Shown: positions 1-64,000 of the stretch, in pieces
How the letters are laid out: each line of letters begins with the position of its first letter
Position numbering within the stretch: the first letter of the stretch is position 1
Assembly: GCA_028699255.1 (NCBI GenBank)
Contig: JAQVUX010000006.1
Coordinates: forward strand, 89,928-153,927
Length of the DNA stretch: 64,000 nt
Origin: Candidatus Omnitrophota bacterium
GTDB taxonomy: Bacteria > Omnitrophota > Gorgyraeia > 2-01-FULL-45-10
Direction: 5' to 3'
Position numbers and translations under genes: made by a program
Notes under the pieces: generated by a model
Seen by the model: the letters and a program-made list of their open reading frames with translations, nothing else
Told to the model about the DNA's origin: nothing
Database searches by the model: none

Positions 1-1
1 C

Positions 2-1372
2 GAACTTAAAGCATTAAAAGATAAATGGGCAAAAGGCTCATCACAGCTTATCATAATCTATGGGAAGCGCAGAGTTGGCAAGACCGAGCTTATAAAGCAG
101 TTTATTAAAGATAAAGAGTCTGTATATTTTCTCGCCGATAAACGAACATCATTGGAACAGCTTCGAGAGCTTGGCCAGATCATCGGCGATATGTTTAAAG
201 ACGATATGTTGAAAAGCCATGGATTTCAAAATTGGCTTGAGGTCTTTAGTTATATAAAGAAACACAAAAAAGGGAAATTCATATTCGCGATAGACGAGTA
301 CCCTTACCTTGTTGAAGCCGATAAATCTATAAGTTCGGTATTTCAGAAAGGCTGGGATGAGAGCTTGAAAGATGCCGGCATATTCCTTATCTTGTCCGGT
401 TCAAGTATCAGCATGATGGAGTCCGAAGCCCTAGCATACAAGGCTCCTTTATATGGCAGACGTACGGGGCAGTTCCTGATTAAGCCGCTTCTATTCAAAG
501 AGGCGAGGAAGTTTTTTCCCAAGAAGGATTTTGATGAGTCTTTAGGTGTTTATACTATCACCGGTGGCATCCCTGCTTATATTTTGCAGTGGGATCCGGC
601 GCTTTCCATTGATAATAATATCAAGGAGAAAGTGTTTCTAAATACGGAATTCCTGCATAATGAGGTTGAGTTCATTCTGAAAGAAGAGTTTAGAGAGCCG
701 AAGAATTATCTGTCGATCTTACGGGCTATTTCGTGGGGGAAGAGGAAATTCGGCGAGATCGTGAACGAAACAGGTCTTGAGAAAAATATACTTACCAAGT
801 ACCTTATGACGCTTGAGCGGCTTCAGATAACAGAAAAGGAAGTGCCCGTTACTGAAGAGACGCCGCATAAATCTAGAAAAGGGCTATATGCAATAACCGA
901 TAATTTCTTTAGGTTTTGGTTTCAGTATGTATTCCCCTATAAGAGTGATCTGGAGATACAAAGATATGATGAGGTTTTAAGAAAAATGCGAGAGAGCTTT
1001 AAATTGCTCGAAGCCTGGACGTATGAGGCGGTCTGCCGTCAGATGATAAATGATTTCAGAAACGAGCTATTTACATTTGAGCGTGTTGGGAAATGGTGGG
1101 AAAACGAGAAGGAGATTGATCTTGTCGCTCTCAATTCTCAAACAAAGGACATCCTGTTTGGCGAAGTTAAGTGGTCAGAGAAACAGGTCGGTACCAACAT
1201 CTATACCGAACTAAAAGAAAAAGCAACGTATGTTAATTGGAAGAAGGGATCGCGCAAGGAGCACTATATTCTTTTTAGTAAAAGCGGTTTTACGAAGGAT
1301 ATGGTCGAGCTGGCTAAGAAAGACAACGTTTATCTTATCCATAAAGATAAGCTTATCACGCTGTCCCAGTAA
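2..1372 (+). CDS. AAA+ ATPase, archaeal-type (Arch_ATPase/DUF234-like), 5' partial (continues upstream of window)
   Basis: Open frame from window start; in-frame translation upstream of listed Met gives Walker A-like 'IYGKRRVGKTEL' and Walker B-like 'FAIDEYPYL'; overall resembles PF01637-type ATPases with DUF234-like C-terminus. Confidence 0.65.
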   Translation, partial: ELKALKDKWAKGSSQLIIIYGKRRVGKTELIKQFIKDKESVYFLADKRTSLEQLRELGQIIGDMFKDDMLKSHGFQNWLEVFSYIKKHKKGKFIFAIDEYPYLVEADKSISSVFQKGWDESLKDAGIFLILSGSSISMMESEALAYKAPLYGRRTGQFLIKPLLFKEARKFFPKKDFDESLGVYTITGGIPAYILQWDPALSIDNNIKEKVFLNTEFLHNEVEFILKEEFREPKNYLSILRAISWGKRKFGEIVNETGLEKNILTKYLMTLERLQITEKEVPVTEETPHKSRKGLYAITDNFFRFWFQYVFPYKSDLEIQRYDEVLRKMRESFKLLEAWTYEAVCRQMINDFRNELFTFERVGKWWENEKEIDLVALNSQTKDILFGEVKWSEKQVGTNIYTELKEKATYVNWKKGSRKEHYILFSKSGFTKDMVELAKKDNVYLIHKDKLITLSQ

Positions 1373-1378
1373 TTCCAG

Positions 1379-1396
1379 GGACACACAACTTAATTA
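1379..1396. repeat. Left terminal inverted repeat GGACACACAACTTAATTA of RAYT mini-element
   Basis: Perfect 18-bp reverse complement of 2099..2116 seen directly in sequence. Confidence 0.85.
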
Positions 1397-1430
1397 TTGA
1401 CATCTTTATTATTTCTGTTATGATTTTTGT

Positions 1431-2105
1431 ATGGCTCGCATAGCTCGTATTGTTGTTCCCGGTATTCCGCATCATGTCACTCAAAGAGGCAACAGGCGCC
1501 AGGACGTATTCTTTTCCGATAACGATCGTACTTTTTATCTGAATCTTTTGCACGCTCACGCGAAACAATGTGGACTGAAAATATGGGCTTATTGCCTTAT
1601 GGACAATCATATTCACGTGATTGTTGTTCCCCAGCACGAAGACGCTCTTGCCGACGGATTTTCTGAAGTACATCAACGCTATACCCGCATGATAAATTTT
1701 CGAGAAAAGTGGAGAGGGTATTTATGGGAAGGTAGATTTAAATCATGCCCTTTGTCCGAGCAACACTTATATGCCGCCATTCGGTATGTGGAGAATAATC
1801 CCGTTCGCGCTAAAATAGTCAAACATGCCTGGTTATATCCTTGGTCAAGCGCGCAGGCGCATGCTTTAAAGAAACCCAACACTCTTATCGAATCATGTTT
1901 TATTACGGATGATATTAAGGATTGGAAAGCATATTTATCGGATAGCAAAGAGGACAAGGGGCTTATAAAACGGTTAGTATCGAATAGTAATACCGGCAGG
2001 CCCTTAGGAGACGAAGTATTCATTAAACATCTTGAGAAAATTACGGGCAGGACGTTGCGAAAACAGAAACCGGGGCCCAGGGAAAATGAAAAGAGTAATA
2101 ATTAA
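1431..2105 (+). CDS. REP-associated tyrosine transposase (Y1/HUH, IS200/IS605-like TnpA; COG1943-type)
   Basis: 224 aa; 'HIHVIV' HUH motif, conserved Tyr-containing C-terminal half ('YVENNPVRAKIV'), typical RAYT length; flanked by inverted repeats. Confidence 0.8.
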   Translation: MARIARIVVPGIPHHVTQRGNRRQDVFFSDNDRTFYLNLLHAHAKQCGLKIWAYCLMDNHIHVIVVPQHEDALADGFSEVHQRYTRMINFREKWRGYLWEGRFKSCPLSEQHLYAAIRYVENNPVRAKIVKHAWLYPWSSAQAHALKKPNTLIESCFITDDIKDWKAYLSDSKEDKGLIKRLVSNSNTGRPLGDEVFIKHLEKITGRTLRKQKPGPRENEKSNN

Positions 2106-2116
2106 GTTGTGTGTCC
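2099..2116. repeat. Right terminal inverted repeat TAATTAAGTTGTGTGTCC (overlaps transposase stop codon)
   Basis: Perfect reverse complement of 1379..1396. Confidence 0.85.
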
Positions 2117-2118
2117 CC

Positions 2119-2150
2119 GGAATAGGCCCGGAATAGGCCCGGAATAGGCG
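2119..2150. repeat. Tandem repeat 3 x 11 bp (GGAATAGGCCC, last unit GGAATAGGCG) immediately outside right IR
   Basis: Direct inspection. Confidence 0.8.
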
Positions 2151-2257
2151 GAGTTGAAAGAACGCGTAAGGGCTCTCGAGAAAAAATACGGCCTTTCCAA
2201 CTGATATCCTTGTCGCAGATACTCATTCTACCCCCACGCGGGACTTAATAAAAAATA

Positions 2258-2308
2258 TTGCATAATTACAGAGTAATAGTGTATAATTAGTAATGAACAT
2301 ATGTTCAT
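2258..2308 (+). promoter_or_regulatory. Putative promoter (TTGCAT-18-TATAAT) followed by perfect 16-bp palindrome ATGAACATATGTTCAT (2293..2308) upstream of DUF134 gene
   Basis: Hexamers and palindrome seen in sequence; position 15 nt upstream of start codon at 2323. Confidence 0.4.
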
Positions 2309-2322
2309 AACGAGGCGGTAAA

Positions 2323-2628
2323 ATGAGACCAAAAAAAACCAGATGGATAAAATGTGTCCCGGGCGAAAGGTGTTTTAAGCCTATATGCAAACCTTTAAAT
2401 AAGGTTAAATGCGTGTGTCTGACCCTTGACGAATTTGAAGCGGTAAGGCTCGCGGATCTTGAGGGCTTGAAGCAAGTTGACGCGGCAAAAAGACTTAAGA
2501 TATCCAGACCTACATTCTCAAGGATTGTATCCTCGGCACGTAACAAGATAGCCGATGGATTAGTAAATATTAAAGCCATAAGGATTGAAGGGGGCTGTTG
2601 TAAAGTGATAAGGAGAGATACGCGATGA
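2323..2628 (+). CDS. DUF134/UPF0251-family small DNA-binding protein (sigma-70 region-4-like HTH), Cys-rich with C-terminal GGCCKV
   Basis: 'MRPKKTRWIKCVP...FKP...LTLDEFEAVRLADLEGL...ISRPTF..IVSSARNKIADGLVNIKAIRIEG' matches DUF134 architecture from memory. Confidence 0.7.
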   Translation: MRPKKTRWIKCVPGERCFKPICKPLNKVKCVCLTLDEFEAVRLADLEGLKQVDAAKRLKISRPTFSRIVSSARNKIADGLVNIKAIRIEGGCCKVIRRDTR

Positions 2629-3932
2629 AAGATTTAAAGAAATTATACTGGCTCGTAGGCATATTCATAGTGATGTATTTTCTGCCACTGGGTAATCCCA
2701 AGGTGTCGAATGCCATTTTTGAGGCGTTTAAGCTTCTTCAATGGTATGTCATTAATCATACATTAGCTTGCGTTGTGCCTGCCATGTTCATTGCCGGAGC
2801 TATAGCGACATTTTTGTCTCAAGCCTCCGTAATGCGGTATCTTGGCCCAGATGCGAATCGTCCGCTAGCTTATACGGTAGCGTCTATCTCGGGGGTTATA
2901 CTTGCGGTATGCTCATGCAGCGTGCTTCCGATGTTCGCAGGTATCTATACCATGGGGGCCGGGCTTGGGCCCGCGAGCGCCTTCCTATATTCCGGTCCTG
3001 CTATAAATGTTATGGCTGTATTTCTTTCTGCGCGCGTTCTAGGGTTTGATATAGGATTAGCCAGGGTGATAGGCGCGATAGGCTTTGCCTTTATCATAGG
3101 TCTTTCCATGGCGTTCATATTCAGAAAGTCGGAACACGTTCGTAACAAAGCGGCTATGGCTATGCCACCCGCATCGCCTCCAACCAGATCCTTATGGAAG
3201 ACGGGACTTTATTTCTTCTGTATGATAATGTTCCTTGTCTTCAGCGACTGGTATAATACCAACGATGTTACCATTACAATGAAAAATGAAGCGGTGATGA
3301 AAGCCAGCGTTCAATACTCTACACAAGATTTTATCGAGGTAAAAGAATATAATCCTGATGGGGTTAGGGTCATAGACGCTGTACGCCTTGACCGTAAAGA
3401 TATTGCAAAAATAACTCCGGAAGATAATTTTGTAATGCGGGTACACGCTATGAAGTGGTATCTGGCAGGCGCCATGTTACTGGCCATCCTCATTATGCTC
3501 AAGAAATGGTTTACTCGTGCGGAGATAAAGGAGTGGATGACTGCGACTTGGGATTTTGGGATGATGATAATCCCGCTATTATTCGGAGGTGTCTTTGTAA
3601 CAGGCTTTATCGGTGGAATACTTCCGGAGAAAGCGGTAGCGGCTTTTGTGGGAGGCAATGGACTTTTATCTAACCTTGTCGCATCTGTCATAGGCTCGCT
3701 CTGGTATTTCGCAACGTTAACTGAGATACCGATCACTGAAATGCTGATGCGCTTAGGAATGGGCAAAGGACCTGCACTTGCGCTTCTATTGGCGGGCCCA
3801 GCATTGTCGCTCCCGAGCATTTTAGTCATTAACAAAATATTAAAGTGGCGCAAAACGCTCGTATTCTGTTTACTCGTAATTGGATTCTCAACTATAGTTG
3901 GGTACATTTTCGGGATAATGGCTCAAAAATGA
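2625..3932 (+). CDS. arsP: Permease of DUF318/ArsP family (organoarsenical efflux permease-like), with ~60-aa soluble insert
   Basis: Polytopic membrane protein; 'AVCSCSVLPMFAG' Cys-x-Cys motif characteristic of ArsP-type permeases; context next to arsM. Confidence 0.55.
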   Translation: MKDLKKLYWLVGIFIVMYFLPLGNPKVSNAIFEAFKLLQWYVINHTLACVVPAMFIAGAIATFLSQASVMRYLGPDANRPLAYTVASISGVILAVCSCSVLPMFAGIYTMGAGLGPASAFLYSGPAINVMAVFLSARVLGFDIGLARVIGAIGFAFIIGLSMAFIFRKSEHVRNKAAMAMPPASPPTRSLWKTGLYFFCMIMFLVFSDWYNTNDVTITMKNEAVMKASVQYSTQDFIEVKEYNPDGVRVIDAVRLDRKDIAKITPEDNFVMRVHAMKWYLAGAMLLAILIMLKKWFTRAEIKEWMTATWDFGMMIIPLLFGGVFVTGFIGGILPEKAVAAFVGGNGLLSNLVASVIGSLWYFATLTEIPITEMLMRLGMGKGPALALLLAGPALSLPSILVINKILKWRKTLVFCLLVIGFSTIVGYIFGIMAQK

Positions 3933-3956
3933 AACGGGAGAGGGTATAAAGAAAAT

Positions 3957-4736
3957 ATGAAGAGAAAATCGGAAGAAATAAAAAAGATCGTCAAGGATGG
4001 TTACGCGAACGCATTGGCGAAAAGCGTATCCTGCTGCTCCAGTCCTTGCTGTTGCGGAACAGATCAGGTAAAAGAGATCAGTAAGAAGATTGGTTACAGC
4101 GATTCTGAAATGAACGCTGTCCCCGAAGGCGCGAATTTGGGCTTTGGATGCGGTAATCCTGTTGCGCTCGCATCTTTAAAAGAAGGAGATGTTGTGCTTG
4201 ATCTGGGTAGCGGTGCAGGATTTGACGCATTTCTATCGGCCGGGCGAGTCGGCAAGACAGGCAGAGTCATCGGCGTAGATATGACTCCGGAGATGCTCGA
4301 AAAAGCCCGGGCAAATGCCAGGAAGGGCAATTATGCGAATGTAGAATTCAGGCTTGGTGAGATCGAAAAGTTACCGGTAGATAATGGTTCGGTCGACGTG
4401 ATCATATCAAACTGTGTTATTAACCTCTCGCCTGATAAAGAGGAAGTATTTAAAGACGCTTACAGGGTCTTGAGATCCGGCGGCAGGCTTATGGTTTCAG
4501 ATCTGGTGCTTGCCAAAGATCTGCCGAAAGAGCTTAAGGAGTCAGTTGAGGCGTACGTAGGCTGCCTTGCAGGAGCTATTAAGAAAGACGAATATTTAAA
4601 TTTTATTTCATTAGCAGGATTTCAGGATATCAAGGTGATCAGTGAATCGAGTTATCCGGTTGATGCTATGTTCGATAATCTTAAGGGTGCTCAAGACGCG
4701 ATAGTTAGCGTAAAAGTTTCTGCTGTAAAAGTATAA
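3957..4736 (+). CDS. arsM: Arsenite S-adenosylmethionine methyltransferase ArsM
   Basis: SAM-MTase motif 'VLDLGSGAGFDAF', 'VIGVDMTPEML', 'VDVIISNCVINL'; N-terminal Cys cluster 'CCSSPCCCG' typical of ArsM. Confidence 0.85.
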   Translation: MKRKSEEIKKIVKDGYANALAKSVSCCSSPCCCGTDQVKEISKKIGYSDSEMNAVPEGANLGFGCGNPVALASLKEGDVVLDLGSGAGFDAFLSAGRVGKTGRVIGVDMTPEMLEKARANARKGNYANVEFRLGEIEKLPVDNGSVDVIISNCVINLSPDKEEVFKDAYRVLRSGGRLMVSDLVLAKDLPKELKESVEAYVGCLAGAIKKDEYLNFISLAGFQDIKVISESSYPVDAMFDNLKGAQDAIVSVKVSAVKV

Positions 4737-4749
4737 ATGGAGGCGCGCA

Positions 4750-4983
4750 ATGAAGATCGAGATCTTAGGAGTCGGCTGTCCGAAATGCAAACAGTTTACC
4801 GCTAATGCTGAAGCAGCGGTGAAGGAGTTAAATATTCAGGCCGAAATAGGCAAGGTCACCGATATCGTCAAAATTACAGAATATGGGGTCATGATGACTC
4901 CGGCGTTAGCGATTGACGGTACTGTTGTATCTGTGGGTAAGGTATTAAGCAAGGACGATATTAAAAAGATTATCTCAAAATAA
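4750..4983 (+). CDS. Thioredoxin-family small protein (redox-active disulfide protein 2 type), CPKC active site
   Basis: 77 aa, 'GVGCPKCKQ' near N-terminus, TIGR00412-like. Confidence 0.7.
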   Translation: MKIEILGVGCPKCKQFTANAEAAVKELNIQAEIGKVTDIVKITEYGVMMTPALAIDGTVVSVGKVLSKDDIKKIISK

Positions 4984-4999
4984 GCACAATGAGGAAAAG

Positions 5000-5437
5000 G
5001 TGAAAAAATTATTTCTAGTTCTTCTGGCGGTTGCCGCGCTAAGTAGTAGCGGCATAATTTTTTCTTCGATAGCCGAAGCAGGAGGTAATGCCAAAGGCAC
5101 GCAACTTATTGCATATTATTTTCATGGAGACATGCGCTGTCCCACCTGCCATAAATTGGAGCAGTATTCTAAGGAAGCGATAGAGACTAATTTTAAAGAT
5201 GCGGTAGCTTCTGGAAAACTAGAGTATAAAGTCGTCAACGTAGAGGATAAGGACAACGAACACTATACTGGCGATTATAAGCTTTATACAAAATCACTTA
5301 TCCTGTCGCTGGTTAAAGACGGTAAGGAAATTAAATGGAAGAATATGGATAAGATCTGGGAGTATGTCGGCAATAAAAATAGATTTCTAGATTACGTGAA
5401 GAGCGCCGTCGCTGACTTATTAAAGGAAGCCGAATGA
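5000..5437 (+). CDS. Secreted thioredoxin-like CxxC protein (probable periplasmic partner of CcdA)
   Basis: Signal peptide, 'RCPTCHKLE' CxxC motif; translationally coupled (ATGA overlap) to downstream CcdA. Confidence 0.5.
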   Translation: MKKLFLVLLAVAALSSSGIIFSSIAEAGGNAKGTQLIAYYFHGDMRCPTCHKLEQYSKEAIETNFKDAVASGKLEYKVVNVEDKDNEHYTGDYKLYTKSLILSLVKDGKEIKWKNMDKIWEYVGNKNRFLDYVKSAVADLLKEAE

Positions 5438-6123
5438 CAGAGATATTAATAGGGTTTGCATCGGCATTATGGCTGGGGATTCTGACTTCCATCAGCCCGT
5501 GTCCTTTAGCCAGTAATGTGGCCGCTATTTCTTTTCTATCCAAAAAAATAGCTCATCCGGCGCTTGTGTTCATCTCGGGGTTGGCGTATACGCTAGGACG
5601 TATGGCTTCGTATGCGGTATTAGGATGGATTATTATTCACTCTCTTTTGAGTGTCCCGCAGGTTGCTCAATTCTTACAGAAATACATGGGCAAGGCTTTG
5701 GGGCCCATTCTGATTCTCACCGGCCTCATCCTGCTTGAAGTAATACCACTTCGCTTGCCTGGGTTGTCGTTATCGCAAAAACATCATAATAAACTTGCTG
5801 AGTCTGGCGCACCGGGTGCCTTTTTGCTTGGTTTTATTTTTGCGCTGGCGTTTTGTCCTATTTCTGCCGCGCTATACTTCGGGAGCCTTATTCCTTTAGC
5901 TATTAACAGTAAAAGCGGTATCGTATTGCCTTTTATTTACGGAATTGGCACAGGCTTACCGGTTCTTGTATTCGCTGTTGCCATAGCCTTGGGCGTGACA
6001 TCCTTGAGCCATTGGTTTAATAAGATCACGAGGCTCGAATACTATACTAGGAAGATCACCGGAATCATATTCATTCTTGTTGGCCTATACTATACGGGGA
6101 TATATATTTTCAGATTATTTTAA
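5434..6123 (+). CDS. ccdA: Cytochrome c-type biogenesis/disulfide-transfer membrane protein CcdA (DsbD transmembrane-domain family)
   Basis: 6-TM protein with 'SISPCPLA' and second Cys in 'FCPISAAL', hallmark of DsbD/CcdA. Confidence 0.8.
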
Positions 6124-6139
6124 GGTGAAGGAGAATAAT

Positions 6140-7234
6140 GTGAGCGAAGGCATAGTTAAAAAGTTATCTTTCCTGGATAGATTTCTGACTCTATGGATAT
6201 TTTTAGCAATGGGTGTTGGTGTATTATCAGGATATTTCTATCCGCAGATCGTGGGGTTTTGGAATAAATTTCAGATAGGGACGACTAATATTCCGATCGC
6301 GATAGGTCTGATTCTTATGATGTATCCGCCTTTAGCAAAGGTTAAATATGAAGAGATGGAAGATGTTTTCCGTAACACAAGAGTGCTTGGGCTTTCGCTT
6401 ATCCAGAACTGGGTAATTGGCCCGATTCTTATGTTTATTCTCGCGGTTGTATTTTTGCGTGGATATCCTGAATATATGGCAGGGCTGATCATGATTGGGC
6501 TTGCGCGATGCATTGCTATGGTTATTGTGTGGAACGAGCTGGCAAAGGGTGATACCGAATACTGCGCAGGCCTGGTGGCATTTAATTCCGTTTTTCAAGT
6601 GTTATTTTATTCCGTGTATGCGTGGGTTTTTATTACGGTCTTACCAGCATGGCTTGGGCTTAAAGGAGCGGTAGTACGAATTACCATTGGGCAGATTGCC
6701 TGGAGTGTGTTTATTTATTTAGGGATACCGTTTCTTGCCGGGATCATCAGCCGTTTTGGCCTGATTAAGCTTAAGGGTAAGGAATGGTATGAGAGGAAGT
6801 TTATTCCACGCATAAGTCCAATAACCCTGATTGCGCTTCTTTTTACCATCGTGGTTATGTTTTCACTTAAAGGAGAGTACATCGTCAAGATTCCGCTTGA
6901 TGTGGTACGCATAGCGATACCGCTTGTTATCTATTTCATAGTCATGTTTCTGGTGTCTTTCTATATGGGCAGGCGAGCAGGGGCAGATTACTCAAAAACG
7001 GCTACACTTTCATTTACAGCGGCCAGCAACAATTTTGAGCTTGCCATTGCGGTAGCGGTTGCTGTTTTTGGCATTAATTCAGGTGCCGCGTTTGCCGCTG
7101 TAATAGGTCCTTTGGTAGAAGTGCCCGTGCTCATAAGCCTGGTTAACGTCTCACTTTATTTTAAACGGAGATATTTTAATCATTTGCTACGAAAGGAGCA
7201 TAGAAATGAGAATATGTATACCAACAGAAAATAA
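6140..7234 (+). CDS. acr3: Arsenite efflux transporter ACR3 (start moved to GTG at 6140 after CcdA stop; ORF track start 6077 overlaps CcdA)
   Basis: '[13 protein letters not shown]' with conserved TM4 Cys, '[15 protein letters not shown]'; RBS AAGGAG upstream of GTG. Confidence 0.85.
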
Positions 7235-7571
7235 GGAAGGGTTAAATGCCAAGGTTCATGGGCATTTCGGTAGTGCACCATATTTTACCATTATTGACAC
7301 AGAGAAAGATTCCATAGAAGTCATTAGTAATACCAACCAGCATCACTCGCACGGGGCATGTCAGCCAATGAACGAATTAATAGGCAAGAAGGTTGACGCT
7401 GTGGTTACCGGTGGAATGGGAGGCCGGGCAGTGCAAAAGCTTAATGAGGGCGGGATCAAGGCTTATCGGGCTATCCCGGGAACAGTTACAGATATCATCA
7501 GTCAGTTTACTAAGGGTGGGCTTGAGGAAATAACTGTGCAGAATGCCTGCGCGCAGCACGGCTGTCACTAA
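7206..7571 (+). CDS. NifB/NifX-like dinitrogenase FeMo-cofactor-binding domain protein (Nitro_FeMo-Co family)
   Basis: '[14 protein letters not shown]...' and '[17 protein letters not shown]' typical of PF02579. Confidence 0.7.
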
Positions 7572-7679
7572 TGTGAATGAAATAGACAGATTGATTAGGT
7601 TTTGTGCATCGGTTGCAAGATATTGTATTTTGGTCAAAGTGTGATATACTTGCGCGATAGAATAACATAGGAGGGGTGT

Positions 7680-8153
7680 ATGAATATCGGTAAGTTCAAG
7701 GTTGCAGGGTTTTTTGTTTTTACCGCATTGGTCTTATCGGCGGGCGTTATATGCGCGGAGTCAACCGTTGATAAGACTACCGTACAGGAAAGTATGGCGG
7801 CGGTCGGCGTAGAAAGCAAAAAACCGGATATTTATAAAGATCTTAATTTAACGGAAGCGCAAAAGAAAGCGCTGGACGCCAGCAGGAATAAGTATAGAGA
7901 GGAAATGAAAAAAGCGCTCGGCGAGGTAAGGGTAAAAAAAGCGGCCATGTACCAGGAGCTTTACAAGGAAAAGTTGGACACGAACAAGATAAAGCAGATA
8001 AATAATGACTTGAAAAAACTCGAGGCTCAAGTGCTCGATTACCGGCTCCAAAGTGTGCTGGACTTAAGAAAGATATTGTCCCCGGAGCAGTTCAGCAAAC
8101 TTAATGCCAGAGTGGCGAATATCATGGAGAACAGGCGGAAGAGTAAGAAGTAA
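7680..8153 (+). CDS. Periplasmic LTXXQ-motif protein (Spy/CpxP/ZraP family)
   Basis: Signal peptide; 'DLNLTEAQKKALD' LTXXQ motif; helical K/E-rich. Confidence 0.6.
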   Translation: MNIGKFKVAGFFVFTALVLSAGVICAESTVDKTTVQESMAAVGVESKKPDIYKDLNLTEAQKKALDASRNKYREEMKKALGEVRVKKAAMYQELYKEKLDTNKIKQINNDLKKLEAQVLDYRLQSVLDLRKILSPEQFSKLNARVANIMENRRKSKK

Positions 8154-8235
8154 CACGCGAAAGCACTTCGATTTGCATTTTTTAGAATCGTAGTGTATCT
8201 TTATATATGTTGTATAGCATAAGAAAGGGGGCAGT

Positions 8236-8487
8236 ATGAGGTATTTTATGGTTTTGATAGCGGTTGTGGCTCTTTTGGCGTTTGCCGTGCCGGCCAGCGC
8301 GGAGACTTGTTTTAATGAAATGAGTAAGTGCATCCAGACTTTTGGTAAAGGATGCTGTGGCACATGTGGCGCGACTAAGACAGAATGCGCCAAGACATGC
8401 CCGAAGAGCGTAGTAGCGGTAGACGCTTTGGGTAATGACGTGTCGCTCGTTACCGATAATTCAGGGAAATCACAGTTAGGAATATAA
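8236..8487 (+). CDS. Small secreted cysteine-rich protein (8 Cys in ~35 aa), hypothetical
   Basis: Signal peptide then 'ETCFNEMSKCIQTFGKGCCGTCGATKTECAKTCPKS'. Confidence 0.5.
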   Translation: MRYFMVLIAVVALLAFAVPASAETCFNEMSKCIQTFGKGCCGTCGATKTECAKTCPKSVVAVDALGNDVSLVTDNSGKSQLGI

Positions 8488-8513
8488 ACCATTCCTAATA
8501 AAGGTTAGTTATG

Positions 8514-8543
8514 ATGTAGGGCACCTTTAAAGGTGCCCTACAT
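8514..8543 (+). terminator. 30-bp perfect palindrome ATGTAGGGCACCTTT|AAAGGTGCCCTACAT downstream of Cys-rich gene (no T-tract)
   Basis: Seen directly; second small hairpin TTAGGAAT..ATTCCTAA at 8475..8497 overlaps stop codon. Confidence 0.45.
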
Positions 8544-8585
8544 TGTTATTGGATAATTTGATATAAGAGTATATAATAACAAAAT

Positions 8586-9962
8586 ATGACAAAAAAATTC
8601 CTTATCCTCATAGCTATAGCGTTATCTTTAGGCCTGGCGGCTGTAAAGATCGGATTGAATTGTCAACAATCACTGGCGGTGTCGATATTCTCCGCGTCTA
8701 TACTGGGCACGCTTTTCTTCTGGGATTTCCGTCTCAGTTTTGCTTTTATCGGCACATCACTTCTCCTGGCAACCAGGACCATAGATATCGAACATCTCGT
8801 AAGGTTTGCCTCCCTCGACGTTATTTTGTTTTTAGTCTGTATGATGGTGCTTGTGGGAATGCTGAAAGAGGCCAATTTTTTTAATATAATCTCCCACCTT
8901 CTTCTCGGGATAAAGCGCCTTAATTCTTTCAAGTTTATTATAATACTTTCGGCCGTTTCGGCTGTGATGGCCGCAATGGTCGATGAAGTTACATCGATAA
9001 TATTTATGATCGTAGCCGTGCTGGAGATATGCGATCGGCTCGAAATAGACCCGGTGCCGTATCTAATAACATCCGTTCTCGCTACCAATATAGGTTCTTC
9101 CGCGACAGTCTTGGGCAATCCAATCGGCATATTGATAGCCACGAGATCCGGGTTGACATTCGAGGATTTTATAATAAAAGCCGCCCCATTGGCGGCGGTG
9201 TGCCTTATGGTGACGATCGCGATCTGTCTTGTCTGGTACAGGAAATCCTTCGCGCAATTCGATAAGAACATCCGGCGTTTTACGGAGGCCAGGATCGCTT
9301 CCATGGAAAAGCCGATGGTTTTCACTAAAGACCTTAAGATAGGTTTAGCGATATTCGGCGCAACGATCCTTGCAATAGCGCTTCATCACCGTCTCGAGCT
9401 TTTGTGGGGGCTCGGGGCAAATACCATACTTATCGCCGCGCCTCTTATTTCCTGCGGCGGAGTTTTTATCTGGAAACGTAAGAATGCCAGAAAACACGTC
9501 GAGCGGGATGTAGAATGGTGGACGCTACTTTTCTTCATGCTTCTTTTCGCTCAGGCGGGTACGCTCCAATATACCGGCGCTACGGATGAACTGGCAAAAC
9601 GGCTCGCGGGAATGGTTGGGAATAGCCAGACATTTCTTACGGGCGTGATATTATGGATATCGGCCATAGGTTCCAGTATTCTGGACAATGTGGTTTTAGT
9701 AGCGGCTTTTATTCCGGTAATCCAGGGTTTTAAAGACATAGCTACGCAATCTTTCTGGTGGGCGCTTCTCTTCGGGGGGTGCCTCGGCGGCAATATAACA
9801 CTTGTCGGCTCAACAGCCAACATAGTAGCCCTCGGCATGTTGGAAAAAGAGAAGAATATACGGATCACCTTCCTGCGATGGTTCGGCATCGGACTGACGG
9901 TGGGCTTATCAACCACTATAGTGGTCTGGCTCGCTCTCACATTTCTGCCTTTTTATAGATGA
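8586..9962 (+). CDS. ArsB/NhaD-superfamily permease (CitMHS-type anion/cation transporter)
   Basis: 458 aa, ~12 TM, internal duplication-like symmetry, 'GSSATVLGNPIGILIA' and 'GGNITLVGSTANIVAL' motifs. Confidence 0.6.
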   Translation: MTKKFLILIAIALSLGLAAVKIGLNCQQSLAVSIFSASILGTLFFWDFRLSFAFIGTSLLLATRTIDIEHLVRFASLDVILFLVCMMVLVGMLKEANFFNIISHLLLGIKRLNSFKFIIILSAVSAVMAAMVDEVTSIIFMIVAVLEICDRLEIDPVPYLITSVLATNIGSSATVLGNPIGILIATRSGLTFEDFIIKAAPLAAVCLMVTIAICLVWYRKSFAQFDKNIRRFTEARIASMEKPMVFTKDLKIGLAIFGATILAIALHHRLELLWGLGANTILIAAPLISCGGVFIWKRKNARKHVERDVEWWTLLFFMLLFAQAGTLQYTGATDELAKRLAGMVGNSQTFLTGVILWISAIGSSILDNVVLVAAFIPVIQGFKDIATQSFWWALLFGGCLGGNITLVGSTANIVALGMLEKEKNIRITFLRWFGIGLTVGLSTTIVVWLALTFLPFYR

Positions 9963-10867
9963 AAAAAATCATCATCTTTTTATTCATTGCCTTAGCTATA
10001 ACCGCGCTCGTATTTTCATACGACCGTTTTCAGAAAATATCGGCGGAGCGCGCCCGGATAATTGCGAAACGTGCCGTTGCGTGGGAGCGGTTGAAGCATA
10101 ATATAAACAGACAAACCCGGGGATATAAAGGCACAGCGGCTATAGTGATACAGGATATTAAGACCGGATGGCGGATAGAGTCTTGTGAATACAAAGTAAT
10201 GCCGTCGGCAAGCCTGGTCAAGATACCCGTAATGATGGCGTATTTCAGCGCGGAAAAAGAAGGCAGGCTAAGTTTTGATGATATAATAATATTAAGAAGG
10301 GCCGATAAGACCGACGGCTCCGGGAAGTTGAAAGATATGGTGGCCGGGTCGAAACACAGGATACGGGACCTTATCTATCTGATGATAACCGAGAGCGATA
10401 ATACGGCCGCTAATATTCTGATAAACCGTTTGGGGCTTGAAGAGCTTAACGGTTATTTTGCGAAGCTCGGTCTTAAAAATACCAACCTATCGCGCAGAAT
10501 GATGGATTTTAAATCACGCAGGGCGGGTATAGAAAATTATACAACCGCTTCCGACATGGCGTATCTTTTGGAAAAACTGTATCGCGGCAAGTTTATAGAC
10601 AAAGATATTTCGAATAAATGCCTGGCGCTTTTGGCGGAGCAGAAAGTAAACGACAGGATACCTAAAAAATTACCGCCTGCCACTACGGTCGCTCACAAGA
10701 CCGGACTGGAGAACGGCATATGCCACGACGTTGGTATCGTCTATACACCCAAAGGTGATTTTATAATATGTGTCCTGACAAAACATAAATACACTACGGC
10801 CAGGCCTACAAAAAGGCTGATATCGCAACTGTCGCTTCTTACGTATAACTATTACAGCGGATTATGA
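9959..10867 (+). CDS. Class A beta-lactamase-like serine hydrolase
   Basis: S-x-x-K ('SLVK'), 'SDN' ('ESDNTAAN') and 'KTG' ('HKTGLENG') motifs in correct order/spacing; signal anchor. Confidence 0.75.
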   Translation: MKKIIIFLFIALAITALVFSYDRFQKISAERARIIAKRAVAWERLKHNINRQTRGYKGTAAIVIQDIKTGWRIESCEYKVMPSASLVKIPVMMAYFSAEKEGRLSFDDIIILRRADKTDGSGKLKDMVAGSKHRIRDLIYLMITESDNTAANILINRLGLEELNGYFAKLGLKNTNLSRRMMDFKSRRAGIENYTTASDMAYLLEKLYRGKFIDKDISNKCLALLAEQKVNDRIPKKLPPATTVAHKTGLENGICHDVGIVYTPKGDFIICVLTKHKYTTARPTKRLISQLSLLTYNYYSGL

Positions 10868-10870
10868 TGC

Positions 10871-11353
10871 ATGAGAAAACGGAATGTATTTGATGCTATA
10901 ACCGGTTTTTTCAGGCTTATATACGAGAAGCTTGTAAAGATCGACGACACCCCGCAGAAAATAGCTTCCGGGTTCGGCATTGGCGTTTTTGCCGGTGTAT
11001 TGCCGATGGCCGGGCCCATAGCGGCCGTATTCCTGGCGGTACTTTTCAAGGTTAATCGCGCCGCCGCACTTTTGGCCGCTCTTATAACCAATACATGGAT
11101 AAGTTTCGTAATATTTTTATTTTCCGTTAAAATAGGCGCTTTTATTTTTGGCGTCGACGGCTCGGCCATACAACTACAATGGGCGGAGCTTTTAAAAGAT
11201 TTTCATCTATCGGGATTATTTAAATTATCGGCTATGAGGATCGCTCTTCCCGTTATAACAGGGTATCTCGTTATGGCGCTATTTTCTGCGGGAACGGCTT
11301 ATGTTATGATTCTTACGGTGATGAAGTTTATTAAAAATAACGGAAAGTCCTAA
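10871..11353 (+). CDS. DUF2062-family small membrane protein
   Basis: '...TPQKIASGFGIGVFAGVLP...' pattern typical of DUF2062. Confidence 0.5.
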   Translation: MRKRNVFDAITGFFRLIYEKLVKIDDTPQKIASGFGIGVFAGVLPMAGPIAAVFLAVLFKVNRAAALLAALITNTWISFVIFLFSVKIGAFIFGVDGSAIQLQWAELLKDFHLSGLFKLSAMRIALPVITGYLVMALFSAGTAYVMILTVMKFIKNNGKS

Positions 11354-11357
11354 AAAT

Positions 11358-13928
11358 ATGCCGTTGCCGCAAATAGAATTAAAAAATATCAAAGGCCTCT
11401 CGGAATCGGAAGTAGCCGCGCGCTTACAGCGCGACGGTTATAATGAATTGCCGCTCGGAAATACACGCAGTATGTTCGCGATAGCCTTAAGCGTATTTAA
11501 GGAGCCGATGTTCCTGCTTCTGGTAGCGTGCGGAGCTATATATTTTATACTGGGCGAGATGCAGGATGCGGTGATGCTTTTGGGATTTGTCTTTGTGATA
11601 ATGGGTATCACGATATATCAGGAAGGCAAATCCGAAAGGGCCCTGGAGGCCCTGAGGGATCTTTCCAGCCCGCGCGCGCTCGTTGTAAGGGATGGCGCGC
11701 AGAAGAGGATACCCGGCAGAGAAGTGGTAAAGGACGATATTATAATAATAAGGGAAGGCGACAGGGTGCCGGCGGATGCGGTTATGCTATGGGGTATAAA
11801 TATTGCCGCGGATGAGTCGATACTATCCGGCGAGTCTGTGCCGGTTCGGAAAGCGGCGGTTAATGGCGCGGAACCGAAATTTGGACGGCCGGGAGGAGAC
11901 GACACTCCGTTCCTTTACTCGGGGAGCCTTATCACGCGCGGGCAGGCTCTGGCAAGAGTGGCGTTGATAGGCGCTGACACGGAGATGGGCAGGATCGGTA
12001 AGGCGATAGAGGAGATAGCGGAAGAGCCGACCGCCCTGCAGAAGGAGACGGGCAGGTTAGTCAAAGTAATATTTACTATAGCTCTATTCCTTTGCCTGGC
12101 AGTAGTCATGGTTTACGGTTTTACTCGCGGCAACTGGCTTGACGCGGCATTATCCGGCATAACTTTAGCCATGGCGATGTTGCCGGAGGAGTTTCCGGTG
12201 GTGCTTACCATATTTTTGGCGCTCGGCGCATGGCGCATATCCAAAAAGAATGTTTTGACCAGAAAAGCCTCGGCTGTAGAGATGTTGGGCGCCGCGACGA
12301 TTCTATGTGTGGACAAGACAGGCACTCTGACCCAGAACAAAATGTCGATAAAGGAATTGTTTAACGGTAAAGAGTTTTATGATATCGTCCCCGGCCGTCA
12401 GGCGCCGCTACCCGAATCTTTCCATGAGGTCGTCGAATACGGAATACTCGCAAGCAAGAAAGACCCTTTCGATCCGATGGAAAAAGCGCTCGAAGAGTTG
12501 GGGCACACAACCCTTTATAATACAGAACATATACACAATGACTGGCCTCTCGTAGAAGAATATCCTCTATCGAAGGAGATGATGGCCTTATCCCATGTCT
12601 GGGAAACGCCGGATAGGAAAGGCTTTGTCGTTTCTACCAAAGGCGCGCCGGAGGCGATACAGGAACTATGCCATTTAGATGAGAACGAAAGAAAAGAGGT
12701 ATCCGCCGCGATTGACAGGATGGCCGGCATCGGTTTGCGTGTATTGGGTGTGGCTAAAGCCTCGTTTGATAAAGCGACACTACCGTCATCGCAACATGAC
12801 TTCGATTTCAAATTCATAGGTCTTATAGGCCTGGCCGATCCTATACGCTCCAGCGTTCCTCTGGCTATACAGGAATGCTACGGCGCCGGCATCAGGGTGG
12901 TGATGATAACCGGTGATTATCCGACCACCGCCCAGAATATCGCCAGAGAGATAGGGCTTAAAAATCCCGAAGCTGTTATAACCGGGCCGGAACTCGAAAG
13001 AATGGGGAAGGATCAGTTGCGGGAAAAATGCGCAGGCGTGAATATATTTTCCAGAGTCCAGCCGGAACAAAAATTATTGATCGTCAATGCCCTGAAGGCC
13101 GCCGGCGAGATGGTTGCTATGACAGGCGACGGAGTCAATGACGCGCCTGCCATAAAGTCGGCGGCGATAGGTATTGCGATGGGGGGCCGAGGCACGGACG
13201 TTGCCAGGGAGGCCTCCGATATAGTGCTGTTGGACGACGATTTTTCGTCTATAGTCGAGGCGGTGCGTCTCGGTAGGCGCATATTTGACAATCTTAAGAA
13301 GGCGATGGCGTATATAATAAGCGTTCATATCCCGATAGCGGGCGCCGCCATAATTCCGGTTATCATGGGCTGGCCGATAATATTATATCCGGCTCATATA
13401 GTTTTTCTGGAGCTGATTATAGACCCGGCCTGTTCGATAGTATTCGAATCGGAACCGGCTGAGAAGAACGTGATGAATCGGCCACCCAGAAATCCAAAAG
13501 GCGCGTTATTCGGGGAAAAGTTACTCGCATTAAGCCTGCTCCAGGGATTGTCATCTCTGGCGGCAGTGATAGCCGTATTCCTGCTCGCCTTGCGTTTTGG
13601 CCAGACGGAAGGCGGCGCCCGTGCGCTCGCATTCACAACGCTTATTATATCCAACCTGTGCCTTATACTGACGAACCGGTCGTGGACCAGAGGCATAATA
13701 TCCGTATTTTCGGTTTCGAACAAGGCGCTAACCGGCGTTATTATCGGCGCCGTCGGCTTTCTTTTAATGGTAATATACATTCCGTTTTTACAGAACATGT
13801 TCCATTTTGGGCAGATACATTCGGAAGACATGGTAATATGCTTTGCCGCCGGAGTATGGAGCATTTTATGGTTCGAGCTTTTGAAGTGGGCCTTCAGAAA
13901 GATGCATATAGACCTTATGGAGGCATGA
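11358..13928 (+). CDS. Cation-transporting P-type ATPase (type II, Ca2+/Mg2+-like)
   Basis: 'DKTGTLT' phosphorylation motif, 'MTGDGVNDAPAIK' hinge motif, N- and C-terminal TM bundles. Confidence 0.9.
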   Translation: MPLPQIELKNIKGLSESEVAARLQRDGYNELPLGNTRSMFAIALSVFKEPMFLLLVACGAIYFILGEMQDAVMLLGFVFVIMGITIYQEGKSERALEALRDLSSPRALVVRDGAQKRIPGREVVKDDIIIIREGDRVPADAVMLWGINIAADESILSGESVPVRKAAVNGAEPKFGRPGGDDTPFLYSGSLITRGQALARVALIGADTEMGRIGKAIEEIAEEPTALQKETGRLVKVIFTIALFLCLAVVMVYGFTRGNWLDAALSGITLAMAMLPEEFPVVLTIFLALGAWRISKKNVLTRKASAVEMLGAATILCVDKTGTLTQNKMSIKELFNGKEFYDIVPGRQAPLPESFHEVVEYGILASKKDPFDPMEKALEELGHTTLYNTEHIHNDWPLVEEYPLSKEMMALSHVWETPDRKGFVVSTKGAPEAIQELCHLDENERKEVSAAIDRMAGIGLRVLGVAKASFDKATLPSSQHDFDFKFIGLIGLADPIRSSVPLAIQECYGAGIRVVMITGDYPTTAQNIAREIGLKNPEAVITGPELERMGKDQLREKCAGVNIFSRVQPEQKLLIVNALKAAGEMVAMTGDGVNDAPAIKSAAIGIAMGGRGTDVAREASDIVLLDDDFSSIVEAVRLGRRIFDNLKKAMAYIISVHIPIAGAAIIPVIMGWPIILYPAHIVFLELIIDPACSIVFESEPAEKNVMNRPPRNPKGALFGEKLLALSLLQGLSSLAAVIAVFLLALRFGQTEGGARALAFTTLIISNLCLILTNRSWTRGIISVFSVSNKALTGVIIGAVGFLLMVIYIPFLQNMFHFGQIHSEDMVICFAAGVWSILWFELLKWAFRKMHIDLMEA

Positions 13929-14051
13929 CGCATTTTATACTTGTTATAATTACGCCCCGAGAGTATAATGACGTTGAGTTTACCGGGTTTGGGGTCCGGG
14001 TGAAAGCAGTCGTATAATACATACGGCTGTAAAAAAAGGAGAGGTAGAAAG

Positions 14052-14408
14052 ATGAGGAAAGTAGCATTGGTATTGATCGCGATCGCGTTTGCATCCGGAG
14101 CGGCTTTTGCTCAGGATCAGGCCGCGGCTCCGGCGAAAACGGAGACACCGGCACAGCAGGCTAAGGCAGTGGTGGGGAAACTGGTTAATGTTACAGTAGC
14201 TGAGCCGGCAAAAGGCATAGCCAACGGCACAGTTACCATAACGGATGATACCGGTAAGGCCGTCGAGTTTACGGTAACCCAGAGCACGAAAGTCCTTGAT
14301 GCCACTTTGAATGCCATTACTTTGAACCAGCTCAAGATAGGGGAAAAAGTAAAGGTAAAATCAAAAGAAGGCACAAAAGAGGCCGCCGCTATAAAAGTAG
14401 CGGAGTAG
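14052..14408 (+). CDS. Secreted small protein, hypothetical
   Basis: Signal peptide 'MRKVALVLIAIAFASGAAFA'; strong RBS GGAGAGG. Confidence 0.5.
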   Translation: MRKVALVLIAIAFASGAAFAQDQAAAPAKTETPAQQAKAVVGKLVNVTVAEPAKGIANGTVTITDDTGKAVEFTVTQSTKVLDATLNAITLNQLKIGEKVKVKSKEGTKEAAAIKVAE

Positions 14409-14428
14409 TTTTTAAGACAACGCAAAAC

Positions 14429-14471
14429 GGCGGACATCCGAGTATTCGAACCCCAAGATGTCCGCCTTTTT
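14429..14471 (+). terminator. Rho-independent terminator (GGCGGACATC...GATGTCCGCC + TTTTT)
   Basis: 10-bp perfect stem followed by T-run directly after 14052..14408 gene. Confidence 0.7.
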
Positions 14472-14485
14472 GTCGAGGTGAATTT

Positions 14486-14806
14486 ATGGCAACGTATGAA
14501 GATTTCAGGAAGATAGAACTGAAGATAGCGAAGATCAAAGAGGTGAATGATCATCCTAATGCCGACCGTTTGTATGTTATTATAGTTGAGGTGGGCGATA
14601 AAACTAAGCAGATAGTTGCCGGCATCAGGAATTCATATAAGAAAGAAGATTTAATAGGACGGCAGGTCGTGCTTGTAGATAATCTGGATCCTGCGATATT
14701 GCGCGGAGTCGAAAGCCAGGGCATGTTATTAGCCGCGTCCGATGAAAAAGGTATCGCTATCATTACCTCCGACAGGGAAATGGTGTCGGGAAGCGTGGTG
14801 AAGTAG
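14486..14806 (+). CDS. tRNA-binding protein (CsaA/YgjH, EMAP/MetRS C-terminal-like OB fold)
   Basis: 'ELKIAKIKEVNDHPNADRLYV..VEVGDKTKQIVAG' matches tRNA-binding domain family. Confidence 0.75.
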   Translation: MATYEDFRKIELKIAKIKEVNDHPNADRLYVIIVEVGDKTKQIVAGIRNSYKKEDLIGRQVVLVDNLDPAILRGVESQGMLLAASDEKGIAIITSDREMVSGSVVK

Positions 14807-14836
14807 AGAATAAGAATTTGCACTGCAAATTTTCTA

Positions 14837-14913
14837 GCGCCTGTAGCTCAGTTGGATAGAGTATCTGGCTACGAACCAGGTGGTCGCAGGTTCGAATCCT
14901 GCCAGGCGCGCCA
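14837..14913 (+). tRNA. tRNA-Arg: tRNA-Arg (anticodon ACG), with encoded CCA
   Basis: Cloverleaf folded by hand: acceptor GCGCCTG/CAGGCGC, D-arm GCTC..GAGT, anticodon stem TCTGG/CCAGG with loop CTACGAA, T-arm GCAGG TTCGAAT CCTGC. Confidence 0.85.
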
Positions 14914-14969
14914 GTTTTCGCCCGTGTAACACTATAGCGAAAACGCCCCGAAGCATATGTGGAAATTAT

Positions 14970-15018
14970 CTAAGATAATTTCCACATGTTTATGCAAGGG
15001 GCAAGGGCGTGATTTCCT
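14970..15018. repeat. 49-bp direct repeat copy 1 (CTAAGATAATTTCCACATGTTTATGCAAGGGGCAAGGGCGTGATTTCCT)
   Basis: Matches 15121..15169 with 1 mismatch. Confidence 0.85.
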
Positions 15019-15120
15019 TTAGGAAATTTTATGGTCCTGGAGTCTAAGATGCATCGATTTTGCTATGAGTTTTCTTCAAGCAAAATCGATGGACTCCAAA
15101 AATATCTCAGATCCTATCAT

Positions 15121-15169
15121 CTAAGATAATTTCCACATGTTTATGCAAGGGGCAAGTGCGTGATTTCCT
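15121..15169. repeat. 49-bp direct repeat copy 2 (overlaps stop codon of FecR-like gene)
   Basis: Matches 14970..15018 with 1 mismatch. Confidence 0.85.
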
Positions 15170-15647
15170 ATTTCACCGCGTCAACTTTGACGGAAAATTT
15201 GGTGCCGCGCACACCGACTACCGAGGTGGGAGTTTTTACTTCGAACTTCGATTCCGGCGTATCGAGTTTTTCCGCTTTTATAAGAATCTGTCCTATAGCA
15301 AGGTCGAGGAGTGTTTTATTTGTGCCAGTCGTCGCTTCGTGCGCCAGTGTGGTAAATGACAGGAGCGATTTTTCATCCATGTCCACAATCGCGGCTTGAT
15401 GAGTAGCGCCATCTACCGTAAGTACCGCTCTACCTCCCAAACCCGTTTTAATAAACGACCCTTCGGTTAAGACGTCTCCAATCTTTGCATTTTCCCACGT
15501 CCCAGGCCCACCATGTTTTATCATAACCTCTCCACCCAATTTACTGACGATGACCGAGCGCTTTATTTCTTCGGAAAAACAATTGTATGTAAAAAGACAA
15601 AGCGCGAGCACCGCGCATAAAATTTTTGATATTTTCATATTGGTCAC
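15168..15647 (-). CDS. FecR-domain secreted protein
   Basis: Signal peptide, then 'EVMIKHGG..W..A..GD.L..G..I.TG..GRA.L' beta-rich pattern typical of PF04773. Confidence 0.6.
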   Translation of the reverse strand: MTNMKISKILCAVLALCLFTYNCFSEEIKRSVIVSKLGGEVMIKHGGPGTWENAKIGDVLTEGSFIKTGLGGRAVLTVDGATHQAAIVDMDEKSLLSFTTLAHEATTGTNKTLLDLAIGQILIKAEKLDTPESKFEVKTPTSVVGVRGTKFSVKVDAVK

Positions 15648-15686
15648 CTTGGACTAAATATACCGGATAAAACCGGCAAAGTCAAG

Positions 15687-15722
15687 TTAACCGTTCGACC
15701 TCGGAGGTCGAACGATGGTTAA
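15687..15722. promoter_or_regulatory. Near-perfect palindrome TTAACCGTTCGACCTCGGAGGTCGAACGATGGTTAA in divergent FecR/RlpA intergenic region
   Basis: 10-bp perfect arms GTTCGACCTC/GAGGTCGAAC plus flanking TTAACC/GGTTAA. Confidence 0.3.
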
Positions 15723-15876
15723 AAATAAAAAAGGAGGATAAGGGGGTGGTTGTATTTCGTTGAATATATGATAAACTTAACATGAAAAGATAGAATGCAG
15801 ACATCCGATGGCCATAACGAAGTCATTGGATATTTTTTGGGCAGTTAATAAAAACTTTTAACATGACGGTGAGCCC

Positions 15877-16260
15877 ATGAGAATCGCGAAAGTTTTAAAA
15901 ATCGGCATTCTGATCTTATTAGTGGTGGCTCTGGCTGGTTATGCATGGCCCGGGTTAGTTATAAGTGAAGGCGTGGCAAGCTATTATTCATACGAATGCG
16001 CCAGATTGCCGATGGCAAACGGGAAACCGTTCGATCCGGAAAACAGAACATGCGCCAGCTGGTTCTACGATTTTGGCACGGTACTGATAGTGAAAAGCCT
16101 TGATACGGGTTTGTCTACGGAAGTTGTGGTTACTGATAGAGGGCCTAATAAGCGGCTCGTAAGAGAAGGAAGGATAATCGACCTCTCCAAAAGGGCATTC
16201 CAGGATATCTGCAGGTTGGAAAAAGGGCTCACCAGAGTTGCTATTATCGTTAAAGAATGA
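15877..16260 (+). CDS. RlpA-like double-psi beta-barrel (DPBB) lipoprotein-like protein
   Basis: 'ASYYSYECARLPMANGKPFD...VVVTDRGP' characteristic of RlpA/expansin-like DPBB_1. Confidence 0.7.
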   Translation: MRIAKVLKIGILILLVVALAGYAWPGLVISEGVASYYSYECARLPMANGKPFDPENRTCASWFYDFGTVLIVKSLDTGLSTEVVVTDRGPNKRLVREGRIIDLSKRAFQDICRLEKGLTRVAIIVKE

Positions 16261-16325
16261 AAAATATTCAGATCGACATATTTAAAAAATTAATCCCTCA
16301 GCAGAAATTCCTGGACTTAAATATC

Positions 16326-16351
16326 AAAATTCCACCCCGGGGTGGAATTTT
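16326..16351. promoter_or_regulatory. 26-bp perfect palindrome AAAATTCCACCCC|GGGGTGGAATTTT abutting a putative -35 (TTGACT 16355..16360) of the coiled-coil/ParA operon
   Basis: Seen directly; 18-bp core TTCCACCCCGGGGTGGAA recurs at 61260..61281. Confidence 0.5.
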
Positions 16352-16436
16352 ACTTTGACTTACGCTTGAGATATGGTGTAAAATACCTTATTAAAATAAA
16401 GAAGTTTCTTCGTTTCGCTTGAGGAGGGGGTACCGA

Positions 16437-16757
16437 ATGCTGGATATAGGTTTGGCCAATATTACGATGTTCTTTGTGATAATAGGAATATGCCTGATTT
16501 TCATCATTACGTGGATAATCAAGTCCGAAGCCAGGATAAATGTTTGCAAAGATGAAATAAAGAAATTAAAAACTAGCCTTGATTCTTCCGAGCGCGAGAG
16601 GTTTGTCCTTTCCGAGAAAATCGTAAATCTCGAATCCGGTCGTTCTTCCGATAAGCTTGGCGAGGCCGAAGCGCTTAAAGCGGAAAACGATGCCCTTAAG
16701 CGGGAATTAGCCGCCGCGAAATCATCGTTGGAAGAGGTCTATAAGGCGTTAAGTTAA
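16437..16757 (+). CDS. Membrane-anchored coiled-coil protein (start moved to ATG 16437 with GGAGGGGG RBS)
   Basis: N-terminal TM helix then heptad-rich K/E/L segment. Confidence 0.5.
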   Translation: MLDIGLANITMFFVIIGICLIFIITWIIKSEARINVCKDEIKKLKTSLDSSERERFVLSEKIVNLESGRSSDKLGEAEALKAENDALKRELAAAKSSLEEVYKALS

Positions 16758-16758
16758 T

Positions 16759-18357
16759 ATGGAAATTAGCGAAATAAAACAGAAGATAATGGCAAGGATC
16801 GAGGAAGAGAAGTCCAGGTCCTCCGGCAAGAAAAATCCCCTGAACCTGGATGCGCTATCTTCTAAGATGGGGCGCCCAAAAGAAGATCTGCTGAAGCTTT
16901 TCAATAAAGACGCCAAGGTCGCCTCGCCGCCACCGGTGAGTGTTAAGAACCCCACCCCTGCCCATCATGAAAAACTGAGCGAGCTTGAAGCCGAAAACAT
17001 CCGCCTTAAAAAGATACAGGAAGATGCCCGCGCCAAGAGCGACACGCTTTTGAACGAGATAGAAGAAAAAGACAGGGCCATAGTTGAATTGCAGGATAGG
17101 CTTAAGAGAGAATCCATAAGCCTTATAAAAGACAGCGAAAAAGAAAAATCCCTCATAAATACAGCGATAGAAAAATCTATCTCCGAATACCGCAATAAAC
17201 TTACCGCGCTTGAATCCGAAAATAAGTCGCTAAAACAGACCCATGCCGGCGCGCTTCAGAAGAATGAGGGTATATTTCTACAGATATCCCAGAAAGATAA
17301 AGAGATCGCCGAGCTTAAAAAGAAGATACAGAGCGACGTCGACGAAATAGATAAGAATAAGAAGCTGAAGCGCTTGCACGAGGATTCCTTAAAACAGAAC
17401 GACAATCTTTTAATACGTCTCGAAGAAAAAGATGCGGAGATAGTCGGCTTAGAGAAGAAATTGCAGGAGGCGCTCGAGCGTTCCAAAAAGATAAAAGAGC
17501 ATGAAAAGGCCGTCGAGGAACATCGCGCCGAGCGGGACAAAGCCGCCGCCAATATGGAAAACTTGCGCTCGAAACTCTACGCCGCCACCAAAGAGCTGAA
17601 AGAGCAGGCCGGACGGATAGCCCAGATGGAAGATACGCTGAAACACAGGGAGAAGCGCCTTGCCGACAGTGACAAGGTCTATAAAAATCTGGAAAACGAA
17701 AAGAACGCGATAGCGCTCAAACTGCAGGCGTCAGAGGAAGCCGCGAGGGGCCTCGAAGATAAAGTAAAGGCCGTGATTGCCGAATTGGAGGCAAAAGAAA
17801 AACGCGTCGTCGATGCCGAAAAGAACGCTATTAAAAATATCGAGGCGGCCAGGAAAGAGATGGCTCTGGAGGTGCAGGCGGTCGACAGAAATAAGAAGGC
17901 CCTCGAAGGCAAGATCGCCCAGTTGAATATAGAGTTGGAGGCGAAGAACAGGCGGATAGAAGAGACGGAAGGGGCCAACAACGAGCTGGACGCTCTGGCG
18001 AAGGAGGCGGCTATTAAACTGCATGCCGCCGAAGACGCTAAAGCCGATCTGGAAGAGAAGATGCGGGAAAACGAAAACGAACTGGTCAATATCGGTAAAA
18101 AACACGATACCGAAAATGCGGCCGCCGAAGATAAAATTGCCGGCATGAACTCCGAGATAGAATCGCTCAAGACTGTTATAAAGGACAAGGAGAATGCGGA
18201 AGAGGAGCTTAGGGAAAATATCACGCGCCTCGAAACGGAAATAGAAGCCCGTGATAAAAAGATACAGACGGACGTAAAATACTGCGAAGATGTAGTCAGG
18301 GAAGTTAACGATCTCAGACAGAAGATAAAGGCATATCGCCTTAAATCAGTGAAATAG
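16759..18357 (+). CDS. Long coiled-coil protein (532 aa), hypothetical
   Basis: Almost entirely K/E/L/A heptad repeats; stop overlaps GTG start of ParA gene. Confidence 0.6.
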   Translation: MEISEIKQKIMARIEEEKSRSSGKKNPLNLDALSSKMGRPKEDLLKLFNKDAKVASPPPVSVKNPTPAHHEKLSELEAENIRLKKIQEDARAKSDTLLNEIEEKDRAIVELQDRLKRESISLIKDSEKEKSLINTAIEKSISEYRNKLTALESENKSLKQTHAGALQKNEGIFLQISQKDKEIAELKKKIQSDVDEIDKNKKLKRLHEDSLKQNDNLLIRLEEKDAEIVGLEKKLQEALERSKKIKEHEKAVEEHRAERDKAAANMENLRSKLYAATKELKEQAGRIAQMEDTLKHREKRLADSDKVYKNLENEKNAIALKLQASEEAARGLEDKVKAVIAELEAKEKRVVDAEKNAIKNIEAARKEMALEVQAVDRNKKALEGKIAQLNIELEAKNRRIEETEGANNELDALAKEAAIKLHAAEDAKADLEEKMRENENELVNIGKKHDTENAAAEDKIAGMNSEIESLKTVIKDKENAEEELRENITRLETEIEARDKKIQTDVKYCEDVVREVNDLRQKIKAYRLKSVK

Positions 18358-19178
18358 TGACGACACCTATAGCTATAAAGCAGTTGTTCCTTAATTACAA
18401 AGGCGGTACGGGGAAGACGAGTATATCCTCCGCGTACGGTTATTGCCTGGCGGGCATGGGCAAGCGCGTCCTTATGGTGGATCTCGACGCCCAGGCGCAC
18501 CTGACGGCATGTTTAAACCATAATGATGCGGCGCGTCCGGATAAAAGTTTATATAGCATTATGATAAACGGCGGCAATGTCTCCGATATCATAAGGCCTA
18601 CATCGCTTCCTTCCATGCACGTTATCCCGTCGTCGCTCTCGCTGTCCGCAATGGAAGTGCCATTGTTTAAAATGCACCTGAGGGAATTTCGCCTGCGCCA
18701 GGTGCTCAAGCCCGTAGAAAAAGATTACGACTACATTATTATAGACTCCGCGCCGAATATAAACCTCCTGGGCCTTAACGCCATCCTTGCTTCCGACGAA
18801 ATATTAATACCGCTCTTGGCCGATTTCCTTTCATTCCATGGCTTGAAGTTGCTTATGGAAACGCTTGCCTCTATCGAGACAGATTTCGGATTTTATCTGA
18901 GGAATATAAACATATTCCTGAACCGCTTCAACGCGCAGTACCCTATATGCTCCGAATGTAAAGAAGCGGTGCATAAATTCTATCCGGAATACGCGCTGGA
19001 GACGGTTATACGAGAATCGCACGAGATAATAGACGCTTCAAGCACGGGCAAATCGATATTCGAGCTTTACCCGGAATCAAAAGTGGCCTCGGATATAATG
19101 AGCCTGGTACTGGAAGTAAACGATGAGAAGCTCGGGGATGCCCCAAACCGGAGAATTAAATATGAAGAAAAAGTTTGA
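18357..19178 (+). CDS. ParA/MinD-family P-loop ATPase (no N-terminal HTH)
   Basis: Deviant Walker A 'KGGTGKTS', 'VLMVDLDAQ', Walker B 'IIIDSAP'. Confidence 0.8.
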   Translation: MTTPIAIKQLFLNYKGGTGKTSISSAYGYCLAGMGKRVLMVDLDAQAHLTACLNHNDAARPDKSLYSIMINGGNVSDIIRPTSLPSMHVIPSSLSLSAMEVPLFKMHLREFRLRQVLKPVEKDYDYIIIDSAPNINLLGLNAILASDEILIPLLADFLSFHGLKLLMETLASIETDFGFYLRNINIFLNRFNAQYPICSECKEAVHKFYPEYALETVIRESHEIIDASSTGKSIFELYPESKVASDIMSLVLEVNDEKLGDAPNRRIKYEEKV

Positions 19179-19701
19179 AGACAATGTAGCGGCCGATATA
19201 CCGAAGACAAAATTGCACGAGCCGAACCTGCCGTGGAAATTGACCGAAGACGAAGTCGGGCAGATATCCCCCGGTAACGAAGAGTTCAAAGATGCTATAA
19301 GCGGCACGCCGCCGCTTAAGACACGCGCGCCATTTTTGATACTTCTGGTCGTGGGCATATTCGGCATCACCACATATATGATATCGAGCGGCATTGTGGA
19401 AAATGGGAAGATACACGACAATATGTCTAAGGCCCAGGCCGAGCTTTCCGCCGCGCAGTTGAACCTGGTAAAGACGGTTGCCGAAAAGGACGCCATAAAT
19501 AAAAATTCTGCCCAGCTTGAAAAAAAAGTCAGTGATCTGATGGCGCAGAAGAAGCTTTTCGCGAATGTCATAGAAACTCTTACGAGGAAGGGCGAGGACA
19601 TCGATGCGATCCCGTCCGCGCCGGTACTTACGATGACACAGCCGGTTAATGCTTCTTCCGATAATACCGCTGTAGATTCACGGACAGCGCAAAACAGATA
19701 G
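19162..19701 (+). CDS. Membrane-anchored coiled-coil protein (probable start ATG 19162; ORF track start 19123 overlaps ParA)
   Basis: TM helix 'FLILLVVGIFGITTYMI' then coiled-coil; GGAG RBS before 19162. Confidence 0.5.
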   Translation: MKKKFEDNVAADIPKTKLHEPNLPWKLTEDEVGQISPGNEEFKDAISGTPPLKTRAPFLILLVVGIFGITTYMISSGIVENGKIHDNMSKAQAELSAAQLNLVKTVAEKDAINKNSAQLEKKVSDLMAQKKLFANVIETLTRKGEDIDAIPSAPVLTMTQPVNASSDNTAVDSRTAQNR

Positions 19702-19710
19702 GGCGGGTGT

Positions 19711-22452
19711 ATGTTAAAACCTATGCCGAAGATTTTTATAAGAAGTGTGGTTATATTATCGGTATCGGTATTTGCTGTATCTTTTGCCTGTGCCCAGGAA
19801 AGCTCATTCTATCAGCTTAATCAGAAATCCGCCGAATTCGCACGCCAGGGCAGATACGACGAATCTCTCCAATTTGCCAGGCAGGCCATTGAAACGGCAA
19901 AGAAGGAATTTGGCCCGTATCATGACAATGTAGCCATGGCGCTTAATACTCTCGCGGCCATATATACTTCCCAGGGAAAATATTCTAAAGCGGAAAAGGC
20001 TCTAAAAAGAGTCCTCGCTATAAGGACGCTCGCCGTAGGGGATACGGTAGTGAGCAAAAATTATTCCGATATTGCCACGGCTATGCGCAACCTGGCTAAA
20101 CTTTACGCGGAGGCGGGCAAATATACTCGCGCCGAGAAATTTATAAAACGCGCCATAAAGATGGATATCAAAGCCGCAGGGGAAAATTACCCACAGCGTC
20201 AGGCGGACCTGAAATTTTTAATAGGCGTGTGCGAGACGCAGGGGCGGGCCGCGGACGCGCGGGACGCGTATAAACTGCTTCTCGATAATTATGAAACTTC
20301 CGGTGCGGCCGACAATCCATCAACGGCAATTGCGGCGAACAATCTCGCAAACATATACCTGGTAGAAAAGAAATACGCGGAAGCTGAAATGTTGCTCAAA
20401 CGCGCTCTCGCGATAAACGAAAAGATGCTCGCTCCGGATGACGCGGGTGTAGCCGTATCTTTGAATAACCTTGCCGCCGTGTATATCAGCGAGCTCAAAT
20501 ATGCAGAGGCGGAGACTCTTTTATTAAGATCGCTGGCGATATCCGAGAAAATATATGGGAAGGAATCCCCGGAGATAATAAGCGGACTAAATAATCTTGC
20601 CACCGTCTATTCATGCCTGAAGAAGAACGCCGAAGCCGAAGCGCTTTATAAAAGGGTGGTGGAAATAAGCGAAACCTCGCCTAAGATGAACAGGGAAGAG
20701 CTTGCCAAGGCGTTGAATAATCTCGCGGCTATATATTCTTACGGAAAACGGTACGCAGAAACAGAACCGATTCTTAAAAAAGAACTTGAGCTTAATGAAA
20801 GCCTGCATGGAGCCAATGATCTGTCGGTGGCGATATCGCTTAATAATCTCGCGGCCGCTTATCTTTTTCAGGCTAAGATAGATATGTCCGAGCCTGCTTT
20901 CAAGCGCGCTCTCGCGATAGGCGAAAGATGCATTGCTGAAAATCCATCAATAGCCGCGGCGTCGTATGCGGGACTCGGCAAGATATACGAATCACAGGGC
21001 AAATATTCCGAGGCTGAAGGTTTCTACGTAAAGATGGTAGAGCTCTACAATAAGACTTTCGATAAATATTCGCCGGAAATAGCCTCAGCCTCCAGCGATC
21101 TTGCCAGGATATACATGGCGCAGAAGAAATACTCCGAAGCTGAAGAATTGCTCAAACGTTGCCTGGAGATAAACGAGCATAATCTCGGGGCGGATCATCA
21201 TACGGTAGCCGTATCCTTGAATAATCTTGCCGCCGCGTATAGCAATGAAGGTAAATATTCGGAATCCGAGCCTCTCTTGATAAGAGCCCTGGAGATCGAC
21301 GAGAAAGCGCTTGGACAGGATTCTCCGGAGATAGTCACCGGCCTGAATAATCTCGCCACAGTGTATTCGTATCAGAATAAATATCCGGAAGCGGAGGCTC
21401 TTTACAAAAGGGCGCTTCTCATAAACGAGAAGGCTTATGGGCCCGACAGCGCGGAATTGGCCGGCTGGCTTAACAGGGTAGCGACGGCTTATTCCTACCA
21501 AAAAAAATATACTCACGCTATAAGCGCGTTAAAGCGCGCGATAGAGATAAATGAAAAGAATTTTGGACCAGATAACCGCGCCGCCGCAGTTTATCTTAAT
21601 AATCTCGCCGCCACCTACTGCAATTGTGGTAAATATCCGGAAGCGGAGCCGCTTATATTGAAGGCGCTTGCTATTGACAGGGCTTCTTGCGGTGAAGATT
21701 CGATCGAAGTTTCCTCCGATTTAAATAACCTGGCTACAGTTTATTCGAACGAGGGTAAATATCAGGAGGCCGAAGGCGTCCTGATCGGCGCGTTGGACAT
21801 GGATGAAAGAGTGTTTGGCATAATGCATTCGGAAACGATGACGACACTCAGGAACCTGGTGAATCTATACGAATCCCAGGGCAAATATTCCGAGGCTGAA
21901 GGTTTCTACGTAAAGATGGTAGAGCTCTACAATAAGACGTTCGATAAATATTCGCCGGAAATAGCCTCAGCCTCCAGCGATCTTGCCAGGATATACATGG
22001 CGCAGAAGAAATACTCCGAAGCCGAAGAATTGCTCAAACGTTGCCTGGAGATAAACGAGCATAATCTCGGGGCGGATCATCATACGTTAGCCGTATCCTT
22101 GAATAATCTCGCCGCCGCGTACAGTAATGAAGGTAAATATTCGGAATCCGAGCCTCTCTTGATAAGAGCCCTGGAGATCGACGAGAAAGCGCTTGGACAG
22201 GATTCTCCGGAGATAGTCACCGGCCTGAATAATCTCGCCACAGTGTATTCGTATCAGAATAAATATCCGGAAGCGGAGGCTCTTTACAAAAGGGCGCTTC
22301 TGATAAGCGAGAAGGCTTATGGGCCCGACAGCGCGGAACTCGTGGGGACATTGACCAACATGTCAATTTTATATGAAAAGACCGCACGTGGTGAAGAAGC
22401 CAGGGCTTTTGAGGAACGCGCCAGAAGTATATACGAAAAGCGGCGTGGATAG
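19711..22452 (+). CDS. TPR-repeat protein (kinesin-light-chain-type TPR_10/12 units), signal peptide
   Basis: Many repeats of 'NLAxxYxxxGKYxEAEPLxxRALxI'. Confidence 0.8.
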   Translation: MLKPMPKIFIRSVVILSVSVFAVSFACAQESSFYQLNQKSAEFARQGRYDESLQFARQAIETAKKEFGPYHDNVAMALNTLAAIYTSQGKYSKAEKALKRVLAIRTLAVGDTVVSKNYSDIATAMRNLAKLYAEAGKYTRAEKFIKRAIKMDIKAAGENYPQRQADLKFLIGVCETQGRAADARDAYKLLLDNYETSGAADNPSTAIAANNLANIYLVEKKYAEAEMLLKRALAINEKMLAPDDAGVAVSLNNLAAVYISELKYAEAETLLLRSLAISEKIYGKESPEIISGLNNLATVYSCLKKNAEAEALYKRVVEISETSPKMNREELAKALNNLAAIYSYGKRYAETEPILKKELELNESLHGANDLSVAISLNNLAAAYLFQAKIDMSEPAFKRALAIGERCIAENPSIAAASYAGLGKIYESQGKYSEAEGFYVKMVELYNKTFDKYSPEIASASSDLARIYMAQKKYSEAEELLKRCLEINEHNLGADHHTVAVSLNNLAAAYSNEGKYSESEPLLIRALEIDEKALGQDSPEIVTGLNNLATVYSYQNKYPEAEALYKRALLINEKAYGPDSAELAGWLNRVATAYSYQKKYTHAISALKRAIEINEKNFGPDNRAAAVYLNNLAATYCNCGKYPEAEPLILKALAIDRASCGEDSIEVSSDLNNLATVYSNEGKYQEAEGVLIGALDMDERVFGIMHSETMTTLRNLVNLYESQGKYSEAEGFYVKMVELYNKTFDKYSPEIASASSDLARIYMAQKKYSEAEELLKRCLEINEHNLGADHHTLAVSLNNLAAAYSNEGKYSESEPLLIRALEIDEKALGQDSPEIVTGLNNLATVYSYQNKYPEAEALYKRALLISEKAYGPDSAELVGTLTNMSILYEKTARGEEARAFEERARSIYEKRRG
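20985..21465. repeat. Intragenic ~480-bp direct repeat, copy A (in TPR gene)
   Basis: ~98% identical to 21867..22347, offset 882 bp (in frame, 294 aa). Confidence 0.85.
21867..22347. repeat. Intragenic ~480-bp direct repeat, copy B (in TPR gene)
   Basis: See copy A. Confidence 0.85.
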
Positions 22453-22461
22453 ATTTGACTT

Positions 22462-23625
22462 TTGTATGGTTATAAGGTATACTGGAAAAAGTTAGTTACT
22501 AACCTGGTTAAGAAAATGAAAAAATTAAAAAAATATCAATTTAGTTTTCAGGAACTTTCAGATAAGGATATCAAAAGCCTTAAAATACTGGAGCTTATAA
22601 CCAGGAAGGGCGTGATCTCCCGTACGGAGATATCCAAAGCCACAGGTATAAATATAGTTTCGACATCTAATTATATTAAAGAATATATAGCTGATAAACT
22701 CGTCCTGGAAAAGGGTTTTGATGTATCGACCGGTGGCAGGAAACCGGAGCTCATAGAACTGGATAAGTCCGACAACCGTGTGATTGGCGCGCATATAGCC
22801 CAGGAATATATTTACATTACGCTGACCAATATGGGGTTGGATATTATAGAGAAAATTCGGATACCGCGGCCTAATGGAAAAATAAAAGATGCCATCGAGC
22901 CGATGTGTAAAACTATAGAAGAAATGGCGCGAAAAGCGGGATTGGCCGCCGGCGGCATAAAAGCCGTAGGATTAGGGGTAAAGATTCCTGCGGGTGATCA
23001 CGGGGTGATAGGTAAAAAGATCGAAGATATTCTCGGTATCGAGACGTTTGTCGGAGACGAGCCTCTATGCGCGGCCTTTGCCGAGAAGACGCTGAACAAG
23101 GATGCTCTTGCCGGCGATATTCTCTATATATATTCCGATGCGGGCAACGCTGTAGTTGTCAAAAACGATGGCAGTATAGTTTCGCGTAGTGAATCAAAAT
23201 ATCTTGGCCCCTGGAGCGACGAATTCGGCATACTGCGCCTTGCTAAATACGACGTTGCCAGAGGCGTAGGAACATCCATGGTAGAGCTTGCCCATGGCAG
23301 GATCGATAATATGTCCATCAGGACGGTGATAGATGCCGCCGCCGGTAGAGATGAGGTCGCCTTAAGCATTATGCGTTCCGTCGGCATGATATTAGGACTG
23401 CGTATCGCTTACTTAGTCAACATCTTCGGCCCAAAGACGGTTGTGATCGGCGGAGGGTTTGAGGCGGCCGGAGACCTTATTCTCGAGCCGATAAAAAAGA
23501 TGATCGGAAAATTAGCGCTCAAAAATTATTCTGGTACAACGGTTATGCCGGGGATGTTTAGCGAGGATGCCGTGAGCATAGGCGCGGCAACGCTTGCGGC
23601 CCGGGAGATTTTTCTTGAGGCCTAA
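22462..23625 (+). CDS. ROK-family protein (N-terminal wHTH + sugar-kinase-like domain; NagC/XylR-type regulator); alternative start ATG 22516
   Basis: 'ISRTEISKATGINIVSTSNYIKEY' HTH, Gly-rich ROK core 'VVIGGGF'. Confidence 0.7.
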   Translation: MYGYKVYWKKLVTNLVKKMKKLKKYQFSFQELSDKDIKSLKILELITRKGVISRTEISKATGINIVSTSNYIKEYIADKLVLEKGFDVSTGGRKPELIELDKSDNRVIGAHIAQEYIYITLTNMGLDIIEKIRIPRPNGKIKDAIEPMCKTIEEMARKAGLAAGGIKAVGLGVKIPAGDHGVIGKKIEDILGIETFVGDEPLCAAFAEKTLNKDALAGDILYIYSDAGNAVVVKNDGSIVSRSESKYLGPWSDEFGILRLAKYDVARGVGTSMVELAHGRIDNMSIRTVIDAAAGRDEVALSIMRSVGMILGLRIAYLVNIFGPKTVVIGGGFEAAGDLILEPIKKMIGKLALKNYSGTTVMPGMFSEDAVSIGAATLAAREIFLEA

Positions 23626-23637
23626 ACATAGAGAGGT

Positions 23638-24000
23638 ATGCTTATGACAGAAGAAAAAAGTTGCCGTATATGCGGTAAGCCGTTCCTTCCCAATAAATAT
23701 CGTCCGAACCAGACGATATGTTCCTCTCTTGAGTGCCAGTACCAGCGCCAGCTTGAAAATATGAAGAAATGGCGCGATAGAAATCCGCATTATTTCAAAT
23801 ATAAAGAGACCCGGGATTCTTCCTGGAAGGAGACATGCCGCCAGCGTTCGCTCGATTGGCGCAAGAAACACCAGGAATATCTTAAACTTTATCGGGAAGA
23901 GCACCGTCAGCGCCATCGCGAGTACATGAGAGACTACATGAGGGAATATAGAAAACAGAATGGCTTGGCGGAAAAGAATATCCAGGATAGCAGTAAATAA
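23638..24000 (+). CDS. Zinc-ribbon (CxxC...C) basic protein, hypothetical
   Basis: 'CRICGKPF...CSSLEC' then R/K/E-rich tail. Confidence 0.45.
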   Translation: MLMTEEKSCRICGKPFLPNKYRPNQTICSSLECQYQRQLENMKKWRDRNPHYFKYKETRDSSWKETCRQRSLDWRKKHQEYLKLYREEHRQRHREYMRDYMREYRKQNGLAEKNIQDSSK

Positions 24001-24012
24001 TAAGGAAATCTT

Positions 24013-25683
24013 TTGAATACAAATAAAGCTGTGTTTCTTTTCGGAATGTTATTTTTTTTCCTTGCCATGTTTGGGGTAGGGGAAAGTCATGTTTTTGCCG
24101 CCACGACCTCAGGTGAGCCGGTAAAAGAGCTACAGCCGGCGGTAAAAAATGTAAACAGCGAAGTCGTTCCGAATGAGAAACGGATGACGCTTAATATCGA
24201 CCGAGGCAACTCAGCCGGCGAGAAAAAATTTACTATAGGTATGACCCCTCCCGCAAGCATGATGGCCAGCAAGAAAGGCTCTCCCTCCGATCCCGGCACC
24301 GGCGTTGTGCGTGGCCTTAAAAGCAAAAGGCCGATCGGCGGCATATATAACCTGCAAGAGTGTATAGATATCGCGGTGAACAATCACTTGCCTTTACAAA
24401 TAGCGAAGAAGAGCGTCAGGCTTGCCGAGATGCGCCTCTTTGAAGCGCGTCGTAATCTGTTACCTTCGGCATCGATCGATTATCAGGAATACCACGGTAG
24501 GATAAGCGGGCAGGCATATGTCGGCCGCAAACAGATATTAGAAGGGCAACAGCCGATATTCCGCGGCGGTGAACTATTCTATACCATGAAGCAATCCGAA
24601 GTGAACCTGGCTATAACAAAAAATGATTATGGCAGAATACGCAACGACCTTGTGCTTCAGATCAAAAAAGCCTATTACACACTGGCTAAAGCAAAAGGTA
24701 ATATGCGGATGCAGGAGGATCTGGCAAAAGAGGTTGAGAGGATCCTCGGTATGGTTACCAGGCAAGCCGAAGCGGGAATAATTTCAAAAATTGAGGTTTT
24801 GAATGTTTCATCCCAGGCCAGCCAGGCGAAGTACCAGCTCGCCTCAGCCGAAGGAGATCTCTCTATAGCGCGTCTCATTCTTAAACAGGCTATGAATGTG
24901 GATCCTAAAGAAGAAGTGGATGTTAAAGAGATTGCGGAATTTAAAAAAGTCGAAGTGGATTACGAAAAGGCGCTCAGCATAGCCACGGTGAACCGTCCGG
25001 AAATGAAGATAAACTCCATGATGATAGAGTACTATAATTATGGCAAAGGCATAGCTAAAGCGAAGTTCTGGCCGAAAGTGGATCTTCTGGGTTCATGGGG
25101 GCTGGCAAAGGAAGAGATAGCGCCCGACGATGTCGATACGTCCAATGCTAACGATGCCGACCAGAAACTTGGACAGCAATGGTACGCGGGTTTAAAAGTC
25201 GGAGTTCCCCTCTGGGGTTCATCCGGAGAATGGTCGCTGACGAAAGAGCAGTGGGTGCCTGTAGTCAGTACGTACCACGGCACATCAGCTACCACGATGG
25301 ATATGAAATTAAAGATATTGGATAAGCTCGATTCGTACTCAGAAAAGCAACTATCGGAAATAGATTTTGACAAGGCCAGGCAGGAATTCAATAAGATAAG
25401 ACAGGATGTGACCCTCGAGGTTAGCGAAGGATGTTTTAATTACCAGAAAGCCGTGATCCAGGCGGATACGGCGGCGAATAAAGTGAAATATCAGTCGAGC
25501 GACCTGGAATTAGTTAAACTCAAGCGCGCGCTTGACGAGGCCCAGGACTCGAATGTAATAGAGAGCATGATAAGGCTGGCGCAGGAAAAATTCGGATACT
25601 TGCAGGCGCTGGCGGATTGCCACATAACTATCGCCGGGATAAATAAGGCTATAGGCGTGGAAGACTATTACAAAGACGAATAA
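24013..25683 (+). CDS. Outer-membrane efflux protein (TolC/OEP family), TTG start
   Basis: Signal peptide; two-repeat OEP-like helical/beta pattern; first gene of efflux operon. Confidence 0.7.
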   Translation: MNTNKAVFLFGMLFFFLAMFGVGESHVFAATTSGEPVKELQPAVKNVNSEVVPNEKRMTLNIDRGNSAGEKKFTIGMTPPASMMASKKGSPSDPGTGVVRGLKSKRPIGGIYNLQECIDIAVNNHLPLQIAKKSVRLAEMRLFEARRNLLPSASIDYQEYHGRISGQAYVGRKQILEGQQPIFRGGELFYTMKQSEVNLAITKNDYGRIRNDLVLQIKKAYYTLAKAKGNMRMQEDLAKEVERILGMVTRQAEAGIISKIEVLNVSSQASQAKYQLASAEGDLSIARLILKQAMNVDPKEEVDVKEIAEFKKVEVDYEKALSIATVNRPEMKINSMMIEYYNYGKGIAKAKFWPKVDLLGSWGLAKEEIAPDDVDTSNANDADQKLGQQWYAGLKVGVPLWGSSGEWSLTKEQWVPVVSTYHGTSATTMDMKLKILDKLDSYSEKQLSEIDFDKARQEFNKIRQDVTLEVSEGCFNYQKAVIQADTAANKVKYQSSDLELVKLKRALDEAQDSNVIESMIRLAQEKFGYLQALADCHITIAGINKAIGVEDYYKDE

Positions 25684-25718
25684 GGTATAGATAACCGGAT
25701 TTCGAAGAACTTAAGGAG

Positions 25719-26969
25719 ATGAAGATGGAAAATCCTGGCGACAAGCTTACAATGGATATTGAACCAAAAAAGAAGGGTTCGAAGAAGCGGCTGATAGTAA
25801 TATTACTCGTCGTGGTTGTAGGTGTTATAGTCCTGGCGCGCATGGGCGCGAATATTCAGAACGCGCTTTTTAAAAAGAAGACTCCGGCCGGGAAATCCGC
25901 CGCTATAAAATTTGAAGAGGAAGCGACTCCTGTAAAGGCGTTCAAGACGAAGAAGACGGAGTTTAAAGATACACTGCCGGCCATAGGCAGTGTCAAAGGC
26001 TTTAAAGAGATAGAGCTTAAGTTCCAGGTGGCCGGGATCATAGAGAGTTTCAATTTTGAGGAAGGCGAGAAAATACAGGAAGGCGATATCATAGCCAGCC
26101 TTGTGCAGAAGGACGCTCTTTTAAAACTGAAGTACGCGGAGATAGAGCTTAGTAAGAACCAGAAATTATTCGATATCGGCGCGATAAATCCCATCAAACT
26201 TGAGCAGGGAAAACTTGAATACGAATCCGCTAAATCGGAACTTGATAAAACCAATATATATGCCATTTCGAACGGGCTTTTGGGTTCCAGGATAATAGAT
26301 GCCGGCAGTTATGTTACTCCGAACGATAGAGTAGGCATTTTTGTCGATATAGATAAAGTGTACGCCGAATTCAGTATAATAGAAAAGGACGTACCGAAAG
26401 TGTCTCTGGGCCAGAAGGCGGAGGTGTTTGCTGACGCGTACCCGGCCAAGGTTTTTAATGGTTCCGTTGACAGGATATCCCCAATAATAGAGGGGAGGAG
26501 CCGCACTGAAAACATAAAGATAGAGCTCGATAACAAGGATGGCTTCCTGCGGCCCGGCATGTTCGTTCGCGCCCAGATAGCGACTTATGACAAGAAAGAT
26601 GTGATAGTGGTGCCTTCGTCCGGATTAAAGAAGAAAGACAATGATTACTTTGTGTATGTCGTACAGAAGGAAGAGCCGAAGCCCGTCGAGGCCGCGCCGG
26701 CGCCGAAGGTAAAATCGCAGAAACAGGTATGGCCTTTCGGTAAGAAGAAAGAAGCCGCGAAGGAAGAAGCAAGGCCGGCTGTCCCCGAAAAAGCGCCGGA
26801 GTTAGGCCTTGTCGAAATAAGAAAAGTCAAACCCGGATATATGACTCAGGACTTAGTAGAGATAGACGAGGGATTGAACGAAGACGAGATAATAATCATA
26901 GAGATACAGGAAGAGTTTAAGGATAAGTCTAAAGTAGAGATTTCCGAGATGCAGGAAGGACTGATTTAA
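25719..26969 (+). CDS. Efflux RND periplasmic adaptor (membrane fusion protein, HlyD-like)
   Basis: N-terminal TM anchor, lipoyl/beta-barrel pattern 'GSVKGFKEIELKFQVAGII', AAGGAG RBS. Confidence 0.8.
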   Translation: MKMENPGDKLTMDIEPKKKGSKKRLIVILLVVVVGVIVLARMGANIQNALFKKKTPAGKSAAIKFEEEATPVKAFKTKKTEFKDTLPAIGSVKGFKEIELKFQVAGIIESFNFEEGEKIQEGDIIASLVQKDALLKLKYAEIELSKNQKLFDIGAINPIKLEQGKLEYESAKSELDKTNIYAISNGLLGSRIIDAGSYVTPNDRVGIFVDIDKVYAEFSIIEKDVPKVSLGQKAEVFADAYPAKVFNGSVDRISPIIEGRSRTENIKIELDNKDGFLRPGMFVRAQIATYDKKDVIVVPSSGLKKKDNDYFVYVVQKEEPKPVEAAPAPKVKSQKQVWPFGKKKEAAKEEARPAVPEKAPELGLVEIRKVKPGYMTQDLVEIDEGLNEDEIIIIEIQEEFKDKSKVEISEMQEGLI

Positions 26970-26978
26970 GGCGGTATA

Positions 26979-29900
26979 ATGAATTTAGCGAAATTTTCGG
27001 TAGAGCGCCCGGTAACGATCATGATGGTCGTTGCCGGAATAATAATATTCGGCATCGTTTCCCTGAGCCTGCTTCCTCAGGAACTTTTGCCGCAGATCGT
27101 CTATCCGCAGTTGACGGTAGTTACCCCATATGAAAATGCTGCACCCGAAGAGATAGAGACCCTAATAACAAAACCGATAGAAGAAGCTATCGGTACCGTA
27201 GCCGGTGTAAAGAGGATCACATCCATATCCAAGGAAGGGCTGTCGCTGGTAATAGCGGAATTCGGCTGGAACCAGAATATTAATTTCGCCGCACTCGGCA
27301 TGCGCGAAAAGATAGACCTTATAAAAGAACGCCTTCCAAGAGAAGCCGAAGAGCCGATAGTCCTGCCGTATAACCCGTTTGATAAGCCCATCCTCATATT
27401 AAGTATAACAAGTTCCAGGGCCGACCGCTCGCCGCTTGTTTTGCGTGAATTGACCAGAAGGATGATAAAGGACGAGGTTGAGAAAGTCGAGGGCGTGGCA
27501 TCGGCGACCATTTCCGGCGGATTGGAGCGGGAAATAGAGGTCGAGATAAACCGCGATAAGCTCGAATCCAGGCGCATACCCATTACAGATGTGTCAAAAG
27601 CGATATCGAGCTCAAACTTAAACTATCCTGCCGGTACGATAAAGGAGAGTTTCTACGAATATCTTATAAGAACGCTGGGCGAATTCGAACACGTTCGCGA
27701 TATCGGTAACGTCGCCATCGGTTCGAGCTCTCCCGAAGACAACGAGCCTTATGCGTATCGAGGCGCCGAAGCTTCCCGCGAGAAAGGCGTTGTAGCGAAA
27801 GATAAACGGCTTATATATTTAAAAGACGTTGCGCAGATAATCGACGACGTGAAAGAGAGGACCAGCTTCTCTCGTTTTAACGGCAAAGAGAATATTTCCA
27901 TCGCCATCCAGAAACAGGCGCTGGGCAATACCGTAAAGACGATCGACCGTGTCAAAGCCAAGATCCGTGAACTTAAAAGCGATCTTCCAAAAGACATGGC
28001 GATAGCGATTGTTTATGACCAATCGATATTTATCAAAGATTCCATCATAGGTGTGTGGGATGCCGCCTGGCAGGGCGGCGTACTCGTCTTCGCGATACTT
28101 TTCTTCTTCCTGCGGAACCTTTACAGCGCTTTTATCGTTACGCTCATGATACCGATATCCGTCATGGCGACATTCGTACTCATGTTCTTCACGGGCATAT
28201 CCATAAACATGATGTCGCTTTTTGGTCTTGCTTTCGGTATCGGGCACTTAGTCGATACCGCTATTGTCGTCATGGAAAACATATTCCGCCATATGCAGGC
28301 AGGCGAAGATAAAAAAGAGGCGGCCGTAGTAGGTACCAACGAAGTCTTTATCGCCGTGACGGGCTCGATACTCACCAACGTCGTTGTGTTTCTGCCTCTC
28401 GTTTTTGTCGTCGGTGTATTCGGCCAGATAGTGCGTGACCTGGCCATGACGCTGACCTTCGCGCTCTTAGCTTCGCTTTTAGCGTCCATGACGCTGGTTC
28501 CTCTTCTTGCTTCGAGAGGCATAAGCGTAGGCAAAACTCACTCTGTGTCGGAGTCCGGCGTCGGCAGGTTCTACAGTTCCATACTCGATAGATTTATAAG
28601 ATCGAAAGCGAGATATCTTCTTATTACATTTATAGTATTCATGGTATCGCTCGTCTTGTTCTCATTTTTGGATAAAGAGCTCATGCCTAAGGTCGACCAG
28701 GGGCAATTTACGATAAAAGTGAATATGCCGGCAGGTACGCGGCTCGGTACGACGAACACCGTGACGGAACGCATCGAAAAATTATTACTCTCCATTCCCG
28801 AGGTGGAAACGATAAACGTAACGGTAGGTTCGACAAAAGAGTCGACGACGCGCAGTATTATCGAGCGGCTCAATTATAATCAGGCGGAGATAGTCGTTAC
28901 ATTAAAGAAGAAGCGTAAACTTAAATCCTCCGCGGTTGTGCAGATAATAAAGAATAAGCTCGCCACCATAAATTTGGACGCCGCGCGCATAGAGTACATT
29001 CTGCAGGAGAACGTTTTCGCTTCGGGTATGGCCACCTCCGCGCCGGTTACGGTAGAATTGAAAGGCAACGACCTCAAAACGCTGGAGAAGCTGACGCGCG
29101 AAGTCGAAGCCGGCCTGAGTACGACTAAAGGAATATACGGTATAAAGGATGATCTGTCCGAGCCCTCTCCGGAAGTGAAAGTTTATATCGATAAAGACAA
29201 GGCGGCCCTCTACGGACTTTCCGTAACAGATATCGCCCAGACATCCCTTATCGGGCTTAAAGGGTATGTCGCGAGTAAATTAAAAGAGAAGGGCGAAGAG
29301 TTTGATATAAGAGTGCGCCTGAGAGAAAAAGACCGCGATGATTTCAATAAGCTGGCAAACCTGAATATACAATCCCCCTCGGGGGTGAAAGTGCAGTTAG
29401 GTAGTGTGGCAACTTTCGGTAAAGGTAAAGGGCCGAGCGAAATACGCAGGATAAACCAGGAGAGGGTCATCTCCGTTTACGCGAATATTTACGATCGGCC
29501 GCTTAAAGACATAACCTCCGATGTTACGACCATGATAAACCGTCTCGACATACCCAGGAATTATTTCGTGAAACTTACCGGCGAGTCGGAAGAGATGAAG
29601 GCTTCCTTCGAAAGCATAAGGAACGCCATAATAGCGGCGTTCCTGCTCGTGTACATGATAATGGCCGCGCTCTTCGAATCGCTCTGGCAACCTTTCATAA
29701 TAATGTTCACGATCCCGCTCTCGGTAATAGGCGTGGCGTGGGCGCTATTTTTCACCGGTACAAGTATAAACGCTTATGTGCTTATAGGTTTTGCCATGCT
29801 CGGAGGTATAGTAACGAATAACGCCATAGTGCTTATCGACTGCATAAACCTTTTCCTTGCCAAAGGCATGAATCTTCTGGAAGCGGTTGTGGGCGCTACT

Positions 29901-30128
29901 AAAGTCAGGTTGAGGCCGATCCTTATGACGGCACTTACGACGATACTCGGCCTTGTCCCGATGGCGTTTCTGGGTGGGGAAGGAGCAGAACTTCGCCGGC
30001 CGATGGCGATAACGGCGATAGGCGGGCTTATCGTCGCCACGTTCCTTACGCTGAACGTTATACCCACTCTCTATCTTGCGTTTGTCGATACGGTAAAACG
30101 TATATTTAAACATAAAGTGCATAAATAA
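26979..30128 (+). CDS. RND efflux transporter, AcrB/HAE1-type, pump 1
   Basis: 1049 aa, 12 TM with two large periplasmic loops, conserved TM4 'GLAFGIGHLVDTAIVVMENIFRH'. Confidence 0.9.
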   Translation: MNLAKFSVERPVTIMMVVAGIIIFGIVSLSLLPQELLPQIVYPQLTVVTPYENAAPEEIETLITKPIEEAIGTVAGVKRITSISKEGLSLVIAEFGWNQNINFAALGMREKIDLIKERLPREAEEPIVLPYNPFDKPILILSITSSRADRSPLVLRELTRRMIKDEVEKVEGVASATISGGLEREIEVEINRDKLESRRIPITDVSKAISSSNLNYPAGTIKESFYEYLIRTLGEFEHVRDIGNVAIGSSSPEDNEPYAYRGAEASREKGVVAKDKRLIYLKDVAQIIDDVKERTSFSRFNGKENISIAIQKQALGNTVKTIDRVKAKIRELKSDLPKDMAIAIVYDQSIFIKDSIIGVWDAAWQGGVLVFAILFFFLRNLYSAFIVTLMIPISVMATFVLMFFTGISINMMSLFGLAFGIGHLVDTAIVVMENIFRHMQAGEDKKEAAVVGTNEVFIAVTGSILTNVVVFLPLVFVVGVFGQIVRDLAMTLTFALLASLLASMTLVPLLASRGISVGKTHSVSESGVGRFYSSILDRFIRSKARYLLITFIVFMVSLVLFSFLDKELMPKVDQGQFTIKVNMPAGTRLGTTNTVTERIEKLLLSIPEVETINVTVGSTKESTTRSIIERLNYNQAEIVVTLKKKRKLKSSAVVQIIKNKLATINLDAARIEYILQENVFASGMATSAPVTVELKGNDLKTLEKLTREVEAGLSTTKGIYGIKDDLSEPSPEVKVYIDKDKAALYGLSVTDIAQTSLIGLKGYVASKLKEKGEEFDIRVRLREKDRDDFNKLANLNIQSPSGVKVQLGSVATFGKGKGPSEIRRINQERVISVYANIYDRPLKDITSDVTTMINRLDIPRNYFVKLTGESEEMKASFESIRNAIIAAFLLVYMIMAALFESLWQPFIIMFTIPLSVIGVAWALFFTGTSINAYVLIGFAMLGGIVTNNAIVLIDCINLFLAKGMNLLEAVVGATKVRLRPILMTALTTILGLVPMAFLGGEGAELRRPMAITAIGGLIVATFLTLNVIPTLYLAFVDTVKRIFKHKVHK

Positions 30129-30209
30129 AGCGGAGATATCCGCGTATAGATTATCAAAGTCAACCACAGGCCAACCTGCGTGGTTGATCGCGTAATATAA
30201 GGGATTCCG

Positions 30210-33200
30210 ATGAGCCTTCCTACCTTTTCGATAAAAAAACCCATCACGATGCTGGTCATCTATATCATGCTCGTTATGTCGGGCATAGTTTCCCTGGCCC
30301 AGCTACCGGTAGAACTGTATCCCAACATAAGTTTCGGCGAGATAAGCATAATAATAGAAGTGCGCGGAGGAATACCTCCCACGGAAGTCGAGGCGCTCGT
30401 CTCAAAGCCCGTCGAGGAGGCCGTCGGCAGTGTCAGCCATCTCGAGGAGATGATGTCGATATCGAAAGAGGGCGAGTCGACGGTGGTTTTGAGTTTTGAA
30501 CCGGGCATAAACATGGAATTCGCGGCTCTCGATGTCAGGGAGAAGTTCGCCAGGGTTAAGAATAAATTACCCAAAGAGATAGAGAAGCCGATCATAGCTC
30601 AGTTCAAACGCTCCGATGTGCCGATAGTCATACTTGCCGTTACCTCCTTACGCAGGACGACGGAAGAGATACGCAAGATAGTCGACGAGAACGTGCGCGA
30701 GGCGATAAAGCGCATAAGCGGGGTGGCAGACGCCGAAGTTGCCGGCGGCAGGGAGCGGAAGATATTGATAGAGGCCGACCAGAGGAAGATGGCCGCCTGT
30801 AATCTGTCGCTCGAGCGGCTGATATCAGCTGTAGGCCAGAATAACCTTAATTTACTCTCCGGGGATATAAACAAGGGTAACAATAAATATATTATAAGAA
30901 CGATAGGTCTGTATACGACCGTCGACGATGTAAAGAATATACCGGTATCTGCCATGCCCGACGGCACTATGATCCGGTTGAAAGACGTCGCGACAGTCCT
31001 CGATTCTTATCTCGAGCCGTCCGGATACGCGAGAGTCAACATCCGTCCTGTAGTCTCGATATATGTGCAAAAAGAGTCGACGGCAAATACCATAAAGGTA
31101 GCGGCCCAGATAGAGAAAGAGGTCGAAAGACTCAAAACGGTTCTCCCGAAGGACATACAGATAGTCGTAACTTCCAACCAGGCTAATTTTATAAAAAGCG
31201 CGATAGATAATTTAAAAGACGCGCTTATAAAAGGCGCCGCGCTCGTTATGCTCGTCTTAACGATATTCTTAATCCGCCTCGATAAAAAATTCATGATGAT
31301 AGTGCTGGCCATCCTGGTGTCGGTGGTATTGATGCCGCCGTTCCTTTTACTGCCGCTGGTAATTATAATGAGCATTGCCTTTGTCTCGATTGCCAGGATA
31401 CGTTCCGTCGCTATCGTATCTTCCGCCATACCTATATCCGTCATAATAACATTCACTCTCATGTACGCGATGAAGCTGACCTTGAATTTCATGACGCTAT
31501 TCGGCCTTGCCTTAGGCGTCGGTATGCTCGTCGACAACGCCATAGTCGTTTTTGAAAACATCGTCCATAAACACGAGAAAGGCATTGAAGGTATCCCGGC
31601 CGCGATAGAAGGCACCGAAGAGGTATGGGTGGCGATATTGGCCGGTACACTTACGCATATATGCGTATTCCTTCCAATGGTCTTCGTCGGCCAGGAGATA
31701 AAACTCCTGTACGGAGGAGTGGCATGGACGGTCGTCTTCTCGCTCCTCATATCGCTTTTTGTCGCGATAACCGTAGTGCCGCTTCTCGTTTCCCGCTCGA
31801 AGATACAGCTCGAGAAGGTTACTTTCCTGGACAATGTTTATCGCCTACAGAGAAAATGGGTCGTAAAATTCATGCGGTACAGATACAGGGTCATGCTTTT
31901 CGCGCTTATCCTTTTCCTCGGATCGCTCTTTTTCTTTACACGGCTCGGCATGGAGTTTTTGGGCACTACGGAGCAGAATAAGTTCACGGCATTCATCGAA
32001 CTGCCAACCGGCACGAAATTAGACGTAACCGATACCATAGTAAAAAAAGTCGAAGCGCTTATAAAAGAGATACCGGAGGTCAAGACTTTCTCGTCGAGAG
32101 TTGAACCGTGGTCGAGCAAGGTATATGTGGAACTGGTAAGCCTGATGCAGAGGAAGCGCTCCGTCGGCGAGGTTATCGAGAGCCTGCGGCCCAAGGTCGA
32201 GAGGATACGCCCGGCGTTCATATATTTTGAGGAAGAGCAGGAGGTTGGCACAAAAGAAGTCGTTATCGAGCTTTTCGGCTATGATTACGCAAAATTAAGA
32301 GAGATAGCCATCTCCATAGCGACGCGGCTGGGCACAATAAAAGGATTTACTGACACAAAGATAAGGATGAGAGAAGGCCGCCCCGAGTTAGGGCTCAAAG
32401 TCGACAGGACGAGGGCGAGTTTATTCGATATGACGGTTTCCGAGGTGGCCGATTCTGTCCACGCTCAGATGAGGGGCTTGCGGGCCACGTTATTCCATAC
32501 CTCCTCGAGCGAAGTCGAAACGATAGCGCGCCTCGACGAGAAATACAGGAAGACGTTCAAAGACGTGCATAAGCTTATATTGATGAATAAAAACGACGAT
32601 AGCATATATTTAGAACAAATGACGGATTTTAAATATGGCCTGGGTCCAAGCGAGATATGGCGGAAGAACAAGACGCGGGTCATACAGGTAAGCGCTAATA
32701 TCGGTAAATTGCCTTTGAGTAAAGCGGCTGAAATGACCAAAAAGGCACTCGCAGATCTGCGGCTTCCCGAGGGTTATTACTGGCGCCTGGGCGGCAATTA
32801 TCCTACAATGGTGGCCACGCAAAAACAGGTTTGGCCGATATTGATCCTTACGGTACTTTTGATATACCTTGTGCTGGCCTCGCTTTTCGAGTCGTATCAT
32901 CAGCCGCTTATAATAATGCTGGCCGTGCCGTTAGCGCTCGTTGGAGTCGTGTTGTCGCTGTATCTTACGGGAAAGTCCGTCGGAATGGGCGTCTTTGTCG
33001 GTATGATAATGCTGGGCGGCATAGTCGTAAATAACTCGATACTTTTGATAGACCACGCCAATAATCTTCGCCGGCAGAATATAAATCACGTCAAAGCCAT
33101 AATACTTGCTTCCCGCGACAGGCTTCGGCCCATACTCATGACCACATCGACGACGCTTTTAGGGCTTCTGCCGATGGCGATCAGCACACAGGAAGGATCG

Positions 33201-33341
33201 AACTTGTGGAGCCCGCTCGCTATAACAGTCATGGGAGGGCTGACATCCTCTACTATACTTACACTTCTTATAGTCCCCAATGCTTATATCATATCCGAAG
33301 ATATAAGAGTCTGGATAGCCGCCAAATTGAAGAAAAAGTAA
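30210..33341 (+). CDS. RND efflux transporter, AcrB/HAE1-type, pump 2 (tandem paralog)
   Basis: 1043 aa, 'GLALGVGMLVDNAIVVFENIVHK', same topology. Confidence 0.9.
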   Translation: MSLPTFSIKKPITMLVIYIMLVMSGIVSLAQLPVELYPNISFGEISIIIEVRGGIPPTEVEALVSKPVEEAVGSVSHLEEMMSISKEGESTVVLSFEPGINMEFAALDVREKFARVKNKLPKEIEKPIIAQFKRSDVPIVILAVTSLRRTTEEIRKIVDENVREAIKRISGVADAEVAGGRERKILIEADQRKMAACNLSLERLISAVGQNNLNLLSGDINKGNNKYIIRTIGLYTTVDDVKNIPVSAMPDGTMIRLKDVATVLDSYLEPSGYARVNIRPVVSIYVQKESTANTIKVAAQIEKEVERLKTVLPKDIQIVVTSNQANFIKSAIDNLKDALIKGAALVMLVLTIFLIRLDKKFMMIVLAILVSVVLMPPFLLLPLVIIMSIAFVSIARIRSVAIVSSAIPISVIITFTLMYAMKLTLNFMTLFGLALGVGMLVDNAIVVFENIVHKHEKGIEGIPAAIEGTEEVWVAILAGTLTHICVFLPMVFVGQEIKLLYGGVAWTVVFSLLISLFVAITVVPLLVSRSKIQLEKVTFLDNVYRLQRKWVVKFMRYRYRVMLFALILFLGSLFFFTRLGMEFLGTTEQNKFTAFIELPTGTKLDVTDTIVKKVEALIKEIPEVKTFSSRVEPWSSKVYVELVSLMQRKRSVGEVIESLRPKVERIRPAFIYFEEEQEVGTKEVVIELFGYDYAKLREIAISIATRLGTIKGFTDTKIRMREGRPELGLKVDRTRASLFDMTVSEVADSVHAQMRGLRATLFHTSSSEVETIARLDEKYRKTFKDVHKLILMNKNDDSIYLEQMTDFKYGLGPSEIWRKNKTRVIQVSANIGKLPLSKAAEMTKKALADLRLPEGYYWRLGGNYPTMVATQKQVWPILILTVLLIYLVLASLFESYHQPLIIMLAVPLALVGVVLSLYLTGKSVGMGVFVGMIMLGGIVVNNSILLIDHANNLRRQNINHVKAIILASRDRLRPILMTTSTTLLGLLPMAISTQEGSNLWSPLAITVMGGLTSSTILTLLIVPNAYIISEDIRVWIAAKLKKK

Positions 33342-33537
33342 CCGTTTACATAATTCCCTCTCCAAGGCAACCTATAGCGATAATCTATTCAAGCCTGAAT
33401 GCAGGATTATGCCATTTTTAACCGCATAGCGGCCAATTAAAAAATGTTTTTAAAGGTAACAAAAAACACATTCATAACTATTTAAAACATAAAGAGTTAT
33501 GAATACATTAGTATTTAAAAAAGCCAGCCATTACCTA

Positions 33538-33565
33538 TTGACAACATACTATTGTATGATATAAT
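33538..33565 (+). promoter_or_regulatory. Consensus sigma70-type promoter TTGACA-16-TATAAT upstream of giant gene
   Basis: Hexamers read directly at 33538..33543 and 33560..33565; RBS AAGGGGT before ATG 33640. Confidence 0.5.
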
Positions 33566-33639
33566 ATATACGTAAGACGTTTAAAAAGGTAGATTTAACA
33601 GGATAGCGGTATTAGCTTTTAAAAAGGGGTAATCTCAAA

Positions 33640-36600
33640 ATGTTAGCTTGGCAAAGCAAGACATTTATTAAGGGCGGACTCGTCTCTAACGACGTGTCTG
33701 TTCGCGAGGAGCTCGGCAACGCCTCTCTCATCATGGACTGGAGAAGTCCGCACAATAAGTGGTGGATGAGGATAGTTGCCGTAACTCTGACCCTTTGCTT
33801 TATATACCAAGATGTGGTATGGGCGCAGGATGGACAACCCGTATGGTCTAAGCCGGCTAATGAGAAATGGGGACAGTCCCCTTCGGGGACAGTTCCCATT
33901 TCTTTAAATACTAATATAGCAATACCGAAAGACATAGCTACAACCAAAGAAGCATATAATGGTAGTAACAGTTCTTCCCCCAAGACCATCATTCAGATCC
34001 AGGACGCCCACGCATCTTTAGCCGCCCAGGAATCCATATCCTCGATACTCGACTCGTTAGTTACCAACTACGATCTTAAGCTCGTAGCTGTGGAAGGCTC
34101 ATCAGGCTACATCGATACCTCGATCTTAAAGACATTCCCCGACGAAGGAATCCGCAGGAACACCGCAGAATATCTTATGCAGAAAGGTAAGATGTCGGCC
34201 GGAGAGTTCTATTCGGTTACAAGTAACAAGAATATCGCTTTATACGGCATAGAAGACAAAGATTTATACAAAGCTAACGTTGAAGAGTTCAAGAAGATAT
34301 ACGAGGCTAATCAGTCTGTCCGGAAAGACATCACAGGTCTTATAAATACCCTCAAAGCCATAGAAGACAAGGTCTACTCCAAAGAGTTAAAAGCCCTCGA
34401 GGATAACTCCGTATTAAACACCAACGGCAAGGTATCTTTTACAGACAGATGGGCGTATATAAGCGCTCTTGCCTCAAAGGTCGGTATAGATATAAATGGA
34501 AAAATGTCCCAGTCCAAGGGGACAGTCCCCTTCGGGGACAGTCCCCTTTTTCCCAACCTTTCAAAACTCGTCGAATCTATAAAGCTTGAAAAAGAGATCT
34601 CCTTCGATAAGGCCAACAAAGAGCGCGATGCCTTAATCGACGTCTTAAGTAAATCGATAACTAAGACAGAATTGGAGAAGCTCGTATTAAACTCCCTCTC
34701 ATTCAAACAGGGCAAGATAACCCAGGGCGAATACTACGTATTCCTCCAGGGACTGGCCAATGACAACAACGTATCACCCTTAAAGTACAAGAACCTCATA
34801 AACTTCACCGACTACATCACCCTCTATGAGTCGATAGACTTACTCGAGATATTCGAAGAGGCTAAAGTATTGGAAGATGCCATCAAAGACAGGCTCTACA
34901 CTTCCCCCGACCAGAGGAAGTTACACGACCTATTGAAGTGCGCTAACTTTATCAAAGACATCTTCGATCTTAAACTTACCAACTCCGACTTCGAATACTT
35001 GGCCAAGAGCTTAAAGACATGGAATGCGGATACGATTGCCCAATTCATTGAGGAAACAGGTAACCGCGTAGGTTACACCTCCGGTAACCGCGTAGGTAAC
35101 CTACGCGGTTGTACTGGTGACGATGGTTACGACCTCGATAACATCTTCTCGAATCTGCCCATAGCCATACAATTCTACAATACCGCGGAAAGACGTAACA
35201 ACGTCATCCTGAATAACACCATATCCCGTATGAATAAAGAAGGCCAGACAGTAGCGGCCCTTATCACAGGCGGCTACCACACCAAAGGTATATCCGAGCT
35301 ACTAAAGCAGAAAGAGACCTCCTATTTAGTAATATTACCTAAGTTCGACGCCTCAAAGCCTGAAAGGCCCTACGTAGCTATACTGACCAATAAGAAAGAC
35401 AACTATGAAGAGCTATTGGAATCGGGTAAGTACCAGCTATTAACCGATAACTACTTAAAAGACGGCATCCAGGACCCCAAGAAGATAGAAGGCTTTATTA
35501 AAGAGATAGTGGTTGTATCCATAGGCCAGGCGGCCATAGAGCGTAAAGACATCGCCAGTGTCAAGAAGCTGTGGATCGAGAGCTATCGCAGGTCGTACGA
35601 GGCCCTTATGGAGAAGGGGATAGTAAAGAAACCATCTTCCGAACCTGGTGCGGCAGAAGGTTCCAGCGAAAAGTTTTCCAAACCAGGTTTGGGCAAAGGA
35701 AACCGTTTCTACAAACCTGGTTTGGAAAGCCAGGAACAAGGTTATGGCGACCAGCATATAGCGACGACGACGAACTTTAGTCCGGTTGCTCTCGAGAAAT
35801 TTATTCAACTTATAGACGATATAAATGCCATCCGGATTAGCGATGCTGTGGCGGTTGTAGAGCTGGGCGATACGCGCTGGACGATAGCGATATCAAGCGA
35901 TAACACGATAACGCGACGTGAACCAACGCCCGCTGAGCTACGAGGATTTAATTCGCAACTGAGAAAAATCGCGTCGCAACCCGCTTCTACCGAACATGTT
36001 CCATCCGCCGCGCAACGTGTCAAAATCCTTGAGGGCACGACACGGGACTTATTGATCGACGCTATCGTAGAAAGAATGCATGGCGTTTCCACTGAAGAGT
36101 CGTTCGACGACGCTGTCCGCGGGAAAACAGCCTATACGAATTTGACCGTAGACGGCCAAAGAGAGATACGGCAAGCGGTTATGAATAGATTTAAACCTAT
36201 CGAAACCGCCCAAAAAGTTACTGTCGTCTCGCGTATTCCCGAAGCGTTCATAACAAGAAACGCTCAAGCGAAGAAGAATAAAGAAGAGAGAAGAGGCAAG
36301 ATCGAGGTAATAGTAAAAGACGCCGGTCAAGACGGCATTACTATAACAAAAATCCTTTCTCAGCTCACCGCCCAAGGCGTTACCGTAAGCCGTTCTACCG
36401 TATTTAATGACCTGAAAGAATTAGCCGCAAAGAGCGACGCAGTGATCACGATTGAAAAAGCCAGCGGTAAAGCGAATATATACAGGATTAGACCTCAAGC
36501 TACTCCGGTGCCGGAAGCCGCACCTATAGAAACGCCGCAGGCTGTAGCGCCTGTAGCGGAAGTTACTCCTGCGCCTGCAGTCGAAGCCGCACCAGCTCCG

Positions 36601-39600
36601 GAAACTCCAGAGCTGTCCCCGGAAGAAATCAGCCAAGCGGTAGACGAAGGTTTAGCCAGGCTTACAAGGCAAAATGACGGATTTGAACATGCGCTTATAA
36701 GATCCAAATTTACCACAAACGCCGAAAACAAATTACTCGCGACAGTAGAAATTTTAGTGGATAGCCGCGGAGTGCCGCGCTACTTAGCGGATGAGAAAAA
36801 CACGATATCCGATGAAGAGAGAAATACGCTTACCGAGGTTGCCGTAACAGTCGACGATACGGGAAGAATAAATCCAGAGACCATTGAAGTCTCGTCCCCA
36901 GAGAAATCAAAATTATCAGACCAGGCAAAAACAACACTTCAGCAAATAACCGCTAAATATAACAAACAACTGCCGTCTTCATTGCGAATAATCGCAAAAA
37001 GAGCCGTTTCCGCCGTAACCCATTTTATGGAGAATGCGTGGAGCGCGGCGAAGGAACATTTAGAAAGCATCTCCCCTGAACAAAAAAGAGTATATCTTAT
37101 TGTATTTATCATGGGAATTGCGGGGGTAGTTTCGGCGCTTATGTTCACATATTTGGCGTGCATAGGTAATTTAAATATTTCGCCCGTTAGTCTGCGTACC
37201 ACTGAAGGCGGTATCAATCTGATAGCAGCATTAGGGATTTCGGCTATTATAAGGAAATCAGCCGTCTCGCGTATTCCCGAAGCGTTCATAACAAGAAACG
37301 CTCAAGCGAAGAAGAATAAAGAAGAGAGAAGAGGCAAGATCGAGGTAATAGTAAAAGACGCCGGTCAAGACGGCATTACTATAACAAAAATCCTTTCTCA
37401 GCTCACCGCCCAAGGCGTTACCGTAAGCCGTTCTACCGTATTTAATGACCTGAAAGAATTAGCCGCAAAGAGCGACGCAGTGATCACGATTGAAAAAGCC
37501 AGCGGTAAAGCGAATATATACAGGATTAGACCTCAAGCTACTCCGGTGCCGGAAGCCGCACCTATAGAAACGCCGCAGGCTGTAGCGCCTGTAGCGGAAG
37601 TTACTCCTGCGCCTGCAGTCGAAGCCGCACCAGCTCCGGAAACTCCAGAGCTGTCCCCGGAAGAAATCAGCCAAGCGGTAGACGAAGGTTTAGCCAGGCT
37701 TACAAGGCAAAATGACGGATTTGAACATGCGCTTATAAGATCCAAATTTACCACAAACGCCGAAAACAAATTACTCGCGACAGTAGAAATTTTAGTGGAT
37801 AGCCGCGGAGTGCCGCGCTACTTAGCGGATGAGAAAAATACGATATCCGATGAAGAGAGAAATACGCTTACCGAGGTTGCCGTAACAGTCGACGATACGG
37901 GAAGGATAAATCCAGAAAACATCGAAGTATTTCATGGGAAAGAATTATCGGACCAGGCAAAAACAACACTTCAGCAGATAATCGCTAAATATAACAAACA
38001 ACTGCCGTATTCATTGCGAATATTTGCAAAACGTGCGTGGAATGCGGCGAGAGAAAAGCTGGGATCCGTATTAAGCATACAAAAGATCTCCCCGGATTTC
38101 CTTGCCCGCACGATATCTTACACATTAGCTGGGTCTTTAATACTCGCACTTTTTGTATTCTGGCAACCGGCCGCTTTTACAGGATTTGTTCACAATGTTG
38201 AATGGTTCCTCGGAACCGTTGTAAGCAGTACCTCGCTGTCCTATCACGGAGTAAGCCTTTCTGCCGGCAAGATCATGCTGGCATTATCTATGTTCGAGCT
38301 TGTCGCGACTCCTATCACGCTCGGACTTAAAATAATGCTTAAGAGGGCGGGGATGGCTGAAGATGTGCCGGTGGTTGATGCCACTTCCACAGCAGATGAG
38401 ATCAATGCGGCGATGAAGGCGCGTTTTGGCTATACGGTAGATGAGCTTCAGGCGGCCATGGAAGCCCAAGCGCTTAAACGCGCCACCGGTGAGCAGGGGG
38501 AGGTAGCGCTTAAAAAGATACGCGCGCTGTTTGAAGGCTTCGGGCATGATAAGTGGCAGTTGCTCCGAACTTATAAATTACTCGAATCGGGATGGTTCGA
38601 CACGCTGGGTGTTCTCGCGGCGGCAAGCAGGCGCCAGCGTCTCGGCCCGGTACTTAATTTCATCAACAATATGATAAACCCGATCGAGCTTTTAAAGATA
38701 ATATACGGTTTTTATCCGGCATTCTATCTGGAAAAGATAAAGCGATCGTTCCAGTCCGGAGGGGCCGAGCTTTTACAACTTAACGAAAAGCAGGCAGAGC
38801 AGGCTATGCCCATGTTTGGGACCTCTGACACGAGAGAGCTTGTTCTCGATATATTTGCCCGCTCTGTAATGCCGCGTATAGGCAATACCAAGTCCGTTTC
38901 ATCTTATATGTGGACCGGCGGTTTGCAGTATGTTTCAGCCGTGTGGGCCGATTCCATATATATTAAAGGAACATTGCAATTCATAAAAGCGCGGCTTACG
39001 CTCGCGTTCGCAAGCAGAGTAGGCTCGATCCTCATACTTACTCCGCTATCCTGGATGTTCAATCTGAACGGTCAATGGCTCGCCGGCGCCGCTCAGAAAT
39101 TCTTTAGCGGGCAGATGGGCCTGCAGTTGCCGGTGCCAGGCGCTGTGCCGGGCGTAGCCAATCTCGCGTCGAACGAGAATTTCCTATTCGGTTTTATACC
39201 GGGCATAGCGAAAACCATGGCCCCGATAAATTACGCCGGAGTAATGGCGCGCGAATTCATCATTTCCGGCGCGGCAAAACAGCTTACCTTGGCCGCCGTC
39301 GCGGGAGCATTCTCTACTACGTTTGTTCTTCGGATATTTGCCGGCGCTCGAAGGCTGTACAGTGATTATAGACAAACAGGGAAGATAAATATAGCCAAAT
39401 ACATGACAACTGCGGCTATTGTTGCCATGGTTATGAGTATCGGAAAATCTACATGGGGTATGTGGTTGGTCAATGTCGAAATACCGATGGTATTAGGCCA
39501 GGCCGCAGTTGCCGACAGGGTTATGTTTGGGCAGGGCGGCGGCACATATTTACATGATACACTGGCCCTTGTAGAAGGCCATGAAGGCGCCATAGGTGTA

Positions 39601-42600
39601 GGTAATACGATTTTTGACAGGACGCTATCCATGCTTGGGATAGGCGCGCCTGTTGCGGAACAAGCGCCGGCGCCGGCTACTATACCGTCTGTGCCTCAGG
39701 CGGAAAAGGCAGAAGCCGCGAAAGTTATTGCGCCTACTGTTGAAAAACCTTTAGAGATCGCAAAGCCGGTTGTTGTTCCGGAAAAAGCGGCAGTCAAGTC
39801 CACTGTTGCTCAGGCACCAGCGCCTTTACGGGAAAAAGAATTGGCTCAGACGCCATCCGCGCCGATCACGGAAAAAGCAAAGCGCGTGACGGTTTTCAAA
39901 CCGGTCGCGGTTACTAAACCTGTCGAAGCTTTACCGCCGCGTGTAGAGTCGTCTGAGGCAAAAACCCGTGAAGCCGCCTTATCAGATAATAGATCTCGCG
40001 GCGCTCTCGCATACAAAACCGAGATGGCGGCCTACGATGCGGCAAATAACAACAAAGATTATAGCGGAGCCTTTGCTCACCTCGACAAATCCATAAATAT
40101 TATCGAGGCACTTATTAAAAATGGTAATAGCGACTTACCCGGCATGCTGGCGCAATTAAAAGCTACCCGGCAGGATCTTTTGCAAAGATACGCCTTCGGC
40201 GATCCGGATGGATATAAAAATACAATCGCGGCGTATATTGAAATAAACGCACGCTATGATAGCGATCTCAAAAAATATAATGCGGCGGCCAAGGCGGGGA
40301 ATGCCAAAGATGCGTTAAAATATGCGACTCTATGCGCGAGTGAAATCAGAGAGATGTTAGCCGCCGGAGCCGCCAAGCTTTATCCACAACTTGAGAGGGC
40401 GTCCAAGAAGTGGTCGGATATTGAGAATTATCAACGTACGAAATCCGCATCTCCTGTCGTAAAATCGCAAGAAACCGCAAAAGTTACAACTAAGGACGAG
40501 CTCGCTGAAAATGCCATCCAATACTGGGCGGAGTCTCAGATACTTCGCGGCAGGTATCTCGAGGCCATACAAAAAACAGCTAATCTTAAGGCAGAGTACG
40601 ATAATTACATTAATAAGTCCATTAAGTTGAGAGGCATTTCTCCGGTTATAGACGCGCGTCTGAAAACGCTCGCCGGTGAAATCGCGGCCTCGCAAAGGGC
40701 AGAGAAGAACGCTTTGAAGGCCATGAGCGCTTTAAAAGACGCCGCCGAGAAAAAGGAGGCGGATATTAAGAGTTTTCGGTATAAAAATCTTCTCAAAGCG
40801 TATAGCATAGCCAATGACCACTACGCAAAAGCGGCAGGCGACAGGGAACTTGCCCTCGAGTATCTCGAGGAGATGATAATCATAGCCGGGAAGATGGCGC
40901 AATTATATGATAAAAATGCCGATGTAAAAGAACTTCTGAAGCAATTACAGGCCCGCGTTCCGGTGAGATACCCTATTCTTGCCAATTCATATCTGAACGT
41001 TATCAGGCAACTCACATTTGCCAATAAAAATGGCAAGATTGATTCCCTAACTCTGCAGAAAGCGTCGTTCAAGCTCAACAAAGAGATATTGAAAGAGCTT
41101 CAAGCTATTAAGACCACTCCGAGATTTGTTCGGACCAGAGAAGAGCGGCTTTATGATGGCCGGGCGCTGGGAAATGAAAAAAGTGAATGGCCGCGTCGGG
41201 AGATCAAAGATATCAATGAAGAGATAAAAATAATCGAACAGTTTGTGGCAGATAATGAAGCGAAGTTAAGGGCGAAAGACCTGCAGTATAAGTTTTTGAG
41301 GGGTGAAAAGAGCTTTTCTGATTATAAAAAAGAAGCCGCCGCTATATTTTCCAAATTCGGATTTAAAATATCCATTCCAGCACGCGAAGCGGACGCGCGC
41401 TCCGCAATAATCGAAGACGCAATAGTAACAGAACAGATAGCCGCCTCGAGTGTCAGAAGCCAGCTTCAGGAGATATCGGAAGAGCTGGGAAGGCGGACAT
41501 TGACTCCGCAAAATAAAGGGTATGTAAGACGTGATAGTTTAAGGCAGGCGATACAAAGCAGGTTGGACGAGGTAAACGGGCGCATAAAATCTTTGCAGGT
41601 TGCGGAAAAGGCCGTGAAAGAAGGCAAGCCATTACCGAAAGGCTTGGATCTCCCCGTTATAGAACTTGAAGAGCCGAAAGCTGACATGGCTAAACTAAGG
41701 CCGCTACTTGTCGAGCCCACCGTAGAAATGCTGGGTATCCCACACGCGCCGGCTGAGCTGAAACCTTTCGTGGCAGATATTATAAAGCAGGGGCTCGGCA
41801 TTGATAATCCATCCGATAAGTCCATCGATATCCTGGCTCATCTCTTTAGCCGTTATTTTGAAACGCATTATTTTGTGCATGCGGATGAAAGAGCTCAATA
41901 TTTCAAGCTTATGACGGCGATCTTGCGAGAATTGAAGGCGCAGGGTTTCTTTGAGAGCCAGGAAGTATTATTACCCGGCGAAGAGATGTCGAGCATGTGG
42001 AGCGCGAATCTTTCGGGCCCTGTTTCCAACTCAGAAGTGCAATTATTAACTAAAACATTTCCTGAAAAACGAAGTGAGTTGAGCGTTATAAACCGTCTGG
42101 GGTTTGCCAGCAGTATGGCATGCCATATTATGCGAGTGCGGTATATCGATAACAGCGCTCCGGACAATCTTCTCAGCGACTTACAGGCTGTTCCAGAAGG
42201 CCAGATGGATAATTATGTAAAACTGTTAGTGTCGAACATATTGAAATTAAAACCCAGGATGGAAAGTGCTATAGGCATGTCGGTAAGCATAAGCAGTCTC
42301 GGCAGGACGGGTTGGGGATGCGTCATGAGCGCGGCCGTGTATTTATCCGCCGCCCGTAGCGTGAATCTATCGCCGGTCATAAATTCGGGCAAAGACCGCT
42401 TTGATGTTCGCGGCCTGGTTTTCCCGTCTTTTGGTATAGATGCGGATAGCGTCCCAAGCAGTTGGCTTAAAAAAGCCGTAGGCCCCGGCGGCTCTATAAG
42501 AGAGAACGCAGAGTTCTATGGGCCAGATAATGATAAGGAGCGTATTTTAATAGGCCCAACATTTGATAACGCCGATCTTAACATGATACCGGTGAGTATA

Positions 42601-45600
42601 ATATTAGGAAAGCGCGCCGAGCAAGGCGCCATAGAAACACTTACAAACTTATGGAATTTTAAGGGCATCTATAGGGTTGATGATAATGTGTCGGAAGCTA
42701 TAAGAATACGGGAAATATTATCTGTCTATCTGGAGTATATGGGCGAACCGAGTGACGCGGAGATTGCCGCAAGCCCTGAGCTAAGAAATGAATTCGCCGA
42801 GTGGGATAGGATAATCGCGCAATCCAACGATCCATATGTCAGGCAAAAAGAAATGTCGGCTAAAGACGAAGCGCGTCAGGAAATGCGCGATTCTATATTG
42901 CTCGGAAATGCTATGTACTGGTGGGAAAGGGCGAGGAAAGAAAGACATGATTTTTCCGTAGCGGAATTCAGAGAATTAATGAAGCAGGTGAAAGCGGACA
43001 GCGTGGATGCCATACAGATACTAAAATTAATACATGGCAAAGACTATCAGCCGGATTTCCACAGAGCGGCCGATATGGGCTGGCTGATATCGTATTCACT
43101 CCCGCGGCTTTTAGAATCGAAGGAATCGGCTGATAAAACAGTTCCTGCGCAAGGGCCGGTTTCCCCGCGAGGCATGAGCCGCATAGAGGCTTTTAACCTG
43201 CTTCTGGACGCGGATAAAGACGGTAATTTAAGAGATTTGACCGAGAAGTATCTGGCCAAAACCGGATCGTTGGTTAATTATGGCAAGCTTACCCCAACCG
43301 CCCTTCTTGACCCGCAGGTATGGGGGAAGATACAATTTTTAGCTTCTAATTATCTTGAAGGCAAAGAAGCGCCCTCTGCCGTAAAAAATTTCGCTGGTAT
43401 GGTCAAGGCCAGAATAAGGATGATCGACGCCGCCGAACGGCTGGGACAGACAAAAGATAAAGTCATATCAGTATACGAAGGTACGCGGGAAGAAGCGTTA
43501 AAGGCGTATATAAACAGTCAGGAGTCGGCGCACCGTAGGGTAATGGGCGCCAGGCCGGTAAGCGACGCCATGCGTAGGGCATGGGAGAAACGTTTTGCTT
43601 CCCAGTGGGACCTGTACCATACTATGAAGAAGGCCTATATTGAAACAAAAGCGTCCGAATATAAGAAAGACGCCGGTGTTTCTGATGTGCCAAAAGAGCT
43701 ATTCAGCATATGGGGCAGTGAATTCCCGGGTATGTATTGGGAAGGCAATCTTTCTTCCGAAGCTGAAAATTTTGAAAAGAAGGCAACGGAAAAACAGGTT
43801 GAAAAAGAAATTATTGTAAGGCCTCCTACGGAAGAAATAAAGAGTATTAAAACACCCGTTGCAAAGCCTGCCGCCCAGCCGGCATCAGAAAAAGGCGCGC
43901 AAACCATACCGGCCATTCCGTCGTTTGCCCGGATGCTTTTTAACGCGTTAATAGGCCAGCATCCCGCAAATATAGACTCTCTTGCGCCTAAAGATTATCC
44001 TGTTTGGGGCATATCTACGGCAGATAATCCTGAAAACCCGGAGCAGTATGAGGAATTAGGCGCGCCCATCGGCTCTAAGGACAGAGCTAATAAAGGTTAT
44101 CCGGATAAACAGATTATAACCCCATATGCCGCAGTCTTGGCACTTGACTGTGCTCCAAAGGAGGCGGTAAGGAATATAACCCAGATATTAAACAGGTACC
44201 CGCAGGCTATAGGTAAATATGGCCCGTATGATTCCATAGATCTTAAAAGCGGGGCGGTATCTAATACATATGTAGCTGATAACAAAGGCATGGAGTTTAT
44301 AACAATAGCGAATTATTTCAGCGGCGGAGCAGTACAAAAATATTTTTCCGGGAGTAGCATTGTTAAGCAGGCTCTGCCGCTTCTTAATGAGAATTTTAGC
44401 CGGATGAAGATGCCGGATGGATTATCGTTAGAAAAAAACATATCAAAAGAAGAGAAGGAAACCCTGCTTAAACTCGAAAAAGCGGCATGGGATTATTTTG
44501 CGGATAATTCCAACGCATCGACGAACTGGCTCCCGCCGAATAGGATAAATTCCGGAGAGTCAAAATCATACACTTCGATTACCAATATAGGGCTGTACCT
44601 CGCCGGCATAGTAGCCGCTGAAAAAAGAGGTTACATTACATCCGACGAGGCCAAAGACAGATTATCAAAAGCACTCGATGCTATAAGCAAATTGGATACA
44701 TGGAATGGGCTTTTTAGGAATTATTATGATTTGGGGACGCTCAAATCTTCTACGAAAAGCGATAGGCTGATATCACCTGTCGACAACGGATGGCTCGCCG
44801 CAGGCCTTATAGTTGCTGGTGAGGCGCATCCCGAATTAAAGGACAAAGCGCATGGCGTAGTGACCGGTATGCAATTCGGCCATCTTTATGATAAAAATGC
44901 CGGTAACCTTGTAAATAATTACGACGAAAATAGCGGCCCCGCATCTTCGCATTATGGGCTTATCTATACCGAAATAAGGCCTACCCTTATCATTGCCATA
45001 GGACTGGGAAAATTAAACAAAGATCCTTCGGTGCCGATAGTCCCCGAAACCGCATGGCATAGCACCGCAAGAACGCTCCCCGCCGATTGGGACTGGCAGG
45101 CTCAGCGGCCGGACGACTCATATTATTCGTATAAAGTAAACGTGAATGGAAAAGAAGAGACGGTTTGTTTCGTCCCGTCGTGGGGCGGCAGTATGTTTGA
45201 AGGATTGATGCCCAATCTATTTATCGATAATAAGATTTATTCGCCGAAAGGGTATGCGATACAGGATGCCGTGTATGTATTCCTGCATAAATATTTCGCG
45301 ACAGGCGCTTCCGCGCAAAAGGTTGAAACCCCGGTAACTCAACCGGTAAAAGTTGCTCCCGCGGAAAAGCCTGCCGTCGCCGTACCGAGTCCCGAGGCTA
45401 AAATACTGCCGATTGTTACCCGCGAACAAGCCGTATCTCAGGAATCATTAGTTTCAGGTGTGCCGCAAACGCCAGAGTCACCACTGGTGATACCAGGTTA
45501 TATAAGTGATGCCATAGCGGGGGCGAAACCCGGGAATACAGCCGATGAAGGTGTCGAAGCCGTTCTTAAGCTAAGAGAGCTTCTAAGCATATTGGCGGAC

Positions 45601-48600
45601 GAAAAAGTATTCTCGATAGCCGATGAAGGCGGCGCTTTTGATAATGCGCTGATAAGTTACGAGAAAAAGAGATCCGCGGAATTGAATAAACTGTTTAAAG
45701 GCAATGACAAATTAGCGAAGAGCGTTTTGCGGGAAGAATTGAAGAACTTTGCCGTTCAATACCGGGGAGGTGTAATAAATTCTACCGCCAATACCTTCTT
45801 CTTCGATCTCGGCATATCGGATCCCGGGGTTGTGGAGAAGATCATCCGAGCGGATAAATATATAGATATGGTGGGTAAAAGCAATAAGCACCCGCTTAGC
45901 GCTCCTGAGGTAGGGAACTGGAGGAAAGAGTTCCTCGAGAGGGTATATCTTACAGAGGCCGAGAGAAAGCTGAATGAGGATCCGAAACGTGAGCTTCTGA
46001 TAAAACGTATGGGCGAAAGAAAAGACCTTGATGATTGGCGCGGCAGTAAATTATCCGGGAAAGCCGGTGAAGCGTATCGGTACATTTCGGATCTTTTCAG
46101 GTTAATTGCTTATCTTGAGACAGCGGCCATAGATGTTTCCGAAGATATAAAGAAGGAGGAGAAGGTGCAAGAAGGCCGTCCTGTCGATGATTATGCCGCG
46201 TTAAATACGCTTTTAGAGGCATATAGGGCGACAGGAAAAGCGATCCCGGCTATTGAGGTATTAGCGGCTAAGACACAGAGTGCCGATTTCGCATTCTGGA
46301 GAAGCGCGAGGGATCATATAGAAGAGCTCGAACAACTAAAAAACACACTTCTTACAGAACAGGATTTCGCGAAACGGCCGGATGAAATAACCCGTATTTT
46401 AGAGAAAGCCAAAGATCTTCGCTCTTATGCCAAAAAAGATCCGGTTCGCGGTCTTTTAATACAACAATTTGTCGATTTAGCCGATCCCGAAAACCCCGCA
46501 AAAGCGATAACCGCTGATGATAAGAAAACGTATGTCAATGAATCGCCTTCTAATATGGCATTTGCCAAAGTTAACGCATTACTCCTCGGTATGGATCAGG
46601 TGATCAAGATGATGAAAAAAAACCGTGCGGAAGAATTAAAAACAATGAAGGAATTTTCGGATACAATGTTCGAAGAGCGCATTCGCATAGCGGAAGAGTT
46701 GAGAGCGCATGAGTTAAAAGCCTCGGAGTTCAATGAAGACTGGCAAAAAAATAAGACAGGGTGGGCAGGCAGGGTCTGGTCCAGGATGTTTGGGAGTAGC
46801 GCCGAATCCCGGGCCATAGAGGCTGAGAGAAAACGGTCTGACGATTTTAGGACAGCCCTGTATGATTATTCCGTATTGTACAACTGTTATTTATCGAGGC
46901 AGAAGACGCCGTTTGAAACAGCGATCGCCGAAGCGCAGTTCCTATATGAAAAACTTACAAAAGAACGGACGAGGGAAAATATAGCCGACCTTGAATGGTA
47001 CGAAGCCGCGAGGGCGGCCAAGAAAGAATTATTTTATAAAACATACCTGCAGATGGTTTCGAAATCTGTCGGTCGTGAGTTAAAAGGCGGAGATTTGAGT
47101 TTTATGTTCAAAGAGATAACGCTCGATCCTTATATGCGCAGGCAAAAAGATAATTATAAGCAAAAACTTGGCAACGATTATCCGGAGAACGTCAAAGAGC
47201 AGATGGGCGAGCGTTTCGTATCGGACAAGATAGCCGAATATGTAAAGTTGGAAGCGCTTGTGATGGAGCTTGAGGCAAATCTCAGAAAAAACCAGGAGAT
47301 ACCTGAATATGCCCCGCAGTTCAGCCGCGGTATTACTACGGCGACGTATATGGAATATGATGAAAAGAATATGAGTTATGATGAAAAAGCCCGGAATATT
47401 CGCGAGTGGTTTAAGGATGCCTCGCTGTGCCAGCGATTTGCCAAAAAATACCTTGGGTACTATTTCGGTTACTATACGCTCCAACATGTGGTCAGGACGA
47501 TGCGTGAAGATGACAGGGCGACCCCTGTTTTATTTGAGAAACCAGACCGCGCCGAAGCGAATTTTAAATCCAAATATTCTACCGATCTCGCATATAAAAA
47601 TTATGGTCCGCGGCTTAATAATATGCATGACACCGGATACGCTCTCAGGGTTACTTTCGACGCGGTAGATGATAACAGGTATGATCTCTTATTGAAGGAG
47701 CTGGACAGAATAAACGGCGGGAAAGCGTCTGGTGAAATCAGGATGGTTCGTGATGAAGCAGTTGAACGTCTTGGTAGTTTCCACAATGAGTTGGCTAAAT
47801 TGCTCCTGCGTTTTTACAATAGCAAACCGCGCGAATCGGTTGAACGGGATGTCACGGAGCTTGAGAAAGAAGCTCTTGCGGGAATAATCGAAAATCTTAC
47901 GATAAATCTTGAAACCCGTAATAAAGAATATGCAGATGCGAATAAAAAGATTTGGGAGAACGCGGCGGAGAGACAGGAGCTTATTAAGGAAGTGCGCCGT
48001 AATAGGAAGCGCGGATACGATAGTCTTGAGAGGTTTGACCGCACAAATACCGTGGGTAGGCTATCCATAGAGATGAATGATGCGTTGAAGGTGGCCAATC
48101 GGGTGATGCCGCCGGACGCTAAAATATCGATAAATCAGGAACGGATCGATTATTTCGTGACACAGTGCATGGAGAGCGGTATGACGCCTATGGAACAGGT
48201 GGATATCGCTTTTATAAAACCGCAAGCTTTACGAAAAATATACGTTGAGATATTTGGTAAAGAGCCGACCCCGCATCAATGGGAGGACATAAGGTTCTAT
48301 GTTGAATCAAAAATGGACCTTGATGGCTGGACTGAAGATAATGTCAGGGTATGCATAGTATATGGGGAGTATATCAGGGAAATATATAAGACCCTACCGG
48401 GCGCGCGTCAACCGAATGACGGCGAAACGAAGATGCTGGTCGAGCATATGCTAAAGAACGGAATCCTTCCTATTAATACTAATGTCCGCGAGATGAACAT
48501 TGAGCCGAATCGTATCACAGTCAAGGCGCTTATCGAAAAACGGCTTGCACCGGAGCGTGTTATAAAACTGACCGCAGATATATTGACTACGCTGGAACGC

Positions 48601-51600
48601 AAAGAATATGGAAAGCTTAGCGGCGAAGAAGAGTTTATCAATCAGGTTTTCTATCTTATGGGTTATGTACTGGACACAAATATAGTGGAGAAGCCCGAGG
48701 ATGCAAAACCTTCGTATAATAAGGAAGCTTTGGTAAAGAATATCGGCGATAGGCTTAAAGGTCTAAATATAGAAGGATCCGGCTATACCACCCAGGAGCT
48801 TGCCGGTAAGATAGTTGATAATATTATAAATAGAGGACTTCAAGCGGATAATTTTCCTGCGCTCGTCGATCGCCTTTTACAGATGAAAACGCGTATAAAT
48901 AAAGTGGACGATATTATCAGAGATAAAAAAACGAAGGCTAAGAGTGAGGGGAGAGAATTCGAGTTTAACGAAGAACAGCGCGCCGATATAGTTCCGATAA
49001 GCGAAAACGACCTGAACATCCTTGCGGTTCTGGATGATAGCCGGCAGAATAGAAGTGACGGTATAGGCATAGCGGAGATAGCCGGATTCAAGCGCGATTC
49101 TTCTGCCTGGAAACGACTGAAGGAGGACGTTAAAAAACCTATAGATGCGTTATGGGGCGGTTTGCTTAATAGTGAAGCCGAATCCCGCTATAACGCGATC
49201 CGCGGAAAAATAATAGACGCGGCATTCGCAAGATATAAAGGTAAGTACACCAAAGAGTATCTGGGTAGTATGGTCGACAGGCTGATCAGGGCCGGATTAT
49301 ATACCCCGGAAGGCGAATTGACCGAAGTAGCAAAAATAGCCGGACTGCAAAAGGCAGTCCTTTCTATGCGGGGCGTAGAACCATCCAGTGATACCGAAGA
49401 GCTTAAGAGGCAATTAGACAGGATCAGGGATAACGCGCCGGAAGATATTCTCGAAAAGGCCGAACTGGCGGCATGGCAAAAAACAGCTCAGCTTTTCGGT
49501 GTTTCCGATATTGCCGCTACCAAGGTTGGCATAAAAGAGCAGTTAGCGGCCCGTCTTTTAACGCTTGAGAAAAATATTAAAGAAGCGGCGGAGCTTGCGG
49601 GTTTACGCGCTCTCGCGACCGAAGAATTTGGTATAAATAATCCTGGCCGGAATATCATAGAAGCTACAGATCAGATTCAGCGTTCCGCCCGAGAAAATAA
49701 AGTGCCGTTCGTAAATGAATCGGAATATCTGGTGGACCTGCGCGCCAAGGCCGGCGCTCTTGGCGTAACGACCAGGGCCGGAGCTTCCAATGAAAAAGAA
49801 TTACTGAATAAGGCTATAGCCGAAGCGGAAGAAAAACTACCCCGGACATTAAAATATTATGCCGATAACGCCTTCCTGCGCTATTTCGCCGCGGAGATCG
49901 GGGTAAGCGCAAAATCCGGCGATGAAACATCTGTAAGAAAAGAAGCCGCCGACGAAGCCCGCGCAAAAGCTGAGGTAATGTTGAATGAGGCAAAATTAGA
50001 AGGACTTAAAACGGAAGCGCGGCTACTCGGGATCACGTCAGCCGATTCTGATGCGGAAGGACTTCAGGCGCAGATCGATGCCGAGGCAAGATCGATCAAA
50101 ACAAAGGAATCCGAGGTATTGGATAAAGTCAAGACGGGACTTTCTGTTGACAGTACGGCCATGTTTAAATCGATGGCGAAAATAGGTATTATTAGCTCAG
50201 TTGTTACGCTGTCACTTTCGCTTTTAGGGTACGTTATCAGAAATCTTCGTAAGTGGCTGAATCTGTTACGCGCGAAACCTCAGGCGGCAGAACAGCCGCA
50301 AGAGGCCGCGCGTGCGGCTGTTCCAGCTCCGCAGGCTGTACCGGTTTCGCCGGGCGCGCCAATCGAGCCGCAAATCGCGCCGACCGCACCTGTTCCTGCG
50401 ACCATAGTTGACAACACAAAAAATACGGAGCGCAAATTCTGGTCAAAAGGACTCTGGGACATGTCTTTCATGATGATGAAGCTGAGCGTACAAATCTCTG
50501 TTGCGTATTCACTGCTCTTCAAAGGGCCGGTGTCGCCTTTTGCAGGGTGGGCTTTCAATTTCGGCGCCCTCGGAACATTTTTAAAGTCAGTATGGGCATA
50601 TTTCTTTACTTCAGGGATAATTGATTTTGACAGTTTCGGCGTGTTTTTGCAGTCAGCAAGCCACGATTTACAAGCATTGGCTCCATTTGCCGCGGTAGGC
50701 CTGGCAATAGGAGTGGTAACTCTTATAATGAATCAGGTTGTAAAATACGGACGGCAATCAGTCGGTATAAGGATTTTAAAAGAAAAACCGGGATTTGCGG
50801 GCACTCTGCACTTAATCGCTAAGTCCGCATTTCTTGCCCCCGTGCTTGCGTTTGCCAGCTACTTTTTCATATCAAAAGGCAATCTAATCGCGACCTCCGG
50901 CGCCGGAAACGCTATATGGTTATTCAGCTCTCCGGTTATCGTGTTAGGGGCTATTTTCGCCATAATCTATGTAAGTAATAAACTTTTGATAAAGGCTTTC
51001 CCGCGCTCTTCGACACTTAGGTCTATTTCGGTACTCGGGATCACTGTGGCAGGTATAGCAACGATCGCTATGTTTCTGCCGGGTGGATTGTTCTCGAATT
51101 TTGCCAATGTATTCACCTTCGGCGTATATGCTTATATAATAGGTAAGTTCAGTTTCAGGACGTTCGAATTTATTTCGTCAGCCTTACAGATACCCGCCCG
51201 TTTCGTATGGGATCGGGAAGGCGAAAAAGCCTGGAGCAAAGAGGCATTATGGGACGGGTGGAAACATTTTAAAGGATCGTTGAACAATTTTGTGTTCGAA
51301 GGTGTTCTATTCTCCACCACGATGGTTTATGTTTTTGTTACGCAGAACATGTTCACAAGTGTAGGATGGCTCGTGGCCCTTGGCGCGGCATTGTATTACT
51401 ACTCCAATAATAGCGCCGCGTCTCTTACGGCCGGGCAGGTATTTTATATAGGCAAGAATTTTGTAAAGACGACGTCATTTGCTCTATCTATATATTTCTT
51501 CGCGCAGATAGGTATCGCTCTGAGCGGAGGCGCGGCAGTCGCGAGCATATCGCAAAATCTGGGCTATATCGTTCTTATTACAGTGATCAATATATTTGTC

Positions 51601-54600
51601 GATACTCTGCGCAGAAGTATTTTTGGTAAAGATTACATAGGCACGCCAAAAGAAGCGGTAATAAGCAAAACCGGTAAGGGTGATGCGGAAAACACCGTTG
51701 TCCAGGTACAGAACACCCGCAATGAATACGGCGAAGCGGTTATTTCCTCGCTCGGCGTCCTTTTCAGAAGTTTTGCGAATAATCGTTCGGCGGTTGGATC
51801 AGCCATATTTACAAGTGATACGGCGCAAGGCCCGCTTAAGACGATGGAGCTTATACTTGCCAGTATGGAGCAGTTACGACATGGCGAAAGTAGCGCTTTT
51901 ATAGCCGGCAGAAACAACCTGCCCGGGGTGACCGGTCCCGCCCATGGCAAAAAATGGGGCGGGTATCAGCAGTTCTTCGTCGCCCTTTATTTCGGTTTTA
52001 TGCATCATATAGCATATACAGGCAGAGAAAATGACCAGAGGGACCAGATATTTGTGTATGAAAAAGGCGGTAAAAAGTTCTTCGGAGAACACCTGAAGAA
52101 TTCCAGAAGGACCTACGGGGATGATAGCGTAAGAGATTCTAACGATAATATAAGGGAAGTGCTTATCGAAGAAGAGGATTGTGATTTCTATATAAAATTA
52201 AAAGAGGGAGATAATAAGTTTGTTTATGAAGAGATAGTCGTCGTGGATAATAATAACCCTTCGCAAAACCTTACCGGCGTAGTATTTGATACGCGACATT
52301 ATCTGATCGATTGCGAAAATAAAGATAAGATATTGCGTGTAGTCGCGGACGGAATATTTGAGTTTAAAAAAGATGTGGAAAACTACAATGGTAAACCCGG
52401 CGCATGGGTGTTGGTAGCGAAAACCGATCAGATAAAATTAACAGAAGATGGTTATCTGATAGATCCGGAAAATGCGGTCAAAGATATAAAAGATTTTTAC
52501 GGGAATATTTTGCCGAAACGAGTAAGACCGGCTATAGTTCAGCAGGTCACAGGTAAAGACATAAATGGCAACAGGCGCGTTCTGCGGCTTGAAAAGACCG
52601 GAGATATTATCGATCCGATAACCGGAAAGAAGGCTGGAACCATATTCGATAAGTCGGCTCAAAAAATGTATTACGGTGTGGACGCAAATTATAATCGCAC
52701 AAATCTGCTCATGACATCAAAGTTATTCAGGAAAGGCGAGTGGGAATACGTTGACGACACAACTAAGGATGCTGTAAGGGATACAACAACAGGCATAATA
52801 TATAAAAAAGGGCCATATACCAATCTTGCTATGGATAAGAACACCGGCGCTATGTTTTTGAAATTTGCAGGCAAGACGCTTGATTTTGGCGACGGCAGGT
52901 TGATACCTCTGGAAAGAGTGAGGGCGTTTAGTCCGGAATCCGTTAATCCGCTTGTCGATAATATTATAAAACGCCGGGGCGAATTCCTGATCCATGGTGA
53001 TAATCTTGTAACCGATAATAACGGGCAACCGGTAAAGGTTAAGGATTTCTGGGGAGAAGATGTGCTGATATCGCTGGATAATGCTTATGTTGACAGTCAT
53101 GGTAATCTTATTCATTCCAATGTAACGGAATTACTCGCGGTAAAAGAAGCGTGGGAGATAGATCCTTATACCGGTGATGCGGTGGTTAAGGGGAGCGGGT
53201 TCAGGGGAGACGGCCATATCCTGGCGGCGAAAAATAAATGGGTTGCGGATAAAGACGGGAAATTATATGCCAGAGGTATTACTCAAAGCGAGGCCGATTA
53301 TGCCGCAAAGACAGGCGTGTATGGACTTTTGGATAAACTTAATCTGGGCCTGACAGGGGTTGAGAATAATTGGTATATAGAGGATCCGGAACATCGCCTG
53401 CCGCTTGCGGGATATCCTGTCCAGAGAGTAAGGAACGGCTGGGTTGTTAACGAGGGCAAAGGATTTTCACTCGACGCATCAGGTAATGTAGTGTACACAC
53501 CAAATTGGCTTAGGGTCGGATGGCTGTCGGACGAGACTTTCGGCGAATTACCCGCCTTAACAATACCTGCAAGTAACGTAAAATCGATATCGAAGGACAT
53601 TACAAAGATAAATTACGCGAAAGACAACCGCCTAGAACATATAGAAATTCTCGCAGATTTTGGCAGTTATTACAAGGATGATAAAGGTAGTTATTATAAA
53701 CGCCGCAAAGTTGGATATTTAGATGAAATAAGCGGTGAGCCGGTATGGTATGGTGAAGCTCCCCCCGGAACGGTTCGTTTAGATTTAAAAGGCGGCTTAT
53801 GGGTGGACACGCCCGATTCATTGGATTTGACCGCATGGGCCGGCCGCGGTTATGAAATAGGTATAGCGCAGAATGGCAACCTGGTGGCTATTAAAGCCCT
53901 CGCCGATAAGGCAGAATACGAGATCGACCGCGTTACGGGCAATGCGCGTATCACCTCCGGCGCGAACAAGGGACAGCAATACAGGGTCGGCACATTCTTA
54001 AGAGTTGGGGAATACGGTTCTTACAGATTTATCCTTTCGCTGGAACCCCGCAAGACACAGCTTCCTTACGATATTTATCCGGACATTCAAGGCATAGGCG
54101 CCGATGGACTTATTTCCTCCGACCATCTTATGGCAAATCCAACGCTTATGGAGTATCTCGTCCAGGCGCCTCAAAGGCCGCGGGCTATAGACCAGACGGA
54201 TAGTGAAAACGAAATAATGGATAATGATACCGCGGAAAAATTGAGTGTAGCGGTCAGAAATCGGGAAGGCTTCGATCCGGATAAACTTTATTACACTATA
54301 TTCGGCATTCTGCAAAGAGAGCTGTACATGACGAATGCCGGTGAGTCGGAATACGCTTATCTGGGCGGCACGGCGCATGATATGCTTAACTATATAGCCG
54401 CGATGAATAAGTGGAGCTTTGAAGAATCCTCCGCATACGGGAAAATGTTCGATGTTCTCGGTATATACGCCCTGAACGTTATATTTACGGAAGCCATACC
54501 GCCGTTCGCGCGCTGTCACGATCACTGGGAGGCGTTGAAGGCATATGCTCTGCTTCTGCCCGGTTTCTGGCGCGATAAAGAGAGGTTTGTCGGAGACGAA

Positions 54601-57600
54601 TACTTGTCCCCGAACATAGTAAAGATGGCTCAGGTACAAGGATGGATGCCCGGAGACATAACGCTCTTTTATTACGAGATATCGGCATTGAAGGTTATAT
54701 TGGACGCGCTCAGCGGTTTGTGGCCGAAAGCAAGCCGCTCCATAGATGATCTGCATGAGAAACATCCGTTCTCGGCCGGTTCAGGTAAGGCGATGTCGAT
54801 CATATTGTACGGCGCTTTTGGAACGCTCGCCTTCGCTGTATGGCTTATGGCCCTCGGCGTAGTCAGTGTATTGGTGCCGGGCTTGCGCGAAGCCCAGGAC
54901 GCATGGCGCTCGAACCTGCTTTTTGGTATCGTTATGTTAGTCATGATAGAAATATCGAAAGCTGTGATATCCGGCATAAAGAGATTATTTGAACAGGAGC
55001 GCAATGATTATATCGTCCGGCTGTTTGGCAAAGATATAGTTATAAGCAAGGCGCTTGTAAATCTTATCTTCACGGCTTTCTTTGTAGCACTGACGATCGA
55101 TGTCGGATATTTAGGGTTGAGTCCGCTGATTTCCAAGACGATAGCGCCTAATATAGCGAGCGGGAAGAGCGTCGTAGGCGATGCGGCCGCATATTTTGCC
55201 ATAGCATTCGGCATTACAAATGCATTGATTTATTTTTGGTCCATGTCCGTCACGGCTTTAAAAAATAACAAAGCCATCCGTCGCGCCCCGATTTTATATC
55301 AACCCGGGAAAGATAAAGCATATAGCTGGGCCAAGTCCGTAACGCGGTATTTGATAATTCCGGCGATTTTGGCCTCCGCTATGTTTGCCATAGGACATTT
55401 TTTCCCTGACCATTCTCCACTGGCGCTAATTCGGGACCAATTTGTACATCTGAAATACGTACCTTCCGCGAGATTCGTACCGGCTCTCGTAAATATGATT
55501 TTCTATAATATAGTACCTTATATCTTGCCGTTCTACCTTATAATGGGAAACCTGTCATCCATAGCCGCGAGATATCTGGAAAAGAAATTCGGATGGCAGT
55601 TACTCTATGTGAATACAGATATCTATGATGTGTCTTACAAAGCGCAATGGGAAACATTAAATTCTACAAACCTGCTAATGGTATGGCTTTTCTACCAACC
55701 GATGGCATTCTTTAAATCACTCTTTGTGGTAGGCGTAAAAAGACTGGAGCCGGCCTGGGTAACAGCGGCAAAATTAGCTCTCGAATATTCCGGAGGATAT
55801 AAGCTCTGGGAGTCGTGGACCGGCAAAGATTTCAAAGTAAACAAACAGATGCTGTTTGCGGTCATACCGGCTGTGATATTTGCTTGTTTTACATGGAAGA
55901 CCGATTCATGGTTCGGCTATACGATGTATGGTATCTGGCTGGCGTATATAATCTGGATATCCGGTACGCAAAAGACGCCCACAGCATTAATATTGCCGGT
56001 AGTCTTTTCATTGACACTGCTTTTGGCGACCGCTGTCATGGGACTCGATTCCTCGATAGTCTTAATGGGATTCCCAATCTATATATGGTCGTTCCTCTTC
56101 GCCCCGTATAAAAACTGGACGACCGGCATGTTCGGAGGGTCGCCTCATTATAGCACTAACTCAATGGTGGAAGCCACGCGCCAGATCAGGGTGTGGGAGC
56201 AGAGATACCTGTTAGGCATGGGTAAGCCGGTTGAAGATAGCGAGGCCGTAAAGAAAATAATCGGATTAGATAAGTTCTTCAGGGATGGCAAGAACGAGCC
56301 TACAATGCTTAACCAGAGAGATAAGTTACGACTATTGCTGTTCCATCTTACAAATATAAACCTTAATATAAATCCGATATTTGAGCAGTATATAGATAAG
56401 GCGCTTGAAGCCCGCCGGCCGGAGGAAGAGGCGCGGTTGAGAACCAAAGGATTTATAGTAGAATCCCGCAGATGGCCGAGATTCCAGGAGTTCGATAAAT
56501 CGCGCGAGAGGGCTTTTGCGATATTGGATGAGTTGCGTGGCAACGCGGCTCTAAGAACGCAGTACGGCAATGAAAAACTGGAACAGCTTATTAATGAAGA
56601 AAAGAACCGCTGGATATTGCGTGACGCTGTAAATAAGGCGATCATCCGCCGCGCGCATGAATTGGCCGGGATAAAACGTTTACGGGAAAAAGATTGGGAT
56701 ACGCTTTCCGTCCTGACGCGTTTGGAAATATTGCTGGAATTATTGAAATCAAAAGATATTGATGTGCGATCGGCCGCGGATAACGCGCTGACAACGCTGG
56801 GCGCCGCGGATAATAGAAATGTTGCCGAAACCACAGCGCTTATGAATGCGCTCGCCGCAATAATAAATCGCATGGGGCCCAGGGCTTACAATATTACGGA
56901 TTGGGAAAAACTTCGCCGCTCCGAGCAATCCGGTTTTATTAATTCTGTGCTTAAGTATTTTTCAATTACGGGAGCACGCGCCAAATATATTCGTACTTTA
57001 TCAAAACCATTCCGAAAGTCCACCGCTCCGGCGACGTCGCCGGTAGTTATGAAGGGCGGCGTAGAGGGCGGCAGATATGAGATCGTCACGGCAGATATAA
57101 TAGACGGCGCTATACAGAACTATAATGGTGTCGGATATGAAGATACAGATACAAAATTAAGGCAGGATCTGAATAATGCCATAAAGCGGATTTTTACGCT
57201 TGATGGATTTTCTGAAGAAGCAAAAACTAAAATAGCGGCAAAGATTATGAGCCTTTTAGGCGATCAAGCCTCGATAAACGCATTATTACAAAATAAGAAA
57301 CTTAGGGTGGTCGAAGGTAACGATCGTCTTATGCATTTTACGGAAAGCGCCGATACGATAACGCTGGATATAGACGCGCTACTTCATAATAACGACCTGT
57401 TATTCATGGAATTGGTCCACGAACTCTTGCACGCTAAACTCGCGGCTACCCAGACAAGGGCGGGTCCCGCGGCGGATCTCGCTACGCGTATTCAGGAAGA
57501 GATAGAAGTTACCACACAGGAAGTAGAGTTATTCCTCGCGTTCCCCAAAGATGCTCAAGACAGGATCCTCGCGGCATTGGCCGCCGACAACGACCTCGAC

Positions 57601-60600
57601 GACAGAAATTTCAGGCAGATACTTGTAAAGGCGCAGGCGGAAGGCCTTAGCACCCGGATAAAAACCGACATCGAAAGATATGTCGGAACTTTAGGTAGCG
57701 TCGAATACGCGTTGCCGCCGCAAGCTACATGGTCGCTCGAGAAGAATGCGCCGGAATTGGTCGGCAAAACGATAGTTACGCTTTCGATGGAAGGCAATAT
57801 CCCGGAATTTGAAGGATACGCCGCGCAGAATGCCAATACAAAAGGCGGTCTTGGCGCGTACTTTGGCGATAAGTTAGAAGGATTGTCGAAAGTAGGAGCC
57901 ACGGCTTACGGGATAACGCCCAGATATGCTATGGCCGGTGATCAGAATGTTGAGGCGGATTATCGGGAACTTGTTCGTAAAGGTATTTTAAAAAGAGTAC
58001 AGGGCCGCGACGGTAAGCCGTTAACATTGCGCGTTTCGGCGTGGGATGAATGGGATAAGGATAATGCCGATAACAATCCTGTTTATGATGTAGAGGTTTA
58101 TGTCGTAAATCGCGGCGGAACTCCTTTGTATGTACTCTCAATGCCAATGGTCTTTGACAGTTTATATACAGATAATCGCCTGCACCGCTATACGCAAGAG
58201 ATCGTTTTCGGGAAAGCGGCCTTCCAGTTAATGGAAAAACTCGGGCTACCTCCGGATATTTTACATTTGAACGAAGCGCATACCGTAGTAGCCGCGGCTC
58301 TTATTAAGGCGGATATAGCGAAAGCCAAATGGGCGCGGGAAAACCTTGGCTCAAGCCGCAAATCTGTTTTTGAAAACAAAAATATGAAAGTTGTGCTGAC
58401 GAACCATACGCTTGTTTCCGCCGGTATGGAGATGCATCAGCCGGAGCACATGTACAATGCGAATATAGACCGCATGCGGGCCATTCTCGAAATACCCGCA
58501 GAAGTCGCGGGCCAATATGGCAGTATGTTCCTCAAGAGGCATATACTCGATAGCGAAGATCACCCTATCAGCCCAGCATCGCTTAGCGCGATAGGCGTGC
58601 GATTGAATGAAAAGGGTGAACCTGCCGACGCGGATAGCTGGAAGCGTTTTAATGCGGCAGGCTGTAAGTACAGGATGATAGTCGATTTCTGCTACGCGGC
58701 TTTTAAACTGGCAGATGAGATGAACGCTGTAAGCGAAGAGCATGCTTTAGCGACCACAAACTTATTCAAAGCCCTTTACGGGAATGAGTTTAATAAAAAA
58801 GTTACAGGGATATTAAATGGTTCCGGTAATACATGGAAAAACCGGGAGCTTTTAAATGCTGAAACCGGTAATAATGTTCCGGACTCCAACGCGTTATATG
58901 ATATTCACGAGAAGGGCAAAAAAGAGGCTTACGCAGAAATAGAAGCGCGAACCGGAGTGAAGCTTAATCCGGATAAGCCGACGGTATGGCTCGTAAGACG
59001 GCTTGTGGAATATAAGAGCCAGTATCCGATACTCAGGTTTATAGTTCCTATAATCTGTTCCGGCAGGGGCGAGGTCTTTACCAGGGAAAAATTAATGAGG
59101 ATATGGATGGAAGATATCCCGGCTATGAGCGGCGCGGATGCCAATAGGCGCTATAACCGGGATATGCACGCTAAAGCTAACCGAATACTCGATATGCTAT
59201 TCGCCGGCAAGACCGAAATACGCGGATTGGATATGCAGATGGTGATTGCCGGCCCGGAGTATGAACATGGTTGGGTCAAGCGCTTCAAGTCATGGCATGC
59301 GAAATATGACGGCAACTTTGTTTACGTCCCGAATTCCGACGCAAAATTACTAAAGATGCAGGCGATAGGCTCTGATGTATGTCTTACTATACCGCGTCCG
59401 TTGGAAGAAGCGTGCGGTACGTCCGACCAAAGATCGGGTATGAACGGAGGCGTTACAGTTTCGATTAACGGCGCCGGCCCTGCCGAATGGGTTACGGAAT
59501 TTAATGAAGCTACTCTTGAGGGCAACGGATTCCTGATAGGTTCATATACAAAGATGACGCCGCAAGGCCTCGAGGCCGATATTGATGGATTCTACGCAGA
59601 TGCCCCGGCCGATGTATTTAATAAGCTCACAATTTGTTCGCGGCTATTTTACGAAAGAGGCACAAATCCCGCGTGGAAGCAATTGATGCATAATTCGTAC
59701 ACGGCCGCGAATTACGGCGCTCTGAGTAAGAAGGCGGTTACGGCCAAGGCGATGGAGGAAAGATACGCGGTGCGCGTATATGCGCCCGCGCTTAAAGCCG
59801 CCGCGGAAGTTTCGCAACAGCAGGTTGTTGCGGCATCCGCTATAAGCATACTTGCCGTAGCGGCCTCTACACCGCTTGGGTCATTTGTGAATCAGGTAAT
59901 AAATAATTCGTTGGATGCCATCGGAATGCCACACTGGCTGGCGGGTGTTATTATTATAGCGGCATTAGGTATAGCCGCGGTGATAAAAATAAAGAAGGCG
60001 GTTATCTCTTCGAAAATCACCGTCGGAATACCGCCCTCGGCAATCACTACACGCAAGGCGGCTATCGAAACTATCCTCAGCTCGGCAGGCGGTAAATACG
60101 AAGTGGTAACCGTCGATAATATCGCCTCATTCGCCGATGAGTCCGCCGGTAGAGGCACAGCGAGGATATTCATAGATAATGATATCTCCGAGGAAGCCAT
60201 AAAAGAGCACATCCTATTAGCGAAGCTCGCCACAAACTATTCCGGCGTATTGGCTACAGCCAATATAGACAGGGCATTGGTAAAAGAGATAACTGACCTC
60301 ATTAAAGATATCCTCGGCGATGATGCCATGAGCTTAAACGCCGCGGAAATATTCTCAAGGGTAAGCGAAGCCGTCAAAGATTCGGTTAAAAAAGAGAAGA
60401 TAGCCCGGTTAGCGGGGCTCGTAGTAACCCAGAGCCAGAATCTTACGTCATTCGCGAATAATCATTCCCCGAGATTCAATCCATCCGCGAGAAAAGAAGA
60501 CTCGGCCATCGCCACAGCCGCGACAGACACAATAGCCGCCAAGTCGCTTGAATTCGCCGATGATGTACGTCGTAACGCCGCGGAAGGCCGCAAAACATCG

Positions 60601-61077
60601 CTCATATACGGCGAAGTTTACAAAACGCCTCAGCAAGCCGAAGCTTTCATAAGAGCGCTCGGCCTGAACATGGCAAACATAGAGCTCATTGACGGTAATG
60701 CCCTGGGCTATGACAACGATACGATAGTCGCGCAGATAGCGAAGTCTACGCCCGGATTAAATGAAGCAAAGATAGGCATAAGAGCGGCTGTAGGCCAGAT
60801 TAAGGGTAGGCCTACTAAAGGCAAGCTATTGGAAGTGCCGTCAGTCACCATAGGCGGCAAGAATGTCCTTGTCACGATGAATACGGAAAAGGTATTAGTC
60901 AGGATGCTGCAACTACCGCCTGATAGTGTCGCGGTGGAAGAGCTCGGTATCCAGGGTCTTGCCTATGATCAGGAGACCAACCGGTATGTGTATCTACAAC
61001 CGATCGTGCCGATCAACTACGCCGAGGAGATAGAGACGTATCGCGCGGCGATATTGGTACTGGCCGCCGCGGCGTAA
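33640..61077 (+). CDS. Giant gene: 27,438-nt uninterrupted ORF encoding a 9,145-aa multi-pass membrane mosaic protein (glycosidase-like + GT35 phosphorylase-like domains, internal repeats)
   Basis: Single open frame in ORF track with no in-frame stop for 27.4 kb; own promoter and RBS; terminator-like hairpin downstream. Confidence 0.85.
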   Translation: MLAWQSKTFIKGGLVSNDVSVREELGNASLIMDWRSPHNKWWMRIVAVTLTLCFIYQDVVWAQDGQPVWSKPANEKWGQSPSGTVPISLNTNIAIPKDIATTKEAYNGSNSSSPKTIIQIQDAHASLAAQESISSILDSLVTNYDLKLVAVEGSSGYIDTSILKTFPDEGIRRNTAEYLMQKGKMSAGEFYSVTSNKNIALYGIEDKDLYKANVEEFKKIYEANQSVRKDITGLINTLKAIEDKVYSKELKALEDNSVLNTNGKVSFTDRWAYISALASKVGIDINGKMSQSKGTVPFGDSPLFPNLSKLVESIKLEKEISFDKANKERDALIDVLSKSITKTELEKLVLNSLSFKQGKITQGEYYVFLQGLANDNNVSPLKYKNLINFTDYITLYESIDLLEIFEEAKVLEDAIKDRLYTSPDQRKLHDLLKCANFIKDIFDLKLTNSDFEYLAKSLKTWNADTIAQFIEETGNRVGYTSGNRVGNLRGCTGDDGYDLDNIFSNLPIAIQFYNTAERRNNVILNNTISRMNKEGQTVAALITGGYHTKGISELLKQKETSYLVILPKFDASKPERPYVAILTNKKDNYEELLESGKYQLLTDNYLKDGIQDPKKIEGFIKEIVVVSIGQAAIERKDIASVKKLWIESYRRSYEALMEKGIVKKPSSEPGAAEGSSEKFSKPGLGKGNRFYKPGLESQEQGYGDQHIATTTNFSPVALEKFIQLIDDINAIRISDAVAVVELGDTRWTIAISSDNTITRREPTPAELRGFNSQLRKIASQPASTEHVPSAAQRVKILEGTTRDLLIDAIVERMHGVSTEESFDDAVRGKTAYTNLTVDGQREIRQAVMNRFKPIETAQKVTVVSRIPEAFITRNAQAKKNKEERRGKIEVIVKDAGQDGITITKILSQLTAQGVTVSRSTVFNDLKELAAKSDAVITIEKASGKANIYRIRPQATPVPEAAPIETPQAVAPVAEVTPAPAVEAAPAPETPELSPEEISQAVDEGLARLTRQNDGFEHALIRSKFTTNAENKLLATVEILVDSRGVPRYLADEKNTISDEERNTLTEVAVTVDDTGRINPETIEVSSPEKSKLSDQAKTTLQQITAKYNKQLPSSLRIIAKRAVSAVTHFMENAWSAAKEHLESISPEQKRVYLIVFIMGIAGVVSALMFTYLACIGNLNISPVSLRTTEGGINLIAALGISAIIRKSAVSRIPEAFITRNAQAKKNKEERRGKIEVIVKDAGQDGITITKILSQLTAQGVTVSRSTVFNDLKELAAKSDAVITIEKASGKANIYRIRPQATPVPEAAPIETPQAVAPVAEVTPAPAVEAAPAPETPELSPEEISQAVDEGLARLTRQNDGFEHALIRSKFTTNAENKLLATVEILVDSRGVPRYLADEKNTISDEERNTLTEVAVTVDDTGRINPENIEVFHGKELSDQAKTTLQQIIAKYNKQLPYSLRIFAKRAWNAAREKLGSVLSIQKISPDFLARTISYTLAGSLILALFVFWQPAAFTGFVHNVEWFLGTVVSSTSLSYHGVSLSAGKIMLALSMFELVATPITLGLKIMLKRAGMAEDVPVVDATSTADEINAAMKARFGYTVDELQAAMEAQALKRATGEQGEVALKKIRALFEGFGHDKWQLLRTYKLLESGWFDTLGVLAAASRRQRLGPVLNFINNMINPIELLKIIYGFYPAFYLEKIKRSFQSGGAELLQLNEKQAEQAMPMFGTSDTRELVLDIFARSVMPRIGNTKSVSSYMWTGGLQYVSAVWADSIYIKGTLQFIKARLTLAFASRVGSILILTPLSWMFNLNGQWLAGAAQKFFSGQMGLQLPVPGAVPGVANLASNENFLFGFIPGIAKTMAPINYAGVMAREFIISGAAKQLTLAAVAGAFSTTFVLRIFAGARRLYSDYRQTGKINIAKYMTTAAIVAMVMSIGKSTWGMWLVNVEIPMVLGQAAVADRVMFGQGGGTYLHDTLALVEGHEGAIGVGNTIFDRTLSMLGIGAPVAEQAPAPATIPSVPQAEKAEAAKVIAPTVEKPLEIAKPVVVPEKAAVKSTVAQAPAPLREKELAQTPSAPITEKAKRVTVFKPVAVTKPVEALPPRVESSEAKTREAALSDNRSRGALAYKTEMAAYDAANNNKDYSGAFAHLDKSINIIEALIKNGNSDLPGMLAQLKATRQDLLQRYAFGDPDGYKNTIAAYIEINARYDSDLKKYNAAAKAGNAKDALKYATLCASEIREMLAAGAAKLYPQLERASKKWSDIENYQRTKSASPVVKSQETAKVTTKDELAENAIQYWAESQILRGRYLEAIQKTANLKAEYDNYINKSIKLRGISPVIDARLKTLAGEIAASQRAEKNALKAMSALKDAAEKKEADIKSFRYKNLLKAYSIANDHYAKAAGDRELALEYLEEMIIIAGKMAQLYDKNADVKELLKQLQARVPVRYPILANSYLNVIRQLTFANKNGKIDSLTLQKASFKLNKEILKELQAIKTTPRFVRTREERLYDGRALGNEKSEWPRREIKDINEEIKIIEQFVADNEAKLRAKDLQYKFLRGEKSFSDYKKEAAAIFSKFGFKISIPAREADARSAIIEDAIVTEQIAASSVRSQLQEISEELGRRTLTPQNKGYVRRDSLRQAIQSRLDEVNGRIKSLQVAEKAVKEGKPLPKGLDLPVIELEEPKADMAKLRPLLVEPTVEMLGIPHAPAELKPFVADIIKQGLGIDNPSDKSIDILAHLFSRYFETHYFVHADERAQYFKLMTAILRELKAQGFFESQEVLLPGEEMSSMWSANLSGPVSNSEVQLLTKTFPEKRSELSVINRLGFASSMACHIMRVRYIDNSAPDNLLSDLQAVPEGQMDNYVKLLVSNILKLKPRMESAIGMSVSISSLGRTGWGCVMSAAVYLSAARSVNLSPVINSGKDRFDVRGLVFPSFGIDADSVPSSWLKKAVGPGGSIRENAEFYGPDNDKERILIGPTFDNADLNMIPVSIILGKRAEQGAIETLTNLWNFKGIYRVDDNVSEAIRIREILSVYLEYMGEPSDAEIAASPELRNEFAEWDRIIAQSNDPYVRQKEMSAKDEARQEMRDSILLGNAMYWWERARKERHDFSVAEFRELMKQVKADSVDAIQILKLIHGKDYQPDFHRAADMGWLISYSLPRLLESKESADKTVPAQGPVSPRGMSRIEAFNLLLDADKDGNLRDLTEKYLAKTGSLVNYGKLTPTALLDPQVWGKIQFLASNYLEGKEAPSAVKNFAGMVKARIRMIDAAERLGQTKDKVISVYEGTREEALKAYINSQESAHRRVMGARPVSDAMRRAWEKRFASQWDLYHTMKKAYIETKASEYKKDAGVSDVPKELFSIWGSEFPGMYWEGNLSSEAENFEKKATEKQVEKEIIVRPPTEEIKSIKTPVAKPAAQPASEKGAQTIPAIPSFARMLFNALIGQHPANIDSLAPKDYPVWGISTADNPENPEQYEELGAPIGSKDRANKGYPDKQIITPYAAVLALDCAPKEAVRNITQILNRYPQAIGKYGPYDSIDLKSGAVSNTYVADNKGMEFITIANYFSGGAVQKYFSGSSIVKQALPLLNENFSRMKMPDGLSLEKNISKEEKETLLKLEKAAWDYFADNSNASTNWLPPNRINSGESKSYTSITNIGLYLAGIVAAEKRGYITSDEAKDRLSKALDAISKLDTWNGLFRNYYDLGTLKSSTKSDRLISPVDNGWLAAGLIVAGEAHPELKDKAHGVVTGMQFGHLYDKNAGNLVNNYDENSGPASSHYGLIYTEIRPTLIIAIGLGKLNKDPSVPIVPETAWHSTARTLPADWDWQAQRPDDSYYSYKVNVNGKEETVCFVPSWGGSMFEGLMPNLFIDNKIYSPKGYAIQDAVYVFLHKYFATGASAQKVETPVTQPVKVAPAEKPAVAVPSPEAKILPIVTREQAVSQESLVSGVPQTPESPLVIPGYISDAIAGAKPGNTADEGVEAVLKLRELLSILADEKVFSIADEGGAFDNALISYEKKRSAELNKLFKGNDKLAKSVLREELKNFAVQYRGGVINSTANTFFFDLGISDPGVVEKIIRADKYIDMVGKSNKHPLSAPEVGNWRKEFLERVYLTEAERKLNEDPKRELLIKRMGERKDLDDWRGSKLSGKAGEAYRYISDLFRLIAYLETAAIDVSEDIKKEEKVQEGRPVDDYAALNTLLEAYRATGKAIPAIEVLAAKTQSADFAFWRSARDHIEELEQLKNTLLTEQDFAKRPDEITRILEKAKDLRSYAKKDPVRGLLIQQFVDLADPENPAKAITADDKKTYVNESPSNMAFAKVNALLLGMDQVIKMMKKNRAEELKTMKEFSDTMFEERIRIAEELRAHELKASEFNEDWQKNKTGWAGRVWSRMFGSSAESRAIEAERKRSDDFRTALYDYSVLYNCYLSRQKTPFETAIAEAQFLYEKLTKERTRENIADLEWYEAARAAKKELFYKTYLQMVSKSVGRELKGGDLSFMFKEITLDPYMRRQKDNYKQKLGNDYPENVKEQMGERFVSDKIAEYVKLEALVMELEANLRKNQEIPEYAPQFSRGITTATYMEYDEKNMSYDEKARNIREWFKDASLCQRFAKKYLGYYFGYYTLQHVVRTMREDDRATPVLFEKPDRAEANFKSKYSTDLAYKNYGPRLNNMHDTGYALRVTFDAVDDNRYDLLLKELDRINGGKASGEIRMVRDEAVERLGSFHNELAKLLLRFYNSKPRESVERDVTELEKEALAGIIENLTINLETRNKEYADANKKIWENAAERQELIKEVRRNRKRGYDSLERFDRTNTVGRLSIEMNDALKVANRVMPPDAKISINQERIDYFVTQCMESGMTPMEQVDIAFIKPQALRKIYVEIFGKEPTPHQWEDIRFYVESKMDLDGWTEDNVRVCIVYGEYIREIYKTLPGARQPNDGETKMLVEHMLKNGILPINTNVREMNIEPNRITVKALIEKRLAPERVIKLTADILTTLERKEYGKLSGEEEFINQVFYLMGYVLDTNIVEKPEDAKPSYNKEALVKNIGDRLKGLNIEGSGYTTQELAGKIVDNIINRGLQADNFPALVDRLLQMKTRINKVDDIIRDKKTKAKSEGREFEFNEEQRADIVPISENDLNILAVLDDSRQNRSDGIGIAEIAGFKRDSSAWKRLKEDVKKPIDALWGGLLNSEAESRYNAIRGKIIDAAFARYKGKYTKEYLGSMVDRLIRAGLYTPEGELTEVAKIAGLQKAVLSMRGVEPSSDTEELKRQLDRIRDNAPEDILEKAELAAWQKTAQLFGVSDIAATKVGIKEQLAARLLTLEKNIKEAAELAGLRALATEEFGINNPGRNIIEATDQIQRSARENKVPFVNESEYLVDLRAKAGALGVTTRAGASNEKELLNKAIAEAEEKLPRTLKYYADNAFLRYFAAEIGVSAKSGDETSVRKEAADEARAKAEVMLNEAKLEGLKTEARLLGITSADSDAEGLQAQIDAEARSIKTKESEVLDKVKTGLSVDSTAMFKSMAKIGIISSVVTLSLSLLGYVIRNLRKWLNLLRAKPQAAEQPQEAARAAVPAPQAVPVSPGAPIEPQIAPTAPVPATIVDNTKNTERKFWSKGLWDMSFMMMKLSVQISVAYSLLFKGPVSPFAGWAFNFGALGTFLKSVWAYFFTSGIIDFDSFGVFLQSASHDLQALAPFAAVGLAIGVVTLIMNQVVKYGRQSVGIRILKEKPGFAGTLHLIAKSAFLAPVLAFASYFFISKGNLIATSGAGNAIWLFSSPVIVLGAIFAIIYVSNKLLIKAFPRSSTLRSISVLGITVAGIATIAMFLPGGLFSNFANVFTFGVYAYIIGKFSFRTFEFISSALQIPARFVWDREGEKAWSKEALWDGWKHFKGSLNNFVFEGVLFSTTMVYVFVTQNMFTSVGWLVALGAALYYYSNNSAASLTAGQVFYIGKNFVKTTSFALSIYFFAQIGIALSGGAAVASISQNLGYIVLITVINIFVDTLRRSIFGKDYIGTPKEAVISKTGKGDAENTVVQVQNTRNEYGEAVISSLGVLFRSFANNRSAVGSAIFTSDTAQGPLKTMELILASMEQLRHGESSAFIAGRNNLPGVTGPAHGKKWGGYQQFFVALYFGFMHHIAYTGRENDQRDQIFVYEKGGKKFFGEHLKNSRRTYGDDSVRDSNDNIREVLIEEEDCDFYIKLKEGDNKFVYEEIVVVDNNNPSQNLTGVVFDTRHYLIDCENKDKILRVVADGIFEFKKDVENYNGKPGAWVLVAKTDQIKLTEDGYLIDPENAVKDIKDFYGNILPKRVRPAIVQQVTGKDINGNRRVLRLEKTGDIIDPITGKKAGTIFDKSAQKMYYGVDANYNRTNLLMTSKLFRKGEWEYVDDTTKDAVRDTTTGIIYKKGPYTNLAMDKNTGAMFLKFAGKTLDFGDGRLIPLERVRAFSPESVNPLVDNIIKRRGEFLIHGDNLVTDNNGQPVKVKDFWGEDVLISLDNAYVDSHGNLIHSNVTELLAVKEAWEIDPYTGDAVVKGSGFRGDGHILAAKNKWVADKDGKLYARGITQSEADYAAKTGVYGLLDKLNLGLTGVENNWYIEDPEHRLPLAGYPVQRVRNGWVVNEGKGFSLDASGNVVYTPNWLRVGWLSDETFGELPALTIPASNVKSISKDITKINYAKDNRLEHIEILADFGSYYKDDKGSYYKRRKVGYLDEISGEPVWYGEAPPGTVRLDLKGGLWVDTPDSLDLTAWAGRGYEIGIAQNGNLVAIKALADKAEYEIDRVTGNARITSGANKGQQYRVGTFLRVGEYGSYRFILSLEPRKTQLPYDIYPDIQGIGADGLISSDHLMANPTLMEYLVQAPQRPRAIDQTDSENEIMDNDTAEKLSVAVRNREGFDPDKLYYTIFGILQRELYMTNAGESEYAYLGGTAHDMLNYIAAMNKWSFEESSAYGKMFDVLGIYALNVIFTEAIPPFARCHDHWEALKAYALLLPGFWRDKERFVGDEYLSPNIVKMAQVQGWMPGDITLFYYEISALKVILDALSGLWPKASRSIDDLHEKHPFSAGSGKAMSIILYGAFGTLAFAVWLMALGVVSVLVPGLREAQDAWRSNLLFGIVMLVMIEISKAVISGIKRLFEQERNDYIVRLFGKDIVISKALVNLIFTAFFVALTIDVGYLGLSPLISKTIAPNIASGKSVVGDAAAYFAIAFGITNALIYFWSMSVTALKNNKAIRRAPILYQPGKDKAYSWAKSVTRYLIIPAILASAMFAIGHFFPDHSPLALIRDQFVHLKYVPSARFVPALVNMIFYNIVPYILPFYLIMGNLSSIAARYLEKKFGWQLLYVNTDIYDVSYKAQWETLNSTNLLMVWLFYQPMAFFKSLFVVGVKRLEPAWVTAAKLALEYSGGYKLWESWTGKDFKVNKQMLFAVIPAVIFACFTWKTDSWFGYTMYGIWLAYIIWISGTQKTPTALILPVVFSLTLLLATAVMGLDSSIVLMGFPIYIWSFLFAPYKNWTTGMFGGSPHYSTNSMVEATRQIRVWEQRYLLGMGKPVEDSEAVKKIIGLDKFFRDGKNEPTMLNQRDKLRLLLFHLTNINLNINPIFEQYIDKALEARRPEEEARLRTKGFIVESRRWPRFQEFDKSRERAFAILDELRGNAALRTQYGNEKLEQLINEEKNRWILRDAVNKAIIRRAHELAGIKRLREKDWDTLSVLTRLEILLELLKSKDIDVRSAADNALTTLGAADNRNVAETTALMNALAAIINRMGPRAYNITDWEKLRRSEQSGFINSVLKYFSITGARAKYIRTLSKPFRKSTAPATSPVVMKGGVEGGRYEIVTADIIDGAIQNYNGVGYEDTDTKLRQDLNNAIKRIFTLDGFSEEAKTKIAAKIMSLLGDQASINALLQNKKLRVVEGNDRLMHFTESADTITLDIDALLHNNDLLFMELVHELLHAKLAATQTRAGPAADLATRIQEEIEVTTQEVELFLAFPKDAQDRILAALAADNDLDDRNFRQILVKAQAEGLSTRIKTDIERYVGTLGSVEYALPPQATWSLEKNAPELVGKTIVTLSMEGNIPEFEGYAAQNANTKGGLGAYFGDKLEGLSKVGATAYGITPRYAMAGDQNVEADYRELVRKGILKRVQGRDGKPLTLRVSAWDEWDKDNADNNPVYDVEVYVVNRGGTPLYVLSMPMVFDSLYTDNRLHRYTQEIVFGKAAFQLMEKLGLPPDILHLNEAHTVVAAALIKADIAKAKWARENLGSSRKSVFENKNMKVVLTNHTLVSAGMEMHQPEHMYNANIDRMRAILEIPAEVAGQYGSMFLKRHILDSEDHPISPASLSAIGVRLNEKGEPADADSWKRFNAAGCKYRMIVDFCYAAFKLADEMNAVSEEHALATTNLFKALYGNEFNKKVTGILNGSGNTWKNRELLNAETGNNVPDSNALYDIHEKGKKEAYAEIEARTGVKLNPDKPTVWLVRRLVEYKSQYPILRFIVPIICSGRGEVFTREKLMRIWMEDIPAMSGADANRRYNRDMHAKANRILDMLFAGKTEIRGLDMQMVIAGPEYEHGWVKRFKSWHAKYDGNFVYVPNSDAKLLKMQAIGSDVCLTIPRPLEEACGTSDQRSGMNGGVTVSINGAGPAEWVTEFNEATLEGNGFLIGSYTKMTPQGLEADIDGFYADAPADVFNKLTICSRLFYERGTNPAWKQLMHNSYTAANYGALSKKAVTAKAMEERYAVRVYAPALKAAAEVSQQQVVAASAISILAVAASTPLGSFVNQVINNSLDAIGMPHWLAGVIIIAALGIAAVIKIKKAVISSKITVGIPPSAITTRKAAIETILSSAGGKYEVVTVDNIASFADESAGRGTARIFIDNDISEEAIKEHILLAKLATNYSGVLATANIDRALVKEITDLIKDILGDDAMSLNAAEIFSRVSEAVKDSVKKEKIARLAGLVVTQSQNLTSFANNHSPRFNPSARKEDSAIATAATDTIAAKSLEFADDVRRNAAEGRKTSLIYGEVYKTPQQAEAFIRALGLNMANIELIDGNALGYDNDTIVAQIAKSTPGLNEAKIGIRAAVGQIKGRPTKGKLLEVPSVTIGGKNVLVTMNTEKVLVRMLQLPPDSVAVEELGIQGLAYDQETNRYVYLQPIVPINYAEEIETYRAAILVLAAAA
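33991..36267. repeat. 2.28-kb long direct repeat, copy 1 (5' region of giant gene 1)
   Basis: Near-identical to 61724..64000 (offset 27,733 bp); spot-checked lines identical. Confidence 0.9.
36225..37262. repeat. Intragenic tandem repeat unit 1 (1,038 bp = 346 aa) within giant gene
   Basis: First ~690 bp near-identical to 37263..37928; identical antisense ORFs at +1038 offset in track. Confidence 0.9.
37263..38040. repeat. Intragenic tandem repeat unit 2 (partial, diverging after ~690 bp)
   Basis: See unit 1. Confidence 0.85.
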
Positions 61078-61118
61078 TTTAGGATTTGTAACAAGGGTAG
61101 GGAGATTACCCTAACAAA

Positions 61119-61171
61119 CCATCCCCGTTTCTTGAGGGCTTTTGCCAAGCGGTCTTCAAGAGCGGGGATGG
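61119..61171 (+). terminator. Imperfect hairpin CCATCCCCG...CGGGGATGG downstream of giant gene 1 (weak T-tract)
   Basis: 9-bp perfect outer arms with longer imperfect stem, 41 nt after stop. Confidence 0.4.
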
Positions 61172-61207
61172 ACTATTTTAAGGTATAAAATAGTTAGATT
61201 TACCATA

Positions 61208-61235
61208 TTGACATGCCGATTTAATATGGTATAAT
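61208..61235 (+). promoter_or_regulatory. Consensus sigma70-type promoter TTGACA-16-TATAAT upstream of second giant gene
   Basis: Hexamers at 61208..61213 and 61230..61235. Confidence 0.5.
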
Positions 61236-61259
61236 TATGTAAACGTTAAAAAAGTTATA

Positions 61260-61281
61260 TTTTCCACCCCGGGGTGGAAAA
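61260..61281. promoter_or_regulatory. 22-bp perfect palindrome TTTTCCACCCC|GGGGTGGAAAA in leader of second giant gene (same core as 16326..16351)
   Basis: Seen directly; lies ~25 nt downstream of -10 and 28 nt upstream of TTG start. Confidence 0.5.
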
Positions 61282-61308
61282 ACAGAAGACTTGGCATAAG
61301 GAGGCAGT

Positions 61309-64000
61309 TTTGTTAGAAGCTTGGCACTCAAAAAATACGCTTGGCACACGCGAGGAGCTCGGCAACGCCTCTCTCATCATGGACTGGAGAAGTCCGCACA
61401 ATAAGTGGTGGATGAGGCTGGTGGCCGTAACTCTGACCCTTTGCTTTATATACCAAGATGTGGTATGGGCGCAGGATGGACAGCCCGTATGGTCTAAGCC
61501 GGTTAATGAGAAATGGGGACAGTCCCCTTCGGGGACAGTTCCCATTTCTTTAAATGCTAATATAGCAATACCGAAAGACATAGCTACGGTAAAAGAGGCG
61601 TACAAAGCCTCATCCATCCCTCGACGCGGCCAAAATTATTCTTCGAGCCTGGCCGAAGACCGTGTCGAGAAGGATAATTTTGGCCTTGCTCGGGATGAAT
61701 CTGAATCAAAATCAAAAACCGTGATTCAGATCCAGGACGCCCACGCATCTTTAGCCGCCCAGGAATCCATATCCTCGATACTCGACTCGTTAGTTACCAA
61801 CTACGATCTTAAGCTCGTAGCTGTGGAAGGCTCATCAGGCTACATCGATACCTCGATCTTAAAGACATTCCCCGACGAAGGAATCCGCAGGAACACCGCA
61901 GAATATCTTATGCAGAAAGGTAAGATGTCGGCCGGAGAGTTCTATTCGGTTACAAGTAACAAGAATATCGCTTTATACGGCATAGAAGACAAAGATTTAT
62001 ACAAAGCTAACGTTGAAGAGTTCAAGAAGATATACGAGGCTAATCAGTCTGTCCGGAAAGACATCACAGGTCTTATAAATACCCTCAAAGCCATAGAAGA
62101 CAAGGTCTACTCCAAAGAGTTAAAAGCCCTCGAGGATAACTCCGTATTAAACACCAACGGCAAGGTATCTTTTACAGACAGATGGGCGTATATAAGCGCT
62201 CTTGCCTCAAAGGTCGGTATAGATATAAATGGAAAAATGTCCCAGTCCAAGGGGACAGTCCCCTTCGGGGACAGTCCCCTTTTTCCCAACCTTTCAAAAC
62301 TCGTCGAATCTATAAAGCTTGAAAAAGAGATCTCCTTCGATAAGGCCAACAAAGAGCGCGATGCCTTAATCGACGTCTTAAGTAAATCGATAACTAAGAC
62401 AGAATTGGAGAAGCTCGTATTAAACTCCCTCTCATTCAAACAGGGCAAGATAACCCAGGGCGAATACTACGTATTCCTCCAGGGACTGGCCAATGACAAC
62501 AACGTATCACCCTTAAAGTACAAGAACCTCATAAACTTCACCGACTACATCACCCTCTATGAGTCGATAGACTTACTCGAGATATTCGAAGAGGCTAAAG
62601 TATTGGAAGATGCCATCAAAGACAGGCTCTACACTTCCCCCGACCAGAGGAAGTTACACGACCTATTGAAGTGCGCTAACTTTATCAAAGACATCTTCGA
62701 TCTTAAACTTACCAACTCCGACTTCGAATACTTGGCCAAGAGCTTAAAGACATGGAATGCGGATACGATTGCCCAATTCATTGAGGAAACAGGTAACCGC
62801 GTAGGTTACACCTCCGGTAACCGCGTAGGTAACCTACGCGGTTGTACTGGTGACGATGGTTACGACCTCGATAACATCTTCTCGAATCTGCCCATAGCCA
62901 TACAATTCTACAATACCGCGGAAAGACGTAACAACGTCATCCTGAATAACACCATATCCCGTATGAATAAAGAAGGCCAGACAGTAGCGGCCCTTATCAC
63001 AGGCGGCTACCACACCAAAGGTATATCCGAGCTACTAAAGCAGAAAGAGACCTCCTATTTAGTAATATTACCTAAGTTCGACGCCTCAAAGCCTGAAAGG
63101 CCCTACGTAGCTATACTGACCAATAAGAAAGACAACTATGAAGAGCTATTGGAATCGGGTAAGTACCAGCTATTAACCGATAACTACTTAAAAGACGGCA
63201 TCCAGGACCCCAAGAAGATAGAAGGCTTTATTAAAGAGATAGTGGTTGTATCCATAGGCCAGGCGGCCATAGAGCGTAAAGACATCGCCAGTGTCAAGAA
63301 GCTGTGGATCGAGAGCTATCGCAGGTCGTACGAGGCCCTTATGGAGAAGGGGATAGTAAAGAAACCATCTTCCGAACCTGGTGCGGCAGAAGGTTCCAGC
63401 GAAAAGTTTTCCAAACCAGGTTTGGGCAAAGGAAACCGTTTCTACAAACCTGGTTTGGAAAGCCAGGAACAAGGTTATGGCGACCAGCATATAGCGACGA
63501 CGACGAACTTTAGTCCGGTTGCTCTCGAGAAATTTATTCAACTTATAGACGATATAAATGCCATCCGGATTAGCGATGCTGTGGCGGTTGTAGAGCTGGG
63601 CGATACGCGCTGGACGATAGCGATATCAAGCGATAACACGATAACGCGACGTGAACCAACGCCCGCTGAGCTACGAGGATTTAATTCGCAACTGAGAAAA
63701 ATCGCGTCGCAACCCGCTTCTACCGAACATGTTCCATCCGCCGCGCAACGTGTCAAAATCCTTGAGGGCACGACACGGGACTTATTGATCGACGCTATCG
63801 TAGAAAGAATGCATGGCGTTTCCACTGAAGAGTCGTTCGACGACGCTGTCCGCGGGAAAACAGCCTATACGAATTTGACCGTAGACGGCCAAAGAGAGAT
63901 ACGGCAAGCGGTTATGAATAGATTTAAACCTATCGAAACCGCCCAAAAAGTTACTGTCGTCTCGCGTATTCCCGAAGCGTTCATAACAAGAAACGCTCAA
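61309..64000 (+). CDS. Second giant gene, 5' partial view (TTG start with AGGAGG RBS); paralog of 33640..61077, continues beyond window
   Basis: Translation 'LLEAWHSKNTLGTREELGNASLIMDWRSPHNKWWMRLVAVTLTLCFIYQDVVWAQDG...' parallels giant gene 1 N-terminus; open to window end. Confidence 0.75.
61724..64000. repeat. 2.28-kb long direct repeat, copy 2 (5' region of giant gene 2; runs off window)
   Basis: See copy 1. Confidence 0.9.

Follow-up and report, generated by a model that had tools for sequence, protein, structure and literature searches.

We show that one domain of a giant protein from a Candidatus Omnitrophota bacterium, encoded in the 64,000-nucleotide stretch of DNA analysed here (the window), is a circularly permuted relative of the glycoside hydrolase family GH193, in which sequence alignments place the last third of the canonical chain first and its first two-thirds second. 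The putative catalytic pair of the family is conserved, and we consider it likely, on balance, that this module is catalytically active as an inverting enzyme of endo-beta-1,2-glucanase-like type and operates outside the cytoplasm. This gives a concrete predicted enzyme activity to one of the few recognisable modules of a largely uncharacterised 9145-residue Omnitrophota protein, belonging to a class that is thought to serve predation or host attachment. It is also a case of natural circular permutation within the beta-1,2-glucanase clan, which was defined only recently.

Results

As delimited by homology, the domain covers amino acids 3450-3889 of the giant open reading frame, or nt 43987-45306 (Table 1). 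The original prediction had placed a six-hairpin glycosidase at 43960-45300, which is essentially the same interval, and all the peptides quoted for it are found there in frame 1; the Pro/Ala/Val-rich flanks that it described are borne out by the translation (aa ~3388-3430 and aa 3890-3947). Its fold call was right as well, since profile searches matched the families that it had named, PF10091 (Glycoamylase; E 8e-19, 68.4 bits against a gathering cut-off of 27) and PF11329 (DUF3131; E 3e-9, 37.0 bits against a cut-off of 20.3); an NCBIfam scan of the domain gave zero matches. Among 1.84 billion representative proteins scanned, 3238 matched at E<=1e-3, and BLASTP against canonical homologues gave E values of 1e-65 and 3e-27 for two parts of the domain. 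At the level of sequence scores, the family similarity is confirmed to be far above chance.

Table 1. Features of the giant gene, in window coordinates
Feature	Coordinates	Strand	Residues	Basis and remarks
Giant ORF	33640..61077	+	9145 aa	Single uninterrupted frame; ORF list, translation
Upstream Pro/Ala-rich linker and lead-in	43800..43986	+	aa ~3388-3449	Translation
Segment A	43987..44397	+	aa 3450-3586	Canonical C-terminal third; four helices, alpha9-alpha12
T3460 codon	44017..44019	+	T3460	At the GH189 nucleophile position (TiCGS E1442, 'WGISE'); alignments with 8rf9 and 8wy1
New junction	44398..44463	+	aa 3587-3608	SRMKMPDGLSLEKNISKEEKET, 22 residues; de-permuted alignment
Segment B	44464..45306	+	aa 3609-3889	Canonical N-terminal two-thirds; eight helices, alpha1-alpha8
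D3715 codon ('PVDNGW')	44782..44784	+	D3715	Aligned with SkSGL D160, EeSGL1 D149, CpSGL E142; candidate general base
E3778 codon ('YTEIR')	44971..44973	+	E3778	Aligned with SkSGL E246, TiCGS E1356, CpSGL E211, TfSGL E262; putative general acid
F3853-E3854 codons ('SWGGSMFEG')	45196..45201	+	F3853, E3854	Alignments to 8wy1, 8rf9, 8xuj
Downstream Pro/Ala/Val-rich linker	45307..45480	+	aa 3890-3947	Translation
GT-B module, starch synthase / alpha-glucan phosphorylase-like	57844..59739	+	aa ~8069-8700	PF08323

The closest solved structures are those of beta-1,2-glucan enzymes, namely GH189 TiCGS (8wy1), GH192 EeSGL1 (8xuj) and GH144 (4gl3/5gzh). The best PDB sequence match is the cyclization domain of TiCGS, with a phmmer E value of 6e-33 in native order and 1e-33 after de-permutation, followed by Agrobacterium tumefaciens Cgs (8rf9). 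An AF2 model of the domain (pLDDT 84, pTM 0.89) forms one barrel of 12 main helices, which lie at model residues 60-147 in segment A and 168-453 in segment B; pLDDT falls below 50 at model residues 1-17, in the upstream linker and lead-in. The top Foldseek matches of this model are all SGL-clan structures (8xuj, 8wy1, 3eu8, 8xul and 5gzk; E 1e-8 for EeSGL1), and the predicted fold is the (alpha/alpha)6-barrel catalytic fold of that clan. Together with the conserved general-acid Glu, the modelled fold places the domain in the SGL clan (GH-S, comprising GH144, GH162, GH189 and GH192-194).

The earlier suggestion of a GH144-type enzyme was correct as to kind and clan, given the Pfam matches and the beta-1,2-glucan structures, but not as to the exact family, because the nearest CAZy family is GH193. 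The founder of GH193 is SkSGL (Sked_30460) of Sanguibacter keddieii, a Group 2 inverting endo-beta-1,2-glucanase (PMC12102758) and the only characterised member of the family, ~30% identical to our query. Once de-permuted, the query can be aligned to SkSGL across 474 columns, of which 30.6% are identical (E 3e-49), and the SkedSGL-group file of PMC12102758 contains a Fictibacillus sequence that shares 82% identity with P0040, a close canonical homologue. The alignment to SkSGL and a neighbour-joining (NJ) tree assign the domain to GH193 (Group 2).

Several alignments agree on the permutation. BLASTP matches are non-collinear, query residues 48-185 aligning to homologue residues 331-461 and query residues 197-488 to homologue residues 42-316, with query numbering starting at aa 3400 of the giant protein. 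PF10091 and PF11329 are each covered only in part, and their order along the giant protein is reversed: segment A covers profile positions 107-217 of 221 in PF10091, including the motifs 'YPVWGIST' and 'KYGPYDS', and segment B covers positions 4-142 of PF11329 and ends in the conserved '...FLHKYFATG'. Between them, the junction runs from the end of the canonical chain (...LLNENF) into what is canonically its first helix (LLKLEKAAWDYF). When the two segments are exchanged, the sequence becomes collinear with 14 canonical homologues, which are secreted proteins of ~450 aa, and its alignments to 8wy1 and 8rf9 run through the artificial joint. With the helix labels adopted for the present analysis, the chain runs alpha9-12, junction, alpha1-8 and not collinearly from alpha1 to alpha12 as in canonical GH193, and its ends therefore fall in the canonical loop between the eighth and ninth helices. 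This difference in chain order is a topological variant and no argument against homology to GH193.

The original prediction had proposed looking for a conserved catalytic acid pair, and the alignment supplies one: D3715 and E3778 match D160 (base) and E246 (acid), the candidate pair of SkSGL, whose sequence was taken from Data S2 of PMC12102758. Across an alignment of the query with 16 canonical sequences, ~50 columns are invariant, among them D3715, E3778, F3853 and E3854. D3715 is equally invariant in the alignment of permuted and tandem sequences. E3778 is invariant among GH193-type sequences and in nine permuted-clade rows, while four distant tandem rows (P0182 and others) have Asp in this column; its counterpart in 8wy1 is chain residue 353 (E1356), one of the general-acid glutamates recognised across the clan (XcSGL E239, TfSGL E262, CpSGL E211 and TiCGS E1356). 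F3853, in 'SMFE', pairs in sequence alignments with the Phe of TiCGS 'TMFE', Cgs 'SMFE' and EeSGL1 'AYFQ', and would correspond to the Phe that the clan conserves close to the nucleophilic water (XcSGL F286). The adjacent E3854 aligns with TiCGS E1400, which is conserved in CGS. Segment A holds several invariant tyrosines (Y3487 and Y3527), candidates by sequence alone for the equivalent of XcSGL Y367, the clan-conserved Tyr that stacks on glucose at subsite -3. The permuted clade varies in the conserved 'LDQGM' motif, for which the query has 'DNKGM'. At the position of the GH189 nucleophile, assigned as E1442 in TiCGS (PMC10834661), the query has Thr, the rest of the clade Pro, Val or Ser, and canonical GH193 proteins Pro.

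The permuted arrangement is found outside the window too. Nine cluster representatives from the 1.84-billion scan (P0121-P0126 and P0128-P0130) align with the query over its full length in one stretch; those of them that are named are all Candidatus Omnitrophota, and the same cut site occurs at one locus of a Planctomycetia-labelled MAG. Two orthologous giant ORFs (L001 and L002) and a secreted 2293-aa protein (L003) share the arrangement, and the junction is kept throughout the clade. In the NJ tree, which contained no GH189, GH144 or GH192 outgroups, the permuted sequences are monophyletic in 100/100 bootstraps and lie nested, with SkSGL and the Bacillaceae Group 2 proteins on one side and canonical Elusimicrobia/Omnitrophota proteins on the other. 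Tandem-duplicated relatives comprise P0127, whose inter-copy junction is similar to that of the permuted clade, and the more distant P0182, P0185, P0196 and P0204. We rejected P0127 as the direct ancestor of the clade, its two copies being sisters (100/100 bootstraps) that fall outside it.

The giant protein carries an N-terminal sequence that resembles a signal peptide (aa ~41-63, ...VVWA/QDG) and shows several hydrophobic blocks in a hydropathy scan. Its sole further recognisable enzyme module has a GT-B fold (PF08323, E 8e-8), with a weak PDB match to 9l6i, an alpha-glucan family phosphorylase (E 2e-7); relaxed Pfam scans of six further stretches of the protein gave no credible match. L001 and L002 have three collinear regions in common with it, and the two best-conserved parts among the giant orthologues are the N-terminal ~600 residues and the glycosidase-like domain. 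Beta-1,2-glucan utilisation genes were found neither in the neighbourhood of the gene in the window nor at L003. Signal peptides stand at the start of canonical homologues and of the repeat-protein carriers, and by this analogy the domain probably sits outside the cytoplasm; for the giant protein and its orthologue P0125, however, Kyte-Doolittle counts of membrane helices between the N-terminal signal and the domain are ambiguous in parity, and the GH189 relative in Cgs is cytoplasmic.

Discussion

Our alignments and structural model suggest that the permuted domain retains the enzymatic character of its canonical relatives. By homology, it would be an endo-glycosidase that cleaves beta-1,2-glucan chains with inversion, D3715 being the general base and E3778 the general acid, which would act via the 3-OH group of the subsite +2 glucose; the activity, substrate and stereochemistry that we infer are those of SkSGL. 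With this enzyme it shares the (alpha/alpha)6 barrel, the absence of a carboxylate at the GH189 nucleophile position and of the GH189 insertion, and a place in the same radiation of the NJ tree, which includes the Group 2 Bacillaceae. It differs from SkSGL in chain order and in context: SkSGL is secreted and stands alone, with an Ig-like domain at its C-terminus, and our domain lies inside a protein of 9145 aa. The GH144 and GH192 enzymes (CpSGL 5GZH/5GZK, XcSGL 8XUL and EeSGL1 8XUJ), which are among the top Foldseek matches, have the same fold and clan and the conserved acid Glu and Asp/Glu base candidate, but they are only ~16-20% identical, canonical in order, and stand-alone periplasmic or secreted enzymes.

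An active glycosidase of the same fold and mechanism might instead have another substrate, such as the prey cell envelope, an S-layer glycan or the bacterium's own exopolysaccharide. Identity to the sole assayed family member is only ~30%, the surroundings of the gene in the window and of L003 lack a beta-1,2-glucan gene cluster, Group 4 of the SGL clan is inactive on beta-1,2-glucan, and giant Omnitrophota proteins have been proposed to attack prey cell walls (10.1101/2023.11.21.568195). We nevertheless hold this to be unlikely, if worth keeping in mind, given that all characterised GH144, GH162, GH189 and GH192-194 enzymes are specific for beta-1,2-glucan and that the ~50 residues invariant with respect to canonical GH193-type proteins include many aromatic and acidic ones.

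Retention of the catalytic Asp and Glu, together with the motifs VDNGW, YTEIRPT, SWGGSMFE and YG.YDS, at clade identities of 41-58% argues against the domain being a non-catalytic relic or a carbohydrate-binding pseudoenzyme that acts as a scaffold of the giant protein, and so does its place beside the N-terminal region as one of the two best-conserved parts. Such a role would be in keeping with the lack of recognisable catalytic domains over most of the protein and with the diverged 'LDQGM' motif of the query, but we regard it as improbable.

A GH189-type cyclase function is unlikely, and the specific proposal that a GH189-like domain cooperates with the glycosyltransferase-like module at the C-terminus in the synthesis or cyclization of a glucan is a poor fit to the data. 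What suggests it is the rank of the TiCGS cyclization domain and of A. tumefaciens Cgs at the head of the PDB sequence matches, the sharing of the acid/base Glu (E1356) and of the adjacent CGS-conserved E1400, the occurrence of a GT-B module in the same polypeptide, and the fact that GH189 domains too are modules of very large membrane proteins, Cgs being a large multi-domain one (PMC10901819). However, the nucleophile E1442 is replaced by Thr in the query and by Pro, Val or Ser elsewhere in the clade and in canonical GH193, and the conserved H1536/H1537 pair beside the nucleophile by Asp and Asn ('AHHQGM' of 8wy1 against 'ADNKGM'). GH189 is characterised by a long alpha5 and by extra helices between alpha4 and alpha5 (PMC12102758), and the query lacks the ~160-residue insertion at this site (8wy1 chain residues 145-305), a feature that separates GH189 from Group 2 (PMC12102758). 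After de-permutation the match to SkSGL is full-length, whereas TiCGS is matched in pieces only; the GT module of the giant protein is alpha-glucan-type and not GT84 or GH94; and GH189 itself keeps the canonical order, is retaining and, in Cgs, cytoplasmic.

Finally, that the permutation is an artefact, either of mis-assembly or of a decayed tandem pair whose two partial domains do not co-fold, is scarcely credible and already contradicted by the evidence: tandem-duplicated relatives are known and the window's contig was found in one Logan assembly only (by a neighbouring gene, run SRR22315503), but independent assemblies and samples (L001, L002, L003 and P0121-P0130) show the same cut site, junction and ends, no family remnants lie up- or downstream of the domain, just low-complexity linkers, and AF2 yields a single barrel.

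The permuted GH193-type enzyme most likely had a single origin, in a tandem duplication from which both outer parts were then lost. This duplication route is plausible but undemonstrated, because P0127 is a separate recent duplication. The permutation now marks a small clade, so far mainly of Omnitrophota, whose members are giant membrane-anchored proteins or secreted repeat proteins. A broader proposal, which we advance tentatively and regard as rather doubtful in its entirety, is that this is a natural, lineage-defining permutation of an (alpha/alpha)6 barrel with one GH193 origin, all but confined to Omnitrophota and recruited as a conserved catalytic core of their giant envelope proteins, possibly to cut the osmoregulated or cyclic periplasmic beta-1,2-glucans of Gram-negative prey or hosts. 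If the domain is indeed active on beta-1,2-glucan, periplasmic glucans would be a target or nutrient of these ultra-small bacteria.

The literature that we searched contains no earlier report of a permuted (alpha/alpha)6 enzyme of the SGL clan. A parallel exists in the GH70 glucansucrases, in which the (beta/alpha)8 catalytic barrel is a circular permutation of that of GH13 (PMC11299179, PMC9732880). This too is a natural, lineage-defining permutation of a glycoside-hydrolase barrel with non-permuted relatives persisting alongside, but in a (beta/alpha)8 rather than an (alpha/alpha)6 fold, another clan and another chemistry. Since canonical, tandem-duplicated and permuted forms are all extant, our family offers a clean case of the tolerance of a toroidal helical barrel to re-threading.

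The protein that carries the domain resembles the 'Archaeovorins', giant Omnitrophota proteins with GT5-type starch-synthase domains (10.1101/2023.11.21.568195; 10.64898/2026.06.07.730766), in its great length, its signal sequence and membrane helices, its PF08323 module and its Omnitrophota orthologues. At 9145 aa it lies at the small end of their size range, and it has few recognisable domains. The texts of 10.1101/2023.11.21.568195 and 10.64898/2026.06.07.730766 make no mention of a glucoamylase, DUF3131 or beta-1,2-glucanase module.

The permutation was absent from the original prediction and is the new point of this follow-up. Domains of this kind present a pitfall for annotation, in that both Pfam models are partly matched, BLAST coverage is ~60%, and TM-scores from sequential structure aligners come out misleadingly low. 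A related difficulty arose in our own work, where a MAFFT alignment of separate N- and C-fragments was discarded as the first halves of the N-fragments had been mis-registered onto segment A of the query, presumably owing to the internal hairpin pseudo-repeats of the barrel.

A circularly permuted domain in the giant protein

We show that the glycosidase domain of the giant protein is a circular permutation of the canonical domain of its non-permuted homologues, because the domain aligns end to end with canonical sequences, including across the artificial joint, once its segment order is restored in silico. BLASTP gave two non-collinear matches to a canonical homologue, pairing query residues 48-185 and 197-488 (numbered from aa 3400) with homologue residues 331-461 and 42-316, respectively. 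For the de-permuted query, aa 3441-3592 were placed after aa 3593-3890, and its HMMER alignments to the GH189 enzymes TiCGS (8wy1) and Agrobacterium Cgs (8rf9) cross the joint without a break. The cut falls in the loop that follows the canonical helix '...NNRAAVEAQIHYA' ('...AIQDAVYVFLHKYFA' in the query) and precedes 'YPVWGIS', and a 22-residue junction joins the canonical C-terminus ('LL..E.FF') to the canonical first helix ('LL..IA.DTW.YF').

The original prediction of an (alpha/alpha)6-barrel glycosidase module between linkers at 43960-45300 holds: its quoted peptides were all recovered exactly in the frame 1 translation, Pro/Ala/Val-rich stretches lie on both sides of the domain, and the glycosidase call is borne out by Pfam, by PDB matches to beta-1,2-glucan enzymes and by a barrel model. 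Both Pfam matches exceed the gathering score. PF10091 'Glycoamylase' (E 8e-19) comes first along the protein although it is matched at the profile's end (positions 107-217 of 221), and PF11329 'DUF3131' (E 3e-9) comes second although it is matched at the start (4-142 of 367). The same reversal appears in the phmmer matches to PDB sequences, where the front of the query corresponds to the C-terminal part of the subject and its back to the N-terminal part; these matches include 8wy1 (E 6e-33), 8rf9 (E 4e-20), GH192 EeSGL1 (8xuj, E 6e-10), GH144 'putative glucoamylases' and CpSGL. In a search of 5.8 billion proteins, the best 120 relatives carry the names 'glucoamylase family' or 'DUF3131'; they come from Elusimicrobia, Omnitrophota and Bacillaceae and are ~450-700 aa long, and in each a single BLAST segment spans only ~60% of the query.

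An AlphaFold model built on an alignment of natural permuted homologues (mean pLDDT 84, pTM 0.89) has 12 main helices, 4 in segment A (aa 3450-3586) and 8 in segment B (aa 3609-3889). In a Foldseek search of the PDB, the highest-ranking structures belong to the SGL clan (8xuj, 8wy1, 3eu8, 8xul, 5gzk), with TM-scores of only 0.35-0.45 over ~250-300 columns (8wy1 up to ~420), low values being expected when a sequential aligner meets a permuted barrel; other (alpha/alpha)6 barrels come after them. In one MAFFT alignment (A2), the first half of canonical N-fragments was set on segment A, pairing 'WG', 'YD', and 'VDNGW' against 'DNKGM', a placement that hints at an ancient internal repeat with similarity still detectable between barrel hairpins.

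Putative catalytic residues and mechanism

Families GH192-194 were defined in work that names a conserved general acid, a candidate general base and clan-defining residues (PMC12102758), and in TiCGS E1442 is the nucleophile and E1356 the acid/base, with E1400 and H1536/H1537 also named (PMC10834661). Using numbering offsets from printed alignments, we located the equivalent residues (Table); a candidate catalytic acid pair is present, aligned with that of SkSGL, the GH193 founder from Sanguibacter keddieii. The SkSGL sequence (Data S2 of PMC12102758) matches the de-permuted query at 30.6% identity over 474 columns (E 3e-49), and ~50 columns, many aromatic or acidic, are invariant among the query and 16 canonical sequences. 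One of the canonical homologues, P0040, shares 82% identity with a Fictibacillus member of the SkSGL group in PMC12102758. A GH189-like identity is unlikely: the nucleophile position holds Thr (Pro, Val or Ser in relatives), the His pair is replaced, and the alignment shows no counterpart of the ~160-residue GH189-specific insertion. Because of the SkSGL match, the invariant columns and the missing GH189 hallmarks, the domain is, judged by sequence, GH193-like and its active-site residues look intact. By homology (PMC12102758), we infer that the permuted domain would hydrolyse beta-1,2-glucosidic bonds endolytically and with inversion, E3778 protonating the leaving oxygen via the 3-OH of the substrate at subsite +2 and D3715 acting as base.

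Table. Features of the giant protein and its surroundings
Feature	Coordinates	Strand	Motif	Equivalent residue	Basis or assignment
Giant ORF, 9145 aa, uninterrupted	33640..61077	+			ORF list, translation
Glycosidase domain, aa 3450-3889	43987-45306	+			Bounds from homology
E3778			YTEIR	TiCGS E1356, SkSGL E246	Putative general acid (by alignment)
D3715			PVDNGW	SkSGL D160	Candidate general base (by alignment)
E3854			SMFE	TiCGS E1400	Conserved near acid (by alignment)
T3460			WGIST	TiCGS E1442	GH189 nucleophile position, Glu not kept
D, N			ADNKGM	TiCGS H1536, H1537	GH189 His pair not kept
GT-B module, aa ~8069-8700	57844-59739	+			PF08323 E 8e-8; PDB 9l6i E 2e-7
RND efflux set, complete (outer-membrane factor, HlyD-type adaptor, two AcrB-type pumps)	24013-33341	+			Same strand as giant gene

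Distribution and possible origin of the permuted form

Of 53 loci recovered by scanning GTDB species genomes, 3 run collinear with the query. Two, L001 (a 14.9-kb contig with one open frame throughout) and L002 (ORF >6849 aa), are from Candidatus Omnitrophota and 51-53% identical to it; the third, L003, is from an uncultured Planctomycetia MAG (37%). Further collinear regions, namely the N-terminal ~600 aa (54% identity, L002) and aa ~3900-5000 (27-30%, both), are shared with the window's protein, so by sequence L001 and L002 encode its giant orthologues.

Scanned exhaustively with HMMER, 1.84 billion representatives yielded 3238 family members. Ten top matches cover the whole query in one stretch, nine being true single-copy permutants (P0121-P0126, P0128-P0130), either giant-protein fragments or repeat proteins with a signal peptide; all those with a named source are from Candidatus Omnitrophota. 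Neighbour-joining analysis of de-permuted together with canonical sequences recovers the permuted ones as one monophyletic clade (100/100 bootstraps), which falls inside the GH193 radiation.

In the tenth match, P0127, and in four more distant proteins, the canonical domain is duplicated in tandem (N1-C1-N2-C2). P0127 (891 aa) is GH193-like with two complete canonical domains; its copies are sisters in the tree, and it is therefore rejected as ancestor of the permuted clade. Its inter-copy junction is similar in alignment to that of the permuted clade, and it illustrates a duplication route to permutation. The other four (P0182, P0185, P0196, P0204) likewise have two complete copies of the canonical domain one after the other, at ~25-27% identity, and show Asp where the acid Glu aligns.

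In secreted proteins 1000-2900 aa long from Omnitrophota and the PVC group (L003 8381-15262; P0124, P0126, P0128-P0130), the permuted domain lies between arrays of ~70-residue repeats ('...A.GIA..LFTD.DAR..W..A..ITV...'), the L003 product having 2293 aa and a signal peptide. No Pfam family covers these repeats, apart from one weak DUF6890 match; ahead of the domain, the giant orthologues P0121 and P0125 carry a motif resembling that of the repeats.

The domain family itself is already known, and NCBI labels orthologues with it: most permutants are 'glucoamylase family' or 'DUF3131 domain-containing', and one is a 'peptidoglycan-binding protein'. The SGL-clan papers (PMC12102758, PMC10834661) do not mention permutation, literature searches pairing permutation with these glycosidase families gave no match, and previously described permutations of glycoside hydrolases, GH70 among them, concern a different fold; what is new here is therefore the permuted arrangement.

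The giant protein and its neighbourhood

An extracytoplasmic location is favoured for the domain, as predicted from signal peptides on canonical relatives and repeat-protein carriers and from the signal-peptide-like start of the giant protein. Besides the glycosidase, the giant protein has one recognisable module, a GT5/GT35-like GT-B domain close to its C-terminus, which resembles starch synthase and, weakly, alpha-glucan family phosphorylases. It reads 'EACGTSDQRSGMNGG' where phosphorylases presumably have their pyridoxal-phosphate lysine motif. Two preprints describe such GT-B domains as common in giant Omnitrophota proteins, and neither mentions a glucoamylase or DUF3131 module (10.1101/2023.11.21.568195; 10.64898/2026.06.07.730766).

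Two parts of the giant orthologues are conserved best: the glycosidase domain and, after the signal-like segment, aa 17-606 (33640-35460; 54% identity to L002, 30% to P0125). The latter region has no Pfam match even at E<=1; its motifs, such as 'IQIQDAHAS' and 'ITGGYHTKG', may point to a metal-dependent enzyme fold. The ORF also holds a near-exact duplication of ~240 residues (36229-36980 and 37267-38020; aa ~864-1100 and ~1210-1446). The copies are identical over 217 consecutive aa and agree at ~90% of nucleotides over 750 nt, and both comprise a winged-helix-like region (weak Pfam matches to FUR and HTH) and then a Pro/Ala-rich linker. The duplication looks recent, though it might instead be an assembly repeat.

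Neighbouring genes in the window offer no substrate clue. Immediately upstream of the giant gene comes the RND efflux operon, and genes for a ROK-family regulator and for a TPR protein lie beyond it in the same direction; since the efflux set is complete, the organism has two membranes (diderm). In the 2.9 kb downstream (61078-64000), no ORF exceeds 120 aa, and an Rfam search at gathering thresholds gave no match. Near the window start, an ORF at 1431-2105 encodes an IS200/Y1-type transposase (PF01797).

What the first reader, a model, noticed from the sequence alone, without database searches (positions are those of the whole stretch)
50150..56110. Two polytopic TM blocks flanking a ~1,000-aa beta-rich Gly/Asp/Tyr/Asn-rich region
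50150..51640 and 54780..56110 each encode roughly 8-12 hydrophobic helices, e.g. 'IGIISSVVTLSLSLLGYVI', 'FAAVGLAIGVVTLIMNQVV', 'MSIILYGAFGTLAFAVWLMALGVVSVLV', 'LILPVVFSLTLLLATAVMGL'. Between them, 51640..54750 is rich in G/D/N/Y/K with many short beta-like segments such as 'GDGRLIPLERV', 'YARGITQSEADYAAKTG', 'RLDLKGGLWVDTPDSLDL'. It reads like extracytoplasmic beta-sandwich or propeller modules. Together with the N-terminal anchor and the TM pairs near 37080 and 38100, the protein appears to cross the membrane many times. Large soluble domains would then lie on both sides, an architecture reminiscent of secretion-system platform components or polysaccharide synthase/export machines rather than an adhesin.
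Basis: inference. Interest (0 to 1): 0.55.

Follow-up and report, generated by a model that had tools for sequence, protein, structure and literature searches.

The report
Split glucan-synthase module in giant protein
The two membrane-spanning blocks and the beta-rich stretch between them form one unit: a very divergent membrane sugar-polymer synthase, related to bacterial beta-1,2-glucan synthases, whose catalytic domain is interrupted by a ~700-residue domain of unknown fold, inside a 9,145-residue protein of an uncultured Omnitrophota-type bacterium.

Summary
Window 50150-56110 lies inside one 9,145-aa ORF (33640-61077). It contains two hydrophobic blocks (aa ~5512-5987 and ~7055-7495) flanking a TM-free, G/D/N/Y/K-rich, mostly beta segment.

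The three parts are one module. The ~120 aa after block A and the ~200 aa before block B are the two halves of a GT-A glycosyltransferase domain of the membrane GT2/GT84 type. With the middle spliced out, the family profile aligns continuously to E. coli OpgH (hhalign 90.8%, P 1.2e-6; shuffled controls P >= 0.11). [quoted passage not shown]

The ~710-aa beta-rich piece is therefore an insertion in a cytoplasmic catalytic domain, not an extracytoplasmic module. There is no TM between the halves, and the family-wide positive-inside pattern agrees.

The family is rare (18 representatives in 1.84 billion proteins), matches no Pfam model and occurs almost only in Omnitrophota. The same giant protein also carries a Cgs-cyclase-like domain (E 1e-32 to 8WY1) and an alpha-glucan-phosphorylase-like GT-B domain.

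Structure prediction failed (pLDDT ~50). Activity, product and the insertion's role are inferred.

The parts
33640..61077 (+). Giant ORF (9,145 aa) that contains the finding
   Evidence: ORF list and translation. Collinear giant ORFs exist in other Omnitrophota MAGs: P0002, L007, L017, L021.
50173..51600 (+). TM block A (aa 5512-5987): 7 strong and about 12 candidate TM helices. The last few belong to the synthase module; the rest are extra TMs found in the giant forms.
   Evidence: Hydropathy. Giant homologues align from about aa 5734-5892 onward. Stand-alone homologues have only 2-3 N-terminal TMs. A K/R-rich stretch follows the last TM.
51691..52044 (+). GT-A N-terminal half (aa 6018-6135): beta-alpha-beta-alpha-beta-alpha, with motifs 'FTSD' (D6060) and 'GKKWGGYQ' (aa 6103-6110)
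   Evidence: Family alignment A2. AF2 secondary structure with pLDDT 56-78. Collinear but individually non-significant match to OpgH 235-337. It joins the C-half in one continuous alignment once the insertion is spliced out.
52045..54180 (+). Beta-rich insertion domain (aa 6136-6847, ~710 aa) of unknown fold; conserved core at aa 6470-6800 (nt 53047-54039)
   Evidence: Composition. AF2: 44 strands, at low confidence. The core is conserved family-wide with internal duplication. No match in PDB sequences or Pfam. No TM-like peak.
54181..54774 (+). GT-A C-terminal half (aa 6848-7045) with the catalytic motifs
   Evidence: Alignment A1 invariant columns. hhalign to OpgH: 88.6%, E 2.7e-6. PDB profile hit to the Cgs GT84 domain: E 4.3e-4.
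54199..54207 (+). DxD-equivalent 'D-S-E' (D6854, E6856), preceded by a conserved Gln
   Evidence: Aligned to Cgs D624/D626 and OpgH D346/D348. The role of Cgs D624 is taken from PMC10901819.
54517..54522 (+). Invariant 'HD' (H6960, D6961): predicted catalytic base
   Evidence: Invariant in A1, A4 and A7. Aligned to the Cgs catalytic base D739 and OpgH D449.
54640..54657 (+). 'GW..GD' (G7001-D7006), the equivalent of the Q/RxxRW motif. Trp is invariant; Arg is replaced by Gly in this protein.
   Evidence: Aligned to Cgs R773-W774..G777-D778 and OpgH R489-W490..G493-N494.
54802..56124 (+). TM block B (aa 7055-7495). Nine hydrophobic segments are conserved in the family, plus one hairpin (aa 7400-7443) specific to this protein. 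It ends in the conserved motif 'G.PI..WS...(A/G)P'.
   Evidence: Hydropathy. Family conservation and alternating K/R loops. The hhalign alignment extends into the first post-GT TMs of OpgH.
44041..45234 (+). Context, outside the finding: Cgs-cyclase / GH189 / GH144-like domain (aa ~3468-3865)
   Evidence: Pfam Glycoamylase + DUF3131. PDB: 8WY1 at E 1e-32, the Cgs CY domain at E 9e-20, and GH144 glucanases. 8WY1 is the TiCGS cyclization domain.
57670..59559 (+). Context, outside the finding: GT-B domain (aa ~8011-8640) resembling alpha-glucan phosphorylases and glycogen synthase
   Evidence: Pfam Glyco_transf_5. NCBIfam TIGR02094 at 6.7e-28, with GlgA models also hit. PDB alpha-glucan family phosphorylase 9L6I at E 2.6e-7.

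Best explanation
Window 50150-56110 encodes one functional module: a membrane-embedded, processive-type GT2/GT84 glycosyltransferase of the BcsA/OpgH/Cgs class. Its closest known relatives are the two bacterial beta-1,2-glucan synthases, Cgs and OpgH.

The order of parts is:
1. N-terminal TM helices (block A).
2. The first half of the GT-A catalytic domain, with nucleotide-binding Asp D6060.
3. A ~710-aa conserved beta-rich insertion of unknown fold.
4. The second half of the catalytic domain: D6854-x-E6856 as the DxD, D6961 as catalytic base, W7002 as the acceptor-binding Trp.
5. A C-terminal bundle of about 8 (+2) TM helices (block B).

Both catalytic halves and the insertion face the cytoplasm.

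Inferred mechanism: the domain takes a cytoplasmic nucleotide sugar, most plausibly UDP-glucose, and elongates a glucan at the membrane face. The chain is then either threaded through block B, as proposed for OpgH and BcsA, or kept on the cytoplasmic side on a protein primer as in Cgs. Y6918 aligns with the Cgs primer tyrosine Y694. In the second case the chain could be processed by the cyclase/glucanase-like and phosphorylase-like domains of the same 9,145-aa protein.

The insertion sits just before the DxD strand, next to the active site. It is most likely a regulatory, oligomerisation or glucan-handling domain.

Shown: homology, motif conservation, module architecture, taxonomic restriction. 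Inferred: catalysis, donor sugar, linkage, topology, role of the insertion. I put beta-1,2-glucan as the product at about 0.4-0.5.
For: 1. An exhaustive HMMER search found only 18 relatives. Their best-conserved core is aa 6840-7160.
2. The family alignment has invariant Q, N, GK, Y, HD, EA, W and GD columns, as expected of an active site.
3. hhalign of the C-half profile against E. coli OpgH gives 88.6%, E 2.7e-6, over OpgH 340-500. Against an OpgH family profile it gives 86.5% over 228 columns, reaching into the first TMs.
4. With the insertion spliced out, the N- and C-halves align to OpgH 238-500 as one continuous 247-column stretch (90.8%, P 1.2e-6). A reversed profile and 15 column-shuffled profiles give P 0.11-0.77.
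5. The spliced profile's top hit in the whole PDB is Cgs (8RF9/8RF0, GT84 domain, residues 595-782), E 4.3e-4. Family residues align to D624 (UDP), D739 (catalytic base), W774 (RW) and Y694 (primer), as defined in PMC10901819.
6. AF2 gives a beta-alpha-beta-alpha-beta-alpha N-half at pLDDT 56-78.
7. There is no TM between the halves, and the K/R loop pattern alternates across the family.
8. The same architecture exists as stand-alone 1,450-1,630-aa proteins and inside other giant ORFs of Omnitrophota MAGs.
9. The same protein has a Cgs-CY/GH189-like domain (8WY1 E 1e-32; Cgs CY E 9e-20). The CY-like region co-occurs with the module in two other giant proteins, in different orders: L005 and L010.
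Against: - No Pfam or NCBIfam GT model matches this protein or any of 17 family members, even at E<=1.
- The N-half alone is not significant (hhalign P ~0.065, within the control range).
- hhalign probabilities are ~87-91%, not above 95%. The Cgs hit is E 4e-4 with one profile and only 0.26 with a shallower one.
- Both AF2 models are low confidence (pLDDT ~50). Foldseek on the first gave nothing, and the second could not be searched. So there is no fold-level confirmation.
- Catalytic motifs are partly degenerate. The RW Arg is Gly here. The DxD is D-S-E here and D-N-K in one subgroup. The first Asp is missing in 3 of 10 members.
- The beta-1,2 linkage is inferred only from the nearest relatives and the co-resident CY-like domain. 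A GH144-family neighbour was seen in one stand-alone locus (L013) and not in another (L004).
Confidence: 0.72

Rival explanations
1. It is a GT2/GT84-type membrane synthase module as described, but it makes a different product: another beta-glucan, a hetero- or amino-sugar polymer, or a lipid- or protein-linked glycan. The resemblance to OpgH and Cgs would then reflect only shared ancestry within the membrane-GT2 class.
For: Identity to OpgH and Cgs is only ~15-20% over the aligned core. Linkage specificity cannot be read from these motifs. The co-resident GT-B domain resembles alpha-glucan enzymes, not the GH94 domain of Cgs. The GH144-family neighbour does not recur in stand-alone loci.
Against: The only significant matches are to the two known beta-1,2-glucan synthases. 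No cellulose, chitin or hyaluronan synthase appeared in the PDB profile searches. A Cgs-cyclase/GH189/GH144-like domain, a family known only from beta-1,2-glucan metabolism, sits in the same polypeptide and in two other giant family members.
Confidence: 0.3
2. The GT-like domain is a catalytically dead relic. The module would then serve as a membrane scaffold, anchor or sensor within the giant protein, with the beta-rich insertion as the functional (binding) part.
For: The Arg of the RW motif is Gly in this protein. The DxD is D-S-E here and D-N-K in one subgroup. The first nucleotide-binding Asp is absent in 3 of 10 members. A 450-710-aa insertion in a catalytic domain is unusual.
Against: The predicted catalytic base (HD), GK, the Trp and the following GD are invariant at ~25-30% overall identity, which argues for selection on an active site. 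Several members keep 'RW' (P0002, P0009, P0017). D-x-E is a conservative DxD variant.
Confidence: 0.12
3. One reading: the beta-rich region is an extracytoplasmic beta-sandwich or propeller module held between two membrane anchors, part of a secretion platform or surface structure.
For: Beta-rich, G/D/N/Y-rich composition typical of surface repeats. Published work on giant Omnitrophota proteins predicts many domains to be extracellular, though the authors call those predictions unreliable. Parts of this giant protein are probably outside the cell.
Against: GT catalytic motifs flank the region on both sides with no TM between them. The positive-inside pattern places this side in the cytoplasm. 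No secretion-system or adhesin family hit was found.
Confidence: 0.05
4. The giant ORF, or this part of it, is an assembly artefact that fuses unrelated genes.
For: The window contains near-identical long repeats: 33982-36267 matches 61715-64000, and 36225-36999 matches 37263-38031. An independent Logan contig breaks at the start of the gene.
Against: The frame is open for 27.4 kb. The repeats lie in the 5' region, far from the finding. Collinear architectures across aa ~3900-7600 occur in independent MAGs and in protein P0002.
Confidence: 0.03

Closest known systems
[quoted passage not shown]
   Same: Top PDB hit of the family profile. The DxD Asp, GK, catalytic-base HD, RW Trp and following GD are in register, and a Tyr aligns with the primer Tyr694. 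The GT domain is docked between TM helices. The same polypeptide carries a CY-like domain (E 9e-20 to Cgs CY) and a phosphorylase-like domain.
   Different: - The GT domain is split by a 450-710-aa insertion that Cgs lacks.
- There are many more TM helices: at least 8 after the GT domain and 7-12 before it, against 6 in total in Cgs.
- The domain order is CY-like, then GT, then phosphorylase-like, rather than GT, CY, GP.
- The phosphorylase-like domain is GT-B (GT35/GT5-like), not GH94.
- The RW Arg is lost.
- Similarity is marginal (E 4e-4).
- In the CY-like domain, the conserved His-His of CGS cyclases is replaced by Asp-Asn.
OpgH/MdoH, osmoregulated periplasmic glucan glucosyltransferase (GT2; Pfam PF13632)
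   Same: Best profile-profile match: 90.8%, P 1.2e-6, continuous over OpgH 238-500 after splicing. D285, D346/D348, D449 and W490 are matched, and the alignment runs into the first post-GT TMs. The architecture is shared: N-terminal TMs, cytoplasmic GT, C-terminal TMs.
   Different: No family member reaches PF13632 or PF00535. OpgH has 'WGHN' where this family and Cgs have 'YGKM/TGKG'. OpgH has no insertion. No OpgG/OpgD partner was seen.
Cellulose synthases BcsA and plant CesA (GT2). Plant CesA carries the P-CR insertion between the first Asp and the DxD (from my own knowledge, not tested here).
   Same: Same enzyme class and motif set: D, DxD, (T)ED-type base, QxxRW. Plant CesA shows that a GT2 catalytic domain can tolerate an inserted domain at the same topological position, before the DxD strand.
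   Different: No detectable sequence match in the PDB profile searches. P-CR is ~125 aa and helical. This insertion is 450-710 aa and beta-rich. No PilZ or c-di-GMP module was found.
'Archaeovorin'-type giant membrane proteins of Omnitrophota (bioRxiv 10.1101/2023.11.21.568195; 10.64898/2026.06.07.730766)
   Same: Same phylum by homologue distribution. Very long, many TM helices, with a GT5/starch-synthase-like domain and sugar-metabolism content.
   Different: At 9,145 aa this protein is far below the >30,000-aa class. No SecA-DEAD, HEAT or peptidase hits were found. Term searches of the two papers turned up no split GT2/GT84-like synthase module, OpgH or Cgs. One of them excluded TM regions from structure prediction.

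Membership tests
Membrane-embedded GT2/GT84 processive glycosyltransferases (BcsA / OpgH / Cgs class) | Statistically supported sequence similarity of the catalytic domain to bona fide members | tested here: met
   hhalign to OpgH: 88.6-90.8%, P 1.2e-6 to 4.6e-6; controls P >= 0.11. PDB profile hit to Cgs GT84: E 4.3e-4. This is moderate support, not overwhelming.
Membrane-embedded GT2/GT84 processive glycosyltransferases (BcsA / OpgH / Cgs class) | DxD motif at the end of a beta-strand (metal and nucleotide binding) | tested here: met
   '(I/V)xQ(T)D-x-(D/E)' is aligned to Cgs D624-A-D626 and OpgH D346-A-D348. The first Asp is nearly invariant. This protein has D6854-S-E6856, and one subgroup has D-N-K.
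Membrane-embedded GT2/GT84 processive glycosyltransferases (BcsA / OpgH / Cgs class) | Catalytic-base Asp (TED in BcsA, SHD in OpgH and Cgs) | tested here: met
   Invariant H-D (H6960-D6961) is aligned to Cgs D739 and OpgH D449.
Membrane-embedded GT2/GT84 processive glycosyltransferases (BcsA / OpgH / Cgs class) | Q/RxxRW acceptor-binding motif | tested here: inconclusive
   Trp is invariant (W7002) and the following G-D matches Cgs 'RWARGD'. The Arg is Gly in this protein and in most members, and is kept in P0002, P0009 and P0017.
Membrane-embedded GT2/GT84 processive glycosyltransferases (BcsA / OpgH / Cgs class) | N-terminal Rossmann-like half with the first nucleotide-binding Asp | tested here: inconclusive
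   AF2 gives beta-alpha-beta-alpha-beta-alpha at pLDDT 56-78. 'FTSD' D6060 aligns to OpgH D285, but the N-half alone scores P ~0.065, as controls do. The Asp is present in 7 of 10 members.
Membrane-embedded GT2/GT84 processive glycosyltransferases (BcsA / OpgH / Cgs class) | Cytoplasmic catalytic domain flanked by TM helices | tested here: met
   TM blocks lie on both sides. There is no TM between the halves. The family-wide positive-inside pattern agrees. No dedicated topology predictor was available.
Membrane-embedded GT2/GT84 processive glycosyltransferases (BcsA / OpgH / Cgs class) | GT-A fold shown at the structural level | tested here: inconclusive
   Two AF2 models at pLDDT ~50. Foldseek on model 1 found nothing at E<=0.001.
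Membrane-embedded GT2/GT84 processive glycosyltransferases (BcsA / OpgH / Cgs class) | Glycosyl transfer from an NDP-sugar; processive polymer synthesis | not testable with these tools
   Requires biochemistry.
OpgH/MdoH family proper (Pfam PF13632 Glyco_trans_2_3 / NCBIfam MdoH) | Match to the curated family models | tested here: not met
   No Pfam or NCBIfam GT2 hit for this protein or for 17 family members at E<=1. True OpgH proteins carry PF13632 + PF00535. It should not be filed as OpgH.
[quoted passage not shown] | GT84 domain + CY (GH189) domain + GH94 phosphorylase in one polypeptide, in that order, with 6 TMs | tested here: not met
   GT84-like and CY-like domains are present. However, there is no GH94 domain, a GT-B phosphorylase-like domain takes its place, the order differs and there are many more TMs. 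This is an analogous composition, not membership.
[quoted passage not shown] | CY-domain catalytic residues (TiCGS E1356 acid/base, E1442 nucleophile, H1536/H1537) | tested here: inconclusive
   The E1356 equivalent is kept ('TEIR') and so is E1400 ('MFEG'). The H1536/H1537 positions are D-N. The E1442 region is not aligned. The offset of 1003 between 8WY1 chain numbering and native numbering is my inference.
[quoted passage not shown] | Tyrosine-linked glucan primer (Y694 in the IF1-homology loop) | tested here: inconclusive
   Y6918 aligns with Y694. The family has Tyr or Phe at this column. Function is untestable here.
Archaeovorin-type giant Omnitrophota proteins | >30,000 aa, numerous TMs, divergent SecA-DEAD domain, GT5/GT1/methyltransferase/peptidase content | tested here: not met
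   9,145 aa. The TMs and a GT5-like domain are present, but no SecA-DEAD, methyltransferase or peptidase Pfam hit was found. Definition taken.

The most novel reading that the evidence does not exclude
Omnitrophota carry a previously unrecognised, lineage-specific glucan factory. It would be a Cgs-like trio (GT84-like synthase, GH189/GH144-like glucanotransferase, phosphorylase-like domain) rebuilt in a different order inside giant membrane proteins. Its synthase domain would have acquired a new 450-710-aa cytoplasmic beta-rich domain next to the active site, acting as a chain-length ruler, primer or carrier, or regulatory switch. That would mean at least some giant Omnitrophota proteins are biosynthetic machines for (cyclic) beta-1,2-glucan-type envelope or host-interaction polysaccharides, rather than degradative or predatory tools.
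Probability: 0.3. Interest if true: 0.75.

Novelty: new variant of a known kind. Interest (0 to 1): 0.6.

Why it matters
Giant Omnitrophota proteins are among the largest known, and they are functionally almost blank. Published analyses list soluble domains, and one of them deliberately skipped the TM-rich parts.

This finding assigns a concrete, testable enzymatic identity to a 2,000-aa TM-rich stretch that no family library recognises. It is a membrane glucan-synthase module related to Cgs and OpgH. It also links that module to two other glucan-handling domains in the same polypeptide.

It defines a rare family (18 representatives among 1.84 billion proteins) that also exists as tractable stand-alone proteins of ~1,450 aa, suitable for expression.

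It also offers an extreme example of a GT-A catalytic domain that tolerates a very large inserted domain just before the DxD strand. That is of interest for the evolution and engineering of glycosyltransferases, and for beta-1,2-glucan biology outside Proteobacteria.

Tried and rejected
1. A word-indexed homologue search with the whole 2,000-aa region found nothing. With profile A1 it found only 2 hits.
2. Single-sequence scans of genome and metagenome collections found nothing. Only the profile-based genome scan worked.
3. Pfam and NCBIfam on the region, in several splits and at E<=1, found nothing. Seventeen family members against Pfam gave no GT model.
4. A PDB sequence search with the middle region alone gave only chance hits.
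5. AF2 on aa 5996-7195 and on aa 6835-7530 with family alignments both gave pLDDT ~50. Rows derived from loci were not accepted for a deeper alignment.
6. Foldseek against PDB with model 1 gave no hit at E<=0.001.
7. The profile of the insertion core found nothing in PDB or Pfam.
8. Long internal repeats in the insertion, tested by windowed Smith-Waterman, were not above the null. The short [DN]xxGx-hydrophobic motif is only mildly enriched (7 observed against 3.2 +/- 1.7 in shuffles). Iterated HMMs did show an internal duplication of ~90 aa.
9. Block A and block B show no similarity to each other.
10. A phage or plasmid origin was considered and dropped. The context is chromosomal: an RND efflux operon, a P-type ATPase, ParA, a tRNA.
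11. The conserved 2,300-2,500-aa partner ORF of the stand-alone homologues has no counterpart in this giant protein.
12. A recurrent GH144-family neighbour in stand-alone loci was seen in L013 but not in L004 or L012.

Full report
**1. What is at the coordinates**

The finding (50150-56110) lies wholly inside one open reading frame, 33640..61077 on the + strand, 9,145 codons.

Kyte-Doolittle scans show two clusters of hydrophobic 19-mers:
- Block A, aa 5512-5987: 7 peaks >=1.6 and about 12 candidates >=1.0.
- Block B, aa 7055-7495: 7 strong peaks and about 11 candidates.
- No peaks in the 1,050 aa between them.

Fourteen of the protein's 20 strong peaks sit in these two blocks, about 10% of its length. 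A shuffled protein gives about 11.5 peaks spread at random. The region between the blocks is enriched in G/D/N/Y/K (0.34-0.38 against about 0.27).

BLAST finds no similarity between block A and block B.

**2. Context**

The window looks like bacterial chromosome. It carries a P-type ATPase, ParA, a TPR protein, a ROK regulator, an OEP-HlyD-AcrB-AcrB efflux operon directly upstream of the giant gene, and one tRNA-Arg. I considered a phage or plasmid origin and dropped it.

An independent Logan assembly (SRR22315503) carries the efflux operon and breaks at the start of the giant gene.

**3. First searches were empty**

- The 2,000-aa region has no Pfam or NCBIfam hit even at E<=1.
- It has no word-indexed homologue among 5.8 billion clusters.
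- It has no close relative in the genome or metagenome collections.
- It has no PDB sequence match.

Elsewhere in the giant protein, Pfam finds Glycoamylase/DUF3131 (aa 3454-3749) and Glyco_transf_5 (aa ~8069-8227). NCBIfam finds alpha-glucan phosphorylase and GlgA models.

**4. A rare family**

An exhaustive HMMER search of aa 6301-7500 against 1.84 billion representatives found only 18 proteins at E<=1e-3, at about 30% identity. Several of them are themselves giant: 4,224, 6,091 and 7,817 aa.

The best-conserved core is aa ~6840-7160, which is the ~200 aa before block B plus its first helices. P0002 (6,091 aa) is collinear with our protein over aa 3896-5217 (E 1e-154) and 5880-7590.

A profile-based scan of one genome per GTDB species found 19 loci. 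Almost all are Candidatus Omnitrophota MAGs; a few are labelled uncultured Planctomycetia or uncultured bacterium.

The family comes in two forms:
- Stand-alone proteins of ~1,450-1,630 aa: L004, L012, L013 (Ca. Saelkia tenebricola), L016.
- Modules inside ORFs of more than 4,000-6,900 aa: L005, L007, L009, L010, L017, L021.

L007, L017 and L021 are collinear with our protein from about aa 3900 to 7600, and L017 continues to the C-terminus. This argues against an assembly chimera in this part of the gene.

**5. Identity of the flanks**

The family alignment of the segment before block B (A1) has invariant or nearly invariant columns: Q.D ... Q ... N ... A ... GK ... Y ... P ... R.HD..EA ... 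W..GD.

- hhalign of A1 against E. coli OpgH, fetched from MG1655, gave 88.6% probability, E 2.7e-6, over OpgH 340-500.
- A deeper alignment that includes block B (A4), against an OpgH family profile (A6), gave 86.5% and E 4.6e-6 over 228 columns, running into the first post-GT TM helices.

The ~150 aa right after block A are also conserved in the family, with motifs '..IY.P..', 'IYHSD' and 'KPG.Y..DYQ'. On their own they match OpgH only at P ~0.065. That is not significant, but the match lands on the collinear residues 235-337.

The decisive test was to splice the middle out of the family alignment. The joined N-half + C-half profile aligns to OpgH 238-500 as one continuous 247-column stretch (90.8%, P 1.2e-6). 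That is longer and better than the C-half alone. A reversed OpgH profile and 15 column-shuffled ones score P 0.11-0.77.

The spliced alignment (A7) makes Cgs the top hit of the entire PDB at E 4.3e-4, over GT84 residues 595-782.

**6. Residue map**

The Cgs structure paper (PMC10901819) defines D527/D624 as UDP-coordinating, D739 as the catalytic base, R773 as the RW arginine and Y694 as the autoglucosylated primer. Using the 8RF0 numbering and the OpgH alignment:

| Giant protein | Cgs | OpgH | Note |
|---|---|---|---|
| D6060 | - | D285 | weak |
| D6854-S-E6856 | D624-A-D626 | D346-A-D348 | DxD |
| Y6918 | Y694 | - | primer Tyr |
| G6934-K6935 | G713-K714 | - | |
| H6960-D6961 | H738-D739 | H448-D449 | invariant in the family |
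| G7001-W7002 | R773-W774 | R489-W490 | Trp invariant; Arg lost here, kept in some members |
| G7005-D7006 | G777-D778 | G493-N494 | |

At the GK and GD positions the family agrees with Cgs rather than OpgH.

**7. Consequence for the beta-rich region**

It is an insertion (aa ~6136-6847, about 710 aa here and 446-611 aa in stand-alone homologues) within the GT-A domain. It lies between the 'KPG.Y' segment and the DxD strand.

- There is no TM-like peak between the two GT halves in this protein or in 6 of 7 stand-alone homologues.
- Across 17 family members, the loops of block B alternate in charge. Loops on the GT side carry 6.7, 2.7, 3.1 and 5.2 K+R. The intervening loops carry 0.8, 1.0 and 0.9.
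- This is the positive-inside signature expected if the GT domain, and so the insertion, is cytoplasmic, as in all known membrane GT2 synthases (established knowledge).
- The pattern fits about 8 true TM passes plus one interfacial helix in the family, with an extra hairpin (aa 7400-7443) unique to this protein. That keeps the C-terminal domains cytoplasmic.

The insertion itself is a real, conserved domain:
- Iterated local HMMs recover it in every family member (E down to 1e-90), with an internal duplication of ~90 aa.
- It has conserved motifs such as 'GKTGRE..YFI', 'GGY..NEKDGF' and 'G.YR.RK.LA'.
- It matches nothing in PDB sequences (E<=10) or Pfam (E<=1).
- AF2 models it as mostly beta, with 44 strands, at low confidence.

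**8. What did not work**

Both AF2 jobs gave mean pLDDT ~50, because only about 14 usable homologues could be supplied. The search on the second was lost and the tool then became unavailable.

So fold-level confirmation is missing. The assignment rests on profile comparisons, motif register, architecture and context.

**9. Wider context in the same protein**

Giant aa ~3468-3865 matches three things:
- the cyclization domain of T. italicus CGS (8WY1, GH189, PMC10834661) at E 1e-32;
- the CY domain of A. tumefaciens Cgs at E 9e-20;
- GH144 beta-1,2-glucanases more weakly.

A CY-like region also co-occurs with the split-GT module in L005 (before it) and L010 (after it).

Giant aa ~8011-8640 resembles alpha-glucan-family phosphorylases and glycogen synthases.

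The polypeptide therefore holds counterparts of all three Cgs activities: polymerase, glucanotransferase/glucanase and phosphorylase. They come in a different order and with a non-homologous phosphorylase fold. In Ca. Saelkia, a strong PF10091+CBM9 protein lies 5 kb from the stand-alone homologue, but this does not recur in L004 or L012. What does recur next to stand-alone genes is a 2,300-2,500-aa upstream partner ORF with no known domain (L004, L013, L016) and a downstream rhomboid protease (confirmed in L004 and L013).

**10. Mechanism (inference)**

A cytoplasmic NDP-sugar, most plausibly UDP-Glc, binds the reconstituted GT-A domain through D6060 and D6854/E6856. D6961 deprotonates the acceptor hydroxyl, and W7002 stacks on the acceptor end.

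The chain either enters a channel formed by block B (OpgH/BcsA-like) or stays cytoplasmic on a Tyr primer (Cgs-like, with Y6918 as the candidate). In the second case it could be trimmed or cyclised by the other domains.

The insertion sits next to the active-site entrance. It may regulate access, mediate oligomerisation (as the P-CR insertion does at the equivalent site of plant CesA; my own knowledge, not tested here) or handle the glucan.

I put the class assignment at about 0.7 and beta-1,2-glucan as the product at about 0.4-0.5.

**11. Comparison with the literature**

The giant-gene papers on Omnitrophota report many TM helices and GT5/GT1/sugar-metabolism domains. One of them explicitly excluded TM regions from structure prediction. 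Neither mentions OpgH- or Cgs-like synthases in the passages I searched.

This protein is much shorter than the 'Archaeovorins' and lacks their SecA-DEAD hallmark. I therefore rate the module as a new variant of a known kind of enzyme: a membrane GT2/GT84 glucan synthase, with a novel inserted domain and a novel genomic setting.

**12. Verdict**

- Interest is moderate to high (0.6). It gives a concrete, testable function to an unannotated TM-rich part of a giant Omnitrophota protein and shows an unusual split catalytic domain. The evidence is remote homology without structural or biochemical confirmation.

Noticed in passing
window 61250-64000 (+), compared with 33703-36267: A second ORF opens ~170 nt downstream of the giant gene and runs off the window end. 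Its DNA at 61715-64000 is 99.87% identical to 33982-36267, and 61349-61587 is 97.5% identical to 33703-33941. This looks like a tandem paralogue, possibly also giant, that shares the same ~880-aa N-terminal module (signal-anchor-like start). It could also be a repeat-induced assembly feature.
   Followed up: partly
window 36225-36999 vs 37263-38031 (giant aa ~861-1140 vs ~1207-1480): A 775-nt direct repeat, 97% identical, inside the giant ORF. Each copy includes a segment with weak, sub-threshold winged-helix-like hits (Arg repressor, Fur, HTH_Tnp), and a TM cluster follows each copy (aa 1151-1178; aa 1488-1563).
   Followed up: partly
window 44041-45234 (giant aa ~3468-3865): The Cgs-cyclase/GH189-like domain matches 8WY1 in permuted order. 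Residues 451-590 of 8WY1 align before residues 3-144, 301-369 and 389-407. This suggests a circular permutation of the (alpha/alpha)6 barrel, or a tandem pair with half of each copy undetectable. The conserved His-His of CGS cyclases (H1536/H1537) is Asp-Asn here. The acid/base Glu (E1356 equivalent) is kept. This may mean it is a glucanase rather than a cyclase.
   Followed up: partly
window 57670-59559 (giant aa ~8011-8640): A GT-B domain that hits both alpha-glucan-family phosphorylase (TIGR02094, 6.7e-28) and glycogen synthase models, all below their curated cut-offs. By eye it has 'GGLG..FGD' and 'PRPLEEACGTS' motifs, with Arg where I recall the PLP-binding Lys of phosphorylases. That recollection is from memory and was not tested.
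   Followed up: no
L013 102-12064; L004 672-12400; L016 126-12064: Stand-alone split-GT genes are directly preceded by a conserved 2,276-2,534-aa ORF with no Pfam hit and no similarity to the giant protein. The two genes overlap in L013 and L016 and lie 14 nt apart in L004. In L004 and L013 a rhomboid protease gene follows on the opposite strand. This looks like a conserved two-gene unit of unknown partner function.
   Followed up: partly
window 20984-21456 vs 21866-22338: The 913-aa TPR_12/TPR_10 protein gene (19711-22452) contains a 473-nt internal direct repeat at 98% identity.
   Followed up: no
P0005 (121 aa, ENA contig of 560 nt): A short database protein is ~90% identical to giant aa 6925-6972 over 49 residues and then continues as an unrelated PF00291-annotated sequence. 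It is probably a chimeric or frameshifted short contig from a close relative of this organism.
   Followed up: no
window 34518-34548 and 62251-62281: A 16-nt unit GGGGACAGTCCCCTTC (itself a near-palindrome) is repeated 1.9 times at both sites. Both copies lie within the large duplicated 5' module, and by translation the repeat falls in the 'GTVPFGDSPLF' coding stretch.
   Followed up: no
window 55837-55968 (giant aa 7400-7443): Two hydrophobic segments in TM block B are present only in this protein and absent from the other 16 aligned family members. They form a lineage-specific extra TM hairpin that preserves the topology parity.
   Followed up: partly
L001 (Logan SRR22315503 contig, 11,424 nt): An independent short-read assembly holds the identical RND efflux operon and ends 93 nt into the giant gene. 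This is consistent with repeats at the 5' end of the giant gene breaking short-read assemblies.
   Followed up: no

What the first reader, a model, noticed from the sequence alone, without database searches (positions are those of the whole stretch)
57750..59780. GT35 (alpha-glucan/glycogen phosphorylase)-like domain inside the giant protein, with the PLP lysine apparently replaced by Arg
The segment carries recognisable GT35 landmarks in the correct order: 'LSMEGNIPEF....GGLGAYFGDKLEG' (compare FSMEF...GGLGxLAGD), 'HLNEAHTVVAAAL' (compare HLNDxHTA), 'VVLTNHTLVSAGMEMH' (compare FTNHT/TtHTpvpaGh), and 'PRPLEEACGTSDQRSGMNGGVTVSINGAGPAEWVTE' (compare PRRPLEASGTSGMKAALNG...LDGWWAE). In the last motif the Schiff-base lysine column reads R-S-G-M rather than G-M-K. 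A phosphorylase fold embedded in a 9-kaa membrane protein, possibly non-catalytic or PLP-independent, is highly unusual. Together with the glycosidase-like domain it suggests the protein handles an alpha-glucan or other polysaccharide at the cell surface.
Basis: partly seen in the sequence, partly recalled or inferred. Interest (0 to 1): 0.75.

Follow-up and report, generated by a model that had tools for sequence, protein, structure and literature searches.

The report
Phosphorylase-like domain lacking its cofactor lysine
Near the end of a 9,145-residue membrane protein sits an intact glycogen-phosphorylase-like domain in which the lysine that normally holds the vitamin-B6 cofactor is an arginine, and this holds for a whole uncharacterised family of such domains, so the family probably acts on alpha-glucans without the cofactor thought to define these enzymes.

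Summary
All four motifs lie at the stated coordinates, inside one uninterrupted ORF (33640-61077, 9,145 aa). The domain (aa 8028-8724) gives a confident GT-B model (pLDDT 94). Its best fold and profile match is the GT35 phosphorylase of Segatella copri (profile E 2e-67; GT5 synthases only about 1e-3). That enzyme's PLP lysine, Lys609, aligns with Arg8598.

This is a family trait. Of 147 related domains, 125 have Arg and 10 have Lys. The aromatic residue at the rabbit Tyr648 column is Tyr/Phe in all Lys forms and small in 74 of 78 DQR-motif forms. The sugar- and phosphate-site residues stay essentially invariant. Planctomycetota relatives fuse the domain to a debranching glucosidase and a GH13 domain.

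Best reading: a catalytically competent, PLP-independent alpha-glucan phosphorylase or glucosyltransferase. An NDP-glucose-dependent synthase is the main rival.

Embedding in giant proteins is usual in Omnitrophota, where the domain has been reported as "GT5". The neighbouring glycosidase-like domain belongs to the beta-1,2-glucan clan, not alpha-glucan. Which side of the membrane the domain faces is unresolved.

Rating: new variant of a known kind.

The parts
33640..61077 (+). Giant ORF of 9,145 aa that carries the domain. It has about 20 or more hydrophobic segments.
   Evidence: ORF list, translation, Kyte-Doolittle scan. Only two enzyme-like domains are detectable in the whole protein.
57721..59811 (+). 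GT35-like GT-B catalytic domain, aa 8028-8724. This is the finding.
57841..57855 (+). K-GGLG glycine loop, aa 8068-8072, corresponding to G134-G137 of rabbit phosphorylase. The preceding basic residue is specific to the Arg-type family.
   Evidence: GGLG present in 119-120 of 125. Column 31 is K65/R26 in Arg-type sequences against A5/S4 in Lys-type.
58267..58281 (+). LNEAH motif, aa 8210-8214 (GT35 'LND/ExH').
   Evidence: E175 in 125 of 125, H177 in 102 of 125. GT5 has HxHDW here (own knowledge).
58399..58410 (+). TNHT motif, aa 8254-8257; the His corresponds to His377 of rabbit phosphorylase.
   Evidence: H219 in 124 of 125, T220 in 119 of 125.
58816..58836 (+). NGSGNTW, aa 8393-8399, corresponding to Asn484...Trp491.
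   Evidence: N356 and G357 in 125 of 125, W362 in 121 of 125.
58996..59016 (+). RRLVEYK, aa 8453-8459: phosphate-binding Arg and Lys, corresponding to K568-R569...Y573-K574.
   Evidence: R416 125/125, R417 124/125, Y421 123/125, K422 125/125.
59335..59337 (+). Ser8566, at the column of ScGP Tyr577 and rabbit Tyr648 (the aromatic residue beside the cofactor ring).
   Evidence: Column 529 is Y9/F1 in Lys-type sequences and S/A/C/G/T in 74 of 78 DQR-type sequences.
59407..59433 (+). EACGTSDQR, aa 8590-8598. Glu corresponds to Glu672. Arg8598 (59431-59433, AGA) occupies the PLP-lysine column.
   Evidence: The column is R in 125, K in 10 and other residues in 12 of 147 domains. All six Arg codons are used at this column in 76 loci.
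54796..56106 (+). Cluster of about 10 hydrophobic segments, aa 7053-7489, upstream of the domain.
   Evidence: Hydropathy scan and inspection.
59824..59991 (+). One or two hydrophobic segments, aa 8729-8784, directly after the domain.
   Evidence: Whether there is one segment or two decides the side of the membrane and is unresolved.
60052..61074 (+). C-terminal tail, aa 8805-9145. No family assigned. It travels with the domain in the two closest giant ORFs.
   Evidence: 33% and 30% identity to the ends of the ORFs in L006 and L007. No Pfam or NCBIfam hit.

Best explanation
The segment encodes an intact member of an uncharacterised clade of GT35-like GT-B enzymes found in Omnitrophota, Planctomycetota (Sedimentisphaerales/Phycisphaerae), Sumerlaeota and Elusimicrobia. 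This clade has given up the covalently bound pyridoxal phosphate (PLP) that defines glycogen and maltodextrin phosphorylases.

Shown:
- The Schiff-base Lys is an invariant Arg.
- The aromatic residue at the rabbit Tyr648 column is small.
- A Trp of the 'DGWW' loop is Gly, and a basic residue has appeared next to the GGLG loop.
- Every residue that in GT35 holds the glucosyl unit and the substrate phosphate is invariant: Glu175, His219, Asn356, Arg416/417, Tyr421, Lys422 and Glu553 in domain numbering.

Inferred: the domain is catalytically active on alpha-1,4-glucan chain ends and transfers glucose between the chain and phosphate (phosphorolysis, or its reverse from glucose-1-phosphate). It would do so by the front-face, SNi-like route of retaining GT-B enzymes. 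Arg8598, possibly helped by Asp8596 or a second bound phosphate, would supply the charge stabilisation that the PLP 5'-phosphate gives in classical phosphorylases. GT4 trehalose phosphorylases also work this way without a cofactor (own knowledge). A degradative role is suggested by fusions with a debranching glucosidase and a GH13 domain.

In this organism, as in most Omnitrophota, the module is one station of a giant multi-pass membrane protein. Its side of the membrane is not determined.
For: Relation to GT35:
- Family profile against solved structures: ScGP 2.1e-67, E. coli GlgP 1e-28, MalP 3e-24, rabbit 1e-22. GT5 synthases reach only 4.5e-4 to 5e-3.
- TIGR02094 E 3.8e-29 for the window and 1e-31 to 1e-36 over nearly the full model in homologues.

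Loss of the PLP site:
- Lys609 of ScGP, the PLP site, aligns with Arg8598.
- Of 147 aligned domains, 125 have R, 10 have K and 12 have another residue.
- K always co-occurs with Tyr/Phe at column 529 (10 of 10). The DQR motif co-occurs with a small residue in 74 of 78.
- All six Arg codons are used across loci, so the Arg is old and selected.

Catalytic competence:
- Catalytic columns are invariant in 124-125 of 125.
- The window copy keeps 124 of 138 columns that are at least 90% conserved in the family.
- The domain is by far the best conserved part of otherwise unalignable giant ORFs.

Alpha-glucan degradation:
- P0090 (1,541 aa) is the Arg-type domain plus GDE_C amylo-alpha-1,6-glucosidase (TIGR01561, 1e-63) plus GH13.
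- P0039 and P0051 carry GDE_C (Pfam 3.6e-95 for P0039). P0047 and P0056 carry GH13.

Context: Seymour et al. report the PLP pathway M00124 as missing or incomplete across Omnitrophota.
Against: - No activity has been measured for any member.
- Pfam sees only the GT5 N-terminal model PF08323 in the window domain; PF00343 is not reached.
- The Arg-type changes remove bulk (Tyr to Ser, Trp to Gly). That fits a larger replacement ligand, such as a nucleotide, better than a collapsed pocket. The added basic residue beside GGLG recalls the KxGGL lysine of GT5.
- Standalone cytoplasmic relatives also carry Arg, so export is not the general reason for losing PLP.
- M00124 is only one of the two PLP pathways, so its absence does not prove PLP scarcity.
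- No conserved gene neighbourhood supports any pathway assignment.
Confidence: 0.5

Rival explanations
1. The domain is a nucleotide-sugar-dependent alpha-glucan synthase with GT5-like function on a GT35-like scaffold. The pocket vacated by PLP would bind the nucleotide of ADP-, UDP- or GDP-glucose, and the domain would elongate a glucan. It could be a surviving or re-evolved 'proto-GT35', as speculated in the literature.
For: - PF08323 passes its gathering score (33.8 against 22.7 bits), and NCBI's pipeline names homologues 'glycogen/starch synthase'.
- Arg-type-specific changes enlarge the pocket (Tyr to Ser, Trp to Gly) and add a basic residue next to GGLG. 'EACG' resembles GT5 'EPCG'.
- The 2024 Chem Rev review proposes that PLP replaced a nucleoside monophosphate in a proto-GT35 NDP-sugar enzyme.
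- Giant Omnitrophota proteins often combine PF08323 with phosphoglucomutase and ROK kinase modules.
Against: - Profile similarity to solved GT5 enzymes is about 60 orders of magnitude weaker than to GT35.
- GT5 hallmark motifs are in the GT35 form: LNEAH instead of HxHDW, TNHT instead of TIHN, RRxxxYK instead of RxxxQKG (GT5 motifs from own knowledge and the table in PMC6210743).
- The adenine-stacking Tyr355 column of E. coli GS is Ser. This mapping rests on motif spacing and on my recollection of the EcGS sequence.
- The basic residue is one position out of register with KxGGL.
- Fusion partners are a debranching-type glucosidase and a non-branching GH13, which suits degradation rather than synthesis.
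Confidence: 0.25
2. The domain is still PLP-dependent. The cofactor, or another phosphorylated aromatic cofactor, would be bound non-covalently or to a different lysine. The Schiff base itself is not part of phosphorylase chemistry.
For: - The residues that bind the cofactor 5'-phosphate are retained: Thr557-Ser558, the GGLG loop, Arg416, and Trp362 (Trp491 equivalent) in 121 of 125.
- A Lys-type sequence (P0101, NMK) nests among Arg-type sequences in a rough NJ tree, so K and R forms may be functionally interchangeable.
- Reduced-Schiff-base phosphorylase remains active (own knowledge).
Against: - The aromatic residue at the rabbit Tyr648 column is lost exactly in the Arg forms: 74 of 78 small, against 10 of 10 aromatic in Lys forms.
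- Asp at column 559, two residues before the Arg, puts a negative charge near the cofactor site.
- No family-specific lysine could be placed in the pocket from sequence. Lys41 and Lys390 are conserved, but their positions could not be checked.
- No GT35 enzyme with non-covalent PLP turned up in the literature searches.
Confidence: 0.1
3. The domain is a non-catalytic pseudoenzyme: a glucan-binding or scaffolding module in the giant protein that keeps the fold but not the chemistry.
For: - Loss of the residue that defines GT35 catalysis.
- Location inside a huge, poorly conserved protein whose other parts look structural.
- Related short proteins have neither K nor R at the column (DLG, DFG, WML), showing that the site can decay.
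Against: - Near-absolute conservation of about ten active-site residues across four phyla.
- Arg itself is in 125 of 125 within the Arg group (by definition of the group), and the surrounding EACGTS motif is invariant.
- Standalone 618-634 aa versions exist as ordinary single genes.
- Fusions are with active-looking catabolic enzymes.
Confidence: 0.08

Closest known systems
GT35 'clade 2' alpha-glucan phosphorylases (TIGR02094 type; Segatella copri GP, PDB 9L6I)
   Same: - Best sequence, profile and fold match.
- Same order of motifs: GGLG, LNExH, TxHT, NGV/NG...W, RRxxxYK, EA[SC]GTS, then a Gly-rich loop ending in Glu.
- Same two-Rossmann GT-B core.
   Different: - The PLP lysine (Lys609) is Arg, and Tyr577 is Ser.
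- 'DGWW' is 'GAGP' in the window and SGGP in the family consensus.
- No DUF3417 N-terminal domain and no C-terminal beta-sheet domain.
- The window scores 101.9 bits, below the TIGR02094 cut-off of 191.7.
- It is embedded in a 9,145-aa membrane protein.
GT5 glycogen/starch synthases (GlgA, GBSS; Pfam PF08323)
   Same: - PF08323 hit above its gathering score.
- No PLP; Cys in the 'E-x-C-G' motif; Gly-Gly in the last loop. This is the label under which the domain is currently annotated.
   Different: - Profile similarity is only 1e-3 to 1e-4.
- The hallmark GT5 motifs (KxGGL register, HxHDW, TIHN, RxxxQKG) are in the GT35 form.
- About 620 aa instead of about 480.
- The adenine-stacking Tyr column is Ser.
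Retaining GT4 trehalose phosphorylase (fungal, EC 2.4.1.231) - comparison from own knowledge, not tested here
   Same: A GT-B-fold enzyme that carries out phosphorolysis with retention and needs no PLP. It is a precedent for the proposed mechanism.
   Different: It belongs to a different GT family and acts on a different substrate (trehalose). No detectable specific sequence relationship was examined.
Giant multi-domain proteins of Omnitrophota ('Archaeovorins' and related; bioRxiv 10.1101/2023.11.21.568195 and 10.64898/2026.06.07.730766; PMC10066038)
   Same: - An ORF longer than 20 kb with many transmembrane segments and few recognisable domains.
- A 'GT5/starch synthase PF08323' module is reported as one of the most frequent domains.
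- The closest homologues of the domain are in Omnitrophota MAGs, up to 57% identity.
   Different: - Those reports classify the module as GT5 glycogen-synthase-like. They do not mention its GT35 affinity or the missing PLP lysine.
- This protein has no dockerin, peptidase or methyltransferase domains detectable by Pfam.
[quoted passage not shown]
   Same: A large polytopic membrane protein that joins a GH189-type (alpha/alpha)6 domain with a glucan phosphorylase domain. The window protein has a GH189/GH144-like domain (8wy1 E 1e-32; Cgs 9e-20) plus a phosphorylase-like domain.
   Different: - The Cgs phosphorylase domain is GH94, not GT35-like.
- No GT84 synthase domain was found here.
- This is only a resemblance in architecture.

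Membership tests
GT35 (glycogen/maltodextrin/alpha-glucan phosphorylase) | GT-B fold with closest structural neighbours in GT35 | tested here: met
   [not shown]
GT35 (glycogen/maltodextrin/alpha-glucan phosphorylase) | Significant sequence or profile similarity across the catalytic core | tested here: met
   Family profile against ScGP 2.1e-67, GlgP 1e-28, MalP 3e-24, rabbit GP 1e-22. TIGR02094 E 3.8e-29.
GT35 (glycogen/maltodextrin/alpha-glucan phosphorylase) | Score above the curated family thresholds (Pfam PF00343 gathering score; TIGR02094 cut-off) | tested here: not met
   No PF00343 hit for the window at E<=0.01. Homologues score 19.6-31.8 bits against a gathering score of 27. TIGR02094 gives 101.9 bits against a cut-off of 191.7.
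GT35 (glycogen/maltodextrin/alpha-glucan phosphorylase) | Lysine forming the Schiff base with PLP (rabbit Lys680, MalP Lys646, ScGP Lys609) | tested here: not met
   The column holds Arg8598. It is R in 125 of 147 related domains.
GT35 (glycogen/maltodextrin/alpha-glucan phosphorylase) | Aromatic residue lining the cofactor ring (rabbit Tyr648, ScGP Tyr577) | tested here: not met
   Ser8566 in the window. The residue is small in 74 of 78 DQR-type sequences and Tyr/Phe in 10 of 10 Lys-type sequences. The role of Tyr648 is from own knowledge; a docking study lists it alongside Lys680, Trp491 and Arg569 as contacts of one docked ligand.
GT35 (glycogen/maltodextrin/alpha-glucan phosphorylase) | Substrate-phosphate and glucosyl-binding residues (Gly135 loop, His377, Asn484, Arg569, Lys574, Glu672, Thr676) | tested here: met
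   All are present in the window and conserved in 119-125 of 125 Arg-type sequences.
GT35 (glycogen/maltodextrin/alpha-glucan phosphorylase) | Phosphorolysis of alpha-1,4-glucan to glucose-1-phosphate | not testable with these tools
   Needs an enzyme assay. Indirect support comes from fusions with GDE_C and GH13.
GT5 (ADP-/UDP-glucose glycogen/starch synthase) | Pfam PF08323 (Glyco_transf_5) above gathering score | tested here: met
   33.8 bits against 22.7, covering only profile positions 16-151 of 239.
GT5 (ADP-/UDP-glucose glycogen/starch synthase) | Score above curated GlgA thresholds, or strong similarity to solved GT5 enzymes | tested here: not met
   TIGR02095 glgA gives 53.9 bits against a cut-off of 328. 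The family profile against SS4 and GlgA chains gives E 4.5e-4 to 4.7e-3.
GT5 (ADP-/UDP-glucose glycogen/starch synthase) | ADP-glucose-binding residues: KxGGL lysine, His161 (HxHDW), Asn246 (TIHN), Tyr355 adenine stacking (list in PMC6210743) | tested here: not met
   The sequence reads TKGGLG (Lys one position out of register), LNEAH, TNHT, and Ser at the Tyr column. The column mapping to E. coli GS rests on motif spacing and on my recollection of the EcGS sequence, not on a structural superposition.
Omnitrophota giant membrane proteins | Single ORF longer than 20 kb with multiple transmembrane segments and sparse recognisable domains, including PF08323 | tested here: met
   ORF of 27,438 nt. 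24 hydrophobic windows. Only two enzyme-like domains. The definition follows.
Omnitrophota giant membrane proteins | Organism belongs to Omnitrophota | tested here: inconclusive
   The best relatives of the domain are Omnitrophota MAGs (57% and 52% identity, sharing the C-terminal tail). No marker gene of the window was classified.

The most novel reading that the evidence does not exclude
A whole clade of GT35-fold enzymes carries out alpha-glucan phosphorolysis or synthesis with no PLP at all. An arginine and a remodelled pocket would replace the cofactor that has been regarded as obligatory for this family since the 1950s. The clade would be either a secondary escape from vitamin-B6 dependence or a living relative of the hypothesised pre-PLP 'proto-GT35'. 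A secondary escape would be useful in lineages reported to have incomplete PLP synthesis, and for modules that may fold outside the cytoplasm.
Probability: 0.4. Interest if true: 0.8.

Novelty: new variant of a known kind. Interest (0 to 1): 0.62.

Why it matters
PLP bound to a conserved lysine is the textbook hallmark of glycogen, starch and maltodextrin phosphorylases. A reviewed idea holds that PLP was recruited into an ancestral nucleotide-sugar enzyme.

This clade has over 100 sequence clusters. It keeps the whole sugar and phosphate site but has replaced the lysine and the aromatic residue at the rabbit Tyr648 column. That gives a concrete, easily expressed test object of 618-634 aa in standalone form. 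It can answer whether this fold can do the chemistry without the cofactor, and what takes the cofactor's place.

The result also corrects an annotation. What surveys of Omnitrophota giant proteins count as 'GT5 glycogen synthase' modules are, at least in this lineage, phosphorylase-like. That changes the reading from building a polymer to breaking alpha-glucan down. It bears on how these suspected predatory or parasitic nanobacteria use their giant proteins.

Tried and rejected
1. Gene neighbourhood as a functional clue. Two standalone homologues and an all-against-all comparison of ORFs flanking 40 Planctomycetota loci showed no recurrent neighbour. The only 'families' found in many loci were antisense shadow ORFs of the gene itself.
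2. A conserved cassette around the domain. BLASTP of aa 7401-9145 against 70 homologues found nothing outside aa 8004-8798. Only L006 and L007 share the C-terminal tail.
3. An HExxH metalloprotease-like module upstream (HELLH at aa 7927). It recurs in only 4 of 36 relatives examined, at varying distances, so I treat it as chance.
4. Topology by hydropathy and the positive-inside rule. The signals conflict: the loop after the seventh segment is Lys/Arg-rich although it should be outside, and there may be one or two segments after the domain. No conclusion.
5. Sequencing error or recent mutation (AGA is one transition from AAA). Rejected: Arg is family-wide and encoded by all six codons.
7. Literature searches for a described PLP-less GT35 found none in the held library. 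This is absence of evidence only.
8. Pocket geometry of the model (position of Arg8598, cavity size) could not be examined because model coordinates are not exposed to the scripting tool.
Full report
**What is at the coordinates**

The window holds one uninterrupted ORF, 33640-61077 on the + strand, encoding 9,145 aa. They start at aa 8048, 8209, 8251 and 8585, which is nt 57781, 58264, 58390 and 59392. The stated start, 57750, is one base out of frame. BLASTP against 70 homologues delimits the conserved unit as aa 8028-8724, nt 57721-59811.

**Is the similarity more than chance, and to what**

- Pfam reports only the N-terminal GT5 model PF08323 (E 3.7e-8) and no PF00343 hit.
- NCBIfam gives TIGR02094, the alpha-glucan family phosphorylase model, at E 3.8e-29. 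That is 101.9 bits, below the curated cut-off of 191.7. GlgA models reach only about 1e-14.
- phmmer against PDB sequences finds only the Segatella copri glycogen phosphorylase 9L6I.
- A profile built from the window domain and 70 database homologues hits that enzyme at 2.1e-67 over 584 positions. It hits E. coli GlgP at 1e-28, MalP at 3e-24 and rabbit muscle phosphorylase at 1e-22. GT5 synthases reach only 4.5e-4 to 5e-3.
- AlphaFold2 with this alignment gives pLDDT 94.3 and pTM 0.92.
- Foldseek ranks GT35 phosphorylases in the first 35 places.

So the domain is a GT-B enzyme. By sequence it belongs next to GT35. By structure it lies about midway between GT35 and GT5. The 'GT5' label from Pfam and automatic annotation reflects only the shared N-terminal half.

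**The lysine column**

The paper describing 9L6I states that Lys609 carries PLP (PMC12912991). In both the pairwise and the profile alignment, E601-A-S-G-T-S-G-E-K609 pairs with E8590-A-C-G-T-S-D-Q-R8598. The codon is AGA at 59431-59433.

The replacement is a family trait. I aligned 147 domains from the two database searches to a family HMM. This column is Arg in 125, Lys in 10 and something else in 12. In 76 genomic loci the Arg is encoded by all six codons, CGN 51 times and AGR 25 times. A sequencing error or recent mutation is therefore excluded.

**Other changes, and what stays the same**

The column that aligns with ScGP Tyr577 corresponds by motif spacing to rabbit Tyr648. By my own recollection of the sequence it also corresponds to the adenine-stacking Tyr355 of E. 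coli glycogen synthase, whose role is listed in PMC6210743. This column is Tyr or Phe in all 10 Lys-type sequences. It is Ser, Ala, Cys, Gly or Thr in 74 of 78 sequences with the DQR motif. In the window it is Ser8566.

Two further changes track the Arg state:
- The Trp of the 'DGWW' loop becomes Gly (116 of 125).
- The residue before GGLG becomes Lys or Arg (91 of 125), where Lys-types have Ala or Ser.

The residues that in GT35 bind the glucosyl unit and the substrate phosphate are essentially invariant among Arg-types:
- GGLG: 119-120 of 125.
- Glu175: 125.
- His219 (His377 equivalent): 124.
- Asn356-Gly357 (Asn484 equivalent): 125.
- Arg416 and Arg417: 125 and 124.
- Tyr421 and Lys422 (Tyr573 and Lys574 equivalents): 123 and 125.
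- Glu553-Ala554 (Glu672 equivalent): 125.
- Thr557 and Ser558: 123 each.

The window copy keeps 124 of the 138 columns that are at least 90% conserved in the family. This pattern, with the cofactor site remodelled and the substrate site frozen, argues for an active enzyme that no longer uses covalent PLP. It argues against a decayed pseudoenzyme.

**Distribution and architecture**

A scan of one genome per GTDB species found 77 loci. They come from Omnitrophota (best 57% identity), Planctomycetota (Sedimentisphaerales and Phycisphaerae), Sumerlaeota and Elusimicrobia.

In most Omnitrophota loci the ORF containing the domain fills the entire fetched 13-22 kb, which is at least 4,500-7,285 aa and cut at the locus ends. 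The 50% representative library has 76 clusters at E<=1e-30, many of them in proteins of 2,500-7,900 aa.

Published surveys already list 'GT5/starch synthase' modules as among the commonest domains of Omnitrophota giant proteins. They describe those proteins as poorly conserved with few recognisable domains. Between the window protein and its two closest relatives, only this domain and the C-terminal tail can be aligned. Embedding in a giant protein is therefore the rule in this phylum and not an oddity.

In Planctomycetota the domain is a standalone protein of 617-640 aa without an N-terminal hydrophobic segment. Alternatively it is fused C-terminally to a GDE_C amylo-alpha-1,6-glucosidase, a GH13 domain, or both. 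P0090 (1,541 aa) has TIGR01561 at 1e-63 plus GH13. A phosphorylase-like unit joined to debranching-type modules is what one expects for glycogen or alpha-glucan breakdown. This is the main reason I rank phosphorolysis above synthesis. Gene neighbourhoods gave nothing.

**Mechanism**

The following steps are shown:
- GT35-like fold and motifs.
- Absence of the Schiff-base lysine and of the aromatic residue at the rabbit Tyr648 column.
- Conservation of the substrate site.
- Fusion with alpha-glucan catabolic domains.

The following steps are inferred. [quoted passage not shown] Arg8598, perhaps with Asp8596 or a second anion, would provide what the PLP 5'-phosphate provides in classical enzymes. 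Cofactor-free retaining phosphorolysis on a GT-B fold has a precedent in GT4 trehalose phosphorylase (own knowledge).

The main rival is a nucleotide-sugar-dependent synthase. It is supported by:
- The loss of bulky residues around the former cofactor site, which suggests a larger ligand.
- The new basic residue near GGLG.
- The review hypothesis of an NDP-sugar-dependent proto-GT35.

It is weakened by the GT35 form of every other motif and by the fusion partners. Non-covalent PLP and a non-catalytic role are less likely, for the reasons given under the rival explanations.

A rough NJ tree shows one Lys-type sequence nested among Arg-types. It also shows short relatives of about 520 aa that keep the Tyr but have Arg or neither residue. 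The K/R state has therefore probably changed more than once. The tree is too crude to give direction.

**Location**

The domain lies between a cluster of about ten hydrophobic segments (aa 7053-7489) and one or two segments at aa 8729-8784. Positive-inside signals conflict, so the side of the membrane is undetermined.

About ten Omnitrophota and other homologues of 700-1,170 aa begin with signal-peptide-like sequences, for example MLSLRKISSIVLVVYLCSLINQVSA in P0007. Some copies may therefore work outside the cytoplasm, where a cofactor-free enzyme would make sense. The standalone forms, which look cytoplasmic, also carry Arg.

Seymour et al. report the PLP pathway M00124 as missing or incomplete across Omnitrophota. 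This is suggestive only, because a second PLP pathway exists.

**The other domain**

The 'glycosidase-like' region at aa ~3450-3900 is related to three groups. [quoted passage not shown] It does not support an alpha-glucan reading of the whole protein. No other enzyme-like domain is detectable in the 9,145 aa.

**Verdict**

I found no description of a GT35-like clade without the PLP lysine in the searchable literature. The modules are currently annotated as GT5 synthases or generic 'glucan phosphorylase'. I rate it a new variant of a known kind, interest 0.62.

Noticed in passing
window 36225-36800 and 37263-37838: There is an exact 576-nt direct repeat inside the giant ORF, offset 1,038 nt (346 codons, in frame), with near-identity for about 100 nt more. 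It duplicates aa ~863-1054 at ~1209-1400, including a weak winged-helix-like region (FUR/ArgR hits at aa 880-946, below cut-offs). It is either a very recent internal duplication or an assembly artefact.
   Followed up: partly
window 43999-45340 (aa ~3450-3900 of the giant protein): This (alpha/alpha)6 glycosidase-like region belongs to the beta-1,2-glucan clan. [quoted passage not shown] A beta-1,2-glucan-type domain and an alpha-glucan-type domain share one polypeptide.
   Followed up: partly
window 60052-61074 (aa 8805-9145): The C-terminal tail after the last hydrophobic segment has no Pfam, NCBIfam or PDB match. It is conserved (33% and 30% identity) at the very end of the giant ORFs in L006 and L007, the two closest Omnitrophota relatives. 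Domain, TM segment and tail therefore form a conserved C-terminal unit.
   Followed up: partly
window 24013-33341: A complete RND-type efflux set lies directly upstream of the giant ORF on the same strand, ending 299 nt before its start: outer-membrane factor (OEP), HlyD-like adaptor and two AcrB-family pumps. A ROK-family protein (22462-23625), a 913-aa TPR protein and a ParA/MinD-like ATPase lie further upstream. All large ORFs in the window are on the + strand.
   Followed up: no
window 152-7234: The window starts with an IS200-like transposase (1431-2105), an ArsP-type permease, a SAM methyltransferase, a DsbD-like protein and an SBF/ACR3-like transporter. This looks like an arsenic or metalloid resistance cluster and is unrelated to the finding.
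   Followed up: no
window 57418-57432 (aa 7927-7931): An HELLH (HExxH) motif lies 121 residues upstream of the domain. Similar motifs occur upstream in L006, L009 and P0005 but not in most relatives, so it is probably chance.
   Followed up: yes
related proteins P0090; L044, L045, L048, L050, L051, L056, L076: Sedimentisphaerales and other Planctomycetota encode proteins of about 1,545-1,567 aa. They join the Arg-type phosphorylase-like domain, a GDE_C amylo-alpha-1,6-glucosidase and a GH13 domain in one chain, a possible all-in-one glycogen-degrading enzyme.
   Followed up: partly
related proteins P0101, P0128, P0148, P0171, P0157, P0160, P0162: The cofactor-lysine column is labile in the wider group. 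One Lys-type sequence (NMK) sits among Arg-types. Several short (~520 aa) or giant-embedded relatives have neither Lys nor Arg (DLG, DFG, WML, FQM, FQI) while keeping the Tyr.
   Followed up: partly
homologues P0006, P0007, P0010, P0011, P0012, P0014, P0060, P0063, P0065, P0069: These homologues have N-terminal signal-peptide-like or anchor-like hydrophobic segments in front of the phosphorylase-like domain. This hints that some copies are exported, which would be unusual for this enzyme class. No signal-peptide predictor was available.
   Followed up: no
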